Part shown: in pieces, positions 1 to 64,000 of the stretch | How the letters are laid out: every line of letters begins with the position of its first letter | How positions within the stretch are numbered: position 1 is the first letter of the stretch | Origin: Myxococcales bacterium | GTDB lineage: Bacteria > Myxococcota_A > Polyangia > Fen-1088 | Reading direction: 5' to 3' | NCBI GenBank assembly: GCA_031431215.1 | Contig: JANPCZ010000037.1 | Span: 6,355 to 70,354, forward strand | Length of the DNA: 64,000 nucleotides | Position numbers and translations under genes: made by a program | Notes under the pieces: model-generated | The model's database searches: none | Seen by the model: only the letters and a program-made list of their open reading frames with translations | What the model was told of the DNA's origin: nothing

Positions 1-30
1 ACTTGGTAGCCGGCGTCGCGCCGAGCGATC

Positions 31-963
31 GTGTACCGCGTGATCGACGTTTCGCGACCGCCGCAGCGAGGGCTCCTGGCTTTCTGGGGCCGCGGTCGTG
101 GCAATCAGCGCGTGCGGGTGAAGCCCCGCGCCTCACTCGCCCGGGCCGCCGACGCGCTGGTCGCCGGCGCGGGCCGGCTACTTGCCATCGGTCGGGTGCT
201 GGGCAAGGTCGTGATCGCCGCGGCGTTCCTGGCTGCCGTTGGCTTCGGCACGCGCTGGGCGGCGGCCCATGTCATGGCGTCACCGCGGTTTGCGCTGCAG
301 CAGATCCAGGTTTCGCCCACCACCCGGGTGCGCCGCCAGGAGGTCCTCGCGCTGGCCGGGGTGGTCGAGGGCGAGCGTCTGCTGGCGCTCGACACCGATG
401 TCATCGCGGCGCGGGTCGCGCGGCATCCTTGGATCGCCAGCGTCCGGGTGCACCGCCAGCTACCATCGGCGCTGGCCATCGATGTGAACGAGCGACGGGC
501 CGCAGCGGTCGCGTCACTTGGCGGGCTGTACCTGATCGATGAGACCGGGCGTGCCTTCAAGCGCGCGACCATGGATGAGGCCGAGGGGTTGCCGGTGCTG
601 ACCGGCATCGAGCGCGGGCAGTACGTCGAGTTGCGCTCGCCGTGCGAGGCCGCTTTCCGCGAGGCGCTGAATGTGGTCGCCGCATGCCGGGCGCTACCGA
701 CGTTGCCGGTGCTGTCCGAAGTGAACATCGATCCACGCTTCGGCTTCACGCTGTTTTTTCGCGACGGCGGCGCCGAGGTGCGGCTCGGGCGCGGCGCCAT
801 CGACAAAAAATTGGCTACCCTCAGCGAGATCCTTGAAGCTTTGCCTGGCCGTGGCGTTCGCGATGCGGGGGCCGTCCGGGTGATTCACCTCGACGGGGCC
901 AACCGTCGCCGGGTGCCGGTGGCGCTGGGGCCACAACTCTTCACTGACGCAACGAAAAAGTAG
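31..963 (+). CDS. ftsQ: Cell division protein FtsQ/DivIB (POTRA domain); GTG start, true start uncertain
   Basis: 310-aa ORF immediately upstream of ftsA/ftsZ. N-terminal TM segment (VVIAAAFLAAVGFG) followed by a POTRA-like region. Position in dcw-cluster order. Confidence 0.75.
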   Translation: MYRVIDVSRPPQRGLLAFWGRGRGNQRVRVKPRASLARAADALVAGAGRLLAIGRVLGKVVIAAAFLAAVGFGTRWAAAHVMASPRFALQQIQVSPTTRVRRQEVLALAGVVEGERLLALDTDVIAARVARHPWIASVRVHRQLPSALAIDVNERRAAAVASLGGLYLIDETGRAFKRATMDEAEGLPVLTGIERGQYVELRSPCEAAFREALNVVAACRALPTLPVLSEVNIDPRFGFTLFFRDGGAEVRLGRGAIDKKLATLSEILEALPGRGVRDAGAVRVIHLDGANRRRVPVALGPQLFTDATKK

Positions 964-981
964 AACGGAGAACAAGCGAAG

Positions 982-2208
982 ATGGCGCGACGAGGTTCCG
1001 AGATCATCGTGGGTCTGGACATCGGCACCACAAAGATAGCTGCCGTGATAGGCGAGATGACCGATAGCGGCCTCGACATCATCGGTGTCGGCACGCACGC
1101 TTCGCGCGGCCTCAAGAAGGGAGTCATCGTCAACATCGACTCGACGGTGGCGGCGATCCGGCAGGCGGTGGGCGAGGCCGAACGTATGTCGGGCTGCCTG
1201 GTCTCGCAGATCTACGTCGGCATCGCCGGTGGCCACATCAAGGGCGTCAATTCGACGGGAACCGTCGCCATCAAGGACAAGGAAGTCCGCCCCATCGACA
1301 TTGCCAAGGTGCTTGAGCTGGCGCGGGCCATCGCCTTGCCGGTCGATCGCCACATCGTTCACGCCCTTGCGCAGGAGTATCAAATCGACGGCCAGGACGG
1401 CGTGCGCGAGCCGCTGGGCATGTGCGGTGTGCGCCTTGAGGCGCGGGTCCACATCGTGACCGCGGCGGCGGCGGCAGTGCAGAACATCATCAAGTGTTGC
1501 ACCCAGGCCGGCCTCGAAGTGCAGGACATCGTGCTCGAGCCCATCGCCTCGGGCGAAGCCGTGCTTGAGGAGGACGAGAAGGGGCTCGGCGCTGCGCTCA
1601 TCGACATTGGCGGCGGCACCACCGATCTTGCCATGTACACCGACGGCTATGTGGCACACACCAGCGTCATCCCCATCGGTGGGCACCAGCTGACCAACGA
1701 CATCGCGTTCGGGCTGCGCACCCCGCCGCACGAGGCCGAGAAGATCAAGCACCGCTGGGGCTGCGCCCTCGCGAGCATGGTGGGTGAGGACGAGACCATC
1801 GAGGTTCCGTCCGTGGGGGGGCGTGCACCGCGCGTGCTGTCGCGCCAGATGCTCTGTCGCGACATCATCCAGCCGCGGGTCGAGGAGATGTTCGACGTGG
1901 TCAGGAAGGAGATCGCACGGCTTGGCTGCGAGGACATGCTGGCGTCGGGCGCCGTCATCACCGGTGGCGCCACGCAATTGCCGGGTATGGCGGAACTTGG
2001 CGAAGAGATGCTGGGTATTCCCGTGCGTCTGGGCGTGCCCAAGGGGGTGGGGGGCCTGTCCGAGGCGGTCAAGGGACCCGGGTTTGCGACCGCCGTCGGG
2101 CTGGTGCAGTACGGGGCGCTCCAGCAGGGCGCCCATCCGTCGGCACCGGGCCCGATGCGGGTCGGGTTCTTCGGACGGTTCAAGAAGGCGATCTCGAGCG
2201 CGTTCTGA
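982..2208 (+). CDS. ftsA: Cell division protein FtsA (actin-like ATPase)
   Basis: 408 aa. N-terminal IVGLDIGTTKIAAVIGE actin-fold phosphate-1 motif and DIGGGTTD motif. RBS-like ACGGAGAA precedes ATG 982. Synteny ftsQ-ftsA-ftsZ. Confidence 0.9.
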   Translation: MARRGSEIIVGLDIGTTKIAAVIGEMTDSGLDIIGVGTHASRGLKKGVIVNIDSTVAAIRQAVGEAERMSGCLVSQIYVGIAGGHIKGVNSTGTVAIKDKEVRPIDIAKVLELARAIALPVDRHIVHALAQEYQIDGQDGVREPLGMCGVRLEARVHIVTAAAAAVQNIIKCCTQAGLEVQDIVLEPIASGEAVLEEDEKGLGAALIDIGGGTTDLAMYTDGYVAHTSVIPIGGHQLTNDIAFGLRTPPHEAEKIKHRWGCALASMVGEDETIEVPSVGGRAPRVLSRQMLCRDIIQPRVEEMFDVVRKEIARLGCEDMLASGAVITGGATQLPGMAELGEEMLGIPVRLGVPKGVGGLSEAVKGPGFATAVGLVQYGALQQGAHPSAPGPMRVGFFGRFKKAISSAF

Positions 2209-2239
2209 CCAGGAACGATCTCCCACACCCACCCACCGC

Positions 2240-2325
2240 TCCGACGGAGATCAGAAAAAAATTGACTCAAAAATTAGCGTCGTCAAAGGCCACATGCGAC
2301 GAATGAATTGAGGGGAGAAACACGC
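2240..2325 (+). promoter_or_regulatory. AT-rich ftsA-ftsZ intergenic region, likely ftsZ promoter/leader
   Basis: Locally AT-rich stretch (cagaaaaaaattgactcaaaaattagcg) in an otherwise ~70% GC context. TTGACT hexamer at ~2262. SD immediately upstream of ftsZ. Confidence 0.25.
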
Positions 2326-3930
2326 ATGCTGGAATTCGCCGAGGAACTGATGGGACCCAAGATCAAGGTTGTCGGGGTCGGTGGTGGCGGCGGCAACGCC
2401 GTCAATACGATGATCGAAGCCGGGGTCCAAGGCGTCGATTTCATCGCCGCCAACACCGACGGCCAGGTGCTGGAGACCAACCTTGCGCCAGTCAAGATCC
2501 AGCTGGGCCGCAACCTGACCAAGGGCCTGGGCGCTGGCGCCAACCCCGAGATCGGTTGTGCCGCGGCCATCGAGGATGCCGCCAAGTTGGGTGAAGTGTT
2601 GGCCGGCGCCGACATGGTGTTCGTGACCGCCGGAATGGGCGGTGGCACGGGCACCGGCGCGGCCCCGGTCATCGCACAGGTGGCGCGCGATCTGGGCGCC
2701 CTGACCGTCGGGGTGGTGACCAGGCCGTTCATGTTCGAGGGCATGCAGCGCAAGAAGAAAGCCACCTCGGGCATCGGCGAGCTGGCCAAGTCGGTCGACG
2801 CCCTCATCGTGATCCCCAACGATCGCCTGGTGGCACTGGCGGGCAAGAAGATGACCCTGCGCGAGTCGTTTGCCATGGTCGACAACGTGTGCCTGAACGC
2901 GGTTCGCGGCATCAGCGATCTGGTGCTGGTGCCCGGGCTCATCAACGTCGACTTCGCAGACGTCCGCACCATCATGACGGGCATGGGCCGCGCTTTGATG
3001 GGAACCGGCCGAGGCGTCGGCGACAAGCGCGCGATAGACGCCGCGCAGGCCGCGATCAACTCGCCGCTGCTTGAGGATGTCTCGATCAACGGTGCCACCG
3101 GCATCCTGGTCAACATCACCGGCGGTGCCGATCTGACGCTGGCCGAGGTGACCGAGGCCTGCACCCTGATCCAGGAAGCGGCCGATCCCGATGCCAACAT
3201 CATCTTCGGCTCGGTCATCGATCCCAACATGGCCGACGAAGTTCGCATCACCGTGATCGCCACCGGCTTCCAGTCGCGGCAGGAGGCCACCATCGGAGGC
3301 AGCCTGGCGTCGGGCCGGACCGGTCGGCGCCCCGATACGCAGATGTCGCTACCCATTGCCGCCGCGCTGTCGTCGGCCGGGTTCGGCGCTCCCGCCGAGG
3401 CGACCCTGCAGGGTTTCCTTGCCACCGCCAAGGTGGTGGTCGCGGCGCGAGCGCCCGAGACCACGTTCGAGGTGGTGCTGGACGAGCCCACCTTGCCCCA
3501 GGCAATTGCCGTACCGCTACCTCCCCCGTTCCCCCAATCGCCCTCAGCGGCCGTGACGGTGTCCGAGCGCATCCCGACGTTCCCGTCGACCGTGCCGATC
3601 GCCAGCGCTGCGCCGCCCGCGGCGTCGCAGTTCGCGACCGCCGTGCCGGTGGACTATCCCACCGCGCGCGACAGCGGCTCGATGCCGATCATCCGTCCCG
3701 CGGTGGCATCGTCTCAGGTGGGGGCCCACTCCGCGACCTCACGACGTACGCCCTCGGCCATGCCGGCGGCGTCTTTGAACGAGGAAGACCTGGGCATTGC
3801 CGAGAGCGAGTTTGACAGGCCTACGTACATGCGGCGGGCGGTCGGCACGCAGACCCAGCCCGCGACGCTGTCCGCGCCGACCATGCGCCTGCCTGGTGAC
3901 AGCGGCGGCGGCGGCAAAGTAGGGTTCTAG
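2326..3930 (+). CDS. ftsZ: Cell division GTPase FtsZ with a long Pro/Ala-rich C-terminal linker
   Basis: Tubulin signature GGGTGTG and [26 protein letters not shown] lies 9 nt upstream of ATG 2326 (the ORF track starts at TTG 2308). About 200-aa low-complexity linker before the C-terminal peptide. Confidence 0.9.
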
Positions 3931-3956
3931 CCCCTCTAAGTCTAAGCCTGCGGCAC

Positions 3957-4703
3957 TCAGGGCAGCTTCGCGCGCGTCGCCGCCCAGCTCGGCTGCGGCT
4001 CGGGCTTGACGCTCCAGATGGTCAGGTCGTCGAGTTGAATCGCGCCCTGCATGGGACCAATGAAGCGGATCTCGCCCTTGGGCGCTGCTAGCGGCGCGGA
4101 CTGGGCAACCAGGGTGGGGCCACGCTCGAACTGGACGACAAGCGTGTCGCCCTTGACCTCGGCGAGCACGTGATACCACTGACCCGTCTTGACCTCGAAA
4201 CCGGTGCTCTTGCTGACGGGTTCCTTGCCGCTGTGCTCGTAGATGCCCACGGTGTGTTCGGTGAAGCGCACCGCGAGAATGTGGTGATCGAAGTCGATGG
4301 CGCTGCGGCCCAGCGCCTTGCCCTCGAACTTGATCTTGACGTCGATCGCGAAGTCGCCGAGGCCCTTGATGTCCATGACCGGCTTGGGACCGTTGTGGTC
4401 CTGCCGCGAGGCCTGAAATTCGGGCGTCGCGGGGATGCCCTTGAGCACGCCCTCCTCGATCGCCCATCGCGTGCTCTGAATCGGTTTCCAGATCTTGGTA
4501 TCGAGCGGCTTGGGTTTGTCGAAGTCGTCGCGAAGCTTGATCCTATCGACCTGAACGAGCAGAGGTTTGAGGGGACCGGCCTTCACCTGCGGGCCTGAGG
4601 CGCCCGCGGCCGCGTTCACGGGCCCGACGCTCGCGACGCCCCCGAGCACCAGCAGCGCCAAAGACCCTCGCCTCAAAGCTGACTCGACCCGTGCGCGTTT
4701 CAT
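3957..4703 (-). CDS. Secreted hypothetical protein, possibly a DUF1080 / 3-keto-disaccharide hydrolase-like jelly-roll
   Basis: Start taken at MKRARVESALRRGSLALLVLGGVASVG (signal peptide) rather than the upstream ORF-track start. Residues resemble DUF1080 (GDFAIDVKIKFEG...). Weak assignment. Confidence 0.45.
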   Translation of the reverse strand: MKRARVESALRRGSLALLVLGGVASVGPVNAAAGASGPQVKAGPLKPLLVQVDRIKLRDDFDKPKPLDTKIWKPIQSTRWAIEEGVLKGIPATPEFQASRQDHNGPKPVMDIKGLGDFAIDVKIKFEGKALGRSAIDFDHHILAVRFTEHTVGIYEHSGKEPVSKSTGFEVKTGQWYHVLAEVKGDTLVVQFERGPTLVAQSAPLAAPKGEIRFIGPMQGAIQLDDLTIWSVKPEPQPSWAATRAKLP

Positions 4704-4792
4704 GGACTCTCCCCGCGACGATTGTTTGAAAGATTTGGCAGCTAATCTAATTTGCCCTATACGGAGCCTTGACCGCGTGTATCCTCGCCCCG

Positions 4793-5731
4793 ATGGGCCA
4801 CCTCTGGACACTCGTTCCCCTGATTTTGTTAAATGCGGCGCCCACAACTGCGGCGCCCGGAACCCCGACTGACGGCCCGTCGATCGTCTGGGTGAACGAG
4901 GCGCCCAAGGGCAAGCCGCTGCCGCCGGGCGTCTCGCATCACACGTTTGTCAGCAAAGCCGCGGGCAACGAGGTCGGCTACTGCATTTACCTTCCGCCCG
5001 AGTACAAGCGATCGCCGAATAAGCGCTATCCGGTCATCTACAACCTCCACGGCAACGGCAGCGCCGCCAACGAATTCCACAGCCTCGACGACGTTGCCGT
5101 GCTGCACGAGGGGATCGTGGCCGGACGATGGCCGCCGATGATCGTCGTCCTACCGAACGGTGGCAAGAGCACCATGTACAAGGATTCGTACGATGGGCGG
5201 TTCCCGATCGAAACGATTATCATCAAAGAGCTGATCCCGCACATTGACCGCACCTACCGCACCATTGCGGCGCGAAGCGGCCGCGCCATCGAGGGCTTCT
5301 CGATGGGCGGGCGGGGTGCGACACGGCTGGCGATCAAGTACCCCGACATGTTCGTGTCGCTGTTTTGTCAGGCCGGCAATGTGCCCCACACGCTTCTCGG
5401 GTACGACCCGTCCAAGCCCAAGGTCTTTCCCAACAGCTACCTCGGCCCCGACCGCGCCAACTTTGAGAACAACGACGTCTACGAACTTTTGAAGAAGAAC
5501 CTGGCCAGGATCCGTGGGCGCCTGCGGATCCAGATCGCCTGTGGCACCAAGGACCCCGGCCACCTGACCACGATCCGCGACTTCCACCAGGCGCTCCTCT
5601 CACACGACGTGGACCACACGTACATCGAACTTGAGGGTCTCGCGCACGAGCGCGACAAGGTGCTGGACCGCCTGAAGGCCGTCTGGTTCGACTACCACGT
5701 CGAGTCCTTCCGGCGCGCGGCAGCCGAGTAG
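4793..5731 (+). CDS. Secreted alpha/beta-hydrolase, putative esterase family (esterase D / enterochelin-esterase-like)
   Basis: Signal-like N-terminus. IYNLHGNGS and GFSMGGRGA (GxSxG nucleophile elbow) motifs. Alternative TTG start at 4769. Confidence 0.6.
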   Translation: MGHLWTLVPLILLNAAPTTAAPGTPTDGPSIVWVNEAPKGKPLPPGVSHHTFVSKAAGNEVGYCIYLPPEYKRSPNKRYPVIYNLHGNGSAANEFHSLDDVAVLHEGIVAGRWPPMIVVLPNGGKSTMYKDSYDGRFPIETIIIKELIPHIDRTYRTIAARSGRAIEGFSMGGRGATRLAIKYPDMFVSLFCQAGNVPHTLLGYDPSKPKVFPNSYLGPDRANFENNDVYELLKKNLARIRGRLRIQIACGTKDPGHLTTIRDFHQALLSHDVDHTYIELEGLAHERDKVLDRLKAVWFDYHVESFRRAAAE

Positions 5732-6044
5732 AAACCTGCTTCGTGCCAACGTGGGGCTGGAAGCCAGAAGTCGCCAGCGCTGGGCCGATGTTCCGGTCGC
5801 TCAGCCGCGTCGCCACGCTGCGACCCATCGTTGCGACGAAGCTCTGTCCGAAAGGGCCCATGAAGGAGGGCTCGACCGGGCCCATGGACGTCAGTCGCAG
5901 TCGAGCGGCTGCCGGACCTTCTCGCTTGATTCCTGAACGGCCAGCTCATATTAAGTGTTGGGCGGCGACAACGACGGCGCCATGTCCGGCGGCCTGCAGA
6001 TTGCGGTTAGCCGCGCCACATTCCTGAACGAACAAGGTGAAAAG

Positions 6045-8300
6045 ATGGACGGACTTTCCGGCAGAGACAACAGGAATCCGCTTCCGGACCAGGCGCCTGC
6101 CACCTCTTGGAGAGGTCCCTACCTGCTAGCCAGAAGGGTGGTCCCGCTTTGTGCATTGGTAGCGGTTTTTATTGCCGCACCGGCAGTCGTTCTTGCCGAA
6201 ACGATAGGCGTATTTTTTGACCCGAATGTGGAGCAAATCAAGTTCGCGGCCGGCGACGTCAAGGCAGCCCTCGAGAAACACAAATTCACGGTCAGGATGC
6301 TTCCAGTTAACTCTTTGAAAGCGTCGTATGCCGACAAAAAGATTGTCATTGCCCTTGCGTCGAATGCCGCAGCCACGGCTGTGCTCGCGCTTCAGGGCGG
6401 AGGCAAGGCGGCGAAGCCGGGCGAACAGGCGTTTGCCCTTCGCACCACGGAAACGCCACAGAAATCCTACTGGGCCCTTGGCGGCGACGCGAACGGCGCA
6501 ATGTATGGCGGATTGCAGCTCGCCGAAAACATAGCATTCAACAAGTTCACCGACACATATGACACCGACGAGTCTCCGGCCATTTTGAAACGTGGAATCA
6601 AGTTGAACCTGCCGCTTGACAAAGAAAGCAGGACATACGGGAGGTCAAAGGTATCTGGAGCCAATAACGCTATTCACAACGCGTGGGACATGTCCTTCTG
6701 GAAAACCTGGTTCGATGAAATGGCGCGCAATCGATACAACGTGCTCTCAATTTGGAGCAACCATCCATTCACGTCGATGATCAAGATGCCTGAGTATCCC
6801 GACGTGGCGATACGTGACGTAACCGATTTCGATGGCAAGAAGAGAGCCATGTCGATCGACGCGAAGATTGAGTTCTGGAGGAAGGTGATGGCCTATGCGA
6901 AGTCGCGAGCCTTTGATTTCTATCTCGTCAACTGGAACATATGGACTGACGGCGCCTCGGGAAAACACGGGATCACCGACGACAAAAAGGAAGCGGCAAC
7001 CAGCAAGGCAACCATTGCGTACATGCGCAAGTGCATGACAAGACTTCTCGAGACCTATCCTGACCTCGATGGGTTTGGTGTTACTCAGGGCGAGCACATG
7101 TCGGAAAACGACAAGGACAACTCGGGATTCTTGGCAAACACGTTTGGACTAGGAATGGCCGACTATGCCAGGCGCAACCCGAAGAGGAAACTGGTCTTCA
7201 TTCATCGCTGGCACATGGCCGACTTCACCGAGATCAAGGAAAACTTTTCTGAACTCATGAAGCTTTCCAATGTGAGGTTCGAGCTGTCGTTCAAATACAG
7301 CCTGGCCCACATGTACTCGGCGGCCTTGCCGCAAAGAATGCGAGATACACACGTCGAGGCGCTTCGCGATAACAAGCTGAGATCGTGGCTCACGGTTCGT
7401 AACGATGACTTCTACTACCACAACTGGGGGGACCCAGGGTTTGCGCGCTCTTATGTTAACGGCATGATAGACAAGGGGGATTGGTTTATTGGGTATTACA
7501 TGGGATCGGATGGCTACTCCCCCACGCGGACATTTTTCAGCAAGGATAGCGTGACGCAGGGGCTCCTGGAGGTCCAGCGGCAGTGGTATATGTTCATGTT
7601 GTGGGGACGTATCTCCTATAACCCGATGATTGCCGACGCCGTATTCAGGAACCACATGGCGCTCAGGTATCCGCAAGTTGCAGCCGACCAGTTGTTCACG
7701 GCATGGAGTAAGTCTTCGAGGGGTTTGCCAAAAGTGGGCGACATGATTACGGGCACCCTGGGACGTGATGATCAATGGTGGCCCGAGGCATGCCAATCAG
7801 ACGATGGTTTCTTGACGGTCGCGGATTTTGGAAACGCAAAGGCGAACAAGGGTTCCGCCCTGAGCAGCATCGATGAGTCCGCATCCGGCCGTTTCGGTGA
7901 CAAGAAGAGCACCTACGCGGTGGCCGATGAGATCGAGACAGACGCCGTTTCGGCGCTTTCCATTGTGAACACCATGAGCGCCGGGCCAAATGCCGAGCTC
8001 GGCGTCACGCTCGGCAATATCAAGGCAATGTCCTACCTGACGGTCTATTATGCCTACAAGATCCGCGGGGCGACCCGCCTGAAGGCCAATGACAAGGAAA
8101 AGGCCAAAAATGCTGTGGGAACTGCGTACTGTTGGTGGATGAAGTACTCGAACCTGATGGATTCGATGTATCACGGCATGACGATGGCGCGCACTGCGAA
8201 TCTCGCCGACTGGCATGCACACGACAAGTCGGTTCTGAAGGAATTTGCCGATCTGGGCGGCGCCGGGACTCCTTCCTGCGAAAAGATTGCTACACAGTGA
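6045..8300 (+). CDS. Large secreted protein, possible glycoside-hydrolase-like enzyme of unknown family
   Basis: ATG 6045 preceded by AGGTGA. Long n-region then h-region VVPLCALVAVFIAAPAVVLA. ~750 aa with no recognisable catalytic motif. Lower GC than the flanks. The ORF-track start 5955 (GTG) includes an in-frame remnant similar to an internal segment. Confidence 0.5.
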   Translation: MDGLSGRDNRNPLPDQAPATSWRGPYLLARRVVPLCALVAVFIAAPAVVLAETIGVFFDPNVEQIKFAAGDVKAALEKHKFTVRMLPVNSLKASYADKKIVIALASNAAATAVLALQGGGKAAKPGEQAFALRTTETPQKSYWALGGDANGAMYGGLQLAENIAFNKFTDTYDTDESPAILKRGIKLNLPLDKESRTYGRSKVSGANNAIHNAWDMSFWKTWFDEMARNRYNVLSIWSNHPFTSMIKMPEYPDVAIRDVTDFDGKKRAMSIDAKIEFWRKVMAYAKSRAFDFYLVNWNIWTDGASGKHGITDDKKEAATSKATIAYMRKCMTRLLETYPDLDGFGVTQGEHMSENDKDNSGFLANTFGLGMADYARRNPKRKLVFIHRWHMADFTEIKENFSELMKLSNVRFELSFKYSLAHMYSAALPQRMRDTHVEALRDNKLRSWLTVRNDDFYYHNWGDPGFARSYVNGMIDKGDWFIGYYMGSDGYSPTRTFFSKDSVTQGLLEVQRQWYMFMLWGRISYNPMIADAVFRNHMALRYPQVAADQLFTAWSKSSRGLPKVGDMITGTLGRDDQWWPEACQSDDGFLTVADFGNAKANKGSALSSIDESASGRFGDKKSTYAVADEIETDAVSALSIVNTMSAGPNAELGVTLGNIKAMSYLTVYYAYKIRGATRLKANDKEKAKNAVGTAYCWWMKYSNLMDSMYHGMTMARTANLADWHAHDKSVLKEFADLGGAGTPSCEKIATQ

Positions 8301-8383
8301 CACCGCGAACGCCGGCGTGGGGTCCGCAGACCTTCGACGAGGCGAAAGTTACTCATGCTTCCCCATTCCACCCATTCCACCCC

Positions 8384-9820
8384 ATGACCCTTCCCCCCAC
8401 CCTCCGCTTCGCCTTCCTGATTTCAAGCCTGGTTTCCCTGTCCGCCGAAGCCTCACCTTCGCGGCCCAACATTCTGCTCATCGTCGCCGACGATCTTGGC
8501 TACAGCGACGTTGGCTTCCAGGGCGCCCGGGACATCCGCACGCCGCACCTCGACAGGCTCGCCGCCTCGGGCGTCCGCTGCACCGACGGCTACGTCTCCT
8601 ACCCGGTCTGCAGTCCCTCGCGCGCCGGCTTTTTGACCGGTCGCTACCAGCAACGCTTCGGCTACGAGTTTAACCCCAAGTGGGACGCCACCGCCGTCAC
8701 GCACGGCTTGCCGCTGTCCGAAACCACCCTCGCCGATTCGCTCCGCTCCGCGGGCTACACCACCGGCGCGGTCGGCAAGTGGCACCTCGGCGCCCATCCG
8801 CAATTTCATCCTAACCGCCGCGGCTTCGACGAATACTTCGGTTTCCTCGGTGGCGGCCATCGTTATCTCCCGGGTTCGGTTGCCGAAGTCGAAATCGGTG
8901 CGGGCAAGAAAGCCGCCGCGACGGCCAACACCGAGGAAACCTCCGCTATTTTGCACAACTCTACGGAGGTCCCCGAGATCGGCGAACTCACCACGCGCCT
9001 CGGCGAAGAAGCCACCGCTTCCGTCATCCGCCACGCTCGCGACCGCAAACCGTGGTTCCTCTATCTCGCCTTCAATGCCCCGCACACGCCGCTTCAAGCG
9101 CGTGAAGATATGCTCAAAAAATATGCGTCCATCACCGACGAACGCCGCCGCACTTATGCCGCGATGGTCGCCACGGTCGATGAAGCCGTGGGCCACATCG
9201 TTGCCGCCCTGGAAGCCACCGGCCAGCGCGCGCGGACCCTCATCTTCTTCATCTCCGACAATGGCGGGCCGATGACCAAGCGCAACGCCAACGCTTCCGT
9301 GAATTCCCCGCTACGCGGCCAAAAGGGCGACGTTTTCGAAGGTGGCATCCGCGTTCCCTTCCTGGTCTCCTGGCCCGCCCGTATCCGGGCTGGCCGCACT
9401 TACGCAAAACCCGTCATCTCCCTCGACGTCCTTCCCACGGCCCTCGCCGCCGCCGGAACCACGCGCGACGCCAAGCTCTCCGTGCTCGACGGCGTGAACC
9501 TCCTGCCCTTTCTCACGGGGAAGAATCCCGCCGCTCCCCACGCGCGCCTGTTCTGGCGCATGGACGGAGGCGAGGCCTTTGCTGTGCGCGAAGGAAACTG
9601 GAAGTGGATGCGCACCTATCAAAACGCTCCCCAGCTCTACGATCTTGCGACAGACCTCGGCGAATCCCGCGACCTCGCCACCGCACATCCCGAAATCGCC
9701 GCGCGCCTCGCCGCCTCCTCCGCCGACTGGAACCGCGGGCTCGTCGCCCCCGCTTTCGGCAACAATCCCTTCGGCGGCCTCATCAACCGCACCGGTTTGG
9801 AAAAAAACGCGGCGCCCTGA
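8384..9820 (+). CDS. Arylsulfatase-family sulfatase (Cys-type, formylglycine-dependent)
   Basis: Signal peptide. PNILLIVADDLGYSDVGFQG and the C-P-S-R formylglycine motif (PVCSPSRAGFLTGRY). The ORF track starts at 8132, but an in-frame ATG at 8384 begins the signal peptide. Confidence 0.85.
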   Translation: MTLPPTLRFAFLISSLVSLSAEASPSRPNILLIVADDLGYSDVGFQGARDIRTPHLDRLAASGVRCTDGYVSYPVCSPSRAGFLTGRYQQRFGYEFNPKWDATAVTHGLPLSETTLADSLRSAGYTTGAVGKWHLGAHPQFHPNRRGFDEYFGFLGGGHRYLPGSVAEVEIGAGKKAAATANTEETSAILHNSTEVPEIGELTTRLGEEATASVIRHARDRKPWFLYLAFNAPHTPLQAREDMLKKYASITDERRRTYAAMVATVDEAVGHIVAALEATGQRARTLIFFISDNGGPMTKRNANASVNSPLRGQKGDVFEGGIRVPFLVSWPARIRAGRTYAKPVISLDVLPTALAAAGTTRDAKLSVLDGVNLLPFLTGKNPAAPHARLFWRMDGGEAFAVREGNWKWMRTYQNAPQLYDLATDLGESRDLATAHPEIAARLAASSADWNRGLVAPAFGNNPFGGLINRTGLEKNAAP

Positions 9821-9860
9821 TCTCGCCTGGGTGTTGGCAGTAGATTCGTAGAGCAGACGC

Positions 9861-11174
9861 TTACAGATCGGCCAGCGGGCCGGTGCTGTTGCCGAACACG
9901 GGCATGTTGACGCCGACCGAACCAAGCATCGCCAGAAACAGATTGGCGATCGGCTGGTCCTTCTTGATGATGTGACTGCCGGGGTGCAGGGCACCGCCGC
10001 CCTTGCCTGCAAGCAGCACCGGCAAGTTGGTGTGGCGGTGCGCGTCGCCGTCCTCGATCTCGCTGGAAAAGAAAACCGCCGAGTTTTCGAGCAGCGTCCC
10101 GGTGCCCTCCGTGACAGCCTTCATCTTTCCCAGCAAGTACGCGAACTGTTCGACCTCCCACGTGCCGATGGTCTGCAGCGCCGCCAGGTTGGCGGGCGCC
10201 ATCTGATGGTGCGACAACTGGTGGTGCGCTCCGGGCACGCCGATGAACGGGTAGGTGCGGTTGCTGCCCGCGTTGCCGATCATGAACGTGGCAACGCGGA
10301 CCAGATCGCACTGAAACGCGAGCACCATGATGTCGCTCATCAAGCGAACGTGCTCTTGGTACGCCAGAGTCGCGGATGGGCGCGCTGGTATCTGGCAGCC
10401 ACTCATCATCGTTTTGTCGGCGACCTGCCGTTCGATCTCGCGGACGCCCCCCATGAACTCATCGACCTTGCGCCGGTCGGTCACGCCAAGCTTGGTCCGC
10501 AAGGCGGTCGCGTCAGCGAGCGCAAAGTCGAGCACGCTGGTCTTGTAACGTCGGCGTCGGTCTCTTTCTGCGGGCGAGACGGTCGCGTCGAGACCTTCGA
10601 ACAGCTGGTCGAACACCGTCTGGGGGTTGATGATCTTGGGCAACGGCGTGGCGGGCCCCGCCCACGAGATGCTTCGTGCGTAAGCGCAGCTGTAACCGGA
10701 ATCGCACCCGCCCGCGCTGGATCCGCCGTCGATGCCAAGCTGCAGCGACGGAAACTTGGTGGCCTTCGCAAGCGCGCCCGCGGCGATCTGATCGACCGAC
10801 ACGCCGTTCTGGATGTCCGAGCCCTCCGTCTTCTTCGGATGCGCGCAGGTGAGAAATGCTCCCGTGCCCGAGGCATGGTCGCCGGGACCGTCGGGCCGCG
10901 CGGGCAAGTTCGCCAGACCAGTGATGACCGAGACATCGGCGCGCAGTGTCTCGAGCGGTTTCAGAATTGGCGTCAGCGCGTACGCCGGGCCCGTGGTGGC
11001 TGGAGTCCAGCCCGCCATGTGGATGCCGCAAGGAACGTAGTAAAACAGCAGGCGCTTGGCCTGGGTCGCGGCGCTGGCGGTGCGCGGCGCAAGGCTTTCC
11101 AAGAACGGTAGCGCGACGGTGGCACCGGCGCTGACCAGAACGCCGCGGCGTGAACGTCGACGTTGAACGATCAT
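9861..11174 (-). CDS. DUF1501 domain protein (sulfatase-like fold, Tat signal), Planctomycete-type
   Basis: Twin-arginine N-terminus MIVQRRRSRRGVLVSAGATVALPF. ~437 aa. Overlaps the downstream DUF1592-like gene by 4 nt. This partner pairing is typical. Confidence 0.75.
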   Translation of the reverse strand: MIVQRRRSRRGVLVSAGATVALPFLESLAPRTASAATQAKRLLFYYVPCGIHMAGWTPATTGPAYALTPILKPLETLRADVSVITGLANLPARPDGPGDHASGTGAFLTCAHPKKTEGSDIQNGVSVDQIAAGALAKATKFPSLQLGIDGGSSAGGCDSGYSCAYARSISWAGPATPLPKIINPQTVFDQLFEGLDATVSPAERDRRRRYKTSVLDFALADATALRTKLGVTDRRKVDEFMGGVREIERQVADKTMMSGCQIPARPSATLAYQEHVRLMSDIMVLAFQCDLVRVATFMIGNAGSNRTYPFIGVPGAHHQLSHHQMAPANLAALQTIGTWEVEQFAYLLGKMKAVTEGTGTLLENSAVFFSSEIEDGDAHRHTNLPVLLAGKGGGALHPGSHIIKKDQPIANLFLAMLGSVGVNMPVFGNSTGPLADL

Positions 11175-13264
11175 GGGGTCCTCATGGGTTCGAGCTCGCC
11201 CCGGCGTTGAGCGAAGGTGCCGCTGGTGGCCACCGATTCAAGGAGGGTACGCAGGCGCAGGCCGCCCGACAGGAAGCCCTTGGCGAGGCCGTCCACGGTT
11301 TGGGTGTCCAGGTGCCCGGCCGTGTGCTCGACACCGCGTCCGAGCGCGTAGACATAAAGTTGCTCGGTCACGCAGGCCGCGAAGCGCGGATCCGCGGCGA
11401 GCACCGTGGACAGTTGCTTGGCGCCGTTGAAGGCGCGCCCATCGGGGAACTTGCCTGAGGCATCGATGGTCTTGCCTGCGTCGGTGGAACGGTAAACCCC
11501 GACGGCGTCGTAGTTCTCAAGGCCGAAACCCAGGGGGTCCATCAGCGCGTGGCAACTTGCGCACACCACATTGGCTCGATGCAGCTCGAGCCGCTCGCGC
11601 AGCGTTCCGGTGGGTTTGTCTTCGGGCTTTAGCCCTTCCACGCCGGGCGGTGGCGGCGGTGGTGGAATGCACAACAGCTGTTCCAGGATCCAGCGGCCTC
11701 GTTGCACCGGCGAGGTGCGCGTGGGATAGGACGTCACGGTCAGGAGGCTTCCCTGGGTGAGAAACCCGCCCCGATTGGTGCCGGCCACTGACACCTTTTT
11801 GGGCACGGCCGATCCGGGCGGCGGCAACCCGTAGTGCTTGGCCAGCCGATCCGTGAGGTAGGTGGTGTCACTCGCTAGCATCTTGTCGATGCCGATGTCC
11901 CCGGCGACGAAATCGCGGAACATGAGCTGCGTTTCGTCGCGCATGTCCTCGCGCAGCGCAGGGTTGTACGAAGGAAAGACATTGGCGTCCGGGTCATGGT
12001 CGTCGAGCTTCCGGGTGTACAGCCACTGACCACCGAAGTTCGCGATGAGTGCGGCAGCCTTGGCATCCGCGAGCATCCGCGCCACCTGCGCCTTGATCTC
12101 CGCCGGCGTGCTCAGGCGTCCGGCGTCGGCGGCCGCGAACAGTGCATCGTCCGGCATGCTGCTCCACAGGAAGTAGGACAGGCGCGAGGCGAACTCGTGA
12201 GGGTTGAGCTTGTGCGGGACCAGCGACGTGGGCGTTGGATCAAGCTCGACGCGGAAAACGAAGTGCGGCGAGACCAGCGCCGACTGCATGGCGAGCTTGA
12301 GGCCGCTCTCGAACGACTGCCCGTCAGCGCGCACCATCCGCACGACGCCCATCAATCGCGCCATTTCGTCGGCGGTGACGGGTCGCCGCCAGGCGCGGCG
12401 CATGAACGCGCGCAGCAGGGTATCGACGCAAGCTTCCCCCGACGCCGGATCGCAGGTCAGCAGTCGATCGCGGCTGGGGTTGCGGGTGGGGCCTTCGAGC
12501 GGACCTTCGATCTCGAAGTAGTCGACGAACAGGTTGCGGTCAGCGCTCGTTGCCGTGTCGACGAAGTCGTTGGTGAAGCCGACGCGCACCGTGCGGTTGC
12601 CAGCAACGACCTTGAAGGTACTCTCGACGATCTCAGGCATCACTTCGTTGGCCTTGACGTCGAACACCTTCGTTGCCGCGTCCACGCCGAGGGACAGCTT
12701 GGCGAGTTCCGCGCCGGCCTGTTGCGCCCAGGCTCTCGCCCTCAGCTTGTAGGTGCCGTCCGCGGGGGCCTTGAATGTCGCGACGAGTTCACCGTTGGAC
12801 CACAGCAGCCAGGCCTGCTTGTAGGCTTGGCCGATCGGAGATCCGACGGTCTCGGCCTCGAAGCGCGTGGTGGTGACGTCTACGCCTGGTCGCAGGGCAT
12901 CGTCGACCACGGCCTGTGCCGACCGTTGCAGCAGTTCGATGTGCAGCGGGCTCAGCGACAGGACATCGGCGATGTTGTCGAAGCCGTAACCGCGATCGTC
13001 CGAGGGAAACTCGTCGGCCGGGCGCAGGGTGGTGCCCAGCAAGTCGCGAACCGTGTTGTTGTATTCGACGCGGTTCAGTCGATGCAGCGTCACGCGTCCC
13101 GGATCGGTGGCAGGGCCCGTCGGTGCAGGGCTGCCGCCCATCATCGAAGCACCGGCCCCGCCGGTCCCGGGTGCCGGGGCCGAGCCGCTGCCTACCTGTC
13201 CCGTGCAAGCCGTAAACGCCAGCAGAAACCCGCCGGCCCACGCGACCGTCCTGCGGTACATCAT
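11171..13264 (-). CDS. PSCyt/PSD family protein (DUF1592/DUF1588/DUF1585-like) with a c-type haem CxxCH motif
   Basis: 697 aa, signal peptide, CASCH haem-binding motif (VVCASCHALMDPLGFGLENYD). Start codon overlaps the stop of the DUF1501 gene (translationally coupled pair). Confidence 0.7.
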   Translation of the reverse strand: MMYRRTVAWAGGFLLAFTACTGQVGSGSAPAPGTGGAGASMMGGSPAPTGPATDPGRVTLHRLNRVEYNNTVRDLLGTTLRPADEFPSDDRGYGFDNIADVLSLSPLHIELLQRSAQAVVDDALRPGVDVTTTRFEAETVGSPIGQAYKQAWLLWSNGELVATFKAPADGTYKLRARAWAQQAGAELAKLSLGVDAATKVFDVKANEVMPEIVESTFKVVAGNRTVRVGFTNDFVDTATSADRNLFVDYFEIEGPLEGPTRNPSRDRLLTCDPASGEACVDTLLRAFMRRAWRRPVTADEMARLMGVVRMVRADGQSFESGLKLAMQSALVSPHFVFRVELDPTPTSLVPHKLNPHEFASRLSYFLWSSMPDDALFAAADAGRLSTPAEIKAQVARMLADAKAAALIANFGGQWLYTRKLDDHDPDANVFPSYNPALREDMRDETQLMFRDFVAGDIGIDKMLASDTTYLTDRLAKHYGLPPPGSAVPKKVSVAGTNRGGFLTQGSLLTVTSYPTRTSPVQRGRWILEQLLCIPPPPPPPGVEGLKPEDKPTGTLRERLELHRANVVCASCHALMDPLGFGLENYDAVGVYRSTDAGKTIDASGKFPDGRAFNGAKQLSTVLAADPRFAACVTEQLYVYALGRGVEHTAGHLDTQTVDGLAKGFLSGGLRLRTLLESVATSGTFAQRRGELEPMRTP

Positions 13265-13326
13265 GTCGTCTAGAGCTTACGCCGGCAGCTGAGCATGAGC
13301 GCGCTTTTTTGATCGCGATGAACCGG

Positions 13327-13372
13327 CCAGGTCACGCACCGATCTCCAATCGGGGGTTTGACCGTGACCTGG
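13327..13372 (+). promoter_or_regulatory. 10-bp perfect inverted repeat (ccaggtcacg ... cgtgacctgg) with ~26-nt spacer, 23 nt upstream of the smpB start
   Basis: Seen directly in the sequence. Candidate operator or 5'-UTR stem-loop. Confidence 0.3.
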
Positions 13373-13394
13373 GGGTGGGGTACTCCCACGCTCC

Positions 13395-13862
13395 ATGCCG
13401 GCAGCAACCGCGAACAAGGTTCTGGCGCGCAACCGGAAGGCGCGCCATGACTTCCACGTCGAGGAGACGGTGGAAGCCGGCCTCGTGCTCGCGGGCTCAG
13501 AGGTCAAGTCCATCCGTGCCGGCAAGGCCACGCTGACCGACGCGTTTGCCGAGATAGATCGCGGCGAGGCGTGGCTTTTGCAGATGGACATCACGCCCTA
13601 CGCTTTCGCGCACGCGCGCAATCACGAAGCGCGCCGGCGGCGCAAGCTTCTGCTACACCGCCGCGAGATCGACAGGCTGGCGGCAAAGATCCAGGCCAAG
13701 GGCTTCACCATGGTGCCGCTGTCGCTGTACGAGAAGCAGGGGCTGGTCAAGGTCGAGCTCGGGCTGGTTCGTGGCAAGCAGTCGTTTGACCGGCGTGAGG
13801 ACGTCAAGAAGCGCGAGGCCCAGCGGGAAATCGATCGGGGCATGTCGTCGCGGCGGCGCTGA
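13395..13862 (+). CDS. smpB: SsrA-binding protein SmpB
   Basis: 155 aa. KVLARNRKARHDFHVEE..GLVLAGSEVKSIR and the conserved C-terminal basic tail are diagnostic. Confidence 0.9.
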   Translation: MPAATANKVLARNRKARHDFHVEETVEAGLVLAGSEVKSIRAGKATLTDAFAEIDRGEAWLLQMDITPYAFAHARNHEARRRRKLLLHRREIDRLAAKIQAKGFTMVPLSLYEKQGLVKVELGLVRGKQSFDRREDVKKREAQREIDRGMSSRRR

Positions 13863-13884
13863 CAGCGCCACGCCACCTGCGGCG

Positions 13885-14439
13885 TCACAGGTAGTCGATG
13901 TCGACCACGGTCAGCTCGCGCGTGCCGGCGTGCCAGCGCACCACCACCGTGTCGCCAGGTTCCTTGCCAAGCAGGGCGCGCCCGGTCGGGGACTGCCAGG
14001 AGATGGCTCCGGTGGTGCCTTCGATCTCATCGACGCCGACGATGCGGTAGACGTGGCTTGCGCCGTCCTGGTCCTCGACCCGCACCGTGGCACCGAAGAA
14101 CACGCGGTCGCGACGCTTCTGGTCGCGCGGGTCGACCACCTGCACGAAATCCATGCGCTTCGACAGAAACCGCAGGCGCCCGTCGATCTGGCGCAGCTGG
14201 CGCTTGCGGTAGATGTATTCGGCGTTCTCCGAGCGGTCGCCTTCCGCGGCGGCATCGCCGAGGGCGCTGACCACCTCGGGCCGTTTGGTCGCGCGCAGGA
14301 AATCGAACTCCGCCGTCAGTTTCTTGTAGCCGGCGGGCGTGATGTAATTGGGCGTGCCCCCGGGCGCGCTCCTGATGGTTTCACCGCGCGCCGCGGGCCG
14401 TGCGCGGCTTGCGGTTCCTGGCTGTCTTCTGCCGGCCAT
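13885..14439 (-). CDS. Transcription elongation factor, GreA/GreB family
   Basis: N-terminal coiled-coil with acidic tip (GDRSENAEY) and C-terminal FKBP-like domain (VYRIVGVDEIEG...ISWQSPTGRALLGKEPGD). Confidence 0.8.
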   Translation of the reverse strand: MAGRRQPGTASRARPAARGETIRSAPGGTPNYITPAGYKKLTAEFDFLRATKRPEVVSALGDAAAEGDRSENAEYIYRKRQLRQIDGRLRFLSKRMDFVQVVDPRDQKRRDRVFFGATVRVEDQDGASHVYRIVGVDEIEGTTGAISWQSPTGRALLGKEPGDTVVVRWHAGTRELTVVDIDYL

Positions 14440-14451
14440 GGTGTGGCGAAT

Positions 14452-17299
14452 CTAGCCGGATTCCTTCGCCATCTGCTGACCGAAGGCGGTCATGAACGCG
14501 GTCCGCACGCGCGCCATGCGGGTTTCGGTCTCGGCCGAAAATTGCGCCGTGGTCATGTCCAGTGTCCGTGCCAGCAAGGCCCGATCCTCAGGCAGCAGCC
14601 GATCATCGGGGCGGTCGCGCAAAAGCCGCAGGCGTAGCGACGCCCGCTGCAGGAAGCGGTAGTCATCGACCAGTGCCGGCTCGACGGCGCCACCGCCGCG
14701 GTCGATCAGGCGTCGCAGCGCGGCCAGCGGTGACGTCGTTCGCAGCGCCTGATCGTCGCGGCCGTGGCGCAGTTGACCGAGGGCGGCCAGGAATTCGAGG
14801 TCAGTCAGTCCTCCCGGCGAGAAGCGCAGGTGGATGGTGCCGGGCTCGTCCCGGGCTCGATCGTCCTCGATGCGGCGGCGTATGCGGTAGAGCTCGCTCG
14901 CCACGGTCGCATCGTCGGTGGCATGCCCGTAGGCGATCTCGATCAGGGTAGCTGCGAACCCGGCTGCCGCGTCGCCGGTGGGGCCCGGGGCGGCGTACAC
15001 CGGGCGCGCGCGCAGCAGCGCCATGCGCTCCCACGCGGCGGCATCCTCGCGGTGGTAGCGTGCGAAGCTCGCGTAGGTCGTGACCAGCATGCCCTGCTCA
15101 CCCGAAGGCCGCAGGCGGGTATCGACCTCGTACAGCCGCCCCTCGTCGAGCAGGGCTCCAAGCGCATTGATCACCCGCTGGGCCAGCCGCGCGAACCACT
15201 CCTGGTGGTCCATGCCCGTCGTGGTGGTGCCGGGGCCCGCATACAGGAAGACCAGGTCGAGGTCCGAGCCGTAGCGCATCTCGCGTGCGCCAAGGCTACC
15301 CAGTGCCAGGATGGTCAGCGCAGCCGCGGGGATGCCGTGGCGCTGCCGAAGGGTGACCAGCACGCGATCCACTGTGGCCGCCAGGATGGCCTCCGCAAGC
15401 GTGCCTAGCTGCCGGGAGGCTTCGTCGGCAGGCAGCGTGCCCGAAACGTCGTGCAACCCGATGCGCAGGATCTCCTCGGCGGCAAAGCGGCGCATCTCGC
15501 GCAGGGCTTCCTCCTCGTCGAGCCCCGCCAGACGTGCGGTCAGGGCGTGGCCGAAAGCCTCATCGGGCAATGCCGGCGCGCCGAAACGTTCCGCCAGCGG
15601 TAGCCACAGCGCCGGGTGGCCGATGAGATGGCGCGACAGTCGCTCGCTGGTGCCGAACAGCGTGGCCAGCATGCGGAGCAGCTGCGGGGTGTCCCGCAAC
15701 AGCGTGCGCAGGCCCAGCGATCCGTGCAGCGCCAGATCGCGAAAGTGCCCCAGAGCCCGATCGGGATCCGGCGAAGCCAGGCTTTCCTCCAGCCACTCGG
15801 ACGGCAGCCGCGCCCGCGCAAGATCAAGCGAGTCTGCCGCTGCTTCGACGTCGCGGAAGCCGGCACTGGCCAGGTCCGCCAGGCTTTGTTCGCGGCTCGA
15901 GGCCGGATCGAGCAGGCGGAGGACGATGGCGGCCGGCGCTTGCTCGGGCTCACCCAGGGTTTCGGCGATGGCAGCGACCGTGATCCGGTGCTCGTTCAAC
16001 ACGCGGGCGAACGCCTCGCCGTCCGGAAAGCCCAGGCGCCGGGCCAGGCGTTCGATCGCGGTCGGCTCGGCGGGCAGCTCGTGGGTTTGCGCGCCGTCCT
16101 CAAGCTGCAGGCGATGCTCGACGCGCCGTAGAAACCGATAAGCGGCCGCCAGACTTCGCTCTTCGTGGTCGGTCAGGAGGCCGACCACCCAGAGCTTGTG
16201 CAATGCCGGCAGCGTGGCGCGTTCGCGCAGCTCGGGGCGCTTGCCCGCGTGCAGCAGCTGCAGCAGCTGCGCGGTGAGCTCGACATCCCGGATACCGCCC
16301 GTGCCGAGCTTGACGTTCAGCAGGGCGCGCTGCCCGGTTGGTGTGAACAGGCGGCGCAGCTCGCGCACCTGCTCGACCGCGCCGGCGCCCAGGGAGCGCG
16401 GGTGGATGAACGGCGCCAGCGTCTGGAGCAAGAGCGCGCCCAGGGGCGCATCGCCGGCACAGGGCCGCGCCCGCAGCAACGCCTGCCGCTCCCAGGTGCG
16501 CCCGAACGCCTCGTAGTAGCGCTCGCATGCCGGCAGTGAGTTGCAGATGGCGCCGCCACGTCCTTCGGGCCGCAAGCGAAGATCGACCCGGAACACCAGC
16601 CCATCGGCGGTGATCTCGTCGAGCGCACGAGTCACCGCCTGCGACAGGCGCACGTAGTACTCATGCAGAGTCAGCGATCCCGCGCGGCCGTCGTCGGATG
16701 AGTACACGTAAACCAGATCGACATCGGACGAAAAATTAAGCTCTTCGCCACCGAGCTTGCCCATGCCCAGCACCACGAACCCTGGCGGCCCGTCGGCTGA
16801 CTGCGGGGTGCCGTAGGCCGCGCGCAGTTCCGCCTCGCAGAAGCCCACCGCCGCTTCCAGGCACGCGTCGGCCAGGAACGACAGCTCGGCGGCTACCTCC
16901 ATCGTCGTGCCCCAGCCGATTTCTCGCGCCCCCAGCCGCAGCATCTCGCGCCGAGTGATCTGGCGCAGGCGCCGTTGCAGATCCGCGAAGTCGCGCGCCG
17001 GTGCGGTCGCGGCGAGCAGCTCGGCGACCAGGCTGGCGCGCGGTTTCGAGCGGTGCAGGTACGGATCGGCGCGCAACCGCGGCAAAGCATCCGGGTCCGA
17101 CAGCACCAGATTCGCCAGGTAGCCGCCGTTCGAAAGCAGGGCCACCAGCAGCGCCCGCCCGTCCCCATCGTTGGCCGACGGCAACGCGCCACCGCTTTCC
17201 ACGAATCGTTCGAGGCGGGGCGCGGCACCTTCGGGATCGGGCCCCGCCGCGATCAGATCCGCCAGGGCAGAGCTCACGTCAACGATGTTCTCCATCATA
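14452..17299 (-). CDS. glnE: Bifunctional glutamine synthetase adenylyltransferase/adenylyl-removing enzyme GlnE
   Basis: ~950 aa with two nucleotidyltransferase motifs (LGMGKLGGEELNFSSDVDLVYVY and LGSLGAREMRYGSDLDLVFLY). Start set at the MM codons at 17299, not the upstream ORF-track start 17391. Confidence 0.8.
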
Positions 17300-17375
17300 C
17301 GGGACACCCGCCTGCCCGCGATGGGCCGAGCGAGGCGAAGCTGCAGGTCCTCGGACCGTGTGCTAGAGACAGGGC

Positions 17376-18113
17376 ATGGCGTGGATCGCACAAGATGGCA
17401 ACAGGGTCGGCACCGGTGCCTTCGCCGGGACGCGCAACCACACGGAGGACGCGGCGCGAGCGTTTCTCGGGCGCGTGTATCGATTCATGTCGATGGGCCT
17501 CGGGGTCACCGGCGTGGTGGCGCTGCTGGTGGCATCCAGCCCAGCCGCGCTGTCGTTTCTCATCCTGAACCGCGGCGTCTTCATGGCGCTCATCATCGCC
17601 CAGCTGGTGATGGTGGTGGCGTTCTCGTCGCTGGCGCAGCGGGTGAGTGCCGGCACCGCGGCGGCCATGTTCTTCGGCTATGCGGCCTTGTCGGGGGTCA
17701 CCTTCGCGGCCATCTTTCTCATCTACACGGCGGCATCCATCGGCGGAACGTTCCTGGTAACCGCCGGCATGTTCGGCGGGCTGTCGGCCTACGGCGCGAT
17801 CACCCGGCGCAAGCTGGACGGGCTCGGCAGCTTCCTGTTCATGGGTCTCATCGGCCTGGTCATCGCCTCCGTCGTCAACATCTTCCTGGGCAGCCCGGCG
17901 CTGTACTGGCTGACCACCTTCATGGGTGTCATCGTGTTCACCGGCCTCACCGCCTATGACACCGCCAAGCTGAAGGCGCTGGCCGCAAATCTCGACGGTG
18001 GCAAGCAGCGTGAAACCAAGCTCGCCTTGCAGGGCGCGCTCATTCTCTACCTCGACTTCATCAACCTGTTCTTGATGCTGCTGCGCCTGTTCGGCGGCCG
18101 GCGTCGCGACTGA
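17376..18113 (+). CDS. Bax inhibitor-1/YccA family (TMBIM) membrane protein
   Basis: 245 aa, seven predicted TM helices, characteristic N-terminus and C-terminal basic tail (LLRLFGGRRRD). Confidence 0.75.
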   Translation: MAWIAQDGNRVGTGAFAGTRNHTEDAARAFLGRVYRFMSMGLGVTGVVALLVASSPAALSFLILNRGVFMALIIAQLVMVVAFSSLAQRVSAGTAAAMFFGYAALSGVTFAAIFLIYTAASIGGTFLVTAGMFGGLSAYGAITRRKLDGLGSFLFMGLIGLVIASVVNIFLGSPALYWLTTFMGVIVFTGLTAYDTAKLKALAANLDGGKQRETKLALQGALILYLDFINLFLMLLRLFGGRRRD

Positions 18114-18123
18114 TCCGCCCGGA

Positions 18124-18915
18124 CTACTCTTTTTCCATTCGCACCGCGACCACCGTGACGTTGTCGAGGCCGCCACTGGCGTTGGCCGCCGCGATCAGCC
18201 GGTCACACACGCCGTCGAGATCAGGCGTGTTGGCGACGATCTCGCCGATCTCGGTGTCTGGCAGCATCGACGACAAACCGTCCGAGCACAGCACGTAGAC
18301 GTCGCCCAGCCGCGGCTGATCCGTGATCACGTCGACCTGCACGGTGCTCTTCATACCTAGCGCCCGCACGATGACGTTCTTGTGCGGGAAAGCCGCGATC
18401 TCCTCGGCCGACAGGTGCTTCATCTTGATGTAGTCGTTGAGCAGCGAGTGGTCCTCGGTCATCTGATCGAACAGGCCCTCGCGCAGGCGGTACATGCGGC
18501 TGTCGCCGACGTGCCCGACGATCAAGGCGTCCTCCACGAACAGTGACGACACCAAGGTGGTGCCCATGCCACGGCACGCGGGGTTGCGCTGGGCCTCCTC
18601 GTGGATCCTGAGGTTCGCCAGCTTGATGGCGGTGACCATGCGGTTGACGTCGTGGCGGTGACCACGGTCGACCTTGAACGGCCACGTCAGCTCCTGCTCG
18701 TCCTGGGTTTCCTTGAAGAACGCCGCGATGGTCTCGACCGCCATGCGGCTGGCCACCTCGCCCGACGCGTGCCCACCCATGCCGTCGGCCACCATGGTCA
18801 GGGTCTCGGACTCGGGCAGGAAGAACGAGTCCTCGTTGTGCTCGCGCTTCTGGCCTACGTGGGTGTCGCCAGAGAAGCGCACCCGCATCCCGTCGAGGGG
18901 AAATGACGTGGACAT
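18124..18915 (-). CDS. PP2C-family Ser/Thr protein phosphatase
   Basis: MVADGMGGHASGEVAS, GDSRMYRL and LCSDGLSSML metal-binding motifs. Confidence 0.85.
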   Translation of the reverse strand: MSTSFPLDGMRVRFSGDTHVGQKREHNEDSFFLPESETLTMVADGMGGHASGEVASRMAVETIAAFFKETQDEQELTWPFKVDRGHRHDVNRMVTAIKLANLRIHEEAQRNPACRGMGTTLVSSLFVEDALIVGHVGDSRMYRLREGLFDQMTEDHSLLNDYIKMKHLSAEEIAAFPHKNVIVRALGMKSTVQVDVITDQPRLGDVYVLCSDGLSSMLPDTEIGEIVANTPDLDGVCDRLIAAANASGGLDNVTVVAVRMEKE

Positions 18916-19025
18916 GAGCCAGCGATGGTATCGCCGCGCGCGGCTTCGATCAACGGCGCTCGGATCACGGCGGCCAGGAAAAAACGCGACAGCGGACGCG
19001 TTGACCCCGCATTGGCTGCCCCGCT

Positions 19026-19979
19026 ATGGTCGCCCGGCTCATGATGGGGGACGCAACGGTGACGTGGACGCGAGCGCTGGCCGTGGTCATGGCGGTGGCC
19101 GCCGCGGCCGGTTGCCAGGAATTCATGATCGACGTGACCGTTGACTCTACGGCTCCGGTGCTCAAGCGCGCCTCGAAGTCGCTCGACGAGGAAAGTGACG
19201 TGCAGCTGGCGCGTGATGCATTGCCTGCGCAGATCAAGACCGTCGACGGCTTCCTGGCGGCGGGGCCCCGGAACCCCGACCTGCTTGAGATGACGGCGAT
19301 GGCTTACGTGCAGTACGCGTTCGGCTTCCTCGAGGACGATCTGGAAGCGCTGCCAGCGGGCGACACGCCCGAACGACGGGCGCTGGTGGATCGCTGCACC
19401 GGTCTTTACGAGCGTGCCTATGACATCGGCTTGCGGCACGTGGCGCTCGATCGGGCCGAGTTGCCGCAACTCGCGAAACAGGGCAGCGCGGACGATCTGG
19501 GCAAGACACTCGTACGTGCCCGGAAGCGCTCGGCGGCCGGGCTCAACTGGGCCGGGGTGGCACTGGCGTCGGCCATCAACCTGCATAGGGACGACATCGC
19601 ACGGGTGGCTGACTTGCCCAGGGCCATCGCCATGCTGGAGCGATCGCACGCGCTCGATCCTGCCTACTACGTCCACAACGCGGCCCTGTCGCTGGCGGTC
19701 ATCTATGCCTCGCAGGGCCGGGCGGCAGGCGGCGATCCGGCGCGAGCCAAGCAACTGTTCGACGAGGTGCTGGGCGCGACCGGTGGCAGGTTCCTGATGG
19801 CCAAGGTGCTGTTCGCGCGTTACTACGCCACCGTGACGCTGGATCGCGCGCTTTACCAGCGCACGCTCACGGAGGTGCTGGCGACGCCTGGTTCCATCTG
19901 GCCCGAGCAGCGCCTGGCCAACGAATTGGCGCGGCGGCGCGCCGCCCGCTACCTCAAGGAAGTCGATGATCTTTTCTAG
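19026..19979 (+). CDS. tatT: TRAP-transporter-associated TatT-family lipoprotein (TPR-like)
   Basis: Lipobox AAAAGC. Helical repeat protein immediately upstream of the TRAP dctPQM genes. Family assignment by context and sequence feel. Confidence 0.55.
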   Translation: MVARLMMGDATVTWTRALAVVMAVAAAAGCQEFMIDVTVDSTAPVLKRASKSLDEESDVQLARDALPAQIKTVDGFLAAGPRNPDLLEMTAMAYVQYAFGFLEDDLEALPAGDTPERRALVDRCTGLYERAYDIGLRHVALDRAELPQLAKQGSADDLGKTLVRARKRSAAGLNWAGVALASAINLHRDDIARVADLPRAIAMLERSHALDPAYYVHNAALSLAVIYASQGRAAGGDPARAKQLFDEVLGATGGRFLMAKVLFARYYATVTLDRALYQRTLTEVLATPGSIWPEQRLANELARRRAARYLKEVDDLF

Positions 19980-19998
19980 CCGCCGTGGAGGTCACCGT

Positions 19999-21015
19999 AT
20001 GGGAACGCATGGCTTGTCATCTGTGCTTCGCTCGTCGCTGGCGCTGGCGGCGGTGCTGGCCGTGGCGCCGCCCGCGGGCGCCGAACCGCAGGTATTCAAG
20101 ATAGCGACGCTGGCGCCGGAGGGATCGTCATGGATGAAGATCTTCCACGACTGGAGCGACGCCATCGCCAAGAAGACCGGTGGCCAGATCAAGACCAGGT
20201 ACTACGCCGGCGGGGTCATGGGTGACGAACGCGACGTGGTTCGCAAGATGCGGCTCGGCCAGATCAACGGCGCCGCCCTCACCGCGGTGGGTCTGGGCCT
20301 GATCCACCCTGACGTGAGGGTGCTCGAACTGCCGTTCTTGTTCAAGGACGAGAGCGAACTCGACCACGTGCGCGCCACCCTGGACAGCGACTTCCGCAAG
20401 GGCTTCTTCGACAAGGGCTACCAGCTGCTGTCATGGGGTGACGTCGGTCCGGTCCGGCTCTACACCAACCTGCCGCTTCGATCGAAGGCTGACCTGCAGA
20501 AGGTCAAGATGTGGACCTGGGTGGACGATCCGCTGATGGGCAAGCTGTTGAGCAAGCTGGGCGCAACCTGCGTGCCGCTGGGCGTGCCCGACGTGCTGCC
20601 GGGTTTACAAACGGGTCTCATCAATGCGTGCAATGGCTCACCGCTGGCGGCGGTGGCTTTGCAGTGGCACTCGAAGATCAAGTTCGCCACCAGCATGGAG
20701 CTGTCGCAATCCATAGGTGCGGTGGTGTTGACTCGCAAGCAATGGGACGCGCTGTCGCCCGAGCAGCGGACCGTGGTCACCGACGAGTCGAAGGTCCTGG
20801 CCGAACAGCTCACGCGACTCGTGCGCCAGGACAACAAGACCGCGCTCGACCGGATGAAGGCGCAGGGCATCCAGGTGATCGCGACGCCCGATGAATTTGT
20901 CAGGGAGATACGGGCGGCGGGGCTCGCCGTGAGCAAGGAGTTCGACGGGCAGCTCTACGCGCGCGAATTCCGCGAGCGGGTCGAGAAAACCCTGGCCGAC
21001 AAGCGGGGCAAGTGA
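19999..21015 (+). CDS. dctP: TRAP transporter substrate-binding protein DctP
   Basis: GGAGG SD 9 nt upstream of ATG 19999. Signal peptide and DctP-like periplasmic-binding-protein motifs. The ORF track starts at 19966. Confidence 0.8.
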   Translation: MGTHGLSSVLRSSLALAAVLAVAPPAGAEPQVFKIATLAPEGSSWMKIFHDWSDAIAKKTGGQIKTRYYAGGVMGDERDVVRKMRLGQINGAALTAVGLGLIHPDVRVLELPFLFKDESELDHVRATLDSDFRKGFFDKGYQLLSWGDVGPVRLYTNLPLRSKADLQKVKMWTWVDDPLMGKLLSKLGATCVPLGVPDVLPGLQTGLINACNGSPLAAVALQWHSKIKFATSMELSQSIGAVVLTRKQWDALSPEQRTVVTDESKVLAEQLTRLVRQDNKTALDRMKAQGIQVIATPDEFVREIRAAGLAVSKEFDGQLYAREFRERVEKTLADKRGK

Positions 21016-21647
21016 TCGCGACGCCGGAGGGCGACGCGGCCCTGCCCGGGCACCACGCCCCGAAAGATTTCCCGGCACCGGTGCGGGCGCTGGCGGCGCT
21101 GTCACGGGCGCTGGCGGTGACCGAAGGCGTGGGCACGGGCCTGTGCCTGCTGGCGCTGATAGCGCTGGCGGTGTTCCAGTTCATGGCGCGCAACCTGCGC
21201 CTGCACGGCCAGTTGTGGATGCCGGCGCCGCCCGATTGGACCGATGGGGTGATACGTCACGCTGTGTTCGTGCTGGGCTTCCTGGGGGCCGCCTACGCCA
21301 CGTACAGCAACCGGCACTTCCGCATCGACGCGCTCACGCGGATCATGCGTCCAAGGTTGCAGCTCGGCGTCCGCGTGGTGGCCACCGCCTGCGCCCTGGT
21401 CGTATGCACCGTCGTGGTGCGGGCCGGTTTCGCTTTCTGGCGCGTGTGCCAGCAAGAGGCCGGCGAGGCCGCGCAGCAGAGCGAGCTGTTTTCCTCGGCG
21501 CGCGGCGCCGTGGTCATCATCGCCGGCGTCGCGCTGGTGGGCTTTCATCTGTTCGTGCAGCTGGTGCTCGACGCCGTGTACCTGGTGACCGGCCGCTTGC
21601 CGCCCACGGCGGTCTTGGCAGAAGCCCGGCACGAATCCGCACCCTGA
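21012..21647 (+). CDS. dctQ: TRAP transporter small permease DctQ
   Basis: Four TM segments, ATGA overlap with the dctP stop, directly precedes dctM. Confidence 0.6.
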   Translation: MIATPEGDAALPGHHAPKDFPAPVRALAALSRALAVTEGVGTGLCLLALIALAVFQFMARNLRLHGQLWMPAPPDWTDGVIRHAVFVLGFLGAAYATYSNRHFRIDALTRIMRPRLQLGVRVVATACALVVCTVVVRAGFAFWRVCQQEAGEAAQQSELFSSARGAVVIIAGVALVGFHLFVQLVLDAVYLVTGRLPPTAVLAEARHESAP

Positions 21648-21649
21648 CC

Positions 21650-22954
21650 ATGTTGCCGGCGGTGTTGCTCGTGGTCGTGCTGGCGCTCGCGGGCATGCCG
21701 CTGTTCGCGGTGCTGTCAGCGATCGGGCTTTTTGGTTTGCACCACGGCGACTCGCCGTTATCGGGCGGCGTCGCGGACATCTACCGTCTGGCCGGGCCCG
21801 AGGCGGTCAGTCTCTCGACCATCCCGTTGTTCACCTTCGCCGGCTACCTGATGGCCAAGGCGCGCACCGCCGAGCGCCTCATTCGCATGGCCCAGGCTCT
21901 GCTCGGCTGGGTGCCGGGCGGGTTGGCGGTGATGACGGTGTTGACGTGCGCGTTCTTCACCACGTTCACCGGCGCCTCGGGAGTGACCATCGTGGCCGTC
22001 GGTGGGTTGCTGTTGCCGGCGCTCGAGAAGGCCGGCCACGGCCGCCGCTTCAGCCTCGAATGCGTGACCGGGTCGGGTGCCGTCGGCCTGCTGTTTCCAC
22101 CGTCGCTCCCGCTCATTGTCTACGGCATCGTCTTCGGGCTCACCTACGGTAATTACGCCAAGGGCGGCGCCCCGCTGCCAGAGTTCTCGATCGAACGTTT
22201 CCTGTTCGCCGGCATCGTCCCCGGGCTGGTGCTGCTGGCTTTGCTGATCGGCTACTGCATCGTCGCGGGCGCGCGTGCAGGTGTGCCGCGCACACCGCCC
22301 GATCTGCGGGCGTTTGTCCGCGCGGCGTGGGTGGCCAAGTGGGAACTGCCGATCCCGTTCGCCATCATCGCGGGGCTGGGCTTGGGTTTCGCCACCATCC
22401 CCGAGTCGGCAGCGCTGACGGCGCTGTACATCTTCGTTGTCGAAGTTTTCATCTACAAGGATATCGATCTGCGCCGCGATCCGCTCGCCATCGCCCGCGA
22501 GTCAATGACCCTGGTCGGCGCCATCTTCCTCAAGATCGCAGGGGCCACGCTGCTGACCGCCTACTTCATCGACAGCGGCGTACCGCAGGCGTTGTTCGAA
22601 TGGCTCGGGCAATACGTGCACTCGGCGGCGGGCTTCCTGCTGGTGCTGAATCTGACGTTGTTGCTGGTCGGCAGCCTGATGGACATTTTTTCGGCGATTG
22701 TCGTCGTGGTGCCGCTGGTGGTGCCGGCCGCCGCCGCGTTCCACATCGATCCCTACCACCTGGGCGTGGTCTTCTTGCTCAACCTGGAAATCGGGTACTT
22801 GCTGCCGCCGGCGGGGCTGAACCTGTTCATCGCGGCCTTTCGCTTCGATCGCCCGGTAACCGAGGTGTACCGTGCGGTGGTGCCGTTCATCCTGTTGATG
22901 GCGGTGGCGTTGGCGCTGGTCACCTGGCTGCCGGGACTGACCGTGCTGTTCTAG
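21650..22954 (+). CDS. dctM: TRAP transporter large permease DctM
   Basis: 434-aa polytopic membrane protein starting MLPAVLLVVVLALAGMPLFAV, 2 nt after the dctQ stop. The ORF track's upstream start at 21143 overlaps dctQ. Confidence 0.8.
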   Translation: MLPAVLLVVVLALAGMPLFAVLSAIGLFGLHHGDSPLSGGVADIYRLAGPEAVSLSTIPLFTFAGYLMAKARTAERLIRMAQALLGWVPGGLAVMTVLTCAFFTTFTGASGVTIVAVGGLLLPALEKAGHGRRFSLECVTGSGAVGLLFPPSLPLIVYGIVFGLTYGNYAKGGAPLPEFSIERFLFAGIVPGLVLLALLIGYCIVAGARAGVPRTPPDLRAFVRAAWVAKWELPIPFAIIAGLGLGFATIPESAALTALYIFVVEVFIYKDIDLRRDPLAIARESMTLVGAIFLKIAGATLLTAYFIDSGVPQALFEWLGQYVHSAAGFLLVLNLTLLLVGSLMDIFSAIVVVVPLVVPAAAAFHIDPYHLGVVFLLNLEIGYLLPPAGLNLFIAAFRFDRPVTEVYRAVVPFILLMAVALALVTWLPGLTVLF

Positions 22955-22972
22955 AACGATCCAGAACCCCCG

Positions 22973-23626
22973 CTACGATCGCGGCGCGGTCGGGGCGCGC
23001 GGCATCGGCACCGCGCGGCTGTCCGCGGGAATGGCGCCACGCTGCGCTGGCTGCATCCATGGGTCGGGCGCCGGACCGAAGCCGGTAAGCAGGCTTTGCA
23101 CCAGAGCGTCCGCTGCTTGCTGCCGATCGCAGATCGCCCCGGATGCAACCGGCCGTCGCACGATCACCGCCACCAATGAGCCATCAGCCTGGGTGGCTGC
23201 CACGGTGGTGCTCCAGTGGTCGGCCGCCATCAGGTCGAACGCGGCGGCCTGGTTGCCGAGCAAAGTGAATGCGCGCCCGGCCCCGTTGCAGGCCGCGACG
23301 TGTGCTTCACCCGATGGCAGGGAGAGATCGGCCTCGCTGGCCAGGCGTCGCAGCGCCTCGGCAGGCGCGTCCGCGATTGGCTGGCGCGCGTGCCACGCGC
23401 ACACGTGAACCTCCGGATCGTCGCCACCTCGGCGAAACAGGTAGCACTCGCCGGCGGGGCGCGCTTCAGCCGACATGGTCCACGCGCGATCGAACACCGC
23501 CAAAAAGTGATCGGTACCAAACCGGACCTGGCCAGACGAGGCGCAGGCCGGGCTCACGACTGCGGCCACGGCAAGCGCCAAGGCGAGCCGGCCAGTCGGG
23601 ATGCGGAGGGGCTTCCGCGAATCCAT
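22973..23626 (-). CDS. Hypothetical lipoprotein
   Basis: MDSRKPLRIPTGRLALALAVAAVVSPAC lipobox. The upstream extension in the ORF track is probably not translated. Confidence 0.4.
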   Translation of the reverse strand: MDSRKPLRIPTGRLALALAVAAVVSPACASSGQVRFGTDHFLAVFDRAWTMSAEARPAGECYLFRRGGDDPEVHVCAWHARQPIADAPAEALRRLASEADLSLPSGEAHVAACNGAGRAFTLLGNQAAAFDLMAADHWSTTVAATQADGSLVAVIVRRPVASGAICDRQQAADALVQSLLTGFGPAPDPWMQPAQRGAIPADSRAVPMPRAPTAPRS

Positions 23627-23732
23627 GGTCTCAATGAGTATGGTGGAGCCTCCGACGCTGCGCCCGAGGTTTCTCGGTGGGCGTGCTACCCTGGCGCTTC
23701 CCACATGTAGGACCGGACGGGAGGAAGCGCCG

Positions 23733-25805
23733 ATGTCCGAAGTATCCGAAACCTCCGATACACCCGCGCGGCCCATGAGCGTCCCTGAAGGGGCCATTTG
23801 GGATTCCGACCGGTCCTGCTGGGAGCTGGCCGAGTTGAACGGCGGTCAGAAGCACGGCGAGAGCCGGCAATGGCGCCCTGATGGCACGCTGTATATGCGT
23901 GCCCGGTTCGAGGCTGGCCTGCAATCCGGACCATTCGCCATCTTCCATCCCAACGGCCAGACTGCTCGCGAGGGCCGCTTCGAGGCCGGCGAGATCGAGG
24001 GCGCCGTCATCGCGTACGCTTCCGACGCTGGTACGCCCGAGAACCTGCGTTCGTGCTGCGTCCCGCCCAACGCGTGGCAGATGCGCGCGCGGTACGAGGC
24101 CGGCAATCTGCGAGGTGAGGTTTTCTTCGATCGCGAGGGCCGGCAGTTGCTATCCGATGGCACCCTGCGGCCGGCGCGGCCCGCCAGCGTTCCCGACGGT
24201 GCCGAATTCGAGGACTGGACGCGGCGCTGGGCGCACGGGACCTACGACCGTGCATCCGGGCAGTTTGTTGGCACCTGGCGCTACTACCGCGAGGACGGCA
24301 GCCTCGACGAGGAGAACGAGTACGAGGACGGCAAGAAAGTGGCGGTGCGCCACTTTTATGACGGTGGGCAGGTGCGCGAGGAGATGCATCTGGTCAGCGA
24401 CGGTATCAAGCACGGACCCTACCGCCGCCGCTTCATCGCCGCTGGTGACAGCCCGTATGCCGATCCCCGCGTCCATGAGGAACGCGGGCGGTTCTTCCAT
24501 GGACAGCTGGTTGGCGCGTGGCAGTTCCTGGATGGGGATGGTCAGGTGTTGCGCACGCTCGAACGCGGCTCCGCGTATCGCGCCGAGGACGCGGGGACGT
24601 GGGCCGCCGACGTGCTTGCAGATCAGGACCGCGACGCTGCGACCTGGACCGGCCTGGCCGAGTCCCTGCGCGCGGAGGGTCGCACGCGCGAGGCCCTATG
24701 TGCGGCGGCGCGCGCGGCGGGCAGGTCAGGTGACACGGCGACGCTGCGCGAGTTCGCCGCCATGTGCACCATCGAGCTTGCGCCGGAAGCCGGGGCGCGC
24801 CTGCTGGCGTCGCTTGGCGAGTCCACTGACGAGACGCCGGCTGCGGCGCTGGACGCTCTCGTGGGTGGCGCCGAACTGGCGGCGGTGCTGCGGATGCTGG
24901 CGTCGCTTATCAAGGGCGCGGTGCGGCCTGCTCGCGATCTGGTCGAGGCCGCGATCGCGCTGGCGCCCGAGCGGTCGATGACCTACCTGACACGAGCGCT
25001 GGTGCGCATCGAATTTGGCGATCCCGAGGGTGCGCGAGCCGACGCCGAGCGCGTCGCCGGAGAGTCCGAGGACACCGCACAGTTCCTGCGCGACTACGTG
25101 CGCTTGCTGTTTCCCGAGTGGACTTTCTGGCCGGGGCGCGAGACACCGGAGTCGGCCCTGGACAACCTGCCCGATACGCCCGCCCAGCCGTTGCCGTCGC
25201 TGCTGCACGCGATCGCGCTCTACGCCACGCGGCTGAACCAGATCCGCGCCGCGGTCGAGCAACTCTTGCCAAGGGCGCCCAACCCGCGCCCGCACTGGCT
25301 GCCGCCCGATCTGTCCGCCTTGTTGCCCGAAGGGCCGGTCGCGCTAGAGAGCTACACCGCCACCATCATGGACGAGACCGACGCCGGTCCCGAGAACACT
25401 GAAGTCACCATCGACGAGACTGTGGCGGTGGCGGGCGCCGGCTTGCCGGCGCTGATGCGTGCGGCGCGGGCCAACTGGACCGCGCTTTCATGGCTGTGCT
25501 GGACCGCCGGCCTCGAACGGGTGGCGCTGCCCGACACGCTGTCGCCTCCGATGGAATTTCCGCTCGCGGCTGGTATGTCCATCTCTCGTTGCTGGCGGGC
25601 CCAGGATGCCCTGGCGACTGGCGGCCTGCGCTCGATGACTGCGGGCGTACCGGGATTCGTGTGGGAGGGCCTCGACATCGAGACCATGCCGAAACACCTG
25701 GCCCAGATGGCGGCCGAGGAATACCTGGAGATGCGCTCGGTGTTCCTGTGGCTGACGTCAGCCGACAATGTGTCGCCGTTCCAGAGCGATCTGCGCCAGG
25801 CCTGA
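23733..25805 (+). CDS. MORN/YwqK-like repeat protein with a C-terminal TPR-like helical domain
   Basis: GGAGGA SD before ATG 23733. Repeated G-x-HG-x-W/Y-x-DG-x-L motifs through the N-terminal half, helical/TPR-like C-terminal half. Confidence 0.5.
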   Translation: MSEVSETSDTPARPMSVPEGAIWDSDRSCWELAELNGGQKHGESRQWRPDGTLYMRARFEAGLQSGPFAIFHPNGQTAREGRFEAGEIEGAVIAYASDAGTPENLRSCCVPPNAWQMRARYEAGNLRGEVFFDREGRQLLSDGTLRPARPASVPDGAEFEDWTRRWAHGTYDRASGQFVGTWRYYREDGSLDEENEYEDGKKVAVRHFYDGGQVREEMHLVSDGIKHGPYRRRFIAAGDSPYADPRVHEERGRFFHGQLVGAWQFLDGDGQVLRTLERGSAYRAEDAGTWAADVLADQDRDAATWTGLAESLRAEGRTREALCAAARAAGRSGDTATLREFAAMCTIELAPEAGARLLASLGESTDETPAAALDALVGGAELAAVLRMLASLIKGAVRPARDLVEAAIALAPERSMTYLTRALVRIEFGDPEGARADAERVAGESEDTAQFLRDYVRLLFPEWTFWPGRETPESALDNLPDTPAQPLPSLLHAIALYATRLNQIRAAVEQLLPRAPNPRPHWLPPDLSALLPEGPVALESYTATIMDETDAGPENTEVTIDETVAVAGAGLPALMRAARANWTALSWLCWTAGLERVALPDTLSPPMEFPLAAGMSISRCWRAQDALATGGLRSMTAGVPGFVWEGLDIETMPKHLAQMAAEEYLEMRSVFLWLTSADNVSPFQSDLRQA

Positions 25806-25897
25806 CGGGCCGCGAGACCGACCCCGGAACAGGCAAAAACTTGGCAGTCGGGCCCTAACCGGCGTTCAATTGGGGGCCAAAGAGGAGGACCTGTCCC

Positions 25898-26560
25898 ATG
25901 AAACGTATCGCCCTTCTGAGCCCCATCCTGATGTTGTTCTCCGTGTCGCAGGCGCATGGCCAGGGCGATCCGCTCGCGCCGGTGGCACCCATGCCGACGT
26001 CGTCCGCGCCGATGGCCGGCCCGAGTTCCGGCGGTGACGGTCACCGGCCCATGCCGACCAGCCTGGGGCTTGGTTTCGGCTGGGGGTTTCCCGGCGGCAA
26101 CGTGTGGCAGCCGAACAGCGCCAGCGCGCGCATCGTGCTGTCCGACAGCCTGATCCTCGAGCCACGATTGAACCTGCGCTACGATCGTCAGTCGGTCGAC
26201 AACAGCGCGGGGGTCACCCAGAGCAACAGCGTGCTCACCACCGGCGTCGACGTGGGTGTGCGCTGGCTACTGATGAGCCGCGGGCCTATCGATCTGGCTA
26301 TCCTGGCCGGCGCGGGTCTGTCGAACACGGTGGTGAATGCCGCCACCGATACAAATAGCCAACACTTCGGCATCAACTGGGGCGTCGGCCTGGCCTGGTA
26401 TCTCTACAAGAACTGGTCGATGTCGCTTGACCTGATGAACCCGCTGTTCAGTCTCGATCGCACCTCGATGGATGGCGGCAACACGACCAGCAAGATCGTC
26501 GCCGGCGCCATCTTCCAGGCACCGCCGAATGTGCTCGTGATGATGCACCTGTTCTTCTAG
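25898..26560 (+). CDS. Putative outer-membrane beta-barrel protein
   Basis: Strong SD AGGAGGA. Signal peptide MKRIALLSPILMLFSVSQAHG. Alternating amphipathic strands. C-terminal aromatic residue (..HLFF). Confidence 0.4.
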   Translation: MKRIALLSPILMLFSVSQAHGQGDPLAPVAPMPTSSAPMAGPSSGGDGHRPMPTSLGLGFGWGFPGGNVWQPNSASARIVLSDSLILEPRLNLRYDRQSVDNSAGVTQSNSVLTTGVDVGVRWLLMSRGPIDLAILAGAGLSNTVVNAATDTNSQHFGINWGVGLAWYLYKNWSMSLDLMNPLFSLDRTSMDGGNTTSKIVAGAIFQAPPNVLVMMHLFF

Positions 26561-26571
26561 GCGCGCCTTCG

Positions 26572-27534
26572 TCAGTTGCACACGGTGCGACAGCGGGCGC
26601 TGTTGCAGTCGAGGAAGCTGTTGAGCGGCGCCACGCCGGTCGGAAACCGGTTGGTGCAGGCGACGCTGCACGCGCTGTCGGTGGCCGGGCACTTGGCCAG
26701 GCAGTCGAGCAGCGCCGGGCACGTCGTCGAACCGGTGCAGGCGCTGAACTGCGCGCAGCAATTCTGATCCAAGCAGGCGCGGCACGGGGAAGCGTTGGCC
26801 GGGCTGACACAGCTCATCGGGGCGGGCCCGGCGTCCACGACGGGCGCGCCACCGGCGCCGCCGGCGCCTGAACTGGAGCAGGCCGCTCGGCATGACGTGC
26901 TGGAACAGTCCAGGAAGTTATTGAGCGGCGTGACGCCGGCGGGAAGGCGGCCGGCGCAGGCGTTGGCGCAGGCATTGTCGTTGCTAGCGCACTTCGAAAC
27001 GCAATCGAGCAACGCCGGGCACGCAGGGGTGTTGTTGCACGTTGTGAATTGGGCACAGCAGTTCTGATTAAAGCAGCTGGTGCAGGTCGATGCGTTGGGC
27101 GCACTCACGCACATGGCTGGTGGGCCCGAACCGCCAACGCCGCCCGTGGCGGTGGCGCCGCCCGCGCCGCCGCTGCCGGGACTGCCAGCGCCGCCGGCCG
27201 CACTGCCGCCGCTGCCGGGACTGCCGCCGCCGCCCGTGCTACCGGCGCCGCCCGGCAGCACGCCCGATCCGATGGCGGGTAGGCTACCGCGGAGGAGTCC
27301 GCCACCGATGCTGCCACCACCGGCGGCTCCGCCCATCATCTGCGCCATGCCGGCGGCCACGCGCACGCACTTGCCAGCCATGCACAGGAGGCCGGTGTCG
27401 CAGCTGCCGCCGCCGGTGCACGAGCAGCTCTCGCCACCGACCGCGCACGGCGAGGCACCGCCCGAGTCACAGCTGGCGAGGCCAGCAAAACCAGCGCCGA
27501 GTAGCACCACGATCACGAATGCTTGCTTCAACAT
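26572..27534 (-). CDS. Cys-rich tandem-repeat lipoprotein (myxobacterial type) with a Gly-rich linker
   Basis: Lipobox GLASC. Two ~80-aa repeats with the conserved pattern C..P.NAS.C..C..QNCCAQF..C....CPALLDC..KC...D.AC..AC..R.P.GV.PLN.FLDC.S..C. The mirrored + strand ORFs 26576..26767 and 26795..27067 show the DNA-level repeat. Confidence 0.55.
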   Translation of the reverse strand: MLKQAFVIVVLLGAGFAGLASCDSGGASPCAVGGESCSCTGGGSCDTGLLCMAGKCVRVAAGMAQMMGGAAGGGSIGGGLLRGSLPAIGSGVLPGGAGSTGGGGSPGSGGSAAGGAGSPGSGGAGGATATGGVGGSGPPAMCVSAPNASTCTSCFNQNCCAQFTTCNNTPACPALLDCVSKCASNDNACANACAGRLPAGVTPLNNFLDCSSTSCRAACSSSGAGGAGGAPVVDAGPAPMSCVSPANASPCRACLDQNCCAQFSACTGSTTCPALLDCLAKCPATDSACSVACTNRFPTGVAPLNSFLDCNSARCRTVCN

Positions 27535-27547
27535 GGTCGGACCTCCT

Positions 27548-28810
27548 CTAGGCTTTGCGGACGCGGTACAGATACTCGCCGGCCCTGGGCACGCACAAGA
27601 TACCCTCGCTCTCGCGGTTAGCGAAGGCGGCCGGATCGATGGACGCGGGATCGCGGTAGTTCAGGTTCACGGCGCGCACCTCGGCCTCGGGCAGGCCGGT
27701 CGCCAACGTCACCTCGATGCGTGGCCGCTCGACGCCGCCGACGAAGCTGCCCGAGCCCTTGAGGTGCGTCGAGTGCGCGAGGATGCCGCCCGGCACGTGC
27801 TTGAACTTGTCCCACTGCGCGAGGAAGTAATCGCGCACGTGGTAGCCGATTTCCTTGATCAGCTTGCCGTGGGTGACCGAGATCTCCTTGATGTGAGGGG
27901 CGTAGATGATGACCTCGCCGCCATCGGCGATTGCGGGCTCGGTCTTGTACATACCCTTCGAGCCGACCCAGATCTCGTCGTACATCGCGGGCATCACCGC
28001 CAGCACCTGATGGTACGGGCGGTCCTTCCAGATGATGTGTCGCTGCGACGACAGATCGGCGGCGGCGGCCCACGCGTCCTCGGGCCTGCCGACGAACAAG
28101 CCTGCGACGCCTTCGTGTGTGACGACGGATGCCAGCTTCCAGCGCGGGCGCGGGATCATGCTGGCCGCGCGATCGATGCAGCGCCTGACAGGAGTGTCCT
28201 TGGTGCCGATGACGTCGTAGGACGTGATCAGCGCCGACAGCCAGTGGGTGAAGTTGATGATGTCGGGCCCGGCGATGCCGGGGAAGAAGTACTTGTTGCC
28301 GCCCGAGAAGCCCACCACCTCGTGCGGAAACACCGGCCCGCACACCACGAGGTGGTCGTACTCGAGCACCAGGCGGTTCAGGCGTACCGGCACTTCTTGC
28401 CTGAGGCGGCCGCCCGACAGCATCGCGATCTCGTCGGCAGGGATGGTGCCCAGCAGGGTCAGCGCCGCCGGGTTGTCCCACGCGTGGTTGAGCAGGCGCA
28501 CGCGGGCGTAGGTCGTGTCTTTCTCGGCGCGGGTGATGCCGACGTGGGCCAGCATTGCTTCGTCGGACAAAGGCTGGTGGGTGCCCAGCGCGACCAGGAA
28601 ATCGACGGCGGCGACGCGCGGCCCGAGGTGTTTGGTGATGAGGCGAAAAAAAAGCGGCGTCGGGAAAGTGCGCGTGCCGTCGGGGATGAGAATGAGGACG
28701 CGCTGCTTGTCGAGCGGCAGGGCGGCGAGGCCCTGCGAGAGGATGTCTTCAATGTCGGCCTCGCCAAGAGCGCCGGCCGCGACGCCACGACCGATCACGG
28801 TGCCTTGCAT
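27548..28810 (-). CDS. LarA-like (lactate racemase N-terminal domain, DUF2088) family protein
   Basis: LILIPDGTRTFP and VALGTHQPLSDEAM resemble the LarA N-domain and its nickel-pincer-binding region. No larB/C/E nearby. Confidence 0.45.
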   Translation of the reverse strand: MQGTVIGRGVAAGALGEADIEDILSQGLAALPLDKQRVLILIPDGTRTFPTPLFFRLITKHLGPRVAAVDFLVALGTHQPLSDEAMLAHVGITRAEKDTTYARVRLLNHAWDNPAALTLLGTIPADEIAMLSGGRLRQEVPVRLNRLVLEYDHLVVCGPVFPHEVVGFSGGNKYFFPGIAGPDIINFTHWLSALITSYDVIGTKDTPVRRCIDRAASMIPRPRWKLASVVTHEGVAGLFVGRPEDAWAAAADLSSQRHIIWKDRPYHQVLAVMPAMYDEIWVGSKGMYKTEPAIADGGEVIIYAPHIKEISVTHGKLIKEIGYHVRDYFLAQWDKFKHVPGGILAHSTHLKGSGSFVGGVERPRIEVTLATGLPEAEVRAVNLNYRDPASIDPAAFANRESEGILCVPRAGEYLYRVRKA

Positions 28811-28947
28811 GGCGGCGATTGTACAACGAGCGGCGGGGGCGCCGGGTTAGGCGCGATCCTGCTCGGTTCGTGGCGAGGGCCTGGTCGGGTGCGACTCTCT
28901 AGGGGCGGGACGACTTCGGGAACGAACCGGGCGCCGCGAACGGCCAA

Positions 28948-29775
28948 CTACCACCTCGGAAGAAACTCGCCGGAATCCAACTGACCTCGAAACGAGATGA
29001 GCCACCGTCCGCGGCTCTTCCAGACCAAATCGATCGCATCCACCGGAATGGTGAATGACATCGTGTCTCCCGACGCCCCCCTTTCAGAAACCGTGACGCT
29101 TCCACCAAGGGGATCGATGGAGTCCAGCGAGACATGTCGCGGCTTCGACATCCGAGGCTGGTCGCCGCGTCGCTCCACCAGGTCAACCTTGGACCTTTCG
29201 TCCGCCGGGATCGCATCGAGGAGGATGATCTTGCGCCTCAGGTCGGGAATCGTCAGCATTGGAATCTGCTCCGGTCGAAGCCACTTTGTCTGGGATGCGA
29301 CCCGCAGCGGAAACGAAAAAGTCGGAACACCGCCCTTGCCCCACAACACCCCAACTACGGCCCCTGGGAACGGAAGCACGTTCACGGCGACGACGCTACC
29401 CGAACCGTCCGTCAGAGGAATCGGGACGACATCGACGATCGGAACCGGGGAACAGTGATCCCGAACGGCCATCTCGTAGGTGTCCTTGATCCGCGGAACC
29501 TCTGCGCGCGGCACCGCCTTGTACAGACTGAGCGTTCCACGGACCTCACACCCACCAACAAGGATGACGCCACCGCTCGCGTTGGCGAAAGCCGCGACAT
29601 CCTTGGCCATCTCGCGAGCGTCATAGCCCCCATCCTGTGTCCGCGGAACATCAGCTTTCAGATCCATGGTCGAAAGCTCGAAGGCAGCATGCGGGCCGAT
29701 GGTCGGGGTGATGGAACCATTTGCTGAGAATCCGGCGACCTTCGTCGGTGATGGAGAACCGAAACGGCACCGCAA
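28948..29775 (-). CDS. AlbA_2 (Schlafen-like / divergent AAA) putative DNA-binding domain protein
   Basis: MAKDVAAFANASGGVILVGG matches the AlbA_2 core motif. C-terminal ~150 aa unassigned. Possible internal start at MDLKADVP (29667). Lower local GC. Confidence 0.4.
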   Translation of the reverse strand: MRCRFGSPSPTKVAGFSANGSITPTIGPHAAFELSTMDLKADVPRTQDGGYDAREMAKDVAAFANASGGVILVGGCEVRGTLSLYKAVPRAEVPRIKDTYEMAVRDHCSPVPIVDVVPIPLTDGSGSVVAVNVLPFPGAVVGVLWGKGGVPTFSFPLRVASQTKWLRPEQIPMLTIPDLRRKIILLDAIPADERSKVDLVERRGDQPRMSKPRHVSLDSIDPLGGSVTVSERGASGDTMSFTIPVDAIDLVWKSRGRWLISFRGQLDSGEFLPRW

Positions 29776-30081
29776 TCACACCCTGGCAGGTTCGGCGTGT
29801 GAGGTCATTCAAGATCCTTCCCCTTGGCCCGACCGGGACACGAGGTGCGGAGCTCCGGTCAGGCGCTCCCAGCCGCGGTACTGGTCGATGCCGGCCGATG
29901 GTGGTGCGGCCCCCGAAGGGGCTGCCCGGAGCAGCGAGATCGTCAGCGCACCAAAGACGAAGCCGACAAACAAGAAAGCAAGCGGACTCTTTCGCACGAG
30001 ACTCTCCTTCGCTCCTCTGCCGGAGATCACAAAGCAACAGGCGCCGGTCACTCTTTGAGCCTCCGGCCCGGCGCCTTGCTG

Positions 30082-30408
30082 TCACGGGGATTTCGGACGT
30101 GCTGTTCGTGCTGTTCGTGGGGCGTGGCGAAGGGCCTTCTGCTTGGGCGGCACCCGCCCAAGCACAGCGTCGTACTCAGCGTGCGAGCCAATCCAGAACC
30201 ACACCGTGTCGCCTTCGGCCTCGATCGCCAGGGCCCGGTAGTGCAGTCCCACACGCGCTGACCGGAAGGTATTGACCTTCTTGAAATGGAGGGACCGGTG
30301 CCCGGGATCCGCCTTCAGCAACGCGAAACAACGATCTGCGAGCTGGCGAACATCTTGGGGCAAGGCGCGATAGCTGCGCCAGAATCGAGCACTCGCACGG
30401 TGGGTCAC
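30082..30408 (-). CDS. Type II toxin-antitoxin system RelE/ParE-family toxin
   Basis: 108 aa. FWRSY...L..DP...SLHFKKV....ARVGLHYRALAIE.EGDTVWFWIGSHAEYD pattern typical of RelE/ParE mRNA interferases. ATGA overlap with the upstream antitoxin gene. Confidence 0.6.
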   Translation of the reverse strand: MTHRASARFWRSYRALPQDVRQLADRCFALLKADPGHRSLHFKKVNTFRSARVGLHYRALAIEAEGDTVWFWIGSHAEYDAVLGRVPPKQKALRHAPRTARTARPKSP

Positions 30409-30605
30409 AGGTTTCTTGTACGCCCGGCCCTGTGCTCGCGGAGCGCCTCGCGGGCCAGCGCATCGAGCCTGCCCGCGGCAACGTCGGCCTCAAGCTGCTT
30501 GTCCCAGTGTGCAGCGGCATACCCGACGAACCACTTCCTGAACCGCGCCAAATCCTTCTTGGGGAGGCGCTTCACGGCACCAGTTATCTCCGCGACGGTG
30601 GTCAT
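30405..30605 (-). CDS. Antitoxin / addiction-module component (cognate of the RelE/ParE-like toxin)
   Basis: 66 aa. LPKKDLARFRKWF...WDKQLEADVAAGRLDALAREAL pattern typical of small addiction-module antitoxins. 4-nt overlap with the toxin gene. Confidence 0.5.
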   Translation of the reverse strand: MTTVAEITGAVKRLPKKDLARFRKWFVGYAAAHWDKQLEADVAAGRLDALAREALREHRAGRTRNL

Positions 30606-30676
30606 ACCAACAGGTTAGTGCCCTCGCACGGCACGGGCAACGCTGGAACAGCGGGCGCCGGATTCGTCTCGCCCGC

Positions 30677-31741
30677 TCAGCGGATCAGCAGCTTGCCGCT
30701 GCGGATGCCTTCGCCAGGCTTGGGGTGATTGCGCACCGATAGCGCGCACGCCACAGTGGCCGCGATCTTCATGAAGGCGCGGCCGACCTCGGATTCGGGC
30801 GCCGACAGCACCATGGGCTTGCCGGCGTCGCCGCCGCTGCGCACCGCCGGCAACAGCGGCACTTCGCCCAGGAACGGCACGTGCTCGCGCTCGGCCAACT
30901 TGCGGCCGCCCCCGCGTGAGAAGATCTCCTCCTGATGGCCGCACTGCGGACACACGTAGTGGCTCATGTTCTCGATCACGCCCAGCAGAGGCACCTCGAC
31001 CCGCTTCCACATCGACATGGCCTTCTCCACGTCGATGATCGACACCTCCTGCGGTGTCGTCACCATGACAGCACCGGTAATCGGGACCAGCTGCGACAGC
31101 GAAAGCTGCGCGTCGCCGGTGCCGGGTGGCAGGTCCACCAGCAGGTAGTCCAGCTCGCCCCATTCCACGTCCTCGATGAACTGCTGCAACAGCTTGTGCA
31201 CCATCGGCCCACGCCAGATGACCGCACCACCGCGCTCGACGAAGAAGCCGACCGAGATGGCACGCATGCCGTGGTGGACCGCGGGCGTGATCTTGTTGCC
31301 CGCGCTGGCGCCGGCGGCCACGTCGGGATCGCCCAGCATCTGGGGGATCGACGGGCCATAGATGTCCGCGTCCATGATGCCGACCCGGGCGCCCATCAGG
31401 TGCAGCGCTGCGGCCAGGTTGGTGGTCACGGTGGACTTACCGACGCCACCCTTGCCCGCCGCGACGGCGATGATGTTCTTGATGCCGGGCAAACGTGGGT
31501 TCGACGGATCGTTGGGCCGACCCCGCACCATCGCCTCGAACGCAACCGCCACGCGCTCGATGCCGGGCAAACGCCCGACTGCGGCCACGATGCTTTGCTC
31601 GATCGCCTCGCGCGACGGGCACGCCGGCGTGGTCAGCTGGATGCCGATGTCGACCCGTGTGCCTGCGACCTTGACCTCGCTGACCATCCCGGCCGACACG
31701 AAGTCGATGCCCAGACCCGGATCCTTTACCGTGGCGAGCAC
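30677..31741 (-). CDS. apbC: Fe-S cluster carrier ATPase Mrp/ApbC (NBP35 family) with an N-terminal DUF59/MIP18 domain
   Basis: VKDPGLGIDFVSAGMV (DUF59) plus Walker A IIAVAAGKGGVGKSTVTTNLA and the CPxCG-like CPQCGH motif. Confidence 0.85.
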   Translation of the reverse strand: MLATVKDPGLGIDFVSAGMVSEVKVAGTRVDIGIQLTTPACPSREAIEQSIVAAVGRLPGIERVAVAFEAMVRGRPNDPSNPRLPGIKNIIAVAAGKGGVGKSTVTTNLAAALHLMGARVGIMDADIYGPSIPQMLGDPDVAAGASAGNKITPAVHHGMRAISVGFFVERGGAVIWRGPMVHKLLQQFIEDVEWGELDYLLVDLPPGTGDAQLSLSQLVPITGAVMVTTPQEVSIIDVEKAMSMWKRVEVPLLGVIENMSHYVCPQCGHQEEIFSRGGGRKLAEREHVPFLGEVPLLPAVRSGGDAGKPMVLSAPESEVGRAFMKIAATVACALSVRNHPKPGEGIRSGKLLIR

Positions 31742-31805
31742 GCTGCGGATTTCTTCGACAGTGGTAGCGATGGCGATGTCCTTTCGTGGCGTGGCGTGAG
31801 GGGCG

Positions 31806-32435
<630 letters not shown>

Positions 32436-32478
32436 GGGCGCAAACCGCGCTGAAAGCTACGGGGCAGTTTTCGGTCTG

Positions 32479-33261
32479 TCAAACCCGCTTGGCGGCGAAT
32501 GTCGCGATCGGGCCGGCGAATCCCTCGCCCTGGTTTCCGGTCATGCGCTCGGCGGAAAATCCCATGATCCCTGACAATTCTCCGGCGCCGGTGAAATCGC
32601 CGTCAAGCTTCAGCTTGAAGGCGAACCCCTTCATGTCGCGTGGCTTGGCCCTGAACGTGCCGACCAGATCGGCAGGCGCGAGCGCGAGGGAGAATCCGGC
32701 GACTTCGCGCGATTCGATCCGCAGGGTCAGCGCCCACATGCCGGCAAAGCTGCCGTCTGCGGTCGAGATGCGAACGGTCGCTCCGAGTTCGAGCCGACGT
32801 GGGCCGCACGCGAGCCGATCGTTGGGTGCCCCGCTGGGCCCGCGCTCATCCACCAGGCGAAGGGCGCCGGTGGCGGTGATCTCAACGGTCATTGCCGTGG
32901 TGGGCTCGGCGGGCGCGTCGGCGAACGTCGCGATCGCCCCCGCGGTCCAGGATAGTGTCCCCTGGAACGCGCCGGTCACGCGCTTCTGGGCTTCGGCGGC
33001 CGAAAAGCCCAGCGGAGTGGACTGATCGGGAGTGAGGTCGGATATGGCTGCCTCGCACGGCGATCCAGGCCCCATGCCGGCACGCCCGGCCTGCGCTCTG
33101 GGCCCCGTGCTCGTTCCACTCGGCGCCGGATCGCCGCCGCCGCTGCCACCGAACCCCTGCTCGACTCCTGGCACGCAGCCGCCCTCGGCCACGCCGATAA
33201 CCAGCAGCACGATCGCTTCCTTGGCTCCGAGTCGGGTGAGGCGTTGCATGACGCATTTCAA
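32479..33261 (-). CDS. Hypothetical lipoprotein
   Basis: Signal peptide with lipobox (IGVAEGGC), Gly-rich linker, no recognisable domain. Confidence 0.35.
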   Translation of the reverse strand: MKCVMQRLTRLGAKEAIVLLVIGVAEGGCVPGVEQGFGGSGGGDPAPSGTSTGPRAQAGRAGMGPGSPCEAAISDLTPDQSTPLGFSAAEAQKRVTGAFQGTLSWTAGAIATFADAPAEPTTAMTVEITATGALRLVDERGPSGAPNDRLACGPRRLELGATVRISTADGSFAGMWALTLRIESREVAGFSLALAPADLVGTFRAKPRDMKGFAFKLKLDGDFTGAGELSGIMGFSAERMTGNQGEGFAGPIATFAAKRV

Positions 33262-33303
33262 ACTAGCCCACGGTGCCGGTCGATGCCATCTTAGTGCGTC
33301 GCC

Positions 33304-33843
33304 ATGGCCATCCTTCCGATTCTACGGTTCCCGGACCCACGGCTGCGCGAGAAGTCGAAAGCGGTGACCGCTTTCGGCGAGGCGCTCAAGAAGCTGGTGG
33401 CCGACATGACCGACACCATGTACGCGGCCAACGGGGCCGGTCTCGCCGCGATCCAGGTCGGCGTACCGCTGCGGATGTTCATCGTCGATCCCGAGGTCGC
33501 GGGCGGGCTGCCGACGGATCCGGTGCTGGTGGTGGCGAACCCAGAAATCGTGACCCTGTCGGAGGAATCGCAGACCGGCGACGAGGGCTGTTTGTCTTTC
33601 CCCGGCATCTTCGTACCCGTCAAGCGGGCCATGCGTGCCGATGTGCGCGCCGTCGATGTCGATGGCAAGCCGTTCACGCTGACCGGATCCGAGCTGTTCG
33701 CGCGGGCGCTTCAGCACGAGACCGATCACTTGAACGCGCGGCTGCTCATCGACAATGTGGGCCCAGTCAAGCGCGAGATCATCAAGCGCAAGATGAAGAA
33801 GGAAGCCGAGGCCGAAGCGGCCGAGAGCGATTCGCCGACCTAG
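33304..33843 (+). CDS. def: Peptide deformylase
   Basis: GLAAIQVG, EGCLSFPG and HETDHL metal-binding motifs. Confidence 0.9.
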   Translation: MAILPILRFPDPRLREKSKAVTAFGEALKKLVADMTDTMYAANGAGLAAIQVGVPLRMFIVDPEVAGGLPTDPVLVVANPEIVTLSEESQTGDEGCLSFPGIFVPVKRAMRADVRAVDVDGKPFTLTGSELFARALQHETDHLNARLLIDNVGPVKREIIKRKMKKEAEAEAAESDSPT

Positions 33844-33863
33844 CGCGGCCGAACGCGCATCCC

Positions 33864-34223
33864 ATGGCCACCATCGTCCTCGCTCAGATTGGTTTCGAGG
33901 GGCGCCACGGTGCCACGGCGGTCGAACGCAAGCGCACGCGCAAGTTCGAGGTCGACCTCGAGATCGACGCCGTCCTCGATGTGGCCCAGCGCTCCGATCG
34001 GCTGGCGGACACCATCGACTACAGCGTGGCCGCCGAGATCGTCGTCGCGGTCGGCACCGGCGAGCCGCACCGGCTGCTGGAATCGCTCGGCCGACGCATG
34101 CTGGATGTGCTGGCGGAACGGTTCCCGAGCGCGCGCTTTCGGCTGGAACTGCGCAAATTCAATCCGCCGAGCGTCGCCGGCCACCCGGTCCACGCGGGGA
34201 TCCGGCTTGCGCACCCGCTCTAG
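33864..34223 (+). CDS. folB: Dihydroneopterin aldolase (FolB)
   Basis: 119-aa ORF in frame within the longer 33273..34223 frame. Tunnel-fold aldolase pattern (GATAVERKRTRKFEVDLEIDAVLD...DTIDYS). 20 nt downstream of def. Confidence 0.65.
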   Translation: MATIVLAQIGFEGRHGATAVERKRTRKFEVDLEIDAVLDVAQRSDRLADTIDYSVAAEIVVAVGTGEPHRLLESLGRRMLDVLAERFPSARFRLELRKFNPPSVAGHPVHAGIRLAHPL

Positions 34224-34231
34224 CACTATAG

Positions 34232-35070
<839 letters not shown>

Positions 35071-35074
<4 letters not shown>

Positions 35075-35493
35075 TCGTCGCTACCGATCGGGCCGCGCAG
35101 GGCTTTCTGGGCGCCGCGCGCGTGCTTGTCGGCCAGCATTCTTCGCTTGGCACGGCGCGATCGGCGGCGCTTCTGCCGGCGCACCCGTTCGATCTCCTGC
35201 TCGCGCGCGGACAGCGCACCTTTTAGTGCGGTCTCGATCTTGTCCGCCAGCCAGCGGCGCGCATGGAACCGGTTCATGCCCTGCGACCGTTCCTGCTGGC
35301 ACTTGACCGCCGTGCCCGACGGGCGGTGTACCAGGACCACACAGGTGGCCACCTTGTTCACGTTCTGGCCGCCCTTGCCGCCCGAGTGCACGAAGCTCTC
35401 ATCGAGATCCTGCTCGCGGATACCGAGCGCGATTAGCCGCGCCTGCAAAGCCGCGGCTTTCTCGCCCGACACCGGGAACCGCGACCCTGCCAT
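35071..35493 (-). CDS. arfB: Alternative ribosome-rescue factor ArfB (peptidyl-tRNA hydrolase, GGQ domain)
   Basis: 140 aa, SGGKGGQNVNKV GGQ motif plus a basic C-terminal tail. Confidence 0.8.
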
Positions 35494-35496
35494 GGG

Positions 35497-35889
35497 CTAG
35501 GGCTCGTCGAGATCGTCGTCGAGATCGTCGTCGTCTTCGGTAGCCTGGATGTCCTCCCAGAACCGATCCCAGGTTTCACTGGTCGACGTCAGGGCGATGG
35601 CCAGGCCGGGCGAAGGGGCGCCGTCGGACTTGCCCTCGACATCGGAGAAGCAGCGGACCACCACGCCGACCGCGAAGATGGTTTCGCCCTTGGGTCCGAT
35701 CACGCGCACGCGCAACAACGCTCCCACCGGCCGGGTCTCGGTGGTGGCGGCGAACAGGCCGCCGCGGCTCACGTCGACCGTACGGCCGGTGAAACTACCG
35801 CGCGTGTCAGCCATCGCGAGGCGCACCTGAACGGGATTGCGCCGGGAGGTTCGGCGATCTTGCGGGCGAACGGGTGGCACGGGCCGCAA
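35497..35889 (-). CDS. PilZ domain protein (c-di-GMP receptor family) with an acidic C-terminal tail
   Basis: RRNPVQVRL (RxxxR) and DVSRGGLF (D-x-S-x-x-G) PilZ signature pair. Confidence 0.5.
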   Translation of the reverse strand: MRPVPPVRPQDRRTSRRNPVQVRLAMADTRGSFTGRTVDVSRGGLFAATTETRPVGALLRVRVIGPKGETIFAVGVVVRCFSDVEGKSDGAPSPGLAIALTSTSETWDRFWEDIQATEDDDDLDDDLDEP

Positions 35890-35989
35890 GATTACAACAT
35901 TCCTGTGTGGCGCCAGGATGCGAGCCGGTGGGTCGCTTGAGTTCGGAAGGCGATTTCAGGGTGGAGGCCGCGACCGGCGCCGGGTTGGC

Positions 35990-37036
35990 TCATTCGGCCG
36001 GTCCGGCCTGGGCCGGGCGCGGATCGTCACCAGAGGCGCCCGCACCCGTTCGCGGCACGGCAAGATACTCTCCGAGCCAGGCCTTGGCCTTGTCGTCCCA
36101 CACGTCACCGTAGGTTTGCGCATAGACCAGCGCTTCCTCGCGACTACCGGGGGCGGCGCCCGCGAGGTTGTCGACTGTCCGGCGGGACAGCCCGAGCAGC
36201 GCCTTACCGTAGTGCCCGTTGGTCGCCAGCGCTGCGTCGAAAGCCCTGGCGGCGGCCTTCTGATCACCTGCGGTGAAGTGCGCCAACGCCAGACCGACCT
36301 GGGCGCGGCCCGCCGAACCTTCCGATTTCGCTGCGACATCCAGGACCGCGATGGAGTCGGCGGCGCGGCCGAGCTTTATCAGTGTCTTGCCAGCCACCAG
36401 GCGGGCCTCGGTGCCGACGGTACCCTCATCGATGGCGTAGACGCGTTCGAGATCGCGCACGCCATCCTCGAAGCGTTCTTGATCGTAGGCCAGACAGCCG
36501 AGCGCATGGCAGGCGCGGATGTACGCCTGAGTTTCCTTGCGGGTGAAGGCGTCCTTCACCTTTTCCTTGCGCAGCTTTGCAGCTTCCTGCTCGCCGCGCT
36601 CGGCCACGTCGGCAAGCGACACACGCGCCCCGTCGGTGTCGCCGGCCGACAGCTTGGCCATGCCGACGCCGACCCGGGCGTCGATGTTGTCATCCTCGAT
36701 GGCGAGGGCGGTCCGGAACTCCTTCTCGGCCGCTCCTGGCCGGCGCTGCTCGAACAAACGCCAGCCCTCGTTTATGTGCGCCCTCGCATCGGGCGCGACC
36801 GGCGGTGGCGTGGCCGCAGTCTCGTCGCCGGCCAGGTGGCACTTCTTGTACTTCTTGTCAGAGCCGCACGGGCACGGATCGTTGCGACCGGTACCAGCAA
36901 GCCGTGCCCTGGCCCCGTCGGGGCTCTCGTCCAGTACGGCCTTCGCGGCCTTCGCACTGGGTGGAGTGGACGGCGCCTTGGCGTCGGGCTTGGCGGTCTT
37001 GGCAGGGGGCTTGGCGGTGGTCTTGGTGGTGGTCAT
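35990..37036 (-). CDS. TPR-repeat protein with a SEC-C metal-binding motif
   Basis: NDPCPCGSDKKYKKCH SEC-C motif near the N-terminus, multiple TPR-like helical repeats downstream. Confidence 0.55.
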   Translation of the reverse strand: MTTTKTTAKPPAKTAKPDAKAPSTPPSAKAAKAVLDESPDGARARLAGTGRNDPCPCGSDKKYKKCHLAGDETAATPPPVAPDARAHINEGWRLFEQRRPGAAEKEFRTALAIEDDNIDARVGVGMAKLSAGDTDGARVSLADVAERGEQEAAKLRKEKVKDAFTRKETQAYIRACHALGCLAYDQERFEDGVRDLERVYAIDEGTVGTEARLVAGKTLIKLGRAADSIAVLDVAAKSEGSAGRAQVGLALAHFTAGDQKAAARAFDAALATNGHYGKALLGLSRRTVDNLAGAAPGSREEALVYAQTYGDVWDDKAKAWLGEYLAVPRTGAGASGDDPRPAQAGPAE

Positions 37037-37966
37037 CTATTTCGTCGGGGACAGTTTGGCGATCTCGGTCTGTAGCCGGTTAAGTGCGGCCTTGTCGTCG
37101 GCGGCCAGTCTGATTCCGAGTCGCATCTCGTGCTTGGCCACCACCTTACCCTTTCCCGAGAAAAGCACCTGAGCGGAAAAGTCCGTGATGGTCACACTAA
37201 AAATGGTTCCCAGCGGGACGTCCACCGGCGCCGGCACCACGAAGCCGCCCAGGCGGATGTTGAGCAGCGGGTTGTAAATGAAGAAGCCGACAGTCGCGGT
37301 CGACACCTGGATCACGAGGTCGCGGTCGTTGAACTGCACGCCGCCCGAGATCGGGGTCGCGCCGGCTAGCCCGCGCAGTTCGGCCGGATCCACCGCGAAG
37401 TCCATCGACACCGTCGGCTTCTTGCCCTCACGGGTGTTGACCTCGACGATGCGCTCGATGAGCTTGCGGCTGGAGTCGTCGAGCGACTGGAAGCGGATGC
37501 CCATGCCGGTGGGCGGCTGCATGGAGAGCCGGATGACCTCGGCCTTGCCGCGCAAGATGGCGAAGCCATCGGCCAGCCCGAACTCGAAGTCCACGATCGT
37601 ACCGGTGGGCAGTGGATCCGGGCAGCTGACGAACATGCCCGATCGGCTGATGTTGCTCGACTGGGTTTCGACGAAGTCGAGGAAGCTGGGGTACTTGTAG
37701 CGCACCGGCACCACCATCGAGGCGCGCGGATCGCGCGCGGGCGCGGCCCCGACCCCGGTGGTACCCGAGCGCAGGGCGGTTGACCCGACGTTGCCGCCCG
37801 GGCGGGTGGGCGTCGAGCCAACGCCGGTGGTGCCGCTCAAGCGCAGCGGGTTCTGTCCGACGCTGTTCCCGGGACGCGCCGGTGCGGCGCCGACGCCGGT
37901 GGTGCCCGAGCGTGCGGCACCGCCAGGGACGGCGCCAGTCATCTTGCTGTTGCGATCGTCAGGCAT
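37037..37966 (-). CDS. PilZ-like domain protein with three N-terminal RSGTTGVG(A/S)xPxRP repeats
   Basis: Tandem repeats (SGTTGVGAAPARPGNSVG / SGTTGVGSTPTRPGGNVG / SGTTGVGAAPARDP) followed by PilZ-like beta-barrel regions (VPVRY...DISRSGMFV). Stop abuts the TPR/SEC-C gene start. Confidence 0.45.
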   Translation of the reverse strand: MPDDRNSKMTGAVPGGAARSGTTGVGAAPARPGNSVGQNPLRLSGTTGVGSTPTRPGGNVGSTALRSGTTGVGAAPARDPRASMVVPVRYKYPSFLDFVETQSSNISRSGMFVSCPDPLPTGTIVDFEFGLADGFAILRGKAEVIRLSMQPPTGMGIRFQSLDDSSRKLIERIVEVNTREGKKPTVSMDFAVDPAELRGLAGATPISGGVQFNDRDLVIQVSTATVGFFIYNPLLNIRLGGFVVPAPVDVPLGTIFSVTITDFSAQVLFSGKGKVVAKHEMRLGIRLAADDKAALNRLQTEIAKLSPTK

Positions 37967-37990
37967 GTTGCGTGGCGCTGATACGGCGAT

Positions 37991-38263
37991 TCATCCGGTG
38001 GGAGGCACGTACTCGGGTGGGGCGGCGCCGCCCTGGCCGAAGAAGAATTCCTCGGCTTGATCGAGCAGGAGCTTCTGGCCCATCGCTGAGGTCAGATCGA
38101 CTCGGTACTCGTTGACGATGCGCTTCGAGTGCTCGATCCACATCACCCACGCCTGCTGAGAGACGCCGTCATAGATCCGTTGCCCGAGGTCATTGTTGAA
38201 CGGCTTGTAGACGATGGCGGGCAACTCTTGCCCGAGTTTGATGCATTTGACCATCCGGGACAT
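37991..38263 (-). CDS. yggX: Fe(2+)-trafficking / oxidative-damage protection protein YggX
   Basis: 90 aa. MSRMVKCIKLGQELPAI...WVMWIEHSKRIVNEYRVDL is a near-canonical YggX sequence. Confidence 0.85.
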   Translation of the reverse strand: MSRMVKCIKLGQELPAIVYKPFNNDLGQRIYDGVSQQAWVMWIEHSKRIVNEYRVDLTSAMGQKLLLDQAEEFFFGQGGAAPPEYVPPTG

Positions 38264-38352
38264 CGGTGAGGGTGGTAACCGCTAAACCGTGTGTAGCAGG
38301 CATCATACCATCCGGCCAGTGGCGTGGGCGGGTTGCGGCGAGAGTCTTCAGC

Positions 38353-39621
38353 TCACACGGCGCGGATGCGGCCGAGGTCATGCAGCAGCACCGCGACCAC
38401 CACGAACGCACCCAGGTAGGCGAAGGCGCCGATCGAGAACAACGGGGCGAAGCCCACGCTCTGTACCACCTGCCCGATCCGCGGCTGGGTCAGCGCGCTG
38501 GTCAAGGCTCCCAAAGATCCCGCGACGCCGGTGATGGTGCCGAGGACGTGCGTGGGGAACACCTCGGCGGGCAGGGTGATGTTGGCCCAGGCGCCATGGC
38601 ACCACATGATGGCCGTGAGGGCCGCGACTGCCAGCCCCGGACTTTGTACGCGCGTGACCAGGTAGCACAGCATCGGCACTAGACAGGACACGGCAAACAT
38701 GGCGCTCTTGCGCGAGCGATCGAGCGTGAGCCCACGGCCGCACAGCCAGCGCGGCATGAGGCCGCCGAAAAGATTTCCGAGCGCGGCGCCGACGAACGGG
38801 ATCCAGCCGTACTTGCCCAGCGTCGCGAGATCGAAGCCGCGCTCCTGCTGCAGATATTTTGGGGTCCAGAACAACAGGAAGTACGAGATCGGATCGGTCA
38901 GCACGCGCGCCAGCACACAGCCCCAGGTCTCGCGCATCGACAGCAGCCGCCGCAACGGAACTGCAGCGGGCATGGTGGGCAGGGCGCTGGGCTCACCCAG
39001 AATGAGAAGTCGCTCTTCCTCGGACAGGCGCGGGTGGGTTTCGGGCGTTCGATAGATCAGCGCCCAGGCCACCACCCAGAATGCGCCCAGGCTGCCGGTC
39101 ATGACGAAGGCCCAGCGCCAGCCCAGGGTCAGCGCGATGATGGTCACGAGCGGCGTCGCCAGCGTCGAGCCGATGGCGGTGCCCGCATTGAAGATGCCGA
39201 TGGCGAGCGCGCGTTCGCGCACCGGGAACCACTCGGCCACCGCCTTGACGCCGCCAGGGAAGTTGCCTGGCTCGGCGGCGCCCAGCAGGGCTCGGAAGAA
39301 CCGGAACTGCCCGACGGTCGACGCAAAGCCATGCAGCATGTTGGCGATCGACCAGCCCGACACGAAGATGAGAAAGCCACGCCGCACCCCCAGGAAATCG
39401 ATCAGCCGTCCCGACACCGCGTACATGACCGTGTAGCTCCACAAGAACGCCGCCGTGATGTGCGAGTAATCCACCGTCGATAGGCCGAGGTCCTTCTGGA
39501 TGGTGTCGGCCAGGACCGACAGCGTCTGCCGATCCAGGTAGTTGATCTCGGACGACAGGCACAGCAGTCCCGCGATGTACCAGCGCAGGTGCTTGATGGG
39601 TCGCTTCGCCGCCTTGGTCAT
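38353..39621 (-). CDS. MFS transporter, ACS (anion:cation symporter) family, hexuronate/ExuT-like
   Basis: Starts MTKAAKRPIKHLRWYIAGLLCLSSEINYLDRQTLSV (ACS-family N-terminus). 12 TM segments. The upstream ORF-track extension was discarded. Confidence 0.8.
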   Translation of the reverse strand: MTKAAKRPIKHLRWYIAGLLCLSSEINYLDRQTLSVLADTIQKDLGLSTVDYSHITAAFLWSYTVMYAVSGRLIDFLGVRRGFLIFVSGWSIANMLHGFASTVGQFRFFRALLGAAEPGNFPGGVKAVAEWFPVRERALAIGIFNAGTAIGSTLATPLVTIIALTLGWRWAFVMTGSLGAFWVVAWALIYRTPETHPRLSEEERLLILGEPSALPTMPAAVPLRRLLSMRETWGCVLARVLTDPISYFLLFWTPKYLQQERGFDLATLGKYGWIPFVGAALGNLFGGLMPRWLCGRGLTLDRSRKSAMFAVSCLVPMLCYLVTRVQSPGLAVAALTAIMWCHGAWANITLPAEVFPTHVLGTITGVAGSLGALTSALTQPRIGQVVQSVGFAPLFSIGAFAYLGAFVVVAVLLHDLGRIRAV

Positions 39622-39685
39622 GGGTGGCTCTCGGTCGGCTCCCGAAACGCGTCTGATGGCCTGACTGCGGCCGCCTTGGAGGCGC

Positions 39686-40063
39686 CTATTTGCCCTCGGC
39701 TGCCAGCTGGTCTGATCGGCCGAGCGCCTCGAACAACCCCGGCAGCCGGCCGGCGAACTGGCCCTTGGTGAGCACCTCGGCGCAGCCATGCGCGCGCGCC
39801 AAGTCCATGACCTCGATGCGTTCGTGATCCACGAAACCGATGCGCGGGACACGGGCGGCCACCTGGTCGGCGCGAAGTGCGTCCAGTGCCTCGATCGCCC
39901 GGTCCAGCCGCAGATCGAGCAGCACCAGCTGTGCGGCTTGCGCCGCCTTCACCAGGGCCGCCGGATCCGGTGCGCTCACGGTCGTGACACCGACCTGTTT
40001 CGCGGCCTCGCGCAGCTTCGACGAGAACAGCATGTCTCGGATCATGTACGCAACGACGGGCAT
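39686..40063 (-). CDS. Small hypothetical protein (receiver-like?)
   Basis: 125-aa C-terminal portion of ORF 39686..40414. The N-terminal part of that ORF reads through the two tRNA genes and is spurious. Confidence 0.3.
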   Translation of the reverse strand: MPVVAYMIRDMLFSSKLREAAKQVGVTTVSAPDPAALVKAAQAAQLVLLDLRLDRAIEALDALRADQVAARVPRIGFVDHERIEVMDLARAHGCAEVLTKGQFAGRLPGLFEALGRSDQLAAEGK

Positions 40064-40226
40064 GGCGTGCGGGGTCGAGAGAAAGAAAAGGTCCCGAACA
40101 CCCGGTCGGATGGTTACCGTTGCTCCCTTCCGGGCCTGGCGGGGTTCGCCTTCTTTCCGTCGCCCGGGACCAGCGCTACTTCTGGCACACCTGCCCCTCG
40201 AACGCCAGCGTCGGGGGAGACGATTG

Positions 40227-40311
40227 AGGAGAGAGAGGGATTCGAACCCTCGGTACCTCACGGTACACACGATTTCCAATCGTGCCCCTTCGACCACTCG
40301 GGCACCTCTCC
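40227..40311 (-). tRNA. tRNA-Ser (anticodon GGA), long variable arm
   Basis: Reverse complement ggagaggtgcccgagtggtcgaaggggcacgattGGAaatcgtg...gagggttcgaatccctctctctcct folds as a cloverleaf with a long extra arm. Ends +/-2 nt. Confidence 0.85.
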
Positions 40312-40325
40312 AGTTTCTTTTCCTG

Positions 40326-40412
40326 AGGAGAGAGTGGGAGTCGAACCCACGTCGGGCGTTAACCCGAACCTGATTTCGAATCAGGCGCCTTCGGCCACTC
40401 GGCCATCTCTCC
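40326..40412 (-). tRNA. tRNA-Ser (anticodon CGA), long variable arm
   Basis: Reverse complement ggagagatggccgagtggccgaaggcgcctgattCGAaatcagg...gtgggttcgactcccactctctcct. Ends +/-2 nt. Its 5' half is duplicated at 45428..45466. Confidence 0.85.
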
Positions 40413-40860
40413 AATAATGCTTTCGAATACTTACAAAGAATGCTTCTGGGTAGTTGGGCCTCCGTTGTGCCCTCCCGACGAGTTTCGTGTCCGGTTGGAG
40501 CGTTACTGATCTGCCTGGGCCGCTCGGTGCAGTCAAGGGTTCCGCGCAGTTGGGCCCGGAGCGTTCACTACCGGAGTCCGATGAATGGCAGCAGATCGTG
40601 GCACTGAATCAGGCGCACTCGGAAACATGGCCTCCGGCCGCCGCCCTGCTCGCGCTTGAGCACCGCTCTTCCGCGACCATCATGCACGACGGTTCGGCGA
40701 GCGGATGCGCATCGACCCGGGGCGCGGTCGGGTTCGGCGGCCTACATTTCTCGGAGTACCGGCGGGAGCGCAGGTCGCTTCCTCCGCTTGTTCTGGCTGC
40801 CCGTTCCCCGCATTCCACCGGTCCATCATCGCGGCGTCGCAGCCGCCGGTGCTGGTGATC

Positions 40861-43293
40861 TCAAGGTTCAAGGCGATAGGTCCGCTCGATGATGGCGGCG
40901 ACATCGGGCCCCTTCCAGTGGGGCTTGATCCACCTGTTGCGCCGGTCCTTCCACGACCGCGCCGGGCGCCGCCAGTGGCCGCGCACCATGAACCGGTGGA
41001 GGAGCTGGCGCCCGCTTGGGACGCGCTCCAGCTCCTGCATGCGCCTGACCTCGGAGATGCTTATCGTTCCCGGAAGAAAGAACACCTCGTCGGAGCTGAA
41101 GACCGGCGGCGGAGCGCCGGGTGCGCGAAGCACCTTCGTACGGTCGGTGGAGGGCCGCCGGACCTGGGGCTCCACCCCTGCGCTCGTGGCGTAGAGGATG
41201 GCGCTGAGCGCAAGATGGAGAAGCGCCGGCAGGGGCCGGGAACGCGTTCCGACCGCCACCTCTCGGCCGTTCCGGTTCCCGTTCGCCGCCGGTGACGCCG
41301 CCGGTGTGCCGAGCTCGATCGGCCGGCCGTCGGTGATGGGCAGATCGTGCTCGAGGAGGTAGGGCGGATCCGCTCCCAGGGCGTCCGCGGCGACCCGCAG
41401 GTGGAGCACACGACCGTCGCCGTGCGGCTCCCCACTGACGTAGATCGTGAGAACGCGCAGGATCTGCCCGGCGAGCGGACAGTCGGCGGCCCCGGCCAGG
41501 TGGCGCTCGGCCAGGGAGAGGGCGTGCCTGTCGGTGAACACGATCGCGAAGCAGGCGAACGGCAGGCGCAGATCGTCTCCGACCACGTCGAGGTCCGTGT
41601 GCACGAGCATGTAGGCGAGCGTTGGGTCCATCCAGAAAGTCTTCCGGCGATGCAGCTCGAAGTTGACCGCGCAGAACAGGCGAGCCGCGAGCACTGCCTC
41701 GGACGTCGCCGCGAAAGCGGCGGGCGCGGCCTTCTCGCGCTCGATCTCGGCCCGGAGGAACCGCCGGACCTCCAGATCCGCATCCAGGTCACCGCGATCG
41801 ACCAGGCTCGAGCTGTCGTCGAAGCTGGGCGCCGCGCGTGCGGCAGCGGCGAGCCTTTCGCACAGCTCGTCCCAGCTAGGCGCCGCCTGCGCCCACCGCT
41901 CGTGCGCGAGCGGCGGCGGCCGCGCGGGCGCGGCCTCTTCGAGCCCGAGGTCCGCCCACATCCACGAGGGATCGAACGCCGGCTCGTTCCGCTTGAGGGA
42001 CGTTTGGTAGAAGCCTTCGAGGTCGCGAATGAGCCCCGCGACGCGGCTCTTGAGCGCGGGATCCTTGGCTGCCTCACGCGGCGTGTGCTCGTCGAGGGCG
42101 GGGATCTTCTCGTCGAGCCACTTCCGGTAGTGGCGCGCGTAATGATCCAGCGTCAGCTCCTCGCGGATCTCGGGTGGAATCGCGTCGCTCTGGTCCACCG
42201 GCTCTTCCTTCGGCCCTCCTCGCAGTTCCTCCTTGAGTGACAGGGTGGGATCCTCGTGCGAAGTCGCCCGGTGTACCGCCGCGTCGCCTGCGAGATCCTC
42301 TACGAGCGCCCGCCCGCGCTCCCCACGCTTCGCGGAGTTGGCTTCCAGCGTGAGGGTCGCCCCCCGGAGCTTCAGGTGGCCGAGGACCACGGGCTCGCCG
42401 GACGCGTTCGGCCCCGTCCAGCGCCAGACGGCCTTCTGGCCGTCGCGCTCGAGCGGTGGTGCGGCCTCGAGCGCCGGGCCGAGGCGCGCCGCGTCCCGAA
42501 CGTCGAAGTGGACGCGGGTGAAGAGGATGTCGTCGCCGTCCTGGTTCCGGAGGTGCGGGATCGGCGGGTCGACGAGCGTCCGGAACCACGCCGAGTGGAA
42601 GAAGGGCGGCATCTCCTTCCAGAAGCGATCGGCAGGGGCGCGCGGGTTCTCGCGTCGGAACGTCTCGCGGTGCGATTCGAGCTGGGGAACGACGGCCTGT
42701 CGGATCAGGAACGGTATCGGGAGGACGCCCGCCTCCATCTCCGGCTGCCCCGAGGCGCCGCACGCGATGATGCGCGCCGCCAACATGTCGGCGCGGGCGA
42801 TCTGGCGGGAGCCGAGCCGCTCGTGAACCGAGACGACCGAGCCGTCGAGCACGTCGCGCAGCGTGAGCGACAGACCGGGCCTGACGTCGTCAACCTGCCA
42901 GAGGCGCGTGCAGCTCGCGCGGGCGAGTGTCAGGTACTCGCGCTCTCCCGTCGTCAGCGACGGATCCTCCGCCAGGAGCCGCTCGACCACCAGCCGGCCG
43001 TCCGCGAGCGGTCGATCGAACCAGAACCACCCGTCGAACACGCCGGTACTGAGCTGCTCCCAGTGCTCGTCGAGGTCCACGTCCTTCTGCACGCCCTCAC
43101 CCCAGAACTCGTCGAAGGCCGCGTCGTCTTCGCCTTCGAGCACCTCTTCGCTGAATCGCTCGAGCTTGTCGAGGGCCGAGCGGCGATCAGCTTGGGTGAA
43201 GCGCCTCGCCGCCTCCGCCTTCGGTAGGCAGCAACGCTTGTACTTGAGCCCGCTGCCGCACGGGCAGGGTGCATTCCGGCCAGGCTTCCCCAA
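40861..43293 (-). CDS. Large hypothetical protein (810 aa) with an N-terminal SEC-C motif, function unknown
   Basis: N-terminus MGKPGRNAPCPCGSGLKYKRCC (SEC-C). The C-terminus ends with a basic motif FMVRGHWRRPARSWKDRRNRWIKPHWKGPD. No catalytic motif recognised. Last gene of the islet operon. Confidence 0.5.
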   Translation of the reverse strand: MGKPGRNAPCPCGSGLKYKRCCLPKAEAARRFTQADRRSALDKLERFSEEVLEGEDDAAFDEFWGEGVQKDVDLDEHWEQLSTGVFDGWFWFDRPLADGRLVVERLLAEDPSLTTGEREYLTLARASCTRLWQVDDVRPGLSLTLRDVLDGSVVSVHERLGSRQIARADMLAARIIACGASGQPEMEAGVLPIPFLIRQAVVPQLESHRETFRRENPRAPADRFWKEMPPFFHSAWFRTLVDPPIPHLRNQDGDDILFTRVHFDVRDAARLGPALEAAPPLERDGQKAVWRWTGPNASGEPVVLGHLKLRGATLTLEANSAKRGERGRALVEDLAGDAAVHRATSHEDPTLSLKEELRGGPKEEPVDQSDAIPPEIREELTLDHYARHYRKWLDEKIPALDEHTPREAAKDPALKSRVAGLIRDLEGFYQTSLKRNEPAFDPSWMWADLGLEEAAPARPPPLAHERWAQAAPSWDELCERLAAAARAAPSFDDSSSLVDRGDLDADLEVRRFLRAEIEREKAAPAAFAATSEAVLAARLFCAVNFELHRRKTFWMDPTLAYMLVHTDLDVVGDDLRLPFACFAIVFTDRHALSLAERHLAGAADCPLAGQILRVLTIYVSGEPHGDGRVLHLRVAADALGADPPYLLEHDLPITDGRPIELGTPAASPAANGNRNGREVAVGTRSRPLPALLHLALSAILYATSAGVEPQVRRPSTDRTKVLRAPGAPPPVFSSDEVFFLPGTISISEVRRMQELERVPSGRQLLHRFMVRGHWRRPARSWKDRRNRWIKPHWKGPDVAAIIERTYRLEP

Positions 43294-43581
43294 GCGTCCT
43301 CTCCGTTGACTCTAGCCCAACTCTAGCCCCAACCCGCTACCGCCGCTCTCGCACGCGACCGCCTGGTTTCTCGAATCATCCCCCATGGCGGGCCCATCGG
43401 CGGTAGGCATCGATCCTCGAGCATCGTGTAGAAGCCGCTAACCTGCTCCGACTCGTCATGGGCGTCGACCGTCGCTTCCTCGATGAGTTCATCGAGCCAG
43501 GCTGCGGAGAGTTCCTCGCGCGGCGCCTGCCTCCCGTTGGTTGGTCTCGTCCTGCGCGCCATCGCCCCCTCACTCGTCCCG

Positions 43582-44208
43582 TCACATGAGATCGAAGAAC
43601 GTCTCGGTGCCGATATGCCGGAGATGCTGGTCGAGAAGGTCCTCGAGAGGTCCATGAGCCAGCGGCCAGGACCAGCCGCCCGAGCCCCGGTAGGTCATCC
43701 TCTTGGCGCAGTAGCCGTCCGCCCCTGCAGGAGCGAACTTCATCACGGGCGCGTACTGGGTACGGGCGCGGAGACCGGCCATCCGCCGCTGGACCCACTC
43801 CGGATCCATGCGGTGCGCAGCTGCAATCGCGGCAATCCCGTCCACTGTGAAAGCACCGATGGGCTCGAAGACGACGATCTCGCCCTTGACCGCATCGGCT
43901 CGATGGAAGCGCAGATGTGGATGGCGAGCCAAATCGGCCCGGACGAGATCGAGATCCTGGGCAGGCACGGCGCGAGCGTGGGGATCGAATCGGGCGACCG
44001 AAACGACCGCGTTGACGCTTTCGGTAAACTGGAATCCGCGCGGCATCGCGGCGAGCGCCCCCCCGCCCACCGTCTTGGCGACGAAGTACCGGGCTTTGCC
44101 GGTTTTCGTCTTGCCGGCGTGCAGATAGTAGACGTCGCCCCGGCGGTTCGCGTACGACAGAGCCGAGCCGTCCGGCGAGATCGAGCCGGCGAGGGGTGGG
44201 GCTCGCAT
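43582..44208 (-). CDS. Hypothetical protein (208 aa), islet operon gene 3
   Basis: Start chosen at ATG 44208, which leaves a 2-nt gap to the upstream gene stop. The ORF-track start 44406 would overlap it by ~200 nt. No recognisable domain. Confidence 0.4.
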   Translation of the reverse strand: MRAPPLAGSISPDGSALSYANRRGDVYYLHAGKTKTGKARYFVAKTVGGGALAAMPRGFQFTESVNAVVSVARFDPHARAVPAQDLDLVRADLARHPHLRFHRADAVKGEIVVFEPIGAFTVDGIAAIAAAHRMDPEWVQRRMAGLRARTQYAPVMKFAPAGADGYCAKRMTYRGSGGWSWPLAHGPLEDLLDQHLRHIGTETFFDLM

Positions 44209-44210
44209 GC

Positions 44211-44759
44211 CTACCAATCCACCAGCGGCGGCAGGCTGGGCAGAGCCTTCTGCAGGGCCTTCGCGCGTTTCTCCACGGTGTAGGGATCGAAACCCGCGAA
44301 TCCCTTCTGTGGCCAATACCGTCCGTGTGCCAGCCAGTGCCGCCACTTGAGCACGCCCTTGAAGTCGCCGACTACCTTCGTGGCGCCCGGGTGGGCCGCC
44401 CTCCATGCGTCCAGCAGATCCTCGAGTCGGGTCCGGACGCCGTGGGTTCGCCAGAGCTTCTGGAAGTTGGCGGCTGCAACACTCTTGGACCCGGTCGCGG
44501 GAGCGCGAACCTGCCGATCGAAGTCGATGCGCAGGATCGCCTCGAAGCTCGCGACCAGGGCGAGCGACACCTCGAGCGCCAGTTCCGTCGCCATCTGCTT
44601 GAGAACATCTGGCAGTTGTTGCGGCGTCATCTTGTAGAACGGGCTGTCGGATGACACCGCCGCCGCGATGTCGGGATCCCGAAGTGCGGACTCCACAAGG
44701 GCAAGAACTTCCAGGCTCCGGTTGTAGTAGAGCCAGATGTCGCGCGGCGCGGTCGCCAT
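44211..44759 (-). CDS. Hypothetical protein (182 aa), islet operon gene 2, contains an R-x4-H (HEPN-like) motif
   Basis: KWRHWLAHGRYW near the C-terminus (R140-x4-H145). 4-nt gap to the upstream gene. No other recognisable motif. Confidence 0.4.
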   Translation of the reverse strand: MATAPRDIWLYYNRSLEVLALVESALRDPDIAAAVSSDSPFYKMTPQQLPDVLKQMATELALEVSLALVASFEAILRIDFDRQVRAPATGSKSVAAANFQKLWRTHGVRTRLEDLLDAWRAAHPGATKVVGDFKGVLKWRHWLAHGRYWPQKGFAGFDPYTVEKRAKALQKALPSLPPLVDW

Positions 44760-44763
44760 GATC

Positions 44764-45213
44764 TCAGGACAGCAAGAACTGGAGAGCCTCGGACAGCGTC
44801 TCCTCGGTCAACTCTCGCCCTTTGTCCTTCGGGTCCGGCGTGGAGAGCATCCATTTGTTCTGTCGCGTGCGGATCAGGACCCGCGACTTCGGGCCGTGGC
44901 CCATGTCGATTCGACCGGTGCCTCCGAAGACCACGCGCGCGATGGGCTCGACGGACACGACGCGGACTCCCGACTGGATCTGCAGCACCGGAGCCTGGTA
45001 CACGCCCAGTGCTTCCTCGCGGACGACGATCTCGCCGCGAGCGAGCTTCAGCAAACCCTCGTCAGCCGCGGGCTTGAGCCAGGTCGAGATCTGATCGAGC
45101 AGGTCGTTGATGGCAGCGAGCCACTCCGCCTTCGTCTTCCCGAGGTCCATCGACTTCGAGGTGTTGTCTCGCTGGTGACGCCGAAGGAAATCGGTCAACC
45201 GTTCTGTCGCCAT
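44764..45213 (-). CDS. Hypothetical protein (149 aa), islet operon gene 1
   Basis: First gene of the tightly packed minus-strand operon 45213->40861. No recognisable domain. Confidence 0.4.
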   Translation of the reverse strand: MATERLTDFLRRHQRDNTSKSMDLGKTKAEWLAAINDLLDQISTWLKPAADEGLLKLARGEIVVREEALGVYQAPVLQIQSGVRVVSVEPIARVVFGGTGRIDMGHGPKSRVLIRTRQNKWMLSTPDPKDKGRELTEETLSEALQFLLS

Positions 45214-45427
45214 GTGCGGATGTCTCCTCGTACTCGCTCGCCGTCCTTGGAAGCCCTTAGTTTAGCGCCGCTGATCCCGGCTCGCCGGCGTGATCGCAGA
45301 ACGGGTTCGGGGAGCCTTTTTCGTTGTGCCCTTCTTGTGCCCTACGGATCGAAACCGCCACGCGCCCTCGACGGAGATAGTGAAACCATCTGAAACGACA
45401 AGCGACCGGAATCATTCATGGTCGTCG

Positions 45428-45470
45428 TCTTTCGAATCAGGCGCCTTCGGCCACTCGGCCATCTCTCCAA
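45428..45470 (-). repeat. Partial duplicate of tRNA-Ser(CGA): 5' half (positions 1-39) plus upstream flank. Right-hand direct repeat of the islet.
   Basis: 43/43 nt identity with 40374..40416. Contains ggagagatggccgagtggccgaaggcgcctgattcgaaa in reverse complement. Confidence 0.7.
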
Positions 45471-45555
45471 TATGAACCCGAATACTTAGCACCTTCGGGT
45501 CGGACAGATCGACCGAAACTGCCGCGGCGTGGCTGGCCTTGGGGGGGCGGCTTGG

Positions 45556-46659
45556 TCAGACGGGGGCGTCTTCGAGAGCTTCCATCTTCTTGCGCCGGGC
45601 GCGCTCGACGAACCAGACGATCACGATCGAGATGTTGTAAAGCGCGTACAGCGGGCCGGCCAGCAACAGCTGCGAGATGACGTCGGGGCTCGGCGTCAGC
45701 ACGCCGCCGACCACGGCCGACAGCACCAGCGCGTATTTGTTGAAGCGCCACAGGCCGCCGGCCGAGATCAGGCCCAGCAGGCCCAGCAGCGACAGCACCA
45801 CCGGCAACTCGAACGCAACGCCGCAACCGGCGAGCATCATGATCTGGAAGTTCGACACCGCCTCCATGCTCTGCATGGGATCGATCCTGAGGCGAATCTT
45901 CTGGTCCTCGTCGACCTCGCCCATGGCTGTCCCAGGATCGGGTTTGGCGGGATCGGGTTTGGTGGGATCGGGTTTGGTGACCTCGGCCGCCACTGCGACG
46001 CCGGCGGTGTCCTTGCGGGCTGCGCGGGCCTTGATGCGTTCCGCTCGCGCCTTGGCCGCGGCCTCGTGCTGCTGCTCGCACTCTTTCATCTGCTCGTCGG
46101 GCATCGGCATCGCGATCAGGTAGTACGACGCGGTCTGGGTCAGCGCGAAGTAACCGAACAGCGCGCCGCCGACGAAGCACAGGGCGGTCGCCGCGGTCAC
46201 GCCGCCGGCCAGCTTCTTTTCCTTGCGGTAAAGCCCGGGCGCGATGAACTTCCACAGCTCCCAAAAGATGAAGGGGCTGGCCACCAGGATGCTCATGATG
46301 ATGGCGAGCTTGAAGTAGCACCAGAACGGTTCCGTCGGTGACGTGTAGACGAACCCGACCTTGTTCGGGTCCAGGCACAGCTCGACCATCGCCTTCTGGA
46401 TCGGGCGGGTCAGGAGGACGAAGAAATCCTTGGCGAAGATCAGCGAACCGATCAGCGCCACCACGAACGCGATGCCAGCGTTGCGCAGCCGCGTGCGCAG
46501 CTCCGACAGGTGCTCGAGCAGCGACATGCGCTTGGCATCGAGAGCATCGTCGCCGTCCTCGACGCTGTCGCTCGGCGTGCTGTCGCCTTGCGTGCTGTCG
46601 CGGGGCGCTCCGTCGGACACCCCTTCGATCTGCTTCTTCTCGTCGTCGCTCGAACTCAA
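45556..46659 (-). CDS. tatC: Twin-arginine translocase subunit TatC, with N-terminal acidic extension and an inserted loop carrying TKPDP repeats
   Basis: LEHLSELRTRL start region, six TM helices. Loop with TKPDPTKPDPAKPDP. A shorter alternative start (MSLLEHL) lies at 46527. Confidence 0.85.
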   Translation of the reverse strand: MSSSDDEKKQIEGVSDGAPRDSTQGDSTPSDSVEDGDDALDAKRMSLLEHLSELRTRLRNAGIAFVVALIGSLIFAKDFFVLLTRPIQKAMVELCLDPNKVGFVYTSPTEPFWCYFKLAIIMSILVASPFIFWELWKFIAPGLYRKEKKLAGGVTAATALCFVGGALFGYFALTQTASYYLIAMPMPDEQMKECEQQHEAAAKARAERIKARAARKDTAGVAVAAEVTKPDPTKPDPAKPDPGTAMGEVDEDQKIRLRIDPMQSMEAVSNFQIMMLAGCGVAFELPVVLSLLGLLGLISAGGLWRFNKYALVLSAVVGGVLTPSPDVISQLLLAGPLYALYNISIVIVWFVERARRKKMEALEDAPV

Positions 46660-47507
46660 GCTTTTTTGACCGGTGTGGGCGGCGGCGGCCCGGGACGCGT
46701 TACGGACGGCGGCAATTTGACTCCGCCCGGCAGGGGAGGCGGCGCCGTGGTCGATCCTGAAGCACCAGCGGCGACCGAGCCTGGAATCAGCGCCGCAGGC
46801 ATGCCGAAGATGGTTGCGTTCGGCGCGGCCGGCCGTGGCACCGTGCCAGCAATCCGCACCGGCCCCGATGGGCGATCCGCGGCGGCGGCGGGAATCGGCG
46901 GTGGCACCGCGCCCGAGGGTCGGTCGACAATCGGCGCCGGCACCGCTGCCATCAGCGTGCCTGACGGGGGCGGCAGCATCGGGTCGAAGGCCGGTGGCCT
47001 TTCCATGGCAATCGTCCGATCCGAATTGAGCGCCGTCGCTGACGTCGCCGAAAGGACCATCGGCGATGGCGTCACGTCGGGGTCGGGGCTAGGCGGGATC
47101 TCTTCGCCGTCGGCGCCGTCGTGGTTATCATGAAATTCGCTGTCCGTGTCGCTACCTAACTCGCCGGTGCCGGCGGCGTGGGCGGCCGTCGGATTCGTTG
47201 CGGCCTCCTTGACCTCGCGCTCCATGCGCTCCTTCTCTTCCTTGTCCCAGATCGCGCGCTGCTTGCGATCCTCATCGCGCCGCTTGAGCTCCTCGGGCGC
47301 CAGCATGGTGGCCTCGCGCAGCTCTTCGAGCGGCTTGCGGATGAATTCGTCTAGCTGGATCTCGTTCTTGATGTCGGCGGTCGCCTTGCGGACCTCGCGG
47401 ATCATCTTGCCCAGGCCTGAAGCCAGCTCGGGCAGCTTCTTGGGGCCCAGAAAAATCAGGGCCAGCACCAAGATGGCTATGATTTCACCCATCCCGAGGT
47501 TGAGCAC
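46656..47507 (-). CDS. tatA: Twin-arginine translocase TatA/TatB-family protein with a long Pro-rich C-terminal tail
   Basis: N-terminal MLNLGMGEIIAILVLALIFLGPKKLPELASGLGKMIREVRK is the canonical TatA/B TM plus amphipathic helix. ~200-aa low-complexity tail suggests TatB-like. ATGA overlap with tatC. Confidence 0.75.
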   Translation of the reverse strand: MLNLGMGEIIAILVLALIFLGPKKLPELASGLGKMIREVRKATADIKNEIQLDEFIRKPLEELREATMLAPEELKRRDEDRKQRAIWDKEEKERMEREVKEAATNPTAAHAAGTGELGSDTDSEFHDNHDGADGEEIPPSPDPDVTPSPMVLSATSATALNSDRTIAMERPPAFDPMLPPPSGTLMAAVPAPIVDRPSGAVPPPIPAAAADRPSGPVRIAGTVPRPAAPNATIFGMPAALIPGSVAAGASGSTTAPPPLPGGVKLPPSVTRPGPPPPTPVKKA

Positions 47508-47645
47508 GGCTTTCAGATCCTTGGGTCTTGAGGTTCTGGTTCGAGGCCCGCGCGTCGCGTCGCACCGCGCATCCGGCTAGTTGTATCGTGGATCAAGGCG
47601 CTATTCCACCCGCCGCCGTCCTTTACCGCTGGTCGGGATCGAAGA

Positions 47646-48794
47646 CTACTGCGTCGCGAGCGAGCTGGGCGCGGGAATGATGATGGGGCGGCCCATGCGG
47701 CGCAACCAGTTCCAGTGCGAGCGCATCGCCCCGTAGAGCCCCTCGTGAGCAGAGTAGCGAAGCCCGAAGTCGGCGCACGCGGTCTGCACGATGACGGACA
47801 GGCGTGGGTAGTGGACGTGGCAGATCTTGGGGAACAGGTGATGCTCGATCTGGAAGTTCAACCCGCCGACGTACCAGGTGAGCAGACGGTTGCCACGGGC
47901 GAAATTGACCGTGTTCTCGACCTGATGAACCGCCCAGGGGCCGAGCGATGCCCCGGTTGGGGACGGCAGCGGCGGAAACGACGCCTCCTCGACGCAGTGG
48001 GCGAGCTGGAAAATCACGGTCAGGACGAGGCTGAGCACCACGGAGATCGCGGCGTAGTACAGCAGCACCACCCACCACGAATGAAACAGCATCGGCACCA
48101 CGAACACCCAGCTGGCGAACAGGGCCTTGCCGCCGATGAACTCGACCAGCCGCCAACCCCGGGGCCGAGGAAAGCGGTTGCCCGAGATCTGAGCCGCGGC
48201 CACCTGCTTCGGATCCTCGTACAGGTGCCAGTGGAGCACGAACAGCCCGTACAGCGCCCACATGAAGAACTGCTGGAAGCGGTGAATGGGATAGCGGGGC
48301 TGCGCCGGCGCCAGGCGGGCGAATGGGCCCACGTCGAGGTCACTGTCGGCGCCGCTCAGGTTGGTATAGGTGTGATGGAAGACGTTGTGCTTCCATTGCC
48401 AGACGTAGGAGCTGGCACCGAGGACATCAAGAGTCATGCCCATCACGCGGTTGATGGCACCGTGCCGCGAATAGGCGTCGTGGTTGGCGTCGTGCTGGAT
48501 GCAGAAGGCAATCCCGGCGGTTGCGAACGCTAGCGACAAAGCCAGCAGAGTGGCCTGCCACCAGGTGGCCGCCGCGAACACCAGCAGTGCGTACGAGGCC
48601 GCGAACCACAACAGCAGGATGGCTGACTTCAAGTACATGCGCGGGCTATCACGCTGGGACAGACCGGTGCGCTCGAAGTATTCATGGACCCGACGCTTGA
48701 TCTCGCGGTGAAAACCTGAATCTTCCGCGAACTTGGGCCGGACCGCGTCGGCGCCGATGGTGTTGCTCACTTGCTGCATTGGGGGCGGCAACAT
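47646..48794 (-). CDS. Membrane fatty-acid desaturase (acyl-lipid/acyl-CoA desaturase family)
   Basis: Three His boxes: HDANHDAY, HNVFHHTYTN, FQIEHHLFP. Confidence 0.8.
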   Translation of the reverse strand: MLPPPMQQVSNTIGADAVRPKFAEDSGFHREIKRRVHEYFERTGLSQRDSPRMYLKSAILLLWFAASYALLVFAAATWWQATLLALSLAFATAGIAFCIQHDANHDAYSRHGAINRVMGMTLDVLGASSYVWQWKHNVFHHTYTNLSGADSDLDVGPFARLAPAQPRYPIHRFQQFFMWALYGLFVLHWHLYEDPKQVAAAQISGNRFPRPRGWRLVEFIGGKALFASWVFVVPMLFHSWWVVLLYYAAISVVLSLVLTVIFQLAHCVEEASFPPLPSPTGASLGPWAVHQVENTVNFARGNRLLTWYVGGLNFQIEHHLFPKICHVHYPRLSVIVQTACADFGLRYSAHEGLYGAMRSHWNWLRRMGRPIIIPAPSSLATQ

Positions 48795-48843
48795 TACCTG
48801 ACGAACCCGTCGTCAGGATCGCGTTTCCGTGGGTAGTTGTGGT

Positions 48844-49872
48844 TCACCCGGGAAAAAGCCCCATCTGAGCGGGCGGGCCGAGGACATAAGCGTCGAGGCC
48901 GCGAGCGCGCAAGGTCTGCGCGAGCGGACCTGCGTGGGTGCCCACCAGGGCTACCTCGCGCGCAAAAGTGGCCTCGACATAGGCGCACAGATCCGCGAAG
49001 CCGGCCTGGTTGGCGAAGGCGATGGCGGTGTCGACGCGCGTGGCGGCGACGACGTCTGGGTCCGCGGCCAGACCCGACACCAACGCGAAGCTGGTTGCGG
49101 GCAGGGTGCCCAGCATGGGTTGCGCGCGCGCCTGCGGCGGCCACAGCAATGCCTCTCCGGGCGCGAGCTTGCCGCCGAAACGCGCGATCGCGACCGCCGG
49201 TGTACCGGCAGCGCGAAACGCCGCAGCCGCGGCCACCATCGAGCGATGGCCGCGTACCGTGATGCCGGCAGCCGCGAGCGCCGCCGCCACGTCCATGCCA
49301 CCACCGTATGGCGTGGCCAACAGCACCGGCGCTCGGCCGGCTGCCAACGCACCACGCGCGAAATCCACGACCGCCGCCAGCGCCTCGGCCGGCGCCGGGA
49401 AGTCGAAGCGAGGGTGGCCGAAGGTCGCGTCAAGGCACATAGCCTCCGCCGGCTGGGCCTCGCCGGTGACCGCGCCGAACGCGGGATCGCCGCGCCTGAT
49501 GGTGCCCGCATACACCACCCGGCGGCCCTGGGTCTCGCAGCGCAACGACGCAGCTCCCGGCAGGTGGCCCGATGGAAACAACCCCAGACGCAGATCGCCG
49601 AGCGTGAACGCCCGTCCGAACGGCGTGGGCAGCGCGTGCTTGCGCAGGGTCGCGCCGACACGCCCGAGCAGCGCCAGTGTCGTGTCGGTGCACAGGATCT
49701 CCTGCCGCCCCGCCCGGCGCATCCGCACGCGACCATCGGCCAGTGCTTGCGCGTGTGACAAGAACACCAGGTCGCCTGCGCCTCCGGCGGCGTCGCATGT
49801 CAGGTTGGTGCCGGTCAGGCGCACGCCACCGCGGAACTCGAACGCGCGCGACGCGGGCCGCTGGGGCTTCAT
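48844..49872 (-). CDS. Hypothetical protein, possibly a degenerate MBL-fold / ligase-associated exonuclease-like protein. Unassigned.
   Basis: 342-aa ORF with good coding look (GC3 high) but no canonical HxHxDH motif (has LVFLSHAQALADG). Confidence 0.3.
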   Translation of the reverse strand: MKPQRPASRAFEFRGGVRLTGTNLTCDAAGGAGDLVFLSHAQALADGRVRMRRAGRQEILCTDTTLALLGRVGATLRKHALPTPFGRAFTLGDLRLGLFPSGHLPGAASLRCETQGRRVVYAGTIRRGDPAFGAVTGEAQPAEAMCLDATFGHPRFDFPAPAEALAAVVDFARGALAAGRAPVLLATPYGGGMDVAAALAAAGITVRGHRSMVAAAAAFRAAGTPAVAIARFGGKLAPGEALLWPPQARAQPMLGTLPATSFALVSGLAADPDVVAATRVDTAIAFANQAGFADLCAYVEATFAREVALVGTHAGPLAQTLRARGLDAYVLGPPAQMGLFPG

Positions 49873-49882
49873 GGAAGCCCGT

Positions 49883-51735
49883 CTATGACGACCGCGACGG
49901 GCCGGAGCTGGTGATCTGGCGGGCGGTCAATAGCGCGGTGATGCGCGCGATGACCTCGGCCTCTGGCTCGGTGCCGGTGATGCGCAGATCGCTTGCCAGG
50001 GTGCTGGCGCCGGCTGGATCCACGTCGACCACGATGCTGGGGTAATCCGGGATGAGCGCCTGCACCTGGCCGTAGTCGGCCAGACCGATGGCGTTGGTGG
50101 TCGATACCACCAGGAGGCCGGTGTCGAGCAGGATGTGCGCGACTTCCGCGAACCGGCGCACCAGTTCGACCTGGGTGGCATCACGGAAGTGCAGATCGAA
50201 GTCGACCCCGAGCAGCACGTTGGTGCCATCGAGCATGTAGGCGTGCCGGCCCTGCATGAACAGCGCTTTCTCCAGCGCCCGAGCGTGGCGGTGCTTGCCG
50301 GTACCGGCCTTGCCCACGAACATGATCAGGGCCGCGCGGTGGCCGTAGCGCTCCGCGCGCAGGGTGGCGTCGACACCACCGCGCACCCAGTTGAAGTCAC
50401 GCAGGCGGGCCTCGGCGCGGAAGTCGTCCTGTTCGTCGGCCTCGGCGGCCACGATGATGCCGCCGCCGGCCACATCGAAACCGTCGACGATGACGAAGCG
50501 CCCGGTGGCATCGGAGTCGCCTATCAGATCGAACGCCACCGGCTGGCGGGTCTCCAGCACCAGATCGGCGACGTCGTGGCGGCCGACCTCCTGCTTGTGC
50601 AGTTGCGAGCCGGCCTCGGACGCGTCGACGATCTTGTGAATGGCATGGATGCGCACCGGTACCGCGACGGTATGCAGCTTGAGCTTGTAGTCGCGCCCGG
50701 GTACGAAGGGTTTCTTCGACAGCCAGATCAAGTTGGCTCGGAAGCGCGTCGACACCAACGGTGGCTGCGTGGCGTGACTCATCAGCTCGCCGCGGGTCAC
50801 GTAGATCTCTTCGGCGAGCGTGAACCCGGTCGACCAGCCAGCGTCGATTTCGGTGCGCGGCCTGGTGTTGAAACCTTCGATGGACTTGATGGTGGTCGAC
50901 TTGTTCGACGGCGAGAATACGATCCTGTCGCCCAGCTTGGCCCGGCCTGATTCGATGCGCCCGGCGATGATCCGGCGATCGTCACCTTGGCCCGTGAACT
51001 TGTACACCTGCTGCACCGGCATGCGCAGCGGCTGGTCGCCCTTCGGCGGCGCCTTGGCGAAGCCGTCCAGTGTGTCCAGCAGAGTCGGCCCGTCGTACCA
51101 GGGCATGCTGGTCGCGCGGACGGTCAGGTTCTCACCGTGGATCGCGCTGACCGGGATGAAGTGGCGCGGGCTGACGGCGCCGATGTCTTGCAAGAAACCG
51201 CGGTATTCGCGCTCGATCCCGGCAAATAGCTCGGCGCTGTGGCCGACCAGATCCATCTTGTTCACGCACACGATCACCTGCCGGATGCCCAGCATGGCCA
51301 GGATGTAGCCGTGGCGACGTGAGTTCTCGCGCACGCCCTCCTTGGCATCGATGATCAGCACGGCAGCTTCGGCGCGCGCGGCACCCGAGATCATGTTCTT
51401 CAGGAACTCGATGTGCCCAGGGGCATCGATGATGATGTAGTCGCGCGCAGCGGTCTTGAAGAAGCAGCGGGCGGTGTCGATGGTGATGCCCTGGTCCTGC
51501 TCGTCGGACAGCGCATCCAGCAGGAACGCGTATTCGAACGGCTTGCCGGTGCGCAGGCATTCTTTGCGGACCGCCTCAAGCTTGCCCTGTGGCAGCGCGC
51601 CCGTGTCGGCGAGCAACCGTCCGACCACCGTCGACTTGCCGTGATCGACATGCCCAACCACGACGATGTTCATCTGCTGGCGCGAGACTGCATTCGAGTC
51701 GTCCGCGCGAGTCGCAGCAGGCGCCGCTGTCGCCG

Positions 51736-51739
<4 letters not shown>
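49883..51739 (-). CDS. cysN: Sulfate adenylyltransferase large subunit CysN fused to an APS-kinase-like (CysC-like) domain
   Basis: GTPase G1 [16 protein letters not shown]. The C-terminal APS-kinase-like domain has a degenerate P-loop [13 protein letters not shown] in place of GLSGSGKST. Confidence 0.8.
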
Positions 51740-52647
<908 letters not shown>

Positions 52648-52726
52648 CTGACGCTAGCCCGTTCGGGAAAGCGGCGCAGTATGCCACCGGCGGGCGCAGC
52701 AGGCCACAGGCTGCTATCCTGCGCGC

Positions 52727-53089
52727 ATGGCGACTTTGCTGCATCTGGCGTTGCTCACGGGTACCGTGCTTGTGCTGGCCAAGGTGATGCCGGGCGTGCG
52801 CATCAAGAACACGGGCACGGCGCTGGTGACGGCTGCCGTGTTTAGTGTGTTGAGCTGGGCGCTGGGATGGGTGTTGCATCTGGTGCTGGGCGCCGTGCTG
52901 TTCTTGCCCGCCATCCTGACCTTGGGGCTGGCCTTCGTGTTGCTGCCCTTCCTGGTCAACACAGTCATCCTGTGGTTGACCGACAAGGTGCTGCACGCCT
53001 TCGAGATCGAGGACCTGAAGGCGCTGCTGCTGTCGTCAGGTGCGATCACGCTGATGAATGCGGTCTTCCACCTGATCCTGCGCCGCTGA
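52727..53089 (+). CDS. DUF360 / phage-holin-IV-family small membrane protein
   Basis: 120 aa, four TM helices, typical length and topology. Confidence 0.55.
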   Translation: MATLLHLALLTGTVLVLAKVMPGVRIKNTGTALVTAAVFSVLSWALGWVLHLVLGAVLFLPAILTLGLAFVLLPFLVNTVILWLTDKVLHAFEIEDLKALLLSSGAITLMNAVFHLILRR

Positions 53090-53255
53090 ATCACCGGTGT
53101 CGAACCGAACAGGTTCACATGCGCCATCAGGAAGTAGAGCTGGTAAAGCGGCGCGCGCGCCTCGGCCCCGGGTCACAGCGGGAACACCTCAGTGTAGGCC
53201 GCGAACACGCGCCGACGGGCGCGCGCCGGCGCAAGATCCGCCCCGGCCGGCACGG

Positions 53256-53746
53256 TCACAGCGCGTGCGTCCGTCGCAGGTGCGCGAGCAAGCCCTGGCA
53301 CGCCGCCGCGCAGATGTCGAAGACACGCTCGAACCCGTCGGCACCGCCGTAGTACGGATCGGGCACATCGGCATCGGCGGCCGACTGGGCATCGAACGCC
53401 CGCAACAGCTGGATCTTCGCGCGCGCCAGCTCATCAGGCGCCAGGAGCAGCAGATCGGCGCGGTTGGCGCGATCCATCGCCAGCACGTGGTCGAAGCGTG
53501 CGAAGTCCGCGCGTTGAAATTGCCGGGCGACGCCGACAAGCGGCGCGCCGCGCCGCAGCCCGACTGCCGAGCTGCGCGGATCGCGCGGCTCGCCCACGTG
53601 CCAGTCGCCGGTGCCGGCGCTGTCGATACCCACCGCATGTGCGAGGCGCTCGCCGCGCACCAGAGCACGCATCACCGCCTCGGCCGTGGGCGAGCGGCAG
53701 ATGTTGCCCGCGCACACGAAGCTGATCCGGACGATCGGCCCGTCGG

Positions 53747-53750
<4 letters not shown>
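53256..53750 (-). CDS. Low-molecular-weight protein-tyrosine phosphatase
   Basis: VCAGNICRSPTAEAV (C-x5-R P-loop) and DPYY motif. Confidence 0.8.
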
Positions 53751-55156
<1,406 letters not shown>

Positions 55157-55158
55157 GA

Positions 55159-55632
55159 TTATCGGCCCGCGCGGCGCCGGATCTCGTGGAAGGCGGCGTT
55201 GAGGCGCTGGCTCTCGCTCAGCGCCAGCTGCTTGATCTTGGCGCCCGCGGTCGCGAAGCGATCCGGGTGGTACTCGGCCAGCCGCTCGCGCCAGGCTGCA
55301 CGAACATCATCGAAGGTCGCGCCCGGTGACACCCCGATGGTGGTGAAGGGATCGCAGTCGTCGTCGTCCCACTGCGGTGCGCCCGGGCGACCGACCCAGG
55401 GCGAAAGTCCCGCCCGCAGCAAGCCGATCAGGGTGAGGGCGGGAAAGACTTCCGAGGCGTCGAGTCGGCCGACCAGGCGTCCGCGCGAGAACACCAGGGC
55501 TTCGCCTAAAACCGGTGGCGGCACCATCGCCGCGCCCCCCGGCAGCGGTCGTAGCGCATCGGGCGGCGCAACTGCGCACACCACGGCATAGGGTACTTGG
55601 GCCGCTGCGTCCGCCAGCGCGGGCGGAAACAT
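55159..55632 (-). CDS. Small protein with a C-terminal J (DnaJ) domain
   Basis: C-terminal region contains HPD (EYHPDRF) and a J-domain helix pattern. Start chosen downstream of the same-strand SCP2 gene (alternative 55527). The long ORF-track frame to 56280 overlaps SCP2 and is rejected upstream of ~55632. Confidence 0.4.
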   Translation of the reverse strand: MFPPALADAAAQVPYAVVCAVAPPDALRPLPGGAAMVPPPVLGEALVFSRGRLVGRLDASEVFPALTLIGLLRAGLSPWVGRPGAPQWDDDDCDPFTTIGVSPGATFDDVRAAWRERLAEYHPDRFATAGAKIKQLALSESQRLNAAFHEIRRRAGR

Positions 55633-55784
55633 CGACGGCAACGACAGCGCACGTATCTTCACCACCGCCGCAGGCGCTGAGTTTATGAGCTCGCGAAGCT
55701 GCGCCGCCGTCGTGCAGCAGGTGATGGTATCCGCCACAGCCGCTGTGTTAGCCCAAAGCCCCGCGGCAGCGCAAGGCTGAACCC

Positions 55785-56135
55785 CTACCCGCCCGAGTTG
55801 CCGAGGGCTAGCACCTTGGTCAGCTTGGTGGCCAGGTTGGGGTCGCCGGTGATCTTGAGCTTGCCGCTGAAGAACAGCTGCATCGCCGCCGCCATGCCCC
55901 CGTCGATCATGCTGCGGAAGTCGTCGTCGGTGGCCTCGATGGTGCAATTGGCCGTGCCAGTGAGGCCGGTGGTGCAGGTCGGCGGGACTGCGCGCAGGTC
56001 CGCGGTCCACTGCCCGCCGTCCGGGCCCGAGACCGTGAAGTGGTAGACCGCCACCACGTCCTTGACCTTGTCCGGGCTCTTCGCCAGGGCCGCGGGTACT
56101 TTTTGGTCGAAGAACGTCTTCACGGACGTGGGCAT
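55785..56135 (-). CDS. SCP-2 sterol-transfer family protein
   Basis: 116 aa. VYHFTVSGPDGGQW...DDDFRSMIDGGMAAAMQLFFSGKLKITGD pattern is typical of SCP2. Confidence 0.7.
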   Translation of the reverse strand: MPTSVKTFFDQKVPAALAKSPDKVKDVVAVYHFTVSGPDGGQWTADLRAVPPTCTTGLTGTANCTIEATDDDFRSMIDGGMAAAMQLFFSGKLKITGDPNLATKLTKVLALGNSGG

Positions 56136-57613
56136 CAGCGGCTCCTTTTTGGTTCAGTCTGGGCGGGCTTGGGGCTGGCATATCTGCGGGCGAGCTTGTC
56201 GGCGTAGCCGGGCACGATGGTCTGCACCACGCGCGACAGCGCCAGATGCCCGTCGGGTACGTCGTTGACGATGGTGGCACCCGCCGCCACCACCGCGCGG
56301 CGGCCGATGCGCACCGGCGCCACCAGTTGCGAGTCCGAGCCGATGAACGCGCCGTCGGCGATCACGGTGATGCGCTTCTCGTAACCGTTGTAGTTGCACG
56401 TGATGGTGCCGGCGCCGATGTTCACCTTCTCGCCGACCTCGGCGTCGCCCAGGTAGGTCAGGTGGTTGGCCTTGCTGCCGCGGCCGAGGCGCGCCTTCTT
56501 GGTCTCGACGAAGTTGCCCACGTGCACGTCGGCCGCCAGTACGGTGCCCGGGCGCAGGTGCGCGAACGGGCCTATCTTGCAGCCATCGCCAATCACGGCC
56601 GCGCTTGCCACCGTGTACGGCTTGACCTCGACGCCGGCGCCGACCACGGTGTCGGTGAGGATGACCCCGTCGTCGATGCGGGTTCCGGCGCCGATGCTGG
56701 TGCGGCCGCGTAGCGATACGTGGCGACCGATCTCGACGTCGCGGCCGATGGTCACGTCGGGCTCGATCACGGTCGACGCGGGATCGCGGAAGGTCGCGTG
56801 CGCCGCGAAGCGTTCGATCAACCGCTTGCGCAACACCGCCTCGGCCGCGACCAGTTGCCGGCGATCGTTGATGCCGGCCACCGATGTGGGATCGGCTGCC
56901 ACCGTCTGCACGCCGATGCTGCGCGCCGCGACCGGCACGATGTCGGTTAGGTAGTACTCGCCCTGTGCGTTGTCGGCGCGCAGGCGCCTGACTGCCGCGC
57001 GCAGGAAGTCGGCCGGCGCCGCGTAAATGCCGGCATTGACCTCGGCGATGGCGCGTTGCTCGACGGTGGCGTCCTTGTGCTCGACGATTGCGACCACGCG
57101 GCCGCGCGGGTCGCGCACCATGCGGCCGTAGCCGGTGGCATCGGCGGGGCGCGTGGTCAGCACAGCCAGCGCTCCGGTCTTTCGGCTGCGGTCGCACAGC
57201 GCGCGCAAGATGGCCCTGGTCAACAACGGCACGTCGCCATAGAGAATCAGCACCGTGCCGTGAAAGCCGCGCAGCGCAGCGAGGCCCAGCTTGACCGCGT
57301 GTCCGGTCCCCAACTGTTCGGCCTGCTCGACCACGGCTATGGCGCCCGCGCCGTAGCGCTGCACGAGTGCGTGCTCGACCGCCGCGCGATCGTGGCCGAG
57401 CACGGCGACAACCGGCGCGGCGCCCAGCTCGTGTGCGCGATCCACGGCGTACGCGACCAGCGGCGCCCCCAGCAGCGGGTGCAGCACCTTGACCCGATTT
57501 GAGTTCATGCGTGTGCCCTTGCCCGCCGCCAGCACCAGGCACGCCAGCTTGCTGGCCGCGGCTTTCGCGCGGGGTTTGTCGCTGCGGTTCACCGCACTTT
57601 TCGTCGTCGCCAT
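56135..57613 (-). CDS. glmU: Bifunctional UDP-GlcNAc pyrophosphorylase / GlcN-1-P acetyltransferase GlmU
   Basis: LVLAAGKGTRMNS pyrophosphorylase motif and C-terminal left-handed beta-helix hexapeptide repeats. Confidence 0.85.
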   Translation of the reverse strand: MATTKSAVNRSDKPRAKAAASKLACLVLAAGKGTRMNSNRVKVLHPLLGAPLVAYAVDRAHELGAAPVVAVLGHDRAAVEHALVQRYGAGAIAVVEQAEQLGTGHAVKLGLAALRGFHGTVLILYGDVPLLTRAILRALCDRSRKTGALAVLTTRPADATGYGRMVRDPRGRVVAIVEHKDATVEQRAIAEVNAGIYAAPADFLRAAVRRLRADNAQGEYYLTDIVPVAARSIGVQTVAADPTSVAGINDRRQLVAAEAVLRKRLIERFAAHATFRDPASTVIEPDVTIGRDVEIGRHVSLRGRTSIGAGTRIDDGVILTDTVVGAGVEVKPYTVASAAVIGDGCKIGPFAHLRPGTVLAADVHVGNFVETKKARLGRGSKANHLTYLGDAEVGEKVNIGAGTITCNYNGYEKRITVIADGAFIGSDSQLVAPVRIGRRAVVAAGATIVNDVPDGHLALSRVVQTIVPGYADKLARRYASPKPAQTEPKRSR

Positions 57614-57672
57614 TGGGCGCGCGCATCATAACCGCGTCGAGGCGCGACTTACGGTATAAATTCGCTCCGTCC

Positions 57673-59652
57673 ATGGCGCCGTACGTGCTGGTCGTCCAGA
57701 GCGATCCCGAACTGGGCCGCCAGATCGGCGACACCTTGCGCGAGGCCCGGTACGAGATGTCGAGCGAGGCCGAGGGCGCCTGGGCCAAGCGCAGCTTGCT
57801 GGTGCGGCCGCCCGACGCCGTCGTGCTCGACACCAGCCTGGCCGACGGTTCGGGTTTTTCGGTCGCCGAGGCGCTGCGCAAGGATCCCGATACACGCAAC
57901 GTGCCCATCTTCTTCATCGCCAGTCGTTTTCGCGGGCAGGGTCACGCAAGCGAAGCGCGGCGCCGCTACGGTCCCGCCGAGTACCTGCCGGCGCCGCTGT
58001 CGCTCGACACATTGCTGGCGACCCTGCTGTCACGCTTGCCGCCCAAGGGCGCAGAGGCGTCACCGCTGGTGGTGCGCGACTATCCCAGCGGCCCGTCCTT
58101 CAGCGACACCGCGCAGAGCGACACCGCGCAGAAGGAGGAGAAGCGTCAAGTCGAGCGCGCGGCCAAAGAGCTTGCCAGCGCCGATCCCGAGTTGCATGGA
58201 TCGTTCGCGCGCCAGTCGTTCGCGCGCGTGCTCAAGCGGATCTACGCGCGCCGCGTGTCGGGCGCGCTTCTGGCGCAGCGCGATCCGATCAAGAAAATCG
58301 TCTTCTTCCAGGACGGCTACCCGGTGTCGGTGCGGTCGAACGTGCTGGGCGAGTGCTTGGGGCAGATCTTGCTGTCGCAGAAGCTGATCTCAAAAAAGGC
58401 GCTGGATGAGTCGCTGCGGCGGATGAAGGAAGACAAGAGACAGCAGGGCTCGCTGTTGATCGAGATGGGCGCGCTGTCGCCCTACAACCTGCAGCGGGCG
58501 CTCATCGCGCAGATGGAAGCGAAGATCTGCGATCTGTTCTCCTGGAAGGCCGGCAGCTTCGGGTTCGTCGAGGGGCGGCAGCCGCGGGGCGAGCCGGTGC
58601 GCCTGGAGAAGACCCCGGCCGCGCTGATCCTGGAAGGCATCCGTCGTTACTACAACGAAGAGCGCCAGAACGCGGTGTTGGCACCGTTCGCGGGCCAGTA
58701 CGTGGCGCCTGATCTGGATCCGCTGCGCCGCCTGCAGGACCTGAGCGGAGATCCGGCCGAGCGGCGCTTCATCGCTTCGGTTGATGGCAGCCGGCGTCTG
58801 GAGGCGGTGCTGGAGACGGCGCCGATCCGGATCAAGCGGGCGCGTCTGCTGCTGGTGGCCATGTCGGAGGCCGGCATGATCGAGCCCGCCCGTACGGCGG
58901 TCAGGCAAAAGCCCGATCTGTCGGCCGAGATGCTATCGCCGGAAAATCTGGGACAGGATCGCAACCCCGAGCAGATGACGCCCGACGAGCTGGGTGCGGT
59001 GCTCGAGACGCTGCGGGCGCAGACCCATTTCGATGTGCTGGGTGTGGCCGCCGACAGCGAGATCGTGGCGGTCGAGCGCGCGTACGATCGGCTGGCGCGG
59101 AATTTCCACCCCGACAAATTTCGCTTCCGCGCCGACGACGTGCGCCTGATCGCGCAGCGGATCTTCGAGCACCTGGGCGAGGCGCACGCGGTCCTGCACG
59201 ACAAGGGCAGCCGCCGGCGTTACCTGGCGCGCCTGCAGCAGGAAGACCGCGAGCCGCTGTCGGGCGCGGTCGTGCCGGGCGGCGCAGCCGAGAAGGTGTA
59301 CTTCATGGGTGTCGAGCATCTGCGCGCGCGCCGCTACCACGACGCTGTGTCGGCGTTTCGCCAGGCGGTGCAGTTGGCGCCCGACAACGCAGGCTACCTG
59401 GGCGCGCTGGGTTGGGCGATTTATCGTGAAGCGCCCGCCGATGCCGCTGCCGCCGAAGCCGGACTGCTGGAACTGCAAAGGGCGGTGTCGCTCAATGGCA
59501 AAGACCCGTGGGTGCGGGTGTCGCTCGGCCGGTTCTTCGCCGAGACCAAGCGCCCCGACGCGGCCATCGCCGAGTTCGAGGTGGCGCTGAAATTAAGCCC
59601 AGGATTTACCGACATCGAAGAGGAAATACGGAGGTTGAGAAGCGAGACATGA
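57673..59652 (+). CDS. Multi-domain protein: receiver-like domain + DUF4388-like region + J domain + TPR repeats
   Basis: ATG 57673 (MAPYVLVVQSDPELG, CheY-like beta1). DVLGV...YDRLARNFHPDKF J domain with HPD. C-terminal TPR. The ORF-track start 57499 is probably untranslated. Confidence 0.5.
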   Translation: MAPYVLVVQSDPELGRQIGDTLREARYEMSSEAEGAWAKRSLLVRPPDAVVLDTSLADGSGFSVAEALRKDPDTRNVPIFFIASRFRGQGHASEARRRYGPAEYLPAPLSLDTLLATLLSRLPPKGAEASPLVVRDYPSGPSFSDTAQSDTAQKEEKRQVERAAKELASADPELHGSFARQSFARVLKRIYARRVSGALLAQRDPIKKIVFFQDGYPVSVRSNVLGECLGQILLSQKLISKKALDESLRRMKEDKRQQGSLLIEMGALSPYNLQRALIAQMEAKICDLFSWKAGSFGFVEGRQPRGEPVRLEKTPAALILEGIRRYYNEERQNAVLAPFAGQYVAPDLDPLRRLQDLSGDPAERRFIASVDGSRRLEAVLETAPIRIKRARLLLVAMSEAGMIEPARTAVRQKPDLSAEMLSPENLGQDRNPEQMTPDELGAVLETLRAQTHFDVLGVAADSEIVAVERAYDRLARNFHPDKFRFRADDVRLIAQRIFEHLGEAHAVLHDKGSRRRYLARLQQEDREPLSGAVVPGGAAEKVYFMGVEHLRARRYHDAVSAFRQAVQLAPDNAGYLGALGWAIYREAPADAAAAEAGLLELQRAVSLNGKDPWVRVSLGRFFAETKRPDAAIAEFEVALKLSPGFTDIEEEIRRLRSET

Positions 59653-60566
59653 TCAAAGCTGACTATGTGTGGATGAACGGCAAGATCGTCCCCTATGCGG
59701 ACGCCCAGACGCACGTCGCGGCGTTCACGCTGCACTACGGGGTGGCCGTCTTTGAGGGCATCCGCTGCTACCAGCGCGTCGATGGCAAGAGTGCCGTCTT
59801 CCGTCTTCGTGAGCACATCGAGCGGCTGTTCGAGTCGGCCAAGATCGCCAGCTTCGAGATCCCGTACACACGCACAGCTCTTGAGGCCGCGTGCGTCGAG
59901 ACTTTGCGCGCCAACAAGCAGGCCGAGGCGTACCTGCGCCCGCTGGCGTACATCGGGCCGGGCGCGCTTGGCCTGGGTACCACGTCGAATCCCACCGAGG
60001 TTTGCGTGATCACGTTTCCGTGGAGTCCGCTGCTGGGCGAGGAAGGCGTCAAGCGTGGCGTGCGCGCGCACGTATCGTCGTTCATCCGCGGCCACGGCAA
60101 TTCGACCATGAGCAAGGGCAAGATCTCGGGCCAATACGTCAACTCGATTCTGGCCAAGCGCGAATCACAGAAGCTCGGCTACGAAGAAGCCATCATGCTG
60201 GACGCGAACGGCTACGTTTGCGAGGGCACCGGCGAGAACATCTTCGTGGTGTACGCGGGCCGCGTCTACACGCCGCCGCTGCACCTGCCTGTGCTGGCCG
60301 GAATCACCCGCGACGCCATCATGGTGCTGGCCAAGGAGGCCGGCATCGAGATCATCGAGCAGACGTTCACGCGCGACATGCTGTACACCGCCAGTGAAGT
60401 GTTCTTCACCGGCACCGGCGTCGAGATGGTCCCGGTGCGCGAGATAGACGGCCGCACGATTGGCTCCGGCGAGCCTGGCCCGGTGACCCGCAAGTTGCAG
60501 ACCGCCTTCTACAAGGCGATACGCGGCCCCGGCGAGTCGCACCCCGAGTGGCTGGCCTGGCTGTAA
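59649..60566 (+). CDS. ilvE: Branched-chain amino acid aminotransferase (class IV PLP enzyme)
   Basis: MIKADYVWMNGKIVPYADAQTHV...FEGIRCY N-terminus and the EVFFTGT motif near the C-terminus. Confidence 0.8.
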   Translation: MIKADYVWMNGKIVPYADAQTHVAAFTLHYGVAVFEGIRCYQRVDGKSAVFRLREHIERLFESAKIASFEIPYTRTALEAACVETLRANKQAEAYLRPLAYIGPGALGLGTTSNPTEVCVITFPWSPLLGEEGVKRGVRAHVSSFIRGHGNSTMSKGKISGQYVNSILAKRESQKLGYEEAIMLDANGYVCEGTGENIFVVYAGRVYTPPLHLPVLAGITRDAIMVLAKEAGIEIIEQTFTRDMLYTASEVFFTGTGVEMVPVREIDGRTIGSGEPGPVTRKLQTAFYKAIRGPGESHPEWLAWL

Positions 60567-60587
60567 GGCACGCCGCCGCTGCCGCCG

Positions 60588-60827
60588 CTACAGCTTGATG
60601 TCGCCGCCGTCGTCCTGCTCGGCGAGCTTGCGGCGCAGCGCTGCGGCGGCGGCATCGTCGGCGGGCGCCGGCGCGGGTGCGAACGTGAGGGTCACCCAGG
60701 TACCCTCGCGCGAGTGCTTCGGTAGCAGCTGCGTCGGGATGGTGAAAGCCTGCTCGCCAAGCAGCAGCCGGGCGGTGGTACCGGCTACCTCGTCGATGAA
60801 CAGAAGAGTGTCCTTGGGCCGGGTCAT
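60588..60827 (-). CDS. DUF3006-family small protein
   Basis: 79-aa tail of the long spurious 60588..62705 frame. ATGA overlap with the upstream MBL gene. DUF3006 typically partners ComEC-like MBL proteins. Confidence 0.45.
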   Translation of the reverse strand: MTRPKDTLLFIDEVAGTTARLLLGEQAFTIPTQLLPKHSREGTWVTLTFAPAPAPADDAAAAALRRKLAEQDDGGDIKL

Positions 60828-61720
60828 GGTTTGCGTGCGGTGTGGATCTCGATCCGCTGGCCGTCGCTCTGCACCGTGACCGAGCCGTCCACGTCGGTAC
60901 GATAGACGTGAACGTGCAGCCGTGCCAGACGGGCCAAGGTCGCGGGTGCCGGGTGCCCGTACTCGTTGCCGGCGCCCGCGCTCACCACCGCCACCTCGGG
61001 CGCCACTGCATCGAGAAAGCGAGCACTCGACGAATAGCGGCCACCGTGGTGAGCGACCTTCAGCACCCGGGCGCGTAGATCCGCGCCGCTGCTCAGGAGC
61101 CATTTCTCGGTCGCGGCCTCCGCGTCCCCGGTGAACAGCACCGCCGTCGCGCCGAACGTCACCCGTATCACAACGCTGTTGGCGTTGACGTCCGAGCGCG
61201 AGCCGGTGATCGTCGGCTCGGGCGGCGACAGCAGGAGCAGCGTCGCGCCGCCGCCGAGATCGACCTTGCGGCCGCGTGTCGCCTCGCGCACAGGGATGTG
61301 CCTGGCGGCGAGCGCTTGCAGGAGGGCGGTGTACGCGGGGCTCGGGTGCGGGAACGCTGCGTCCATGAACTGCAGCGCACCCTGCTGTGCGATCACGGTC
61401 GCCAGGCCGCCGAGGTGATCGGCGTGCCGGTGGGTCAAGATCACGAGGTCGAGCGGTTTGCTGGTCCGCGCGCGCACCGCGGCCGCCAGACTGACGGCCG
61501 CCTCGCGCGGGCCGCCATCGATGAGCACGGTCTTGCCCGAAGGTGACGTCACCAGGGCCGCGTCGCCCTGGCCGACGTCGAGAAAGTCCAGCCGCAGCGA
61601 GCCTGCCGCACGCGCGGTCGCCGACGTCGCCGCCAGCGCGGCCAGCATGACGGCCAGGCTCGCCATCGCCGCAAGGGCGACCCGTCGGGCCGGCTCGGCA
61701 GGCCACCTGGGCGCTTCCAT
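60824..61720 (-). CDS. Secreted MBL-fold metallo-hydrolase (ComEC/Rec2 C-terminal-domain-like)
   Basis: Signal peptide. LDFLDVGQGDAALV and ILTHRHADHLGGL motifs. Confidence 0.7.
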   Translation of the reverse strand: MEAPRWPAEPARRVALAAMASLAVMLAALAATSATARAAGSLRLDFLDVGQGDAALVTSPSGKTVLIDGGPREAAVSLAAAVRARTSKPLDLVILTHRHADHLGGLATVIAQQGALQFMDAAFPHPSPAYTALLQALAARHIPVREATRGRKVDLGGGATLLLLSPPEPTITGSRSDVNANSVVIRVTFGATAVLFTGDAEAATEKWLLSSGADLRARVLKVAHHGGRYSSSARFLDAVAPEVAVVSAGAGNEYGHPAPATLARLARLHVHVYRTDVDGSVTVQSDGQRIEIHTARKP

Positions 61721-61883
61721 CGATAGAAGCTAAGGCGGGGGCGAAGCCACCCGCAAGAAACCCGACCGTGATGGCCGTGGCGAACCTTGCGGCCGCGTTT
61801 CCAACAGCGCTGCGAGTCACAGTCATGGCTCGGTATCGGTTGAAGGGCGCTCGCGGGTGCGTCGCTTGAGCTAGACTTTCGCC

Positions 61884-62738
61884 GTGGTGGCGGACGGCAG
61901 GCTTGAGCGGCTGCTCGATCGGGCGGTGGCCCGGGACGGCGGTGGCCAGGCGGTGTTTCTCACCGGCGCAGGGATCTCCGCCGAGAGCGGCATCCCGACC
62001 TTCCGGGGCGAGGAAGGCTACTGGCAGGTGGGGTCGCGCAACTTCCATCCCATGGAAATGGCGACCTGGATGGCTTTCCAGCGCATGCCGGAGGACATCT
62101 GGGGCTGGTATCTGTTCAGGCGCGCGGCATGTCGAAGCGCGCGCCCGAACGCCGCGCACGAGGCCATCGCGGCGCTGGAACCGCAGCTTGCTGACCGTTT
62201 CCTGCTGGTCACGCAGAATGTGGACGGGCTGCACCTGCGCGCCGGCAACAGCGCCGCGCGCACGTACCAGATTCACGGCAACCTCGATTTCGCCCGCTGT
62301 GCAGCGGGCTGCACAGGCGAGATCTTCGCGCTGCCCGAGGATCTGGGTTTGACCTGGGCACGCGGCCGGCGCCCCGACGAGCACGAAAAGAAACAGGTTT
62401 CCTGCGTGCGCTGCGGCGGCTGGTTGCGCCCGCACGTGCTGTGGTTCGACGAGGCCTACGACGAGGAGCGGTTTCGCTTCGAGAGTTCCATGCGCGCGGC
62501 CGGCACCGCGGCCCTGCTGGTGGTCGTCGGCACCAGCGGCGCCACGACCTTGCCGTCGCGGATGTGCGAGACCGCGGTCCGGCAGGGTGTGCCGTTGCTG
62601 GTCATCGATCCCGGGCCCACCTCGTTCGGCGAACTTGCCGCCCGCAGCGCAGGCGTGTCGGTGCTGGGCACGGCGTGCGCCGAGGTGCCGGCGCTGTGCC
62701 AGCAAATCGCGGCGCGGTTTTCCGCCCGGATGGCGTGA
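61884..62738 (+). CDS. NAD-dependent protein deacylase, Sir2 family
   Basis: GAGISAESGIPTFRG, QNVDGLH and the Zn-ribbon Cys pairs CxxC...CxxC. Confidence 0.8.
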   Translation: MVADGRLERLLDRAVARDGGGQAVFLTGAGISAESGIPTFRGEEGYWQVGSRNFHPMEMATWMAFQRMPEDIWGWYLFRRAACRSARPNAAHEAIAALEPQLADRFLLVTQNVDGLHLRAGNSAARTYQIHGNLDFARCAAGCTGEIFALPEDLGLTWARGRRPDEHEKKQVSCVRCGGWLRPHVLWFDEAYDEERFRFESSMRAAGTAALLVVVGTSGATTLPSRMCETAVRQGVPLLVIDPGPTSFGELAARSAGVSVLGTACAEVPALCQQIAARFSARMA

Positions 62739-62785
62739 TCGCCCGGCCGGTGCTTTCGGCGTTGGCGGATGGCGGGCGAGTCGCT

Positions 62786-63328
62786 ATGTTCAGCCCCGCC
62801 ATGTTGAACAGTTTGCGTATGCTGGGTGAGGATCTACGAGAGAAGGCGCGCGCCAACTACCAAAGCGATGGCTTGCCGGCGCTCATCAAGGTGCTGTCAA
62901 CGGACGGAACCCTGGCGATGGTCCTGTATCGCCTGATGCAGGGCTCGCGCGAGTCGGGCCTGGCGCCGCTTGAGATGGTGTTCAACAAGCTCAACTCGAT
63001 CCTGGGCAGCGCGGTGATTGGCCGGGGCGCCGACTTCGGACCGGGGTTTGTGCTGTTCCATTCGCAGGGCGTGGTCATCAACCGGGCGGTGCGGGGCGGC
63101 TCGAACATCCACCTTCACCACGAGGTCACCATCGCCGATGACGGCAAGGGCCGCTGCCCGACTTTGGGCAACAACATCCAGATCGGTGCCGGCGCCAAGA
63201 TCATCGGGCCAGTGACGGTCGGCGATGGGGCGCGCATCGGCGCCAACGCGGTCGTGGTTCACGACGTCGCGCCCGACACGACCGTGGTCGGCATACCGGC
63301 CCGGCCGGTGCGGCGCCGCGCGGGCTAG
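62786..63328 (+). CDS. cysE: Serine O-acetyltransferase (CysE), hexapeptide-repeat family
   Basis: ATG 62786 in frame within ORF 62441..63328. SAT N-terminal helical region followed by left-handed beta-helix repeats. Confidence 0.7.
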   Translation: MFSPAMLNSLRMLGEDLREKARANYQSDGLPALIKVLSTDGTLAMVLYRLMQGSRESGLAPLEMVFNKLNSILGSAVIGRGADFGPGFVLFHSQGVVINRAVRGGSNIHLHHEVTIADDGKGRCPTLGNNIQIGAGAKIIGPVTVGDGARIGANAVVVHDVAPDTTVVGIPARPVRRRAG

Positions 63329-63351
63329 CGCTAGCGCTAAGCGCTAGCGCT
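63327..63351 (+). terminator. Perfect dyad AGCGCTAGCGCT-A-AGCGCTAGCGCT overlapping the cysE stop. Candidate terminator hairpin or dimeric-regulator site.
   Basis: Two copies of a self-complementary 12-mer. Can form a ~11-bp GC-rich stem. No downstream T-tract, which is common in high-GC genomes. Confidence 0.3.
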
Positions 63352-63438
63352 GGGCTGGGCGCAGCAAGGTGGCAGCAGGGGGGGTGTTTTGTCCCGATCC
63401 CACATGCCGGGCGTATTGGCTCGGACACAATGAGTTCC

Positions 63439-64000
63439 ATGAAACGCCACGCGTGTCGTCTGGCAACGTTGATTGCAATCGCCATGGCCGGGGTCGCCCC
63501 GCCGGGCCTTGCCCGCGCCAGCGCCCCGAGCGCTGTGAAGGTGAAGCCCAGCCGGATCGAGTGGGAACCCAACAAGGACGCTCCGGATCTCATCCGCGTC
63601 TATGGGCCGTTGTCTCTTTGGGGCCAGAACGCCGTGTGCAGTGAAGGACCGTCGCCTCGCCCCGGGCATCCCGCGCCGACCTGCGGCAGCTACCTTTACT
63701 ACCGATGTCCGGCTGGCCGGCAGGCGCTGTGTCGCATGGAATGGAAGGACCTCCAGCGAGCGCTGGATACCGGCACCACCGCATCCTTCGGTGATCAACT
63801 GCGGTTGCCACGACCACGCCCGCTCGGCGAGGCGCCGAGCGCGCCGGACGAGTACACCTTCAATTTTGGTGTCATGGTTGACGAGGGCTTCTTCTGCACC
63901 AGGGCCGAGCAATGGGTGTGCCAGGGGGACACGCCCGATGCGGGCGCTGACCGACCGGCCGTTGCCGCTGCGCCCGACACTGCGCCCGATATTGCGGCGG
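63439..64000 (+). CDS. Hypothetical secreted Cys-containing protein (5' partial, continues beyond the window)
   Basis: ATG 63439 then an open frame to the window end with no stop. Signal peptide MKRHACRLATLIAIAMAGVAPPGLARA. Not in the ORF track because it lacks a stop. Confidence 0.35.
   Translation, partial: MKRHACRLATLIAIAMAGVAPPGLARASAPSAVKVKPSRIEWEPNKDAPDLIRVYGPLSLWGQNAVCSEGPSPRPGHPAPTCGSYLYYRCPAGRQALCRMEWKDLQRALDTGTTASFGDQLRLPRPRPLGEAPSAPDEYTFNFGVMVDEGFFCTRAEQWVCQGDTPDAGADRPAVAAAPDTAPDIAA

Follow-up and report, generated by a model that had tools for sequence, protein, structure and literature searches.

How much of the DNA between ftsZ and smpB in this myxobacterial contig is foreign, and what might it have brought to its host? 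A sequence-only reading of the window (the whole 64-kb stretch of DNA that was analysed) had proposed that the block at 5955-13264 was a single, horizontally acquired module for using sulfated polysaccharides, made of four genes from families regarded as hallmarks of Planctomycetes and Verrucomicrobia. Our analysis supports a two-gene sulfated-glycan cassette and gives no support to a four-gene island; this is ordinary gene borrowing, smaller than first proposed. The best explanation of the locus as a whole, which we consider probable, is a two-gene transfer from Verrucomicrobiota (Opitutales-like) into a Polyangia-like myxobacterium.

Gene content and composition of the region

The four genes named in the earlier reading are all present: a 751-aa open reading frame, a sulfatase with the motif CSPSR, a 437-aa gene and a 697-aa protein with the motif CASCH. 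They are flanked by ftsZ and smpB, as had been said, with two further genes preceding the block on its left side. The features of the region are as follows.

982-3930: ftsA/ftsZ, left flank of the region
3957-4847, reverse strand: gene without an assigned family, between ftsZ and the block
4769-5731, forward strand: secreted PF00756 esterase, native left flank (Pfam E = 1e-22; codon z = -0.3)
5871-6005, forward strand: decayed fragment of the GH138-like family, a second copy (family-profile hmmsearch, E = 1.9e-8)
6045-8300, forward strand: probable imported gene 1, GH138-like putative glycosidase of 751 aa (fold, homologues and low GC)
8384-9820, forward strand: probable imported gene 2, Cys-type S1 sulfatase of apparent S1_19 type, 478 aa (PF00884, E = 1.1e-61)
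9861-11174, reverse strand: native DUF1552/HXXSHH protein of 437 aa (PF07586, E = 2e-98; codon z = -0.4)
11171-13264, reverse strand: native PSD3/CBM60-like/PSD5/PSD4/PSCyt3/PSD2 (DUF1592) protein of 697 aa (Pfam domains; codon z = -0.3)
13395-13862, forward strand: smpB, native right flank, followed by greA and glnE (Pfam)

The sulfatase starts 83 nt downstream of the 751-aa gene on the same strand, and converges with the DUF1552 gene across a 40-nt gap. DUF1552 forms a two-gene operon with the PSD/PSCyt3 gene, which precedes it and overlaps its start by 4 nt.

A lower GC content had been described for all of 5955-13264, and we recovered it for the first third of that interval. When GC was computed over the 64 kb, a trough appeared at 5.95-8.3 kb (0.545 vs a window mean of 0.665), while the sequence past ~8.4 kb lay at background (0.62-0.70). 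The 2,346-nt stretch from ~5,900 was the lowest of all such stretches in the window (GC 0.546; SD 0.027, about -4.4 SD). Codon usage, judged by a leave-one-out codon model, divided the four genes in a similar manner. The 751-aa gene was a strong outlier (GC3 0.687 vs 0.847 expected, z = -3.9), the strongest in the window and also its compositional minimum, and the sulfatase deviated mildly (GC3 0.789 vs 0.843 expected, z = -1.0), whereas the DUF1552 and DUF1592 genes were typical of the host (GC3 0.82, codon z between -0.3 and -0.6). Composition is thus atypical at 6045-8300, marginally so at 8384-9820, and ordinary at 9861-13264.

Directly upstream of the 751-aa gene lies a relic of the same family. 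In a six-frame translation of 5600-6100, hmmsearch with the family profile (A1) matched profile positions 88-134 to 5871-6005, a run of ~45 codons with two in-frame stops that carries the N-terminal-domain motif '...SYWvLGGDanGAMyGGLQIA' of the GH138-like family. Relic and intact gene are also linked by a 44-nt direct repeat (5961-6004 vs 6480-6523, 75% identical). The reading frame is open from a GTG at 5955 (781 aa), and the ATG at 6045 gives the 751-aa protein; in the NCBI annotation, the gene encodes 772 aa and starts at 5982, within the relic. The analysis corrects a public annotation in which the glycosidase gene starts inside a pseudogene relic.

The GH138-like gene and the sulfatase

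The 751-aa protein has a signal-peptide-like N-terminus, and a Pfam search of it matched no family. The NCBIfam alpha-D-galacturonidase model NF049878 matched it partially (E = 1.7e-21, 76 bits vs a cut-off of 1300, profile positions 10-320 of 901). Among PDB sequences, the GH138 enzyme BPa0997 aligned to residues 137-363 (E = 2.7e-10, or 3e-16 with a profile), a similarity limited to those residues and so short of the full-length match that GH138 membership calls for. The AF2 model (pLDDT 83.4, pTM 0.85) predicts the three-domain GH138 fold with its central (beta/alpha)8 barrel: the top five Foldseek matches were all BPa0997 chains (6hzg/6hze; E = 1e-29, TM 0.70, 16% identity), and the next were GH84, GH20 and GH67 at TM 0.42-0.52. 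Glu350, which is invariant in 32 family members, aligns with E294 of BPa0997, and the alignment stops short of E361. We take E294 and E361 to be the catalytic glutamates of BPa0997, the second being supported by the PDB entry name 'E361S'; the pair was reportedly described by Labourel et al. in 2019.

The structural resemblance to GH138 (BT0997/BPa0997; 6hze, 6hzf, 6hzg) spans the full length: the N-terminal domain is alpha/beta, the central one a (beta/alpha)8 barrel and the C-terminal one helical. Sequence similarity is significant in the N-terminal domain and as far as the middle of the barrel. The differences are a protein ~140 aa shorter, a structural-alignment identity of just that 16%, and a family context of sulfatases, melibiase-like proteins and GH127, unlike a locus for rhamnogalacturonan-II, whose chain A is the substrate of the GH138 alpha-D-galacturonidases. 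The family is best treated as a separate sister family to GH138, and its member in the window as a putative secreted, GH138-like glycoside hydrolase, as the modelled fold suggests. More than 2,400 homologues were detected (2,430 matches), and our literature search on GH138-like families tied to sulfated glycans found nothing relevant. A family this large, tightly associated with sulfatases and without a Pfam model is a sensible target for biochemistry, and is the more useful by-product of this analysis.

Within the best 120 of the 2,430 matches, the closest homologues belonged to Verrucomicrobiota, Opitutales, Akkermansiaceae and Bacteroidota/Bacteroidales (60-82% aa identity). At the nucleotide level, the gene is 79.7% identical over 2,134 nt to a contig (L001, GC 0.58) that carries three tandem paralogues and five sulfatase ORFs. 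On the donor side, the neighbours of the family include sulfatases, melibiase-like proteins, GH127, GH31, GH2, GH43 and a TonB receptor. In the sulfatase-rich degradation clusters of Verrucomicrobiota and Bacteroidota, tandem GH138-like genes thus stand together with sulfatases, glycoside hydrolases and a TonB-dependent receptor, whereas the 64-kb window holds two genes of such a cluster, with no transporter, regulator or further glycoside hydrolase, and so a fragment, not a complete utilisation locus. For these two genes, the donor-side neighbourhoods make a role in the use of sulfated polysaccharides plausible.

The 478-aa sulfatase, which has a signal peptide, is of the Cys type, as originally read: it matches PF00884, and its CSPSR motif conforms to the formylglycine pattern C-x-P-x-R, with C76, S77, P78 and R80 invariant in the family alignment (A3). 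Its top six PDB matches were S1_19 carrageenan 4-O-sulfatases (E = 6e-104 to 1e-100), among them the S1_19B exo-G4S kappa-carrageenan sulfatase 6prm (46% identity over ~416 aligned residues). In the same PDB comparison, the next subfamily was S1_16 at 4e-76, and GalNAc-6-sulfatases followed at 2.5e-62 or weaker. Judged by these closest PDB entries, used as a stand-in for the SulfAtlas HMM, the enzyme is assigned to the S1_19 type, a family whose activity has been described (PMC6923384). It shares the PF00884 fold and CSPSR with the Pseudoalteromonas S1_19A and S1_19B enzymes (kappa/iota-carrageenan galactose-4-sulfate; 6bia, 6prm, 6b0j), but its orthologues come from Opitutaceae-type contigs (GC 0.62), and no carrageenan-specific GH16, GH82 or GH167 gene adjoins it.

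Its named best matches were genes of Opitutus sp., Opitutaceae and Verrucomicrobiota (82-89% aa identity), and nucleotide identity to three contigs (L041, L043, L044) was 81-82% over 1,359 nt. The GC of the gene, 0.652, equals that of its Opitutaceae-type orthologues, and it is nested among them by dS, with 0.80 to one Opitutaceae-type copy vs 0.83 between two such copies. A tblastn search of the 64-kb window with a Polyangium FGE-domain protein found no formylglycine-generating enzyme (best E 0.17).

Origin of the two genes

Best-match taxonomy split the block that had been read as acquired. The two forward-strand genes pointed to Verrucomicrobiota/Bacteroidota and to Opitutaceae, and for them the proposed horizontal acquisition stands; for DUF1552 and the PSD/PSCyt3 gene, with Polyangia relatives and host codons, it falls. 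The recipient, with a high GC of 66.5%, would most likely be a myxobacterium of Polyangia type from a thinly sampled group, as the named DUF1592 matches indicate, and would have gained ~3.9 kb from Verrucomicrobiota (Opitutales-like) donors. This insert, at roughly 5.87-9.82 kb, would sit between the native esterase gene and the native DUF1592-DUF1552 operon, and would comprise the decayed GH138-like remnant, the intact GH138-like gene and the intact S1_19-type sulfatase, both intact proteins being predicted to carry signal peptides. A host enzyme encoded elsewhere would convert Cys76 of the sulfatase to formylglycine, and the mature sulfatase would strip O-sulfate, most likely from galactose-4-sulfate-type esters, at the ends of glycans or oligosaccharides outside the cytoplasm. 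The GH138-like (beta/alpha)8-barrel enzyme, with Glu350 at the position of GH138 Glu294, may act on the same class of sulfated glycan, cutting one of its glycosidic bonds. In this way, a substrate that Verrucomicrobiota and Bacteroidota normally exploit would be opened to the host.

Both genes are intact and constrained, as indicated by dN/dS values of 0.09-0.14 and by the retention of all family-invariant residues. The closest relatives sampled lie at a dS of 0.8-1.1, which means that the actual donor is missing from the sample or that the genes did not move very recently. No mobility gene (integrase, transposase) was found among the ORFs scanned at 1-14 kb, no tRNA lies near the segment (the nearest are at 40.2 kb), and the search for flanking repeats, promoters and terminators around 4.7-10 kb gave nothing above chance save the 44-nt relic repeat. 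A metagenome scan with the neighbouring esterase returned only short or non-syntenic contigs, and neither it nor the GlnE-based relatives yielded an insert-free relative. What these searches returned was the same strain (L037) and distant relatives. The latter, with 58-66% identical GlnE (L051-L053), end before the site or are rearranged; the order PP2C-glnE-greA is kept in L051 and L053, and L053 has different genes around smpB. A transfer of this kind would be a small and clear-cut case of carbohydrate-active genes passing from Verrucomicrobiota to a myxobacterium, and such events bear on how soil or freshwater predators and degraders widen their substrate range.

Did the two genes arrive together? 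We regard two separate acquisitions into the same variable spot as a tentative alternative, less probable than not but worth weighing: a verrucomicrobium of lower GC would have supplied the GH138-like gene, and an Opitutaceae of ~62% GC the sulfatase. The two genes differ in GC3, and the genomes of their nearest relatives differ in GC (0.52-0.58 vs 0.62-0.64), a pattern as compatible with two events as with one. The closest GH138-like copies (L001, L005, L003) have a GC3 of 0.64-0.67, vs 0.80-0.82 for the orthologues in Opitutales of 61-63% GC; no sampled contig or genome has both orthologues adjacent, and the relic indicates a history of gain and decay at this site. Against this, the genes are close neighbours on one strand, with similar nucleotide identities to their nearest relatives (~80-82%). 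Moreover, GH138-like genes tend to lie below their verrucomicrobial surroundings in GC, as in L001 (0.516 for the gene vs 0.579 for the locus), so that one donor could carry both.

A misassembled or misbinned contig, in which a verrucomicrobial fragment was joined to myxobacterial DNA, would be conceivable in that the 93-kb source contig probably comes from a metagenome assembly, and the sulfatase is cut off at the end of a Logan contig from the same strain. We consider this very unlikely: native genes enclose the foreign stretch within one contig, and in an independent Logan assembly (L037) sulfatase residues 128-478 are continuous with DUF1552, DUF1592, smpB, greA and glnE at 99-100% identity, the sulfatase-DUF1552 junction being crossed at 100%. 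In addition, the 781-aa ORF, whose start lies upstream of the 751-aa gene, has a counterpart of at least 90% protein identity on a further, separate Logan contig.

We also hold it very unlikely that the two genes were inherited vertically and that the low GC stems from amino-acid content or from weakly selected codons. The amino acids of the GH138-like protein do account for about half of its gene's GC deficit (expected GC 0.607 under host codons), and one 'Myxococcales' MAG (L036) holds a 267-nt fragment of the family, its only myxobacterial match, but the codon choice of the gene is the most deviant in the window, no full-length myxobacterial homologue appeared in the best 120 of 2,430 matches or in 185,579 species-representative genomes, and nucleotide identities of ~80-82% to Verrucomicrobiota are irreconcilable with phylum-level divergence in a host whose GlnE is 44-66% identical in amino acids to its nearest database relatives. 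Transfer from Verrucomicrobiota thus remains the preferred account of both genes.

The native DUF1552 and PSD/PSCyt3 pair

The gene that had been called DUF1501 encodes a DUF1552/HXXSHH protein. PF07586 is its sole Pfam match (330 bits vs a cut-off of 30), with no match to PF07394, the N-terminus of the protein (RRRSRRGVL) is twin-arginine-like, and H318, S321, H322 and H323 are invariant in its HQLSHH motif. Its partner was correctly read as a DUF1592-like protein with a haem CxxCH, which we located as CASCH in the PSCyt3 region; this lipoprotein-like protein carries all five domains PSD3-PSD5-PSD4-PSCyt3-PSD2 above Pfam cut-offs, together with a CBM60-like stretch. A natural fusion of both proteins also exists (P0214, 1,149 aa).

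The pair is 51-70% identical to Polyangia pairs vs 30-37% to verrucomicrobial pairs. Taken alone, the DUF1552 protein is 55-70% identical to Polyangia homologues vs 30-32% to Opitutaceae-type ones, and the named best matches of the DUF1592 protein were all from Polyangium spp., Polyangiaceae, Polyangiales and Byssovorax (50-55%; best match overall 62%). The arrangement DUF1592-then-DUF1552 recurs in Polyangia contigs in other contexts. Pairs from PVC bacteria, known as 'Planctomycete-specific' cytochrome and domain proteins, have the same domains and likewise form a tight operon of two genes, whereas the window copy falls in the Polyangia clade and has DUF1592 before DUF1552. By their relatives and codons, both genes are native, and the existence of a Polyangia-type DUF1592-DUF1552 pair means that these families are not PVC-specific. 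The view of them as hallmarks of Planctomycetes and Verrucomicrobia alone has to be given up; a DUF1552 or PSCyt3 gene does not mark PVC ancestry, and its use as such a marker is a second annotation error corrected here.

These results largely refute the original proposal that the whole block was one module acquired from Planctomycetes or Verrucomicrobia, which we now hold to be highly improbable. It has some basis: all four families are abundant in PVC bacteria, and in freshwater Verrucomicrobia sulfatase genes are often found beside PSCyt genes and also adjoin glycoside hydrolases (He et al. 2017, PMC5615132). In Opitutaceae-type contigs, the orthologous sulfatase indeed lies directly downstream of a DUF1552-DUF1592 pair, but the order there is DUF1552, DUF1592, sulfatase, while the window has the Polyangia order, and the host-typical codons and Polyangia best matches of the pair argue against a foreign origin.

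A sulfatase adjoins a DUF1552/PSCyt3 pair both here and in the likely donors, the two pairs not being orthologous. Should this arrangement be more than chance, it would point to a functional coupling between haem/HXXSHH systems and the processing of sulfate esters. The wider joint reading, in which the family of the 751-aa protein, as a sister to GH138, forms a new glycoside hydrolase family devoted to sulfated glycans, and DUF1552/PSCyt3 proteins are coupled to sulfate-ester processing, seems to us rather unlikely in its entirety.

As to the fold of the DUF1552 protein, a profile search against the PDB gave no match, and a single-sequence AF2 model was unusable (pLDDT 32). An hhalign comparison of its C-terminus with the sulfatase core gave a weak local match (probability 10%, E = 0.003), a weak hint that the protein may have an alkaline-phosphatase/sulfatase-like fold.

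Gene order and base composition of the region

ORF and Pfam analysis gave the gene order below, and confirmed the gene inventory of the sequence-only reading in all but one case: its "DUF1501" gene is DUF1552 (PF07586).

Genes of the region, from ORF and Pfam analysis
982-2208, plus strand, ftsA (ORF/Pfam)
2308-3930, plus strand, ftsZ (ORF/Pfam)
3957-4847, minus strand, unknown secreted protein (ORF/Pfam)
4769-5731, plus strand, PF00756 esterase (Pfam)
5955-8300, plus strand, long ORF without a Pfam match; likely start ATG at 6045, 751 aa
8384-9820, plus strand, PF00884 sulfatase with CSPSR (Pfam)
9861-11174, minus strand, PF07586 DUF1552/HXXSHH (Pfam)
11171-13264, minus strand, PSD3, CBM60-like, PSD5, PSD4, PSCyt3 and PSD2 protein with CASCH, here the DUF1592 protein (Pfam)
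13395-13862, plus strand, smpB (ORF/Pfam)
13885-14439, minus strand, greA (ORF/Pfam)
14452-17391, minus strand, glnE (ORF/Pfam)

The interval 5955-13264 had been described as one lower-GC block, a description that holds for the 751-aa gene and faintly for the sulfatase; the remainder has a GC of 0.62-0.70 and host-like codons. Mean GC of the window is 66.5%, and in 1-kb steps it drops to 0.54 at 6-8 kb only, returning to 0.62-0.70 from 8 kb onwards. The lowest of all 2,346-nt stretches starts at about 5,900 (GC 0.546 against a mean of 0.665, SD 0.027). Codon usage was scored with a leave-one-out model trained on the 44 plausible genes called in the window.

Codon usage of the four genes (GC3 observed/expected; codon log-likelihood z)
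751-aa gene: 0.687/0.847; -3.9; the window's most deviant gene
Sulfatase: 0.789/0.843; -1.0; binomial z -3.3
DUF1552: 0.817/0.846; -0.4; host-like
DUF1592: 0.816/0.843; -0.3; host-like

From its amino acids alone, the 751-aa gene would have a GC of 0.607 with host codons, and its actual GC is 0.545; amino-acid composition and foreign codon usage therefore each account for half of the trough.

The second strongest codon-usage outlier of the window is a 275-aa gene (28948-29775, minus strand) with a Schlafen AlbA_2 domain (PF04326, E = 1.4e-6; GC3 0.691 against 0.847 expected, codon z -3.1), which may be another foreign gene. A short ORF with atypical codon usage (40454-40858) is probably spurious; it adjoins the bacterial small SRP RNA (40083-40175, minus strand) and two minus-strand tRNA-Ser genes (GGA, 40226-40311; CGA, 40325-40412).

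Origin of the four genes

The host is best read from sequence as a myxobacterium of Polyangia type, and a poorly sampled one. Its GlnE is at most 66% identical to anything among 1.8 billion representatives, and the databases searched yielded no close relative beyond the same strain. The proposed four-gene acquisition survives for the 751-aa gene and the sulfatase, which have relatives on the Verrucomicrobiota side, and falls for DUF1552 and DUF1592, which have Polyangia relatives and host-like codons. The first two genes are imports and the other two native: the feature is an ordinary cross-phylum gain of a glycosidase-sulfatase cassette with two genes rather than an island of four.

Among 2,430 detectable homologues of the 751-aa protein, the best besides its own entry reach 77% identity, with 82% for a partial protein, and those named among the best listed are Verrucomicrobia, Bacteroidales, Lacunisphaera, Luteolibacter, Armatimonas and Planctomycetota. 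In GTDB, at one genome per species, 34 of the 35 loci of the family carry a Verrucomicrobiota, Bacteroidota or Planctomycetota label, bar L003 (labelled Bifidobacteriaceae). The 35th, in the "Myxococcales bacterium" MAG JANPFD010000280.1 (L036), is just a 267-nt fragment that is not part of a full-length gene. This fragment (L036 1125-1428), 79% identical in nucleotides to window 7489-7754 inside the gene, may stem from a binning error or be the trace of a further decayed import into a myxobacterium.

The sulfatase has closer relatives (82-89% aa), named as Opitutus sp., Opitutaceae and Verrucomicrobiota. It is 81-82% identical over 1,359 nt to its orthologues in three Opitutaceae-type contigs (L041, L043 and L044) and matches them in GC (0.652) and GC3. 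Because dS is 0.80 to L043, against 0.83 between L041 and L043, it nests within the diversity of these copies.

Compared loci
L001, 1261-11593: tandem GH138-like array
L017, 10001-20779: tandem GH138-like array
L019, 10001-18618: tandem GH138-like array
L041, 6158-11428: DUF1552/DUF1592 pair and sulfatase orthologue
L043, 5998-11431: DUF1552/DUF1592 pair and sulfatase orthologue
L044, 3-3580: DUF1552/DUF1592 pair and sulfatase orthologue

For the native pair, identity is 51-70% to Polyangia pairs, which share its DUF1592-then-DUF1552 order, and only 30-37% to verrucomicrobial pairs. The best non-self match of the DUF1592 protein reaches 62%, and all named matches are Polyangium, Polyangiaceae, Polyangiales, Byssovorax or Myxococcales.

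Given horizontal transfer, we put a single event for both imports at about an even chance. In favour of one event, the two are adjacent here, and the nucleotide identity to Verrucomicrobiota relatives is similar for both (79.7% over 2,134 nt between the 751-aa gene and L001, a contig of GC 0.58). Two separate acquisitions are the less likely reading; for them speak the difference in GC3, the differing GC of the genomes that hold the nearest relatives, and the lack of any sampled genome with both orthologues side by side.

In the Opitutaceae-type contigs, the sulfatase orthologue immediately follows a DUF1552-then-DUF1592/PSCyt3 pair, an arrangement kept across two lineages about 0.83 dS apart; in the window, the sulfatase directly adjoins the native, non-orthologous pair. 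Sulfatase genes often adjoin PSCyt genes (He et al. 2017, PMC5615132). This adjacency could be chance, because both families are multi-copy. The C-terminal part of DUF1552 weakly matches the core of the sulfatase in hhalign (probability 10%). A partnership, physical or functional, between the DUF1592 and DUF1552 products is supported by a natural fusion, P0214 (1,149 aa, on an ENA contig of 456 kb), which joins the DUF1592/PSCyt3 domain set and a DUF1552/HXXSHH domain.

Junctions of the insert

From about 5.87 kb as far as the stop codon of the sulfatase at 9820, the sequence looks foreign; the convergent DUF1552 gene has its stop codon 40 nt beyond. Profile searching upstream of the start of the glycosidase gene detected a decayed fragment of another GH138-like member (about 5871-6005; two in-frame stops, E = 1.9e-8), which accounts for a 44-nt repeat (5961-6004 and 6480-6523, 75% identical). 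It is probably the remnant of a neighbouring tandem copy, since the family stands in tandem arrays in verrucomicrobial contigs: three or four paralogues, 25-80% identical to the window copy, are common in Verrucomicrobiota and Bacteroidota, and L001 has three among five sulfatase ORFs. The public 772-aa gene call (5982-8300) begins inside the relic, and homologues start about 25 residues ahead of the conserved AETVGVFFDP; judged from sequence, its N-terminus is probably too long, with ATG 6045 as the alternative start.

Neither a tRNA nor a flanking repeat was found around the insert, the ORFs scanned at 1-14 kb included no integrase or transposase, and promoter and terminator scans around the insert stayed at chance level. 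A Logan contig, assembled independently from the same strain, runs from the sulfatase through DUF1552 to glnE at 99-100% identity, making a chimeric join unlikely on the sulfatase-DUF1552 side.

Enzyme families and predicted role

The imported proteins could be assigned to folds and families, and they carry conserved residues and a signature of purifying selection. The 751-aa protein has no Pfam match; it partially matches the NCBIfam model for alpha-D-galacturonidase (E = 1.7e-21, well short of the equivalog cut-off) and, in PDB, the GH138 enzyme BPa0997. Its AlphaFold2 model (32 homologues, pLDDT 83.4, pTM 0.85) comprises an alpha/beta domain at the N-terminus, followed by a (beta/alpha)8 barrel and, at the C-terminus, a helical domain. 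Foldseek ranked BPa0997 chains top (E = 1e-29, TM 0.70, 16% identity), well above GH84, GH20 and GH67, and Glu350, invariant across the family, aligns with BPa0997 E294. Given partial sequence matches and a fold match at such low identity, together with this residue, we call the protein GH138-like rather than GH138.

The six best PDB matches of the sulfatase are all S1_19 entries, and its identity to the exo-G4S kappa-carrageenan sulfatase 6prm is 46%; enzymes of this subfamily desulfate galactose at position 4 in kappa- and iota-carrageenan (PMC6923384). Its dN/dS of 0.09-0.14 indicates constraint.

A role for the imported pair in sulfated-glycan breakdown appears reasonable, since the genes next to GH138-like family members on the donor side encode multiple sulfatases, melibiase-like, GH127, GH31, GH2 and GH43-CBM6 proteins and a TonB-dependent receptor, among others; in the window, such a locus is represented by two genes only. 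The same strand and an 83-nt spacer suggest co-transcription. Both proteins would be exported, as the signal peptides visible in their sequences suggest. The sulfatase would be matured by a host formylglycine-generating enzyme (FGE) encoded elsewhere; tblastn with a Polyangium FGE-domain protein found none in the 64-kb window. Once matured, it would remove sulfate esters, probably of the Gal-4-sulfate type, and the GH138-like enzyme may co-operate by hydrolysing a glycosidic bond in glycans of the same type.

Some Bacteroidota members of the GH138-like family carry a C-terminal Por secretion tail (PF18962). In Polyangium aurulentum (CP079217.1, L040), an FGE-sulfatase-domain gene (PF03781, 16859-17770) is found downstream of a DUF1592-DUF1552 pair, about 3.5 kb away; maturation-type domains therefore exist in the host's wider lineage.

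Follow-up and report, generated by a model that had tools for sequence, protein, structure and literature searches.

A horizontally acquired mini-islet between mrp and a larA-like gene of a Myxococcales bacterium, probably carrying a toxin–antitoxin cassette and an independent prokaryotic Schlafen gene

The window analysed here, a 64,000-nucleotide stretch of DNA from a Myxococcales bacterium, contains between mrp and a larA-like gene a short block of DNA that is absent from the same site in related genomes. The explanation best fitting the evidence, and one considered probable although by no means certain, is that this islet is a small piece of horizontally acquired accessory DNA carrying two independent conflict modules, a type II toxin–antitoxin (TA) cassette and a single-gene prokaryotic Schlafen (pSlfn) system. 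An earlier note on this DNA had proposed a foreign mini-islet at this site and had suggested that its AlbA_2 protein, a small transmembrane ORF and a TA pair might act together as one defence or addiction module. The foreign nature of the block was upheld by the empty sites in relatives and by codon composition, and a defence flavour remains a reasonable reading, but the single module was not, with the TA pair and the Schlafen gene found not to be linked in other genomes.

The insertion between mrp and larA

Both genes bordering the islet are core genes, with the mrp product matching PF10609 (E = 5.5e-100) plus FeS_assembly_P, and the LarA-like product matching PF09861 (E = 2.5e-22) and having orthologues in Myxococcales metagenome-assembled genomes (MAGs) at 69–76% identity. 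The order ribA-mrp-larA is contiguous in four syntenic Myxococcales MAGs (L004, L006, L007 and L009), in which the gap between mrp and larA is 0–51 nt versus 1,866 nt in the window. As such the block is a genuine insertion, missing from all four of the syntenic relatives found. All of the islet ORFs lie on the minus strand, where the earlier note had placed them (Table 1).

The lower GC content previously ascribed to the block was confirmed, but it is modest, being 0.636 compared to a window mean of 0.665, a deficit of only about one standard deviation that is equalled by 8% of windows of the same length. The bin from 29001 to 30000 has a GC content of 0.622, the next lowest after two bins of 0.54 at 6001–8000. 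GC at third codon positions (GC3) is the sharper compositional signal, at 0.70 in both the AlbA_2 gene and the small ORF (orf80), 0.69 in the toxin gene and 0.79 in the antitoxin gene, compared to 0.88–0.89 in larA, mrp and ribA and 0.85–0.89 over the flanking genes as a whole. An orthologous site that is empty in relatives together with deviant composition places the block among genomic islands.

The islet sequence recurs in two independent read-set assemblies with 100% (L001) and 99.7% (L091) identity, the second of which spans the mrp junction. Polymorphism of the islet within the population, hinted at by the first of these contigs ending approximately 12–43 nt from the islet borders, was set aside, the mrp junction being intact in the other. 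No integrase, transposase, tRNA, Rfam family or convincing terminal repeats were detected in or beside the islet, and its borders are marked by no convincing direct or inverted repeats; a 19-nt repeat of 79% identity near both borders (D8) was considered as a mark of integration and dismissed as weak and probably due to chance. Searches of phages, plasmids and viral contigs yielded no member of the Schlafen family. Alignment across the junctions could not fix the exact breakpoints because the relatives with an empty site are too diverged (70–80% amino acid identity).

Table 1. Features of the islet and its borders, in window coordinates
Feature	Coordinates	Strand	Remarks
LarA-like core gene, Lar_N domain	27548..28810	-	downstream islet border
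Inserted islet	28811..30676	.	1,866 bp, mrp stop codon to larA-like start codon
Prokaryotic Schlafen (pSlfn) gene	28948..29775	-	275 aa from TTG 29775 (probable start)
C-terminal domain (CTD), residues ~183-275	28951..29229	-	~90 aa; helix 'LLDAIP', then ~8 short beta strands
Schlafen nuclease domain, residues ~30-182	29230..29688	-	Schlafen fold
Predicted catalytic motif E33-LSTM-D38-L-K40	29656..29679	-	matches Ex4(E/D)xK
Small ORF (orf80), one TM-like helix	29809..30051	-	80 aa (GTG 30051) or 62 aa (GTG 29997); unverified
Toxin gene, RelE/ParE superfamily	30082..30408	-	108 aa, GTG start; basic disordered C-terminal tail
Antitoxin gene	30405..30605	-	66 aa; upstream of toxin; no described family
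Promoter-like element of TA cassette	30612..30640	-	TTGCCC-17 nt-TAACCT, ends 6 nt before antitoxin ATG
mrp/apbC, ParA-type Fe-S carrier, core gene	30677..31741	-	upstream islet border

The genes of the islet

The overlapping antitoxin–toxin pair of RelE/ParE type claimed previously was recovered, with the two genes sharing 4 nt (GTGA), an overlap repeated in three other copies (L094, L096 and L097), and their arrangement as an adjacent overlapping pair together with the modelled fold of the toxin fits a type II TA system of the RelE/ParE superfamily. The two genes are adjacent in all nine further loci identified using tblastn (L092–L100), the antitoxin gene invariably being followed directly by a ParE_like gene, with the copies in L092–L097 keeping the spacing of the pair and showing 82–83% ungapped nucleotide identity over 437 nt starting exactly at the antitoxin ATG, on contigs with a GC content of approximately 0.60 and unrelated flanking genes. 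For the antitoxin 507 homologues were found, nearly all of them 66 aa among the 120 listed with identities of 76–97%, while the toxin has more than 3,000 homologues with identities of 55–79%. On these comparisons the pair appears to be a widespread conserved cassette; its DNA was not found on plasmids, and toxin relatives occur on only two viral contigs. Upstream of the antitoxin gene, the 17-nt spacer of the promoter-like element contains a palindrome (GTGCC..GGCAC), and the pattern TTGCCN-17-TA(A/G)(C/T)CT recurs, equally far from the ATG, in unrelated genomic contexts (L093–L097, L098 and L100). The element scores too low to be called by the sigma-70 scan; it would act as the promoter of the cassette.

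The antitoxin had no Pfam, NCBIfam or PADLOC match and no meaningful match in the PDB, its matches to designed armadillo-repeat proteins being discarded as noise summed from weak repeat hits. The toxin family has ten invariant residues (R8, F9, W10, K32, K43, R52, R58, H76, Y79 and D80), of which H76 is changed to proline in the L091 copy of the islet, and in L098–L100 a broken toxin ORF lies beside an intact antitoxin gene. Such toxin-inactivating variants are expected for a harmful gene. In the proposed mechanism this first module would be a self-contained type II TA cassette with its own promoter-like element, in which the antitoxin would hold the toxin in check. Through addiction the cassette would keep the islet stable, and it may have a further part in abortive infection.

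Between the TA pair and the Schlafen gene, the small ORF proposed earlier to encode a transmembrane peptide is present, with a single hydrophobic segment at residues 22–42 (Kyte-Doolittle 2.25) and Shine-Dalgarno (SD)-like motifs before both possible starts (GGAGG 8 nt before GTG 30051 and AAGGAG 6 nt before GTG 29997), but its coding signal is weak (GC1/2/3 = 0.64/0.60/0.70) and it matched no family and had no homologue in the approximately 180 loci searched. No similarity was seen between orf80 and the transmembrane protein encoded upstream of the closest Schlafen homologue, nor was any conserved small partner gene detected upstream of the Schlafen homologues, where the small ORFs are unrelated to one another and unlike orf80.

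The earlier description of the largest islet gene as encoding an AlbA_2 DNA-binding protein holds in so far as the PF04326 domain is present (29.2 bits, cutoff 25.3, residues 35–135), but the retention of the E-x4-D-x-K triad indicates a protein that is not merely DNA-binding, and with its Schlafen fold and this triad it is better read as a pSlfn nuclease. While its Pfam score, like that of the toxin, is just over threshold, homologues of the protein score up to 50 bits and PF04326 is matched by 83 of the 107 family representatives. In the alignment of those 107 representatives, the non-gap cells at the three motif positions are E in 84/86, D or E in 87/88 and K in 85/87 cases, such that the Ex4(E/D)xK motif is kept in approximately 98% of aligned family members. 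In the comparison of the family profile with solved structures, a match was obtained to the CRISPR-associated Schlafen protein CbCash (PDB 9ylu) over residues 15–184 (E = 4.4e-7).

The Schlafen core fold extends to approximately residue 182 of 275, and the C-terminal half of about 150 aa that the earlier note left unassigned is correspondingly reduced to an all-beta part of only some 90 aa, which is indeed without a match, giving no Pfam hit and no significant PDB match by sequence, profile or fold. A profile of this CTD searched against 1.84 billion representatives gave 199 matches, mostly proteins of 250–290 aa with the same Schlafen and CTD arrangement, and the domain is also joined to a TIR_2 domain (P0284, E = 5e-10), to a cytidine deaminase (P0402, E = 1.2e-4) and to a helical domain of no known family (P0307). 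Further matches in giant adhesins with LapA repeats were set aside as probable artefacts of summed repeats. The CTD is thus modular across effector types, and its fusion to TIR and cytidine deaminase domains suggests a portable sensor or regulatory module. A bolder proposal, possible but put forward only tentatively, is that the CTD is a hitherto undescribed portable sensor or nucleic-acid-recognition module combined with at least three kinds of effector, namely Schlafen RNase (in the majority), TIR and cytidine deaminase, and with one helical domain of no known family. Such proteins would make up a new family of defence systems, each encoded by one gene and differing in the effector attached, and the window gene would be a Myxococcota member of it. 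Weak fold hints to KOW, S1 or Sm-like barrels allow another reading of the CTD, as a barrel that would bind RNA or mediate oligomerisation and would not sense a trigger.

The second module would be a single-gene prokaryotic Schlafen system, in which an N-terminal Schlafen RNase with a putative Mg2+-dependent triad (E33/D38/K40) is fused to the beta-rich CTD, which is family-specific and about 90 aa long. If it behaves like RorSlfn5 and CbCash, the nuclease would stay inactive until the CTD senses a cue, for example a nucleic acid or a protein of a phage, and would then cut tRNAs in their loops, halting translation in the infected cell. The RNase activity, substrate, trigger and defence role ascribed to the protein are all carried over from these relatives.

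Competing readings of the islet

The close packing of the islet raises the question of whether the antitoxin, the toxin, the small transmembrane ORF and the AlbA_2 protein form one operon, for instance a Schlafen effector under TA control. Toxin–antitoxin systems and defence genes often cluster, and the four ORFs lie closely spaced on the same strand of one islet, the gaps being 30 and 33 nt (with the TTG start of the Schlafen gene), and no terminator is predicted between them. Nevertheless, neither toxin nor antitoxin was found beside Schlafen relatives in any of 80 metagenomic and 8 other loci, and no Schlafen gene was found beside the TA pair in any of its 9 other loci. A census of 150 neighbouring proteins from 23 family loci revealed no recurrent partner of the Schlafen family, and orf80 lacks homologues in the loci searched. 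With no co-occurrence in approximately 97 loci the single-module view is unsupported; in addition the TA cassette has a conserved promoter-like element of its own and nucleotide similarity between its copies ends within the toxin tail, making the single operon very improbable. A separate issue concerns the target of the toxin, which could be a true gyrase poison of the ParE type in place of a RelE-like RNase. The only Pfam match of the toxin is to ParE_like (PF24732), ParE and RelE have one common fold, and ParE structures appear among the Foldseek matches of the toxin model (6n90 at rank 19 and 6x0a at rank 50). However, the Pfam match is marginal, at 24.7 bits against a cutoff of 24.4, and the 18 highest-ranking fold matches of the AF2 model (pLDDT 74) are all RelE, YoeB, YafQ or RelK ribonucleases (best matches E ~2e-4, probability 1.00, target-normalised TM-score 0.6–0.74). 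The invariant K43, R52, R58, H76 and Y79 may resemble RNase active-site residues such as those of RelE and YoeB. Neither alternative is backed by a PDB match at the sequence level, with single or profile queries, and a gyrase poison is regarded as unlikely; the modelled fold resembles the RelE/YoeB/YafQ RNases more than it does ParE, and the toxin is most likely a RelE/YoeB/YafQ-like mRNA interferase.

Two further readings bear on the Schlafen gene itself. In the public annotation the gene begins at ATG 29667 and encodes a protein of 239 aa that lacks E33. The Ex4(E/D)xK motif is complete only with translation from TTG 29775, the sole canonical in-frame start upstream of that ATG. If the ATG were the true start, the gene would be an N-terminally truncated, catalytically dead remnant and the islet decaying cargo kept only by TA addiction. 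In keeping with such decay, the 108-nt extension begins with a rare TTG preceded by a weak SD-like AGGG, has a GC3 that is not clearly coding-like with atypical GC by codon position, and makes the stretch ahead of the conserved N-terminal segment 13 residues longer than in homologues. Yet the frame is open throughout these 108 nt and encodes in the correct register the near-invariant P24, G27 and E33, in line with the conserved LPxVG...E segment of the family alignment, while no SD sequence precedes ATG 29667. The rest of the ORF is intact with all other invariant residues present, and the Schlafen sequence is identical in both of the other assemblies that carry the islet. A dead remnant is therefore judged improbable, and since the annotated ATG leaves out the first Glu of the triad, translation probably begins at TTG 29775. 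A functional protein could still be a nucleic-acid-binding, regulatory or housekeeping RNA-processing protein present in accessory DNA by chance. AlbA_2 domains are common in predicted regulators, with HisKinase and HTH fusions dominating pSlfn architectures, and approximately 30% of pSlfn genes lack a defence gene nearby (PMC13056530). None of the four islet proteins was recognised by PADLOC (PADLOC-DB v2.0.0, 2023), and two family loci (L087 and L002) lack obvious defence neighbours. Nothing useful came from PHROGs and NCBIfam scans of the four proteins, and within the window the TA pair is the only conflict neighbour of the gene. Against a non-immune role, the catalytic triad is conserved almost throughout the family, which argues for an enzyme and not a binder. 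The family is rare and patchily distributed (23 matches in 5.8 billion proteins and approximately 200 representative clusters), and the gene is missing at the orthologous site of relatives. The neighbours in family loci include IS66, IS110 and IS21 elements, integrases, PIN and PemK TA genes, a Vsr and MvaI/BcnI restriction endonuclease pair, AbiU and AIPR, each a raw occurrence in single loci, and the CTD is shared with TIR and deaminase effectors. The triad, rarity, the empty site, neighbours and the shared CTD fit conflict systems better than housekeeping, leaving a non-immune role rather unlikely. The account retained is that of an accessory islet with a TA cassette and a single-gene Schlafen system that are independent of one another.

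Relation to known systems

Both modules are fairly ordinary conflict modules, and the case is incremental, overturning no current view. It adds to the new class of bacterial Schlafen defence effectors, enzymes of a kind for which protection of bacteria from phages was recently demonstrated, a compact family from Myxococcota and soil bacteria with an unannotated CTD, and the reuse of this CTD with TIR and deaminase effectors provides a concrete candidate sensor domain for which a trigger can be sought. The public gene model omits the first catalytic residue, and such start-site errors would lead automated surveys to score these Schlafen genes as inactive. A further yield is a TA cassette that is both very widespread and highly conserved, and for whose antitoxin neither Pfam nor NCBIfam has a family model.

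The TA cassette resembles RelBE, YefM-YoeB, DinJ-YafQ and ParDE in having the antitoxin gene upstream and overlapping the toxin gene by 4 nt, and like other RelE/ParE-type systems it occurs in many unrelated genomic contexts. The toxin has the approximately 85 structured residues and the fold of the RelE/ParE superfamily, but unlike known members it carries an extra Arg/Lys-rich disordered tail of approximately 25 aa and shows no sequence likeness to solved toxins. The 66-aa antitoxin lies outside every Pfam and NCBIfam antitoxin family and is more conserved than the toxin, the reverse of the usual TA pattern.

Prokaryotic Schlafens are defined by the PF04326 Schlafen nuclease domain and an Ex4(E/D)xK motif, and phage-triggered tRNA cleavage has been shown (PMC13056530; PMC13462974), with the tRNA-cleaving RorSlfn5 and CbCash both requiring the Schlafen catalytic triad (PMC13056530; PMC13462974). 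The survey of pSlfn proteins included 558 unannotated clusters (PMC13056530). Like RorSlfn5 (Perez Taboada et al., Nat Microbiol 2026; PMC13056530), the islet protein is encoded by a single gene with an N-terminal PF04326 nuclease domain and a non-catalytic beta-rich C-terminal domain, has its motif near the N-terminus (E15/D20 in RorSlfn5, E33/D38/K40 here) and lies in accessory DNA beside other conflict genes, here those of the TA pair. It differs in its size of approximately 30 kDa, in a CTD without a Pfam or PDB counterpart, and in its taxonomic range, the family coming from Myxococcota and soil metagenomes and not from Enterobacterales.

By sequence the closest solved relative is CbCash (PDB 9ylu, 9ylv and 9ylx), a CRISPR-associated Schlafen tRNase, whose proven triad E17/D22/K24 aligns with E33/D38/K40 (PMC13462974), as do the AKDVAA(F/I)AN..GG and C(S/N)P.P motifs. 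The C-terminal regulator of Cash is a Csx15 Rossmann-like cA4 sensor, whereas the islet protein has an unrelated small beta domain, and the Cash gene resides in type III CRISPR loci while no CRISPR context is present here. The eukaryotic Schlafen and SAMD9 tRNases (SLFN11, 12, 13 and 14, and the AlbA_2 domain of SAMD9) are more distant, with just 11–18% identity to the islet protein, and these eukaryotic proteins are two-lobed with large helicase or STAND regulatory regions, in contrast to the minimal one-lobe protein encoded in the islet.

A foreign mini-islet between mrp and larA

The block between the larA-like gene and mrp (28811-30676, 1,866 bp), singled out in the earlier note for its lower GC, is a real, foreign mini-islet with both kinds of gene described there. 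It consists of two independent conflict modules, both of known kinds: a RelE/ParE-superfamily type II toxin-antitoxin (TA) cassette with an unannotated antitoxin, and a one-gene system predicted to be a prokaryotic Schlafen nuclease, whose modular C-terminal domain (CTD) is uncharacterised. Scans of the islet's four proteins against NCBIfam, PADLOC and PHROGs returned nothing beyond the Pfam matches in the table.

Empty sites were sought with the LarA-like protein as query, one genome per species, giving six close Myxococcales metagenome-assembled genomes (MAGs). Four (L004, L006, L007, L009) retain the ribA–mrp–larA order and lack the block, with a mrp-larA gap of ~0-51 nt against 1,866 nt in the window, while the remaining two have unrelated genes upstream of larA and are uninformative on insertion. 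The overall GC dip is modest (0.636 vs 0.665 for the window, ~1 SD, with 8% of equal-sized windows as low), and codon-position composition gives a much stronger signal, third-position GC being 0.69-0.79 in the four islet ORFs vs 0.88-0.89 in larA, mrp and ribA. The sequence was recovered in independent assemblies of two read sets, at 100% identity across 28799-30719 in contig L001 and at 99.7% across 29163-31157, spanning the mrp junction, in contig L091. Neither an integrase gene nor a tRNA or Rfam element was found at the islet, and searches for terminal repeats gave nothing convincing.

Elsewhere, a 781-aa ORF (5955-8300, plus strand) without a Pfam match lies within the lowest-GC stretch of the window (~0.54 vs 0.665), a much stronger compositional anomaly than that of the islet. 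The minus strand also carries a secreted-looking, Gly-/Cys-rich protein of 320 aa (26572-27534) in which a Cys-rich unit of ~75 aa (…C.SC..QNCCAQF..C…CPALLDC..KC…) is internally duplicated, and two tandem tRNA-Ser genes (40226-40412; anticodons GGA and CGA) 13 nt apart.

Layout of the islet and its flanking genes
Feature	Window positions	Strand	Pfam match and remarks
ribA	32435-31806	minus	
mrp/apbC	31741-30677	minus	PF10609, E = 5.5e-100
antitoxin, 66-aa ORF	30605-30405	minus	no Pfam match
toxin, 108-aa ORF	30408-30082	minus	GTG start; PF24732 ParE_like, 24.7 bits (cutoff 24.4)
orf80, 80-aa ORF	30051-29809	minus	no Pfam match
AlbA_2 ORF (Schlafen)	29775 or 29667 to 28948	minus	PF04326, 29.2 bits (cutoff 25.3)
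LarA-like gene	28810-27548	minus	Lar_N domain, E = 2.5e-22

The toxin-antitoxin cassette

The tightly overlapping RelE/ParE-type pair was correctly recognised from the start: the genes overlap by 4 nt (GTGA), and the toxin adds to its marginal ParE_like match a model nearest to RelE, YoeB, RelK and YafQ (Foldseek E ~2e-4, target-normalised TM-score <=0.74), with ParE structures ranking far lower. No match was detectable for it in the PDB by sequence, profile search included. The toxin has more than 3,000 homologues (55-79% identity), and its invariant residues are R8, F9, W10, K32, K43, R52, R58, H76, Y79 and D80; the tail is basic and disordered. No family model in Pfam or NCBIfam covers the antitoxin. 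Its 507 homologues show 76-97% identity, and of the 120 listed almost every one is exactly 66 aa long. It is unusual for an antitoxin to be better conserved than its own toxin, as it is here.

Loci L092-L100, Vicinamibacterales among them, carry the pair in unrelated surroundings, again with a 4-nt overlap. Between the antitoxin ATG and toxin codon ~80 the ungapped nucleotide identity is 82-83%, and the GC of the pair (0.63-0.65) exceeds that of those host contigs (~0.60). A promoter-like element, TTGCCN-17-TA(A/G)(C/T)CT (30640-30612, minus strand), ends 6-8 nt 5′ of the antitoxin ATG and is found in two other sequence types (e.g. L093, L098); its spacer in the window contains the palindrome GTGCC..GGCAC, a possible operator. 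This arrangement suggests a self-contained cassette with a leaderless or near-leaderless transcript. In L094 (558-2393), L095 and L097 the pair directly follows genes of 334 aa (weak GIY-YIG match, E = 1e-3) and 97 aa with 3-4 nt spacing or overlap, and the four genes may form a larger operon.

L091, a sister-sample assembly, differs from the window at six sites, all within the TA genes (30182-30415) and none in the other ~1.76 kb: antitoxin R64T and N65T, toxin H76P at the family-invariant His, and three synonymous changes. Recombination with another TA copy could explain them, as could a chimeric assembly or a variant that inactivates the toxin. In three Vicinamibacterales contigs (L098, L099, L100; ~4198-4311) the toxin ORF is broken after ~38 codons with the antitoxin intact, and together with H76P these are patterns expected if the active gene is harmful. 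Several TA-bearing contigs stop in or just past the toxin gene, as would happen if the sequence were present in many copies and broke assemblies.

The Schlafen protein and its C-terminal domain

The AlbA_2 domain proposed in the earlier note was found by profile search. Among 5.8 billion proteins, a word-indexed search picked out 23 family members, every one of 240-290 aa and from Polyangiaceae or Myxococcales wherever a name was given, in whose alignment an N-terminal segment, LPxVG…E….D.K, is conserved. The window's counterpart lies in frame upstream of ATG 29667, where the publicly annotated gene begins (P0001, 239 aa), and TTG 29775, the only canonical in-frame start further upstream, yields 275 aa. 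The choice of start matters because the segment omitted by the public call (29667-29775, minus strand) holds E33, the first Glu of the predicted active site, as well as the conserved LPxVG-like part of the Schlafen domain. E33, D38 and K40 (E-LSTM-D-L-K) fit the catalytic motif Ex4(E/D)xK that defines prokaryotic Schlafen nucleases, of which RorSlfn5 has a nuclease-dead version, E15A/D20A (PMC13056530). Among 107 representative family members, counting non-gap cells of the aligned columns, E occupied the first position in 84 of 86, D or E the second in 87 of 88 and K the third in 85 of 87. The family profile also matches the solved tRNase CbCash (9ylu; E = 4.4e-7, residues 15-184), whose experimentally proven triad E17/D22/K24 (PMC13462974) aligns to E33/D38/K40. 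Given the conserved motif and this alignment, the label "DNA-binding" is replaced here by that of a predicted Schlafen RNase whose active site is intact, provided that TTG 29775 is used.

The unassigned C-terminal half, put at ~150 aa in the earlier note, shrinks to residues 183-275, as the Schlafen fold reaches ~residue 182. This CTD comprises a helix ("LLDAIP") and then ~eight short β strands, and matches nothing in Pfam, nor anything significantly in the PDB, whether by sequence or by fold. Its profile, run exhaustively against 1.84 billion cluster representatives, recovered 199 proteins at E ≤ 1e-3, the majority of 250-290 aa with the Schlafen+CTD architecture (PF04326 in 83 of 107 scanned). 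The CTD also stands behind a TIR_2 domain (P0284, L181 1524-2693; E = 5e-10), a zinc-ribbon and cytidine-deaminase module (P0402; E = 1.2e-4) and an unknown helical region (P0307), all three candidate sister single-gene systems. Pairing with several effector types is what a sensor or regulatory module of single-gene defence systems would be expected to show; that the CTD is a new portable sensor common to Schlafen, TIR and deaminase effectors is a tentative, rather doubtful proposal. Given its weak similarities to KOW, S1 and Sm-like barrels, the CTD may instead bind RNA. The profile also matches giant LapA-repeat/RTX adhesins (P0264, 3,719 aa; P0265, 2,221 aa) through 11-22 weak repeated stretches per protein; these may be an artefact of summing over repeats or may reflect distant Ig-like kinship.

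Separate modules and their context

The suggestion that the islet genes act as one defence or addiction module is unsupported by co-occurrence: neither toxin nor antitoxin was present in any of 80 metagenomic and eight other loci with Schlafen relatives, nor a Schlafen gene in any of the nine TA loci (L092-L100). The small membrane-peptide ORF lying between them, orf80, is a putative gene with one TM-like helix and Shine-Dalgarno-like motifs 5′ of both possible GTG starts. Its codon-position composition gives only a weak coding signal, none of the fetched loci contains a homologue, and it does not resemble the TM protein encoded upstream of the closest Schlafen homologue.

The context of the Schlafen family, in six named or long contigs and 17 metagenomic loci, fits a stand-alone gene in accessory or defence-rich DNA. 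Its neighbours include IS66, IS110 and DDE transposases with PemK and PIN TA pairs (L084), PIN toxins (L003, L085) and Vsr with a MvaI/BcnI restriction endonuclease (L089), and a pooled census of 150 neighbouring proteins added integrases, IstB, ParB_N, VapE, AIPR, AbiU (E = 6e-128), capP and PD-T4-7, each family seen at most twice. No relatives were found in the phage, plasmid and viral contigs searched. Judging by motif, fold and architecture, the Schlafen gene product would most likely cleave tRNA once activated by a trigger, the mechanism demonstrated for RorSlfn5 (PMC13056530) and CbCash (PMC13462974). The family's context agrees with that of the "Cluster 4" Schlafens, which have unknown C-terminal domains and are located near restriction-modification systems (PMC13462974).

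What the first reader, a model, noticed from the sequence alone, without database searches (positions are those of the whole stretch)
40374..45470. tRNA-Ser-anchored ~5 kb islet bounded by direct repeats, carrying a four-gene operon of unassignable proteins
A 43-nt perfect direct repeat (extending imperfectly ~20 nt further) lies at 40374..40416 and 45428..45470. It consists of the 5' half of tRNA-Ser(CGA) plus its upstream flank, which is the classic footprint of site-specific insertion at a tRNA gene. Unusually, the duplicated part is the tRNA 5' half rather than the 3' end. The 5 kb between the repeats holds only a compact minus-strand operon (45213->40861) of four proteins (149, 182, 208 and 810 aa). 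I cannot place any of them in a known family, and no integrase or transposase is present. The islet sits between housekeeping tRNAs and tatC. This is the strongest candidate in the window for an undescribed accessory, possibly defence, system.
Basis: partly seen in the sequence, partly recalled or inferred. Interest (0 to 1): 0.8.

Follow-up and report, generated by a model that had tools for sequence, protein, structure and literature searches.

The report
Integrase-less islet in tRNA-Ser gene
A 5 kb piece of foreign DNA sits inside a serine tRNA gene of a soil myxobacterium; it has lost (or never had) its own integration enzyme, and it carries two separate small gene modules of the kind bacteria and their mobile DNA use against each other, not one new four-gene system.

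Summary
It consists of nt 1-39 of tRNA-Ser(CGA) plus 4 upstream nt and ends exactly at the 3' edge of the anticodon loop.

The same layout recurs in a related genome (L007). Eleven metagenome contigs hold a displaced tRNA-Ser(CGA) 5' half, and 10 of them (all but the truncated L030) follow it with a conserved ~115-nt element end with paired octamer motifs. So the islet belongs to a family of Polyangia integrative elements that use the 5' half of this tRNA. I found no description of this family. No integrase lies in the islet, and no empty site could be retrieved.

The "four-gene operon" is five ORFs in two separable modules:
- **p149 + p182.** p182 has a HEPN fold with an invariant Rx4H motif. 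The pair recurs in 7 other contexts, 5 of them viral contigs.
- **p79.** A truncated CcbP-like remnant lying between p208 and p810.

This is a new variant of known kinds, of moderate interest.

The parts
45473..45500 (-). Native chromosomal flank upstream of the displaced tRNA 5' half. TAAGTATTCG (45479-45488) is a possible -10 region of the original tRNA promoter.
   Evidence: The same 10-mer lies at the same distance upstream of the intact tRNA (40424-40433). TAAG(G/T)A-like boxes sit at the same place upstream of the displaced halves in the metagenome loci. The promoter role is inferred; the consensus scan found no sigma-70 match.
45430..45472 (-). DR-B: displaced tRNA-Ser(CGA) 5' half (nt 1-39) plus 4 nt upstream. 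It ends at the 3' edge of the anticodon loop.
   Evidence: 100% identical to 40374-40416; sequence read.
45305..45429 (-). Conserved element end (P'-arm-like). It holds CGTTTCAG 45390-45397, GGTTTCAC 45380-45387, CTCCGTCGAG 45367-45376, and tandem GGGCACAA at 45335-45342 and 45324-45331.
   Evidence: Alignable with L007 and with 10 of 11 metagenome junctions. The two octamers change together between elements. No conserved RNA structure was found. Coordinates.
44764..45213 (-). p149: partner protein of the HEPN gene, fold unknown. Member of a large unannotated family of ~150-aa proteins.
   Evidence: Homologues lie directly upstream of p182 homologues in L021, L024, L054 and L057-L060. The family has 1,252 representative clusters at E<=1e-3. 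No Pfam, PADLOC or PDB match.
44211..44759 (-). p182: HEPN-fold protein with an invariant RHWLAHGRYW (Rx4H) motif; putative RNase toxin or effector.
43582..44208 (-). p208: conserved ~200-aa protein of unknown fold that recurs beside or near SEC-C-motif proteins. Its start overlaps the p182 stop codon by 1 nt (p182 ends 44211, p208 starts 44208).
   Evidence: 151 relatives, none with a Pfam domain. It lies next to an 800-aa p810 homologue in L022/L023, next to a 452-aa SEC-C protein in L061, and 1.4 kb from a DUF7986+SEC-C protein in L062. No PDB or viral-contig match.
43323..43562 (-). p79: truncated remnant of a CcbP-like (PF11535) gene.
   Evidence: 70% identical over aa 1-56 to a full-length 120-aa gene in L036, which matches Calci_bind_CcbP at E 4e-6. 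The rest of p79 matches L036 in another frame, ~150 nt further on.
40861..43293 (-). p810: N-terminal SEC-C zinc motif (aa 6-24), a ~450-aa N-terminal half also found alone on plasmids, an AcrVA2-like fold, and a C-terminal HRFMVRGHWR...WI.P.WKGP motif.
40606..40632 (-). Degenerate (78%) tRNA-5'-half-like stretch. It could be an older att remnant or a chance match.
   Evidence: the repeat finder family D2, which shares an exact 11-mer GAATCAGGCGC. Not resolved.
40417..40560 (-). Element end next to the intact tRNA (P-arm-like, and presumably the promoter that the element supplies). It holds GGCCCAAC 40549-40556, CCCTTGAC 40532-40539, GGGCACAA 40465-40472, GGCCCAAC 40453-40460 and TAAGTATTCG 40424-40433.
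   Evidence: Blocks conserved with the L007 end. All three exact GGGCACAA octamers in the 64-kb window lie at the two islet ends. Coordinates.
40374..40416 (-). DR-A: the 5' half of the intact tRNA plus 4 nt upstream.
40325..40412 (-). Intact tRNA-Ser(CGA), the integration target.
   Evidence: ARAGORN; Rfam tRNA 59.8 bits.
40226..40311 (-). tRNA-Ser(GGA), immediately downstream in the same RNA gene cluster.
40083..40175 (-). SRP (4.5S) RNA gene, last member of the RNA cluster. It is followed by the only minus-strand terminator-like site in 40000-45700 (40110-40093).
   Evidence: Rfam RF00169, 55 bits against a gathering score of 40; terminator scan.

Best explanation
The 5 kb between the repeats is an integrase-less member of a family of integrative elements from Polyangia (Myxococcota).

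**How the islet arose.**
- Shown: these elements sit in the tRNA-Ser(CGA) gene, and the junction lies at the 3' edge of the anticodon loop.
- Inferred: insertion was by site-specific recombination. The element's attachment site carries a promoter plus the tRNA 5' half, not the usual 3' part. After integration the gene is rebuilt from the element-borne promoter and 5' half joined to the chromosomal 3' half. The original promoter and 5' half are displaced to the far end (45430-45500).
- Shown: both element ends keep conserved direct-repeat motifs, with paired GGGCACAA-type octamers. Inferred: these are arm-type binding sites. The islet is therefore either a decayed remnant or an element that a recombinase encoded elsewhere could still move.
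- Inferred: because all five ORFs point the same way as the displaced tRNA promoter, with no terminator-like site in between, they are probably transcribed from that promoter.

**What the cargo is.** It is two independent modules, not one system.
- p149 + p182 is a bicistronic pair. p182 has a HEPN fold and an Rx4H motif (shown). It is most likely an RNase toxin or abortive-infection effector held in check by p149 (inferred).
- p208 + p810 is the second pair. p810 joins a SecA-type SEC-C zinc knuckle to an AcrVA2-like body (shown). That zinc-knuckle domain binds SecB and ribosomes in SecA. The most likely action is AcrVA2-like: recognition of a target protein as it is being made, followed by loss of its mRNA, with p208 as a partner or regulator (inferred, weakest step).
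- A truncated CcbP-like gene lies between p208 and p810 (shown).
For: **Repeat geometry.**

**Replication in a second genome.** Contig L007 carries a p810 orthologue (85% aa, 88% nt). It begins at tRNA nt 11-40 and ends at tRNA nt 1-33 of its own variant of tRNA-Ser(CGA). That implies a 37-nt flanking repeat and the same layout with different cargo.

**Family-wide element end.**
- Eleven metagenome contigs hold a tRNA-Ser(CGA) 5' half not followed by the 3' anticodon stem. Ten of them continue with the same conserved ~115-nt sequence; L030 is truncated.
- The paired octamers co-vary between elements: GGGCACAA x2, CGGAACAA x2, CAACAGAA x2 and CAAAACAA/CAAACAA.
- The octamer also occurs at the tRNA-proximal end in the window and in L007.
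- RNAalifold finds no structure or covariation (-1.1 kcal/mol). That favours DNA binding sites over an RNA.

**Composition and expression.**
- Tetranucleotide deviation peaks locally over the islet (z +1.75), while GC3 stays within the host range.
- There is no minus-strand terminator-like site between 45500 and the SRP RNA terminator.

**Modularity of the cargo.**
- The p149+p182 pair recurs in L021, L024 and five IMG/VR loci.
- p208 lies next to SEC-C proteins in L022/L023 and L061, and 1.4 kb from one in L062.
- p810 relatives occur alone in other contexts, for example between PhdYeFM antitoxin genes in L005.

**p182 is HEPN.**

**p810 is SEC-C plus AcrVA2-like.**
- Direct tests.
- Most relatives carry precomputed Pfam hits to PF26125 AcrVA2-like (weak).
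- AcrVA2 mechanism and its spread on mobile elements: bioRxiv 10.1101/2022.11.29.518452 and PMC13131331.
- The SecA metal-binding domain binds SecB and ribosomes: abstracts of bioRxiv 10.1101/613315 and PMC6620043.

**Other cargo in the family is also conflict-type.** L028 has Trypco2 plus a trypsin-like peptidase. L032 has a ThiF-nitroreductase fusion and an IS4 transposase.
Against: **Origin of the islet.**
- No integrase was found in the islet, at any of the 13 displaced-half ends, or by a crude motif scan of the window. The recombinase is hypothetical.
- No empty site or circular junction could be retrieved. The nearest genomes in the reference set share only tatB-tatC synteny and have no tRNA there. 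The only other contig with this TatC breaks at the repeat.
- Only two tRNA-proximal ends were seen, and both carry p810 next to the arm. p810 might therefore be more than passive cargo.
- GC content is unremarkable.

**Function of the cargo.**
- The AcrVA2 link rests on fold. No HMM alignment to the AcrVA2 chain was obtained. The C-terminal 744-810 stretch that carries GHWR is modelled at low confidence.
- p149 and p208 have no assignable fold.
- Promoter use is inferred; the consensus scan found no sigma-70 site.
Confidence: 0.68

Rival explanations
1. One integrated four- or five-gene defence system: all the proteins work together as a single new anti-phage system delivered as a unit.
For: The genes are tightly packed, co-oriented and partly overlapping. 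They were assembled as one 5-gene block in the source sample. None matches a PADLOC system model beyond the SEC-C motif.
Against: No other locus holds all four genes. The two pairs recur separately. The 85%-identical p810 orthologue in the same kind of islet has entirely different neighbours. A truncated gene remnant sits in the middle of the 'operon'.
Confidence: 0.12
2. Not a mobile element: a local duplication of the tRNA 5' region followed by ordinary gene gain. On this view it is a lineage-specific hypervariable spot kept by homologous recombination between the repeats.
For: There is no integrase, no empty site was observed, and GC and GC3 are host-like. The p810 orthologue is at the same position in two genomes.
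Against: All 13 independent junctions break at the same nucleotide of the anticodon loop. Twelve of them continue into a homologous 115-nt end with co-varying paired octamers, in different chromosomal surroundings and with different cargo. The tRNA-proximal end carries matching motifs.
Confidence: 0.08
3. The displaced half plus the conserved 115 nt is a functional RNA (a tRNA-derived leader or regulatory RNA) that controls the downstream genes, rather than an attachment site.
For: It lies directly behind a tRNA promoter and is conserved over ~115 nt in 12 loci.
Against: RNAalifold gives -1.1 kcal/mol, 6 pairs and no compensatory change. Conservation takes the form of direct repeats that change in concert. 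No Rfam family matches apart from the tRNAs and SRP RNA.
Confidence: 0.04
4. p810 is itself the integration or mobility protein of the element, a new kind of recombinase or targeting factor, which would explain why it sits beside the tRNA-proximal arm in both cases seen.
Against: Relatives of p810 at 51-58% identity in L002, L005, L022 and L063 have no tRNA and no arm motif nearby. No recombinase fold or motif was detected. The best structural match is AcrVA2.
Confidence: 0.04

Closest known systems
tRNA-gene genomic islands made by tyrosine integrases (Islander-type islands; Williams 2002, from my own knowledge; Islander database PMC4383910)
   Same: An intact tRNA gene and a displaced fragment lie in direct orientation and delimit the island. 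The break is in the anticodon loop, a classical sublocation. The ends carry arm-like repeated motifs.
   Different: The 5' half and promoter are duplicated, not the 3' part. There is no integrase in the 5 kb. The island is very small.
CIMEs (cis-mobilizable elements) and other integrase-less satellites that keep attL/attR and depend on a recombinase in trans; IMEX elements that use host XerCD (from my own knowledge)
   Same: Both att-like ends are retained, there are no recombination genes, and the cargo is small.
   Different: No cognate integrase-bearing element has been identified. Mobilisation is untested. The target is a tRNA anticodon loop, not dif or an ICE att site.
HEPN toxin-antitoxin / abortive-infection modules (HEPN-MNT such as SO_3166/SO_3165, 5yep; RnlA/LsoA; AbiA C-terminal HEPN)
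   Same: p182 has a HEPN fold and an invariant Rx4H motif. It sits in a two-gene cassette that is also found on viral contigs.
   Different: The partner p149 is not an MNT nucleotidyltransferase and belongs to an unannotated family. No curated HEPN family is matched. Gene order is partner first, HEPN second.
AcrVA2 / FinQ family (Pfam PF26125 AcrVA2-like; PDB 7CI1/7CI2)
   Same: AcrVA2 is the best structural match by two methods. A conserved C-terminal H-x-R-containing motif (GHWR) is shared with AcrVA2-sized viral proteins. Relatives are linked to mobile elements and toxin-antitoxin islands.
   Different: p810 is 810 aa against ~320 aa. It has an extra N-terminal SEC-C motif and a ~450-aa module with a weak Xre/MbcA/ParS-C-like stretch. 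It is paired with p208. Sequence similarity to AcrVA2 itself is undetectable. No Cas12a link was examined.
SEC-C (SecA metal-binding domain) proteins such as YecA and YchJ
   Same: The CPCGSG..K..CC zinc knuckle is a confident Pfam match.
   Different: The motif is at the N-terminus of a large multidomain protein rather than at the C-terminus of a small one.

Membership tests
tRNA-integrated genomic island (integrase-made) | An intact tDNA and a cognate end fragment lie in direct orientation on the correct side (a 5' fragment upstream of the tDNA). | tested here: met
   The configuration rule is quoted from PMC4383910.
tRNA-integrated genomic island (integrase-made) | An integrase gene lies inside the island. 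| tested here: not met
   None of the five ORF products matches a recombinase in Pfam, NCBIfam, PHROGs or PADLOC. No crude tyrosine-recombinase motif occurs in the window.
tRNA-integrated genomic island (integrase-made) | An empty site exists in relatives, or excision products can be detected. | not testable with these tools
   Reference genomes are too distant and have no tRNA beside tatC. The exact-TatC look-up returned only the same sample, and that contig breaks at the repeat.
CIME / integrase-less satellite | Both att ends are retained, with conserved recombination-site sequence. | tested here: met
   The displaced-half end is conserved in 12 of 13 loci. The tRNA-proximal end is conserved between the window and L007. 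The octamer motif is shared between the two ends.
CIME / integrase-less satellite | A related autonomous element with the same att sites and its own integrase exists, and it mobilises the islet in trans. | not tested
   No integrase-bearing relative was retrieved. Only displaced-half ends were fetched from metagenomes, and there were no viral hits.
HEPN superfamily (p182) | An R-x(4-6)-H motif is conserved. | tested here: met
   H141-R147 (HWLAHGR) is invariant and R140 nearly invariant in 17 sequences, giving RHWLAHGR.
HEPN superfamily (p182) | The protein has the all-alpha HEPN fold. | tested here: met
HEPN superfamily (p182) | The protein matches a curated HEPN family model. | tested here: not met
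   Only HEPN_MAE_28990 at E 0.065, in 1 of 17 members.
HEPN-MNT toxin-antitoxin | The partner is a minimal nucleotidyltransferase. | tested here: not met
   p149 and 27 relatives have no nucleotidyltransferase hit.
AcrVA2 / FinQ (PF26125) | The protein has the AcrVA2 fold. | tested here: met
AcrVA2 / FinQ (PF26125) | The C-terminal HxR catalytic-type motif (H286/R288 in AcrVA2) is conserved. | tested here: inconclusive
   VRGHWR is invariant in the p810 family and in 264-393-aa viral proteins. No alignment to the AcrVA2 chain could be obtained, and this segment is modelled at pLDDT <50.
AcrVA2 / FinQ (PF26125) | The protein scores against the Pfam PF26125 model. | tested here: inconclusive
   The model is not in the local Pfam copy. 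Many relatives carry precomputed hits flagged weak, but none is recorded for the window protein itself.
AcrVA2 / FinQ (PF26125) | The protein inhibits Cas12a, or lowers a target mRNA in a translation-dependent way. | not testable with these tools
   This needs an experiment.
SEC-C motif proteins (PF02810) | The protein has the Cys-rich zinc knuckle CxCxSGx8CC/H. | tested here: met
   Pfam E 4.1e-9, 36.6 bits against a cut-off of 20.4, at aa 6-24. SecA and YchJ peptides are hit in the PDB.
Known anti-phage defence systems (PADLOC 2023) | One or more of the proteins match a system model. | tested here: not met
   Only SEC-C-motif-length hits of p810 to E2 / E1-E2 models, and nothing for the other four. 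The p149 family also has none.

The most novel reading that the evidence does not exclude
Two linked ideas remain open.

- This family of elements duplicates the tRNA 5' half on purpose. Each integration then places its variable cargo directly behind a strong chromosomal tRNA promoter, while the element supplies a replacement promoter for the tRNA. That would make it a promoter-capturing gene-delivery platform for conflict genes, moved by a recombinase encoded elsewhere.
- Within it, p208 + p810 would be a new two-component system. The SEC-C knuckle would dock an AcrVA2-like sensor at the ribosome, where it reads nascent chains of an invader or a rival element and destroys their mRNA.
Probability: 0.2. 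Interest if true: 0.75.

Novelty: new variant of a known kind. Interest (0 to 1): 0.55.

Why it matters
**The element family.** It defines a recurrent, easily recognisable element family in Polyangia that uses the uncommon 5'-half polarity at tRNA-Ser(CGA). The signature is the tRNA 5' half, then CTTACGGTTTCA..TCCGTCGAG, then paired octamers. It can serve as a marker for finding variable conflict-gene cargo in a poorly studied, large-genome phylum.

**The AcrVA2 question.** The AcrVA2 work left open what AcrVA2 relatives do in hosts without Cas12a. Here there is a large, well conserved family: 303 hits to an ~800-aa architecture that joins a SecA-type zinc knuckle (a domain that binds ribosomes and SecB in SecA) to an AcrVA2-like body, with a recurrent 200-aa partner. 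That gives a concrete, testable candidate for translation-coupled targeting outside anti-CRISPR.

**New families.** It also adds a new HEPN family and its partner family of at least 1,250 clusters. Neither is in Pfam or PADLOC.

Tried and rejected
**Empty-site test.** A TatC-based scan of 185,579 species genomes gave only distant Polyangia MAGs (45-64% identity) with no tRNA beside tatC. The exact-TatC look-up gave only the same sample. The test could not be done.

**Logan contigs as circles.** I considered reading contigs L001 (5073 nt) and L007 (6618 nt) as circular forms. I rejected this. Their lengths and ends are what a k=31 graph gives for a unique stretch flanked by a repeat.

**Phage origin.**
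- There is no match to p810 in 50,697 phage records.
- The tRNA half is absent from IMG/VR.
- p208 is absent from IMG/VR.

**Fusion partners.** The DUF7309/DUF6930 N-terminal extensions of the 1,140-aa fusion relatives are unrelated to p208 and p79.

**Sequence link to AcrVA2.** No hit from the full-length profile, a viral homologue or a C-terminal profile against the PDB.

**p149 and p208 annotation.** Pfam, PADLOC, NCBIfam, PHROGs and PDB profiles gave nothing.

**Structured-RNA reading of the conserved end.** Rejected.

**Integrase at the displaced-half end of relatives.** None was found in L028-L038.

**Literature on 5'-half polarity.** Williams 2002 is not held. Mageeney 2020 was uninformative.

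**GC content as evidence of foreign origin.** Flat. Only the tetranucleotide signal is mildly raised.

Full report
**1. Observation**

ARAGORN finds two minus-strand genes: tRNA-Ser(GGA) at 40226-40311 and tRNA-Ser(CGA) at 40325-40412. Rfam confirms both. It also finds an SRP (4.5S) RNA gene at 40083-40175 directly downstream.

The repeat finder reports a perfect 43-nt direct repeat at 40374-40416 and 45430-45472. Read on the tRNA strand, the repeat is 4 nt of upstream flank plus tRNA nt 1-39. It stops exactly after the anticodon loop TTCGAAA, and the 3' strand of the anticodon stem is not duplicated. Beyond the repeat both copies share TAAGTATTCG, about 12 nt upstream of the tRNA 5' end, with a 1-nt indel.

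Between the copies lie co-oriented minus-strand ORFs of 149, 182, 208 and 810 aa. tatC (45556-46659) follows the distal copy.

**2. Source and the empty-site test**

TatC relatives place the window in Polyangia (Myxococcota) MAGs. The nearest reference genomes are only 45-64% identical in TatC. They share just tatB-tatC and have no tRNA next to tatC.

Exact look-ups of TatC and p810 return only short contigs from the same sample. These contigs end 30 nt into the repeat, as a k=31 assembly graph must. So they say nothing about empty sites or circles.

**3. The islet is one of a family**

The closest p810 relative (85% aa, 88% nt) lies on a 6,618-nt contig, L007. That contig starts with nt 11-40 and ends with nt 1-33 of that organism's own tRNA-Ser(CGA) 5' half, which differs at 3 positions from the window's. 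By the same assembly logic this means a 37-nt flanking repeat. A second genome therefore has the same layout. Its cargo is different: ORFs of 97, 127, 745 (another SEC-C protein) and 195 aa, and then the p810 orthologue next to the intact tRNA.

I then scanned metagenomes for the tRNA-Ser(CGA) 5' half not followed by the 3' anticodon stem. Eleven contigs matched. Ten of them, all but the truncated L030, continue after GAAA into the same ~115-nt sequence seen in the window and in L007. It reads:
- a variable ~25 nt;
- CTTACGGTTTCA..CCGTTTCAC;
- TCCGTCGAG;
- GTTCCG..CCGT;
- two tandem octamers.

The octamers are GGGCACAA in most elements. They are CGGAACAA x2 in L007, CAACAGAA x2 in L035 and CAAAACAA/CAAACAA in L038. 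The two copies therefore change together.

In the window and in L007 the same octamer type also lies 40-65 nt upstream of the intact tRNA. All three exact GGGCACAA in the 64-kb window are at the two islet ends. RNAalifold finds no structure and no covariation in the conserved end.

Conserved direct repeats that co-vary and occur at both ends are what arm-type protein-binding sites of attL/attR look like. This is my inference; no binding protein is known.

Upstream flanks and downstream cargo differ between loci. L028 carries Trypco2 plus a trypsin-like peptidase. L032 carries a ThiF-nitroreductase fusion and an IS4 transposase. L036 carries a CcbP-like gene. No integrase lies at any displaced-half end, none lies in the islet, and a crude motif scan of the window found none.

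**4. How the islet most likely arose and is expressed**

Shown:
- The break point is fixed in the anticodon loop.
- The intact gene and a displaced 5' half lie in direct orientation.
- Both ends are conserved.

Inferred: a site-specific (probably tyrosine) recombinase joined an attP carrying [arm, promoter, tRNA 5' half, loop, arm] to the chromosomal gene. The intact tRNA then runs from an element-supplied promoter, and the native promoter plus 5' half now face the cargo.

Islander's rules accept a 5' fragment upstream of a tDNA as a legitimate configuration (PMC4383910). The polarity is therefore uncommon but not unknown.

All five ORFs are co-oriented with the displaced promoter. The only minus-strand terminator-like site in 40000-45700 is after the SRP RNA. 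Read-through expression of the cargo from the tRNA promoter is therefore plausible but untested.

On composition:
- GC is flat.
- GC3 is within the host range.
- Tetranucleotide distance shows a local peak (z +1.75).

This fits exchange among related high-GC hosts.

Without an integrase, the islet is either a remnant or a CIME-like element that depends on a recombinase in trans.

**5. The cargo is two modules plus a remnant**

*(a) p149 + p182.*
- The p182 family (17 clusters) has RHWLAHGRYW conserved (H141-R147 invariant, R140 and W149 nearly so), plus a conserved ASFEAILR motif.
- No curated HEPN model is matched.
- A p149 homologue lies directly upstream of the p182 homologue in L021, L024 and five of eight IMG/VR loci.
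- p149 belongs to a large family of 1,252 representative clusters with no Pfam, PADLOC or PDB match.
- Most likely this is a HEPN RNase toxin or effector with a non-MNT partner.

*(b) p208 + p810.*
- p810 has a confident SEC-C motif at aa 6-24.
- It has 303 relatives; the 120 best listed are mostly ~800 aa and 45-59% identical.
- Many residues are invariant, including VRGHWR near the C-terminus.
- Relatives carry precomputed weak PF26125 'AcrVA2-like' and DUF7986 hits.
- Thirteen of 30 relatives show a weak Xre/MbcA/ParS-C stretch.
- The N-terminal 450 aa has 27-30% identical stand-alone homologues on 144 plasmids, for example beside the resolvase of a Tn3-family transposon on Sphingobium pTK1.
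- The C-terminal HRFMVRGHWR..WI.P..KGP motif is shared with 264-393-aa viral proteins.
- A direct HMM link to the AcrVA2 chain failed. Equivalence of GHWR with AcrVA2's functional H286/R288 therefore stays open.
- p208 (151 relatives, no Pfam) sits immediately upstream of an 800-aa p810 homologue in L022/L023, immediately downstream of a 452-aa SEC-C protein in L061, and 1.4 kb from a DUF7986+SEC-C protein in L062.
- p810 relatives also occur without p208, for example between PhdYeFM antitoxin genes in L005.

*(c) p79.* It is 70% identical over its first 56 aa to a full-length 120-aa CcbP-like gene in L036, then loses the frame. It is a truncated remnant.

*Mechanism for p810 (inferred).* AcrVA2 binds the nascent N-terminus of Cas12a and triggers loss of its mRNA. 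Its relatives are spread on mobile elements in hosts that lack Cas12a. The SecA metal-binding domain binds SecB and ribosomes. A SEC-C knuckle fused to an AcrVA2-like body suggests a ribosome-docked sensor of nascent chains, with p208 as partner. None of this is shown.

**6. Comparison with known systems, and novelty**

- As an element, it works like a tRNA-integrated island. It fails the integrase criterion, and it fits the definition of an integrase-less, att-bearing derivative (CIME-like). Mobilisation is untested.
- As cargo, p182 is a HEPN protein of a family without a curated model.
- p810 is an enlarged, SEC-C-bearing relative of AcrVA2/FinQ by fold.
- Nothing matches a PADLOC system.
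- I found no description of a tRNA-Ser(CGA) 5'-half element family in Polyangia. My literature search was limited.

Overall this is a new variant of known kinds. It is not a categorically new system and not a single four-gene operon.

**7. Verdict**

I put confidence at about 0.85 that this is a site-specifically inserted, mobile-element-derived islet, and at about 0.7 that the cargo is two independent conflict modules. The proposed molecular actions are much less certain. Interest: 0.55.

Noticed in passing
window 40083-40175 (-): An SRP (4.5S) RNA gene lies directly downstream of the two tRNA-Ser genes (Rfam RF00169, 55 bits). It is followed by the only minus-strand terminator-like site of the region (40110-40093). 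The islet therefore sits at the head of a tRNA-tRNA-SRP RNA cluster.
   Followed up: partly
window ~3000-11000: This is the most compositionally deviant part of the window (GC 0.59-0.61 against ~0.67; tetranucleotide z up to +3.1). It encodes an esterase, a 781-aa protein with no Pfam hit, a sulfatase and a DUF1552 protein. It may be another acquired region.
   Followed up: partly
window 35990-37036 (-): A second SEC-C-motif protein (SEC-C at aa 51-68 plus TPR repeats) lies ~4 kb from the islet. SEC-C motifs seem common in this lineage.
   Followed up: no
window 45935-45986 (inside tatC): Three tandem 15-nt units (GGATCGGGTTTGGCG-type) encode a KPDPTKPDPAKPDP repeat. They lie inside a TatC segment that does not align with the relatives' TatC (query residues ~185-255).
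   Followed up: no
window 40606-40632: A degenerate (78%) copy of part of the tRNA 5' half lies between the p810 stop and the intact tRNA. It may be the scar of an older insertion. L007 has a similar GAGTCAGGCGCAC stretch in the opposite orientation at ~6412-6431.
   Followed up: partly
L007 884-3121: The sister islet carries a second, different SEC-C protein (745 aa) preceded by two small overlapping ORFs (97 and 127 aa). It could be another SEC-C-centred module.
   Followed up: no
L028 629-1479; L032 (stored coordinates 860-4350): Other members of the element family carry Trypco2 plus a trypsin-like peptidase, or a ThiF-nitroreductase fusion followed by an IS4 transposase, right behind the displaced tRNA half.
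   Followed up: partly
L026 4459-6422 (Sphingobium sp. TKS plasmid pTK1): A 453-aa homologue of the p810 N-terminal half overlaps the end of the resolvase gene of a Tn3-family transposon. The module appears to travel as a transposon passenger on many alphaproteobacterial plasmids (144 records).
   Followed up: partly
L005 7233-7870 and 10546-11156: In one MAG a p810 homologue is bracketed on both sides by PhdYeFM-type antitoxin gene pairs. L022 shows the p208+p810 pair bracketed by two PIN-toxin pairs. These look like small toxin-antitoxin / conflict islands.
   Followed up: no
L003/L008-type fusions (P0003, P0008, P0011): Some p810 relatives are ~1,140 aa, with an N-terminal DUF7309/DUF6930 extension unrelated to p208 or p79. 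Different accessory domains therefore attach to the same core.
   Followed up: partly
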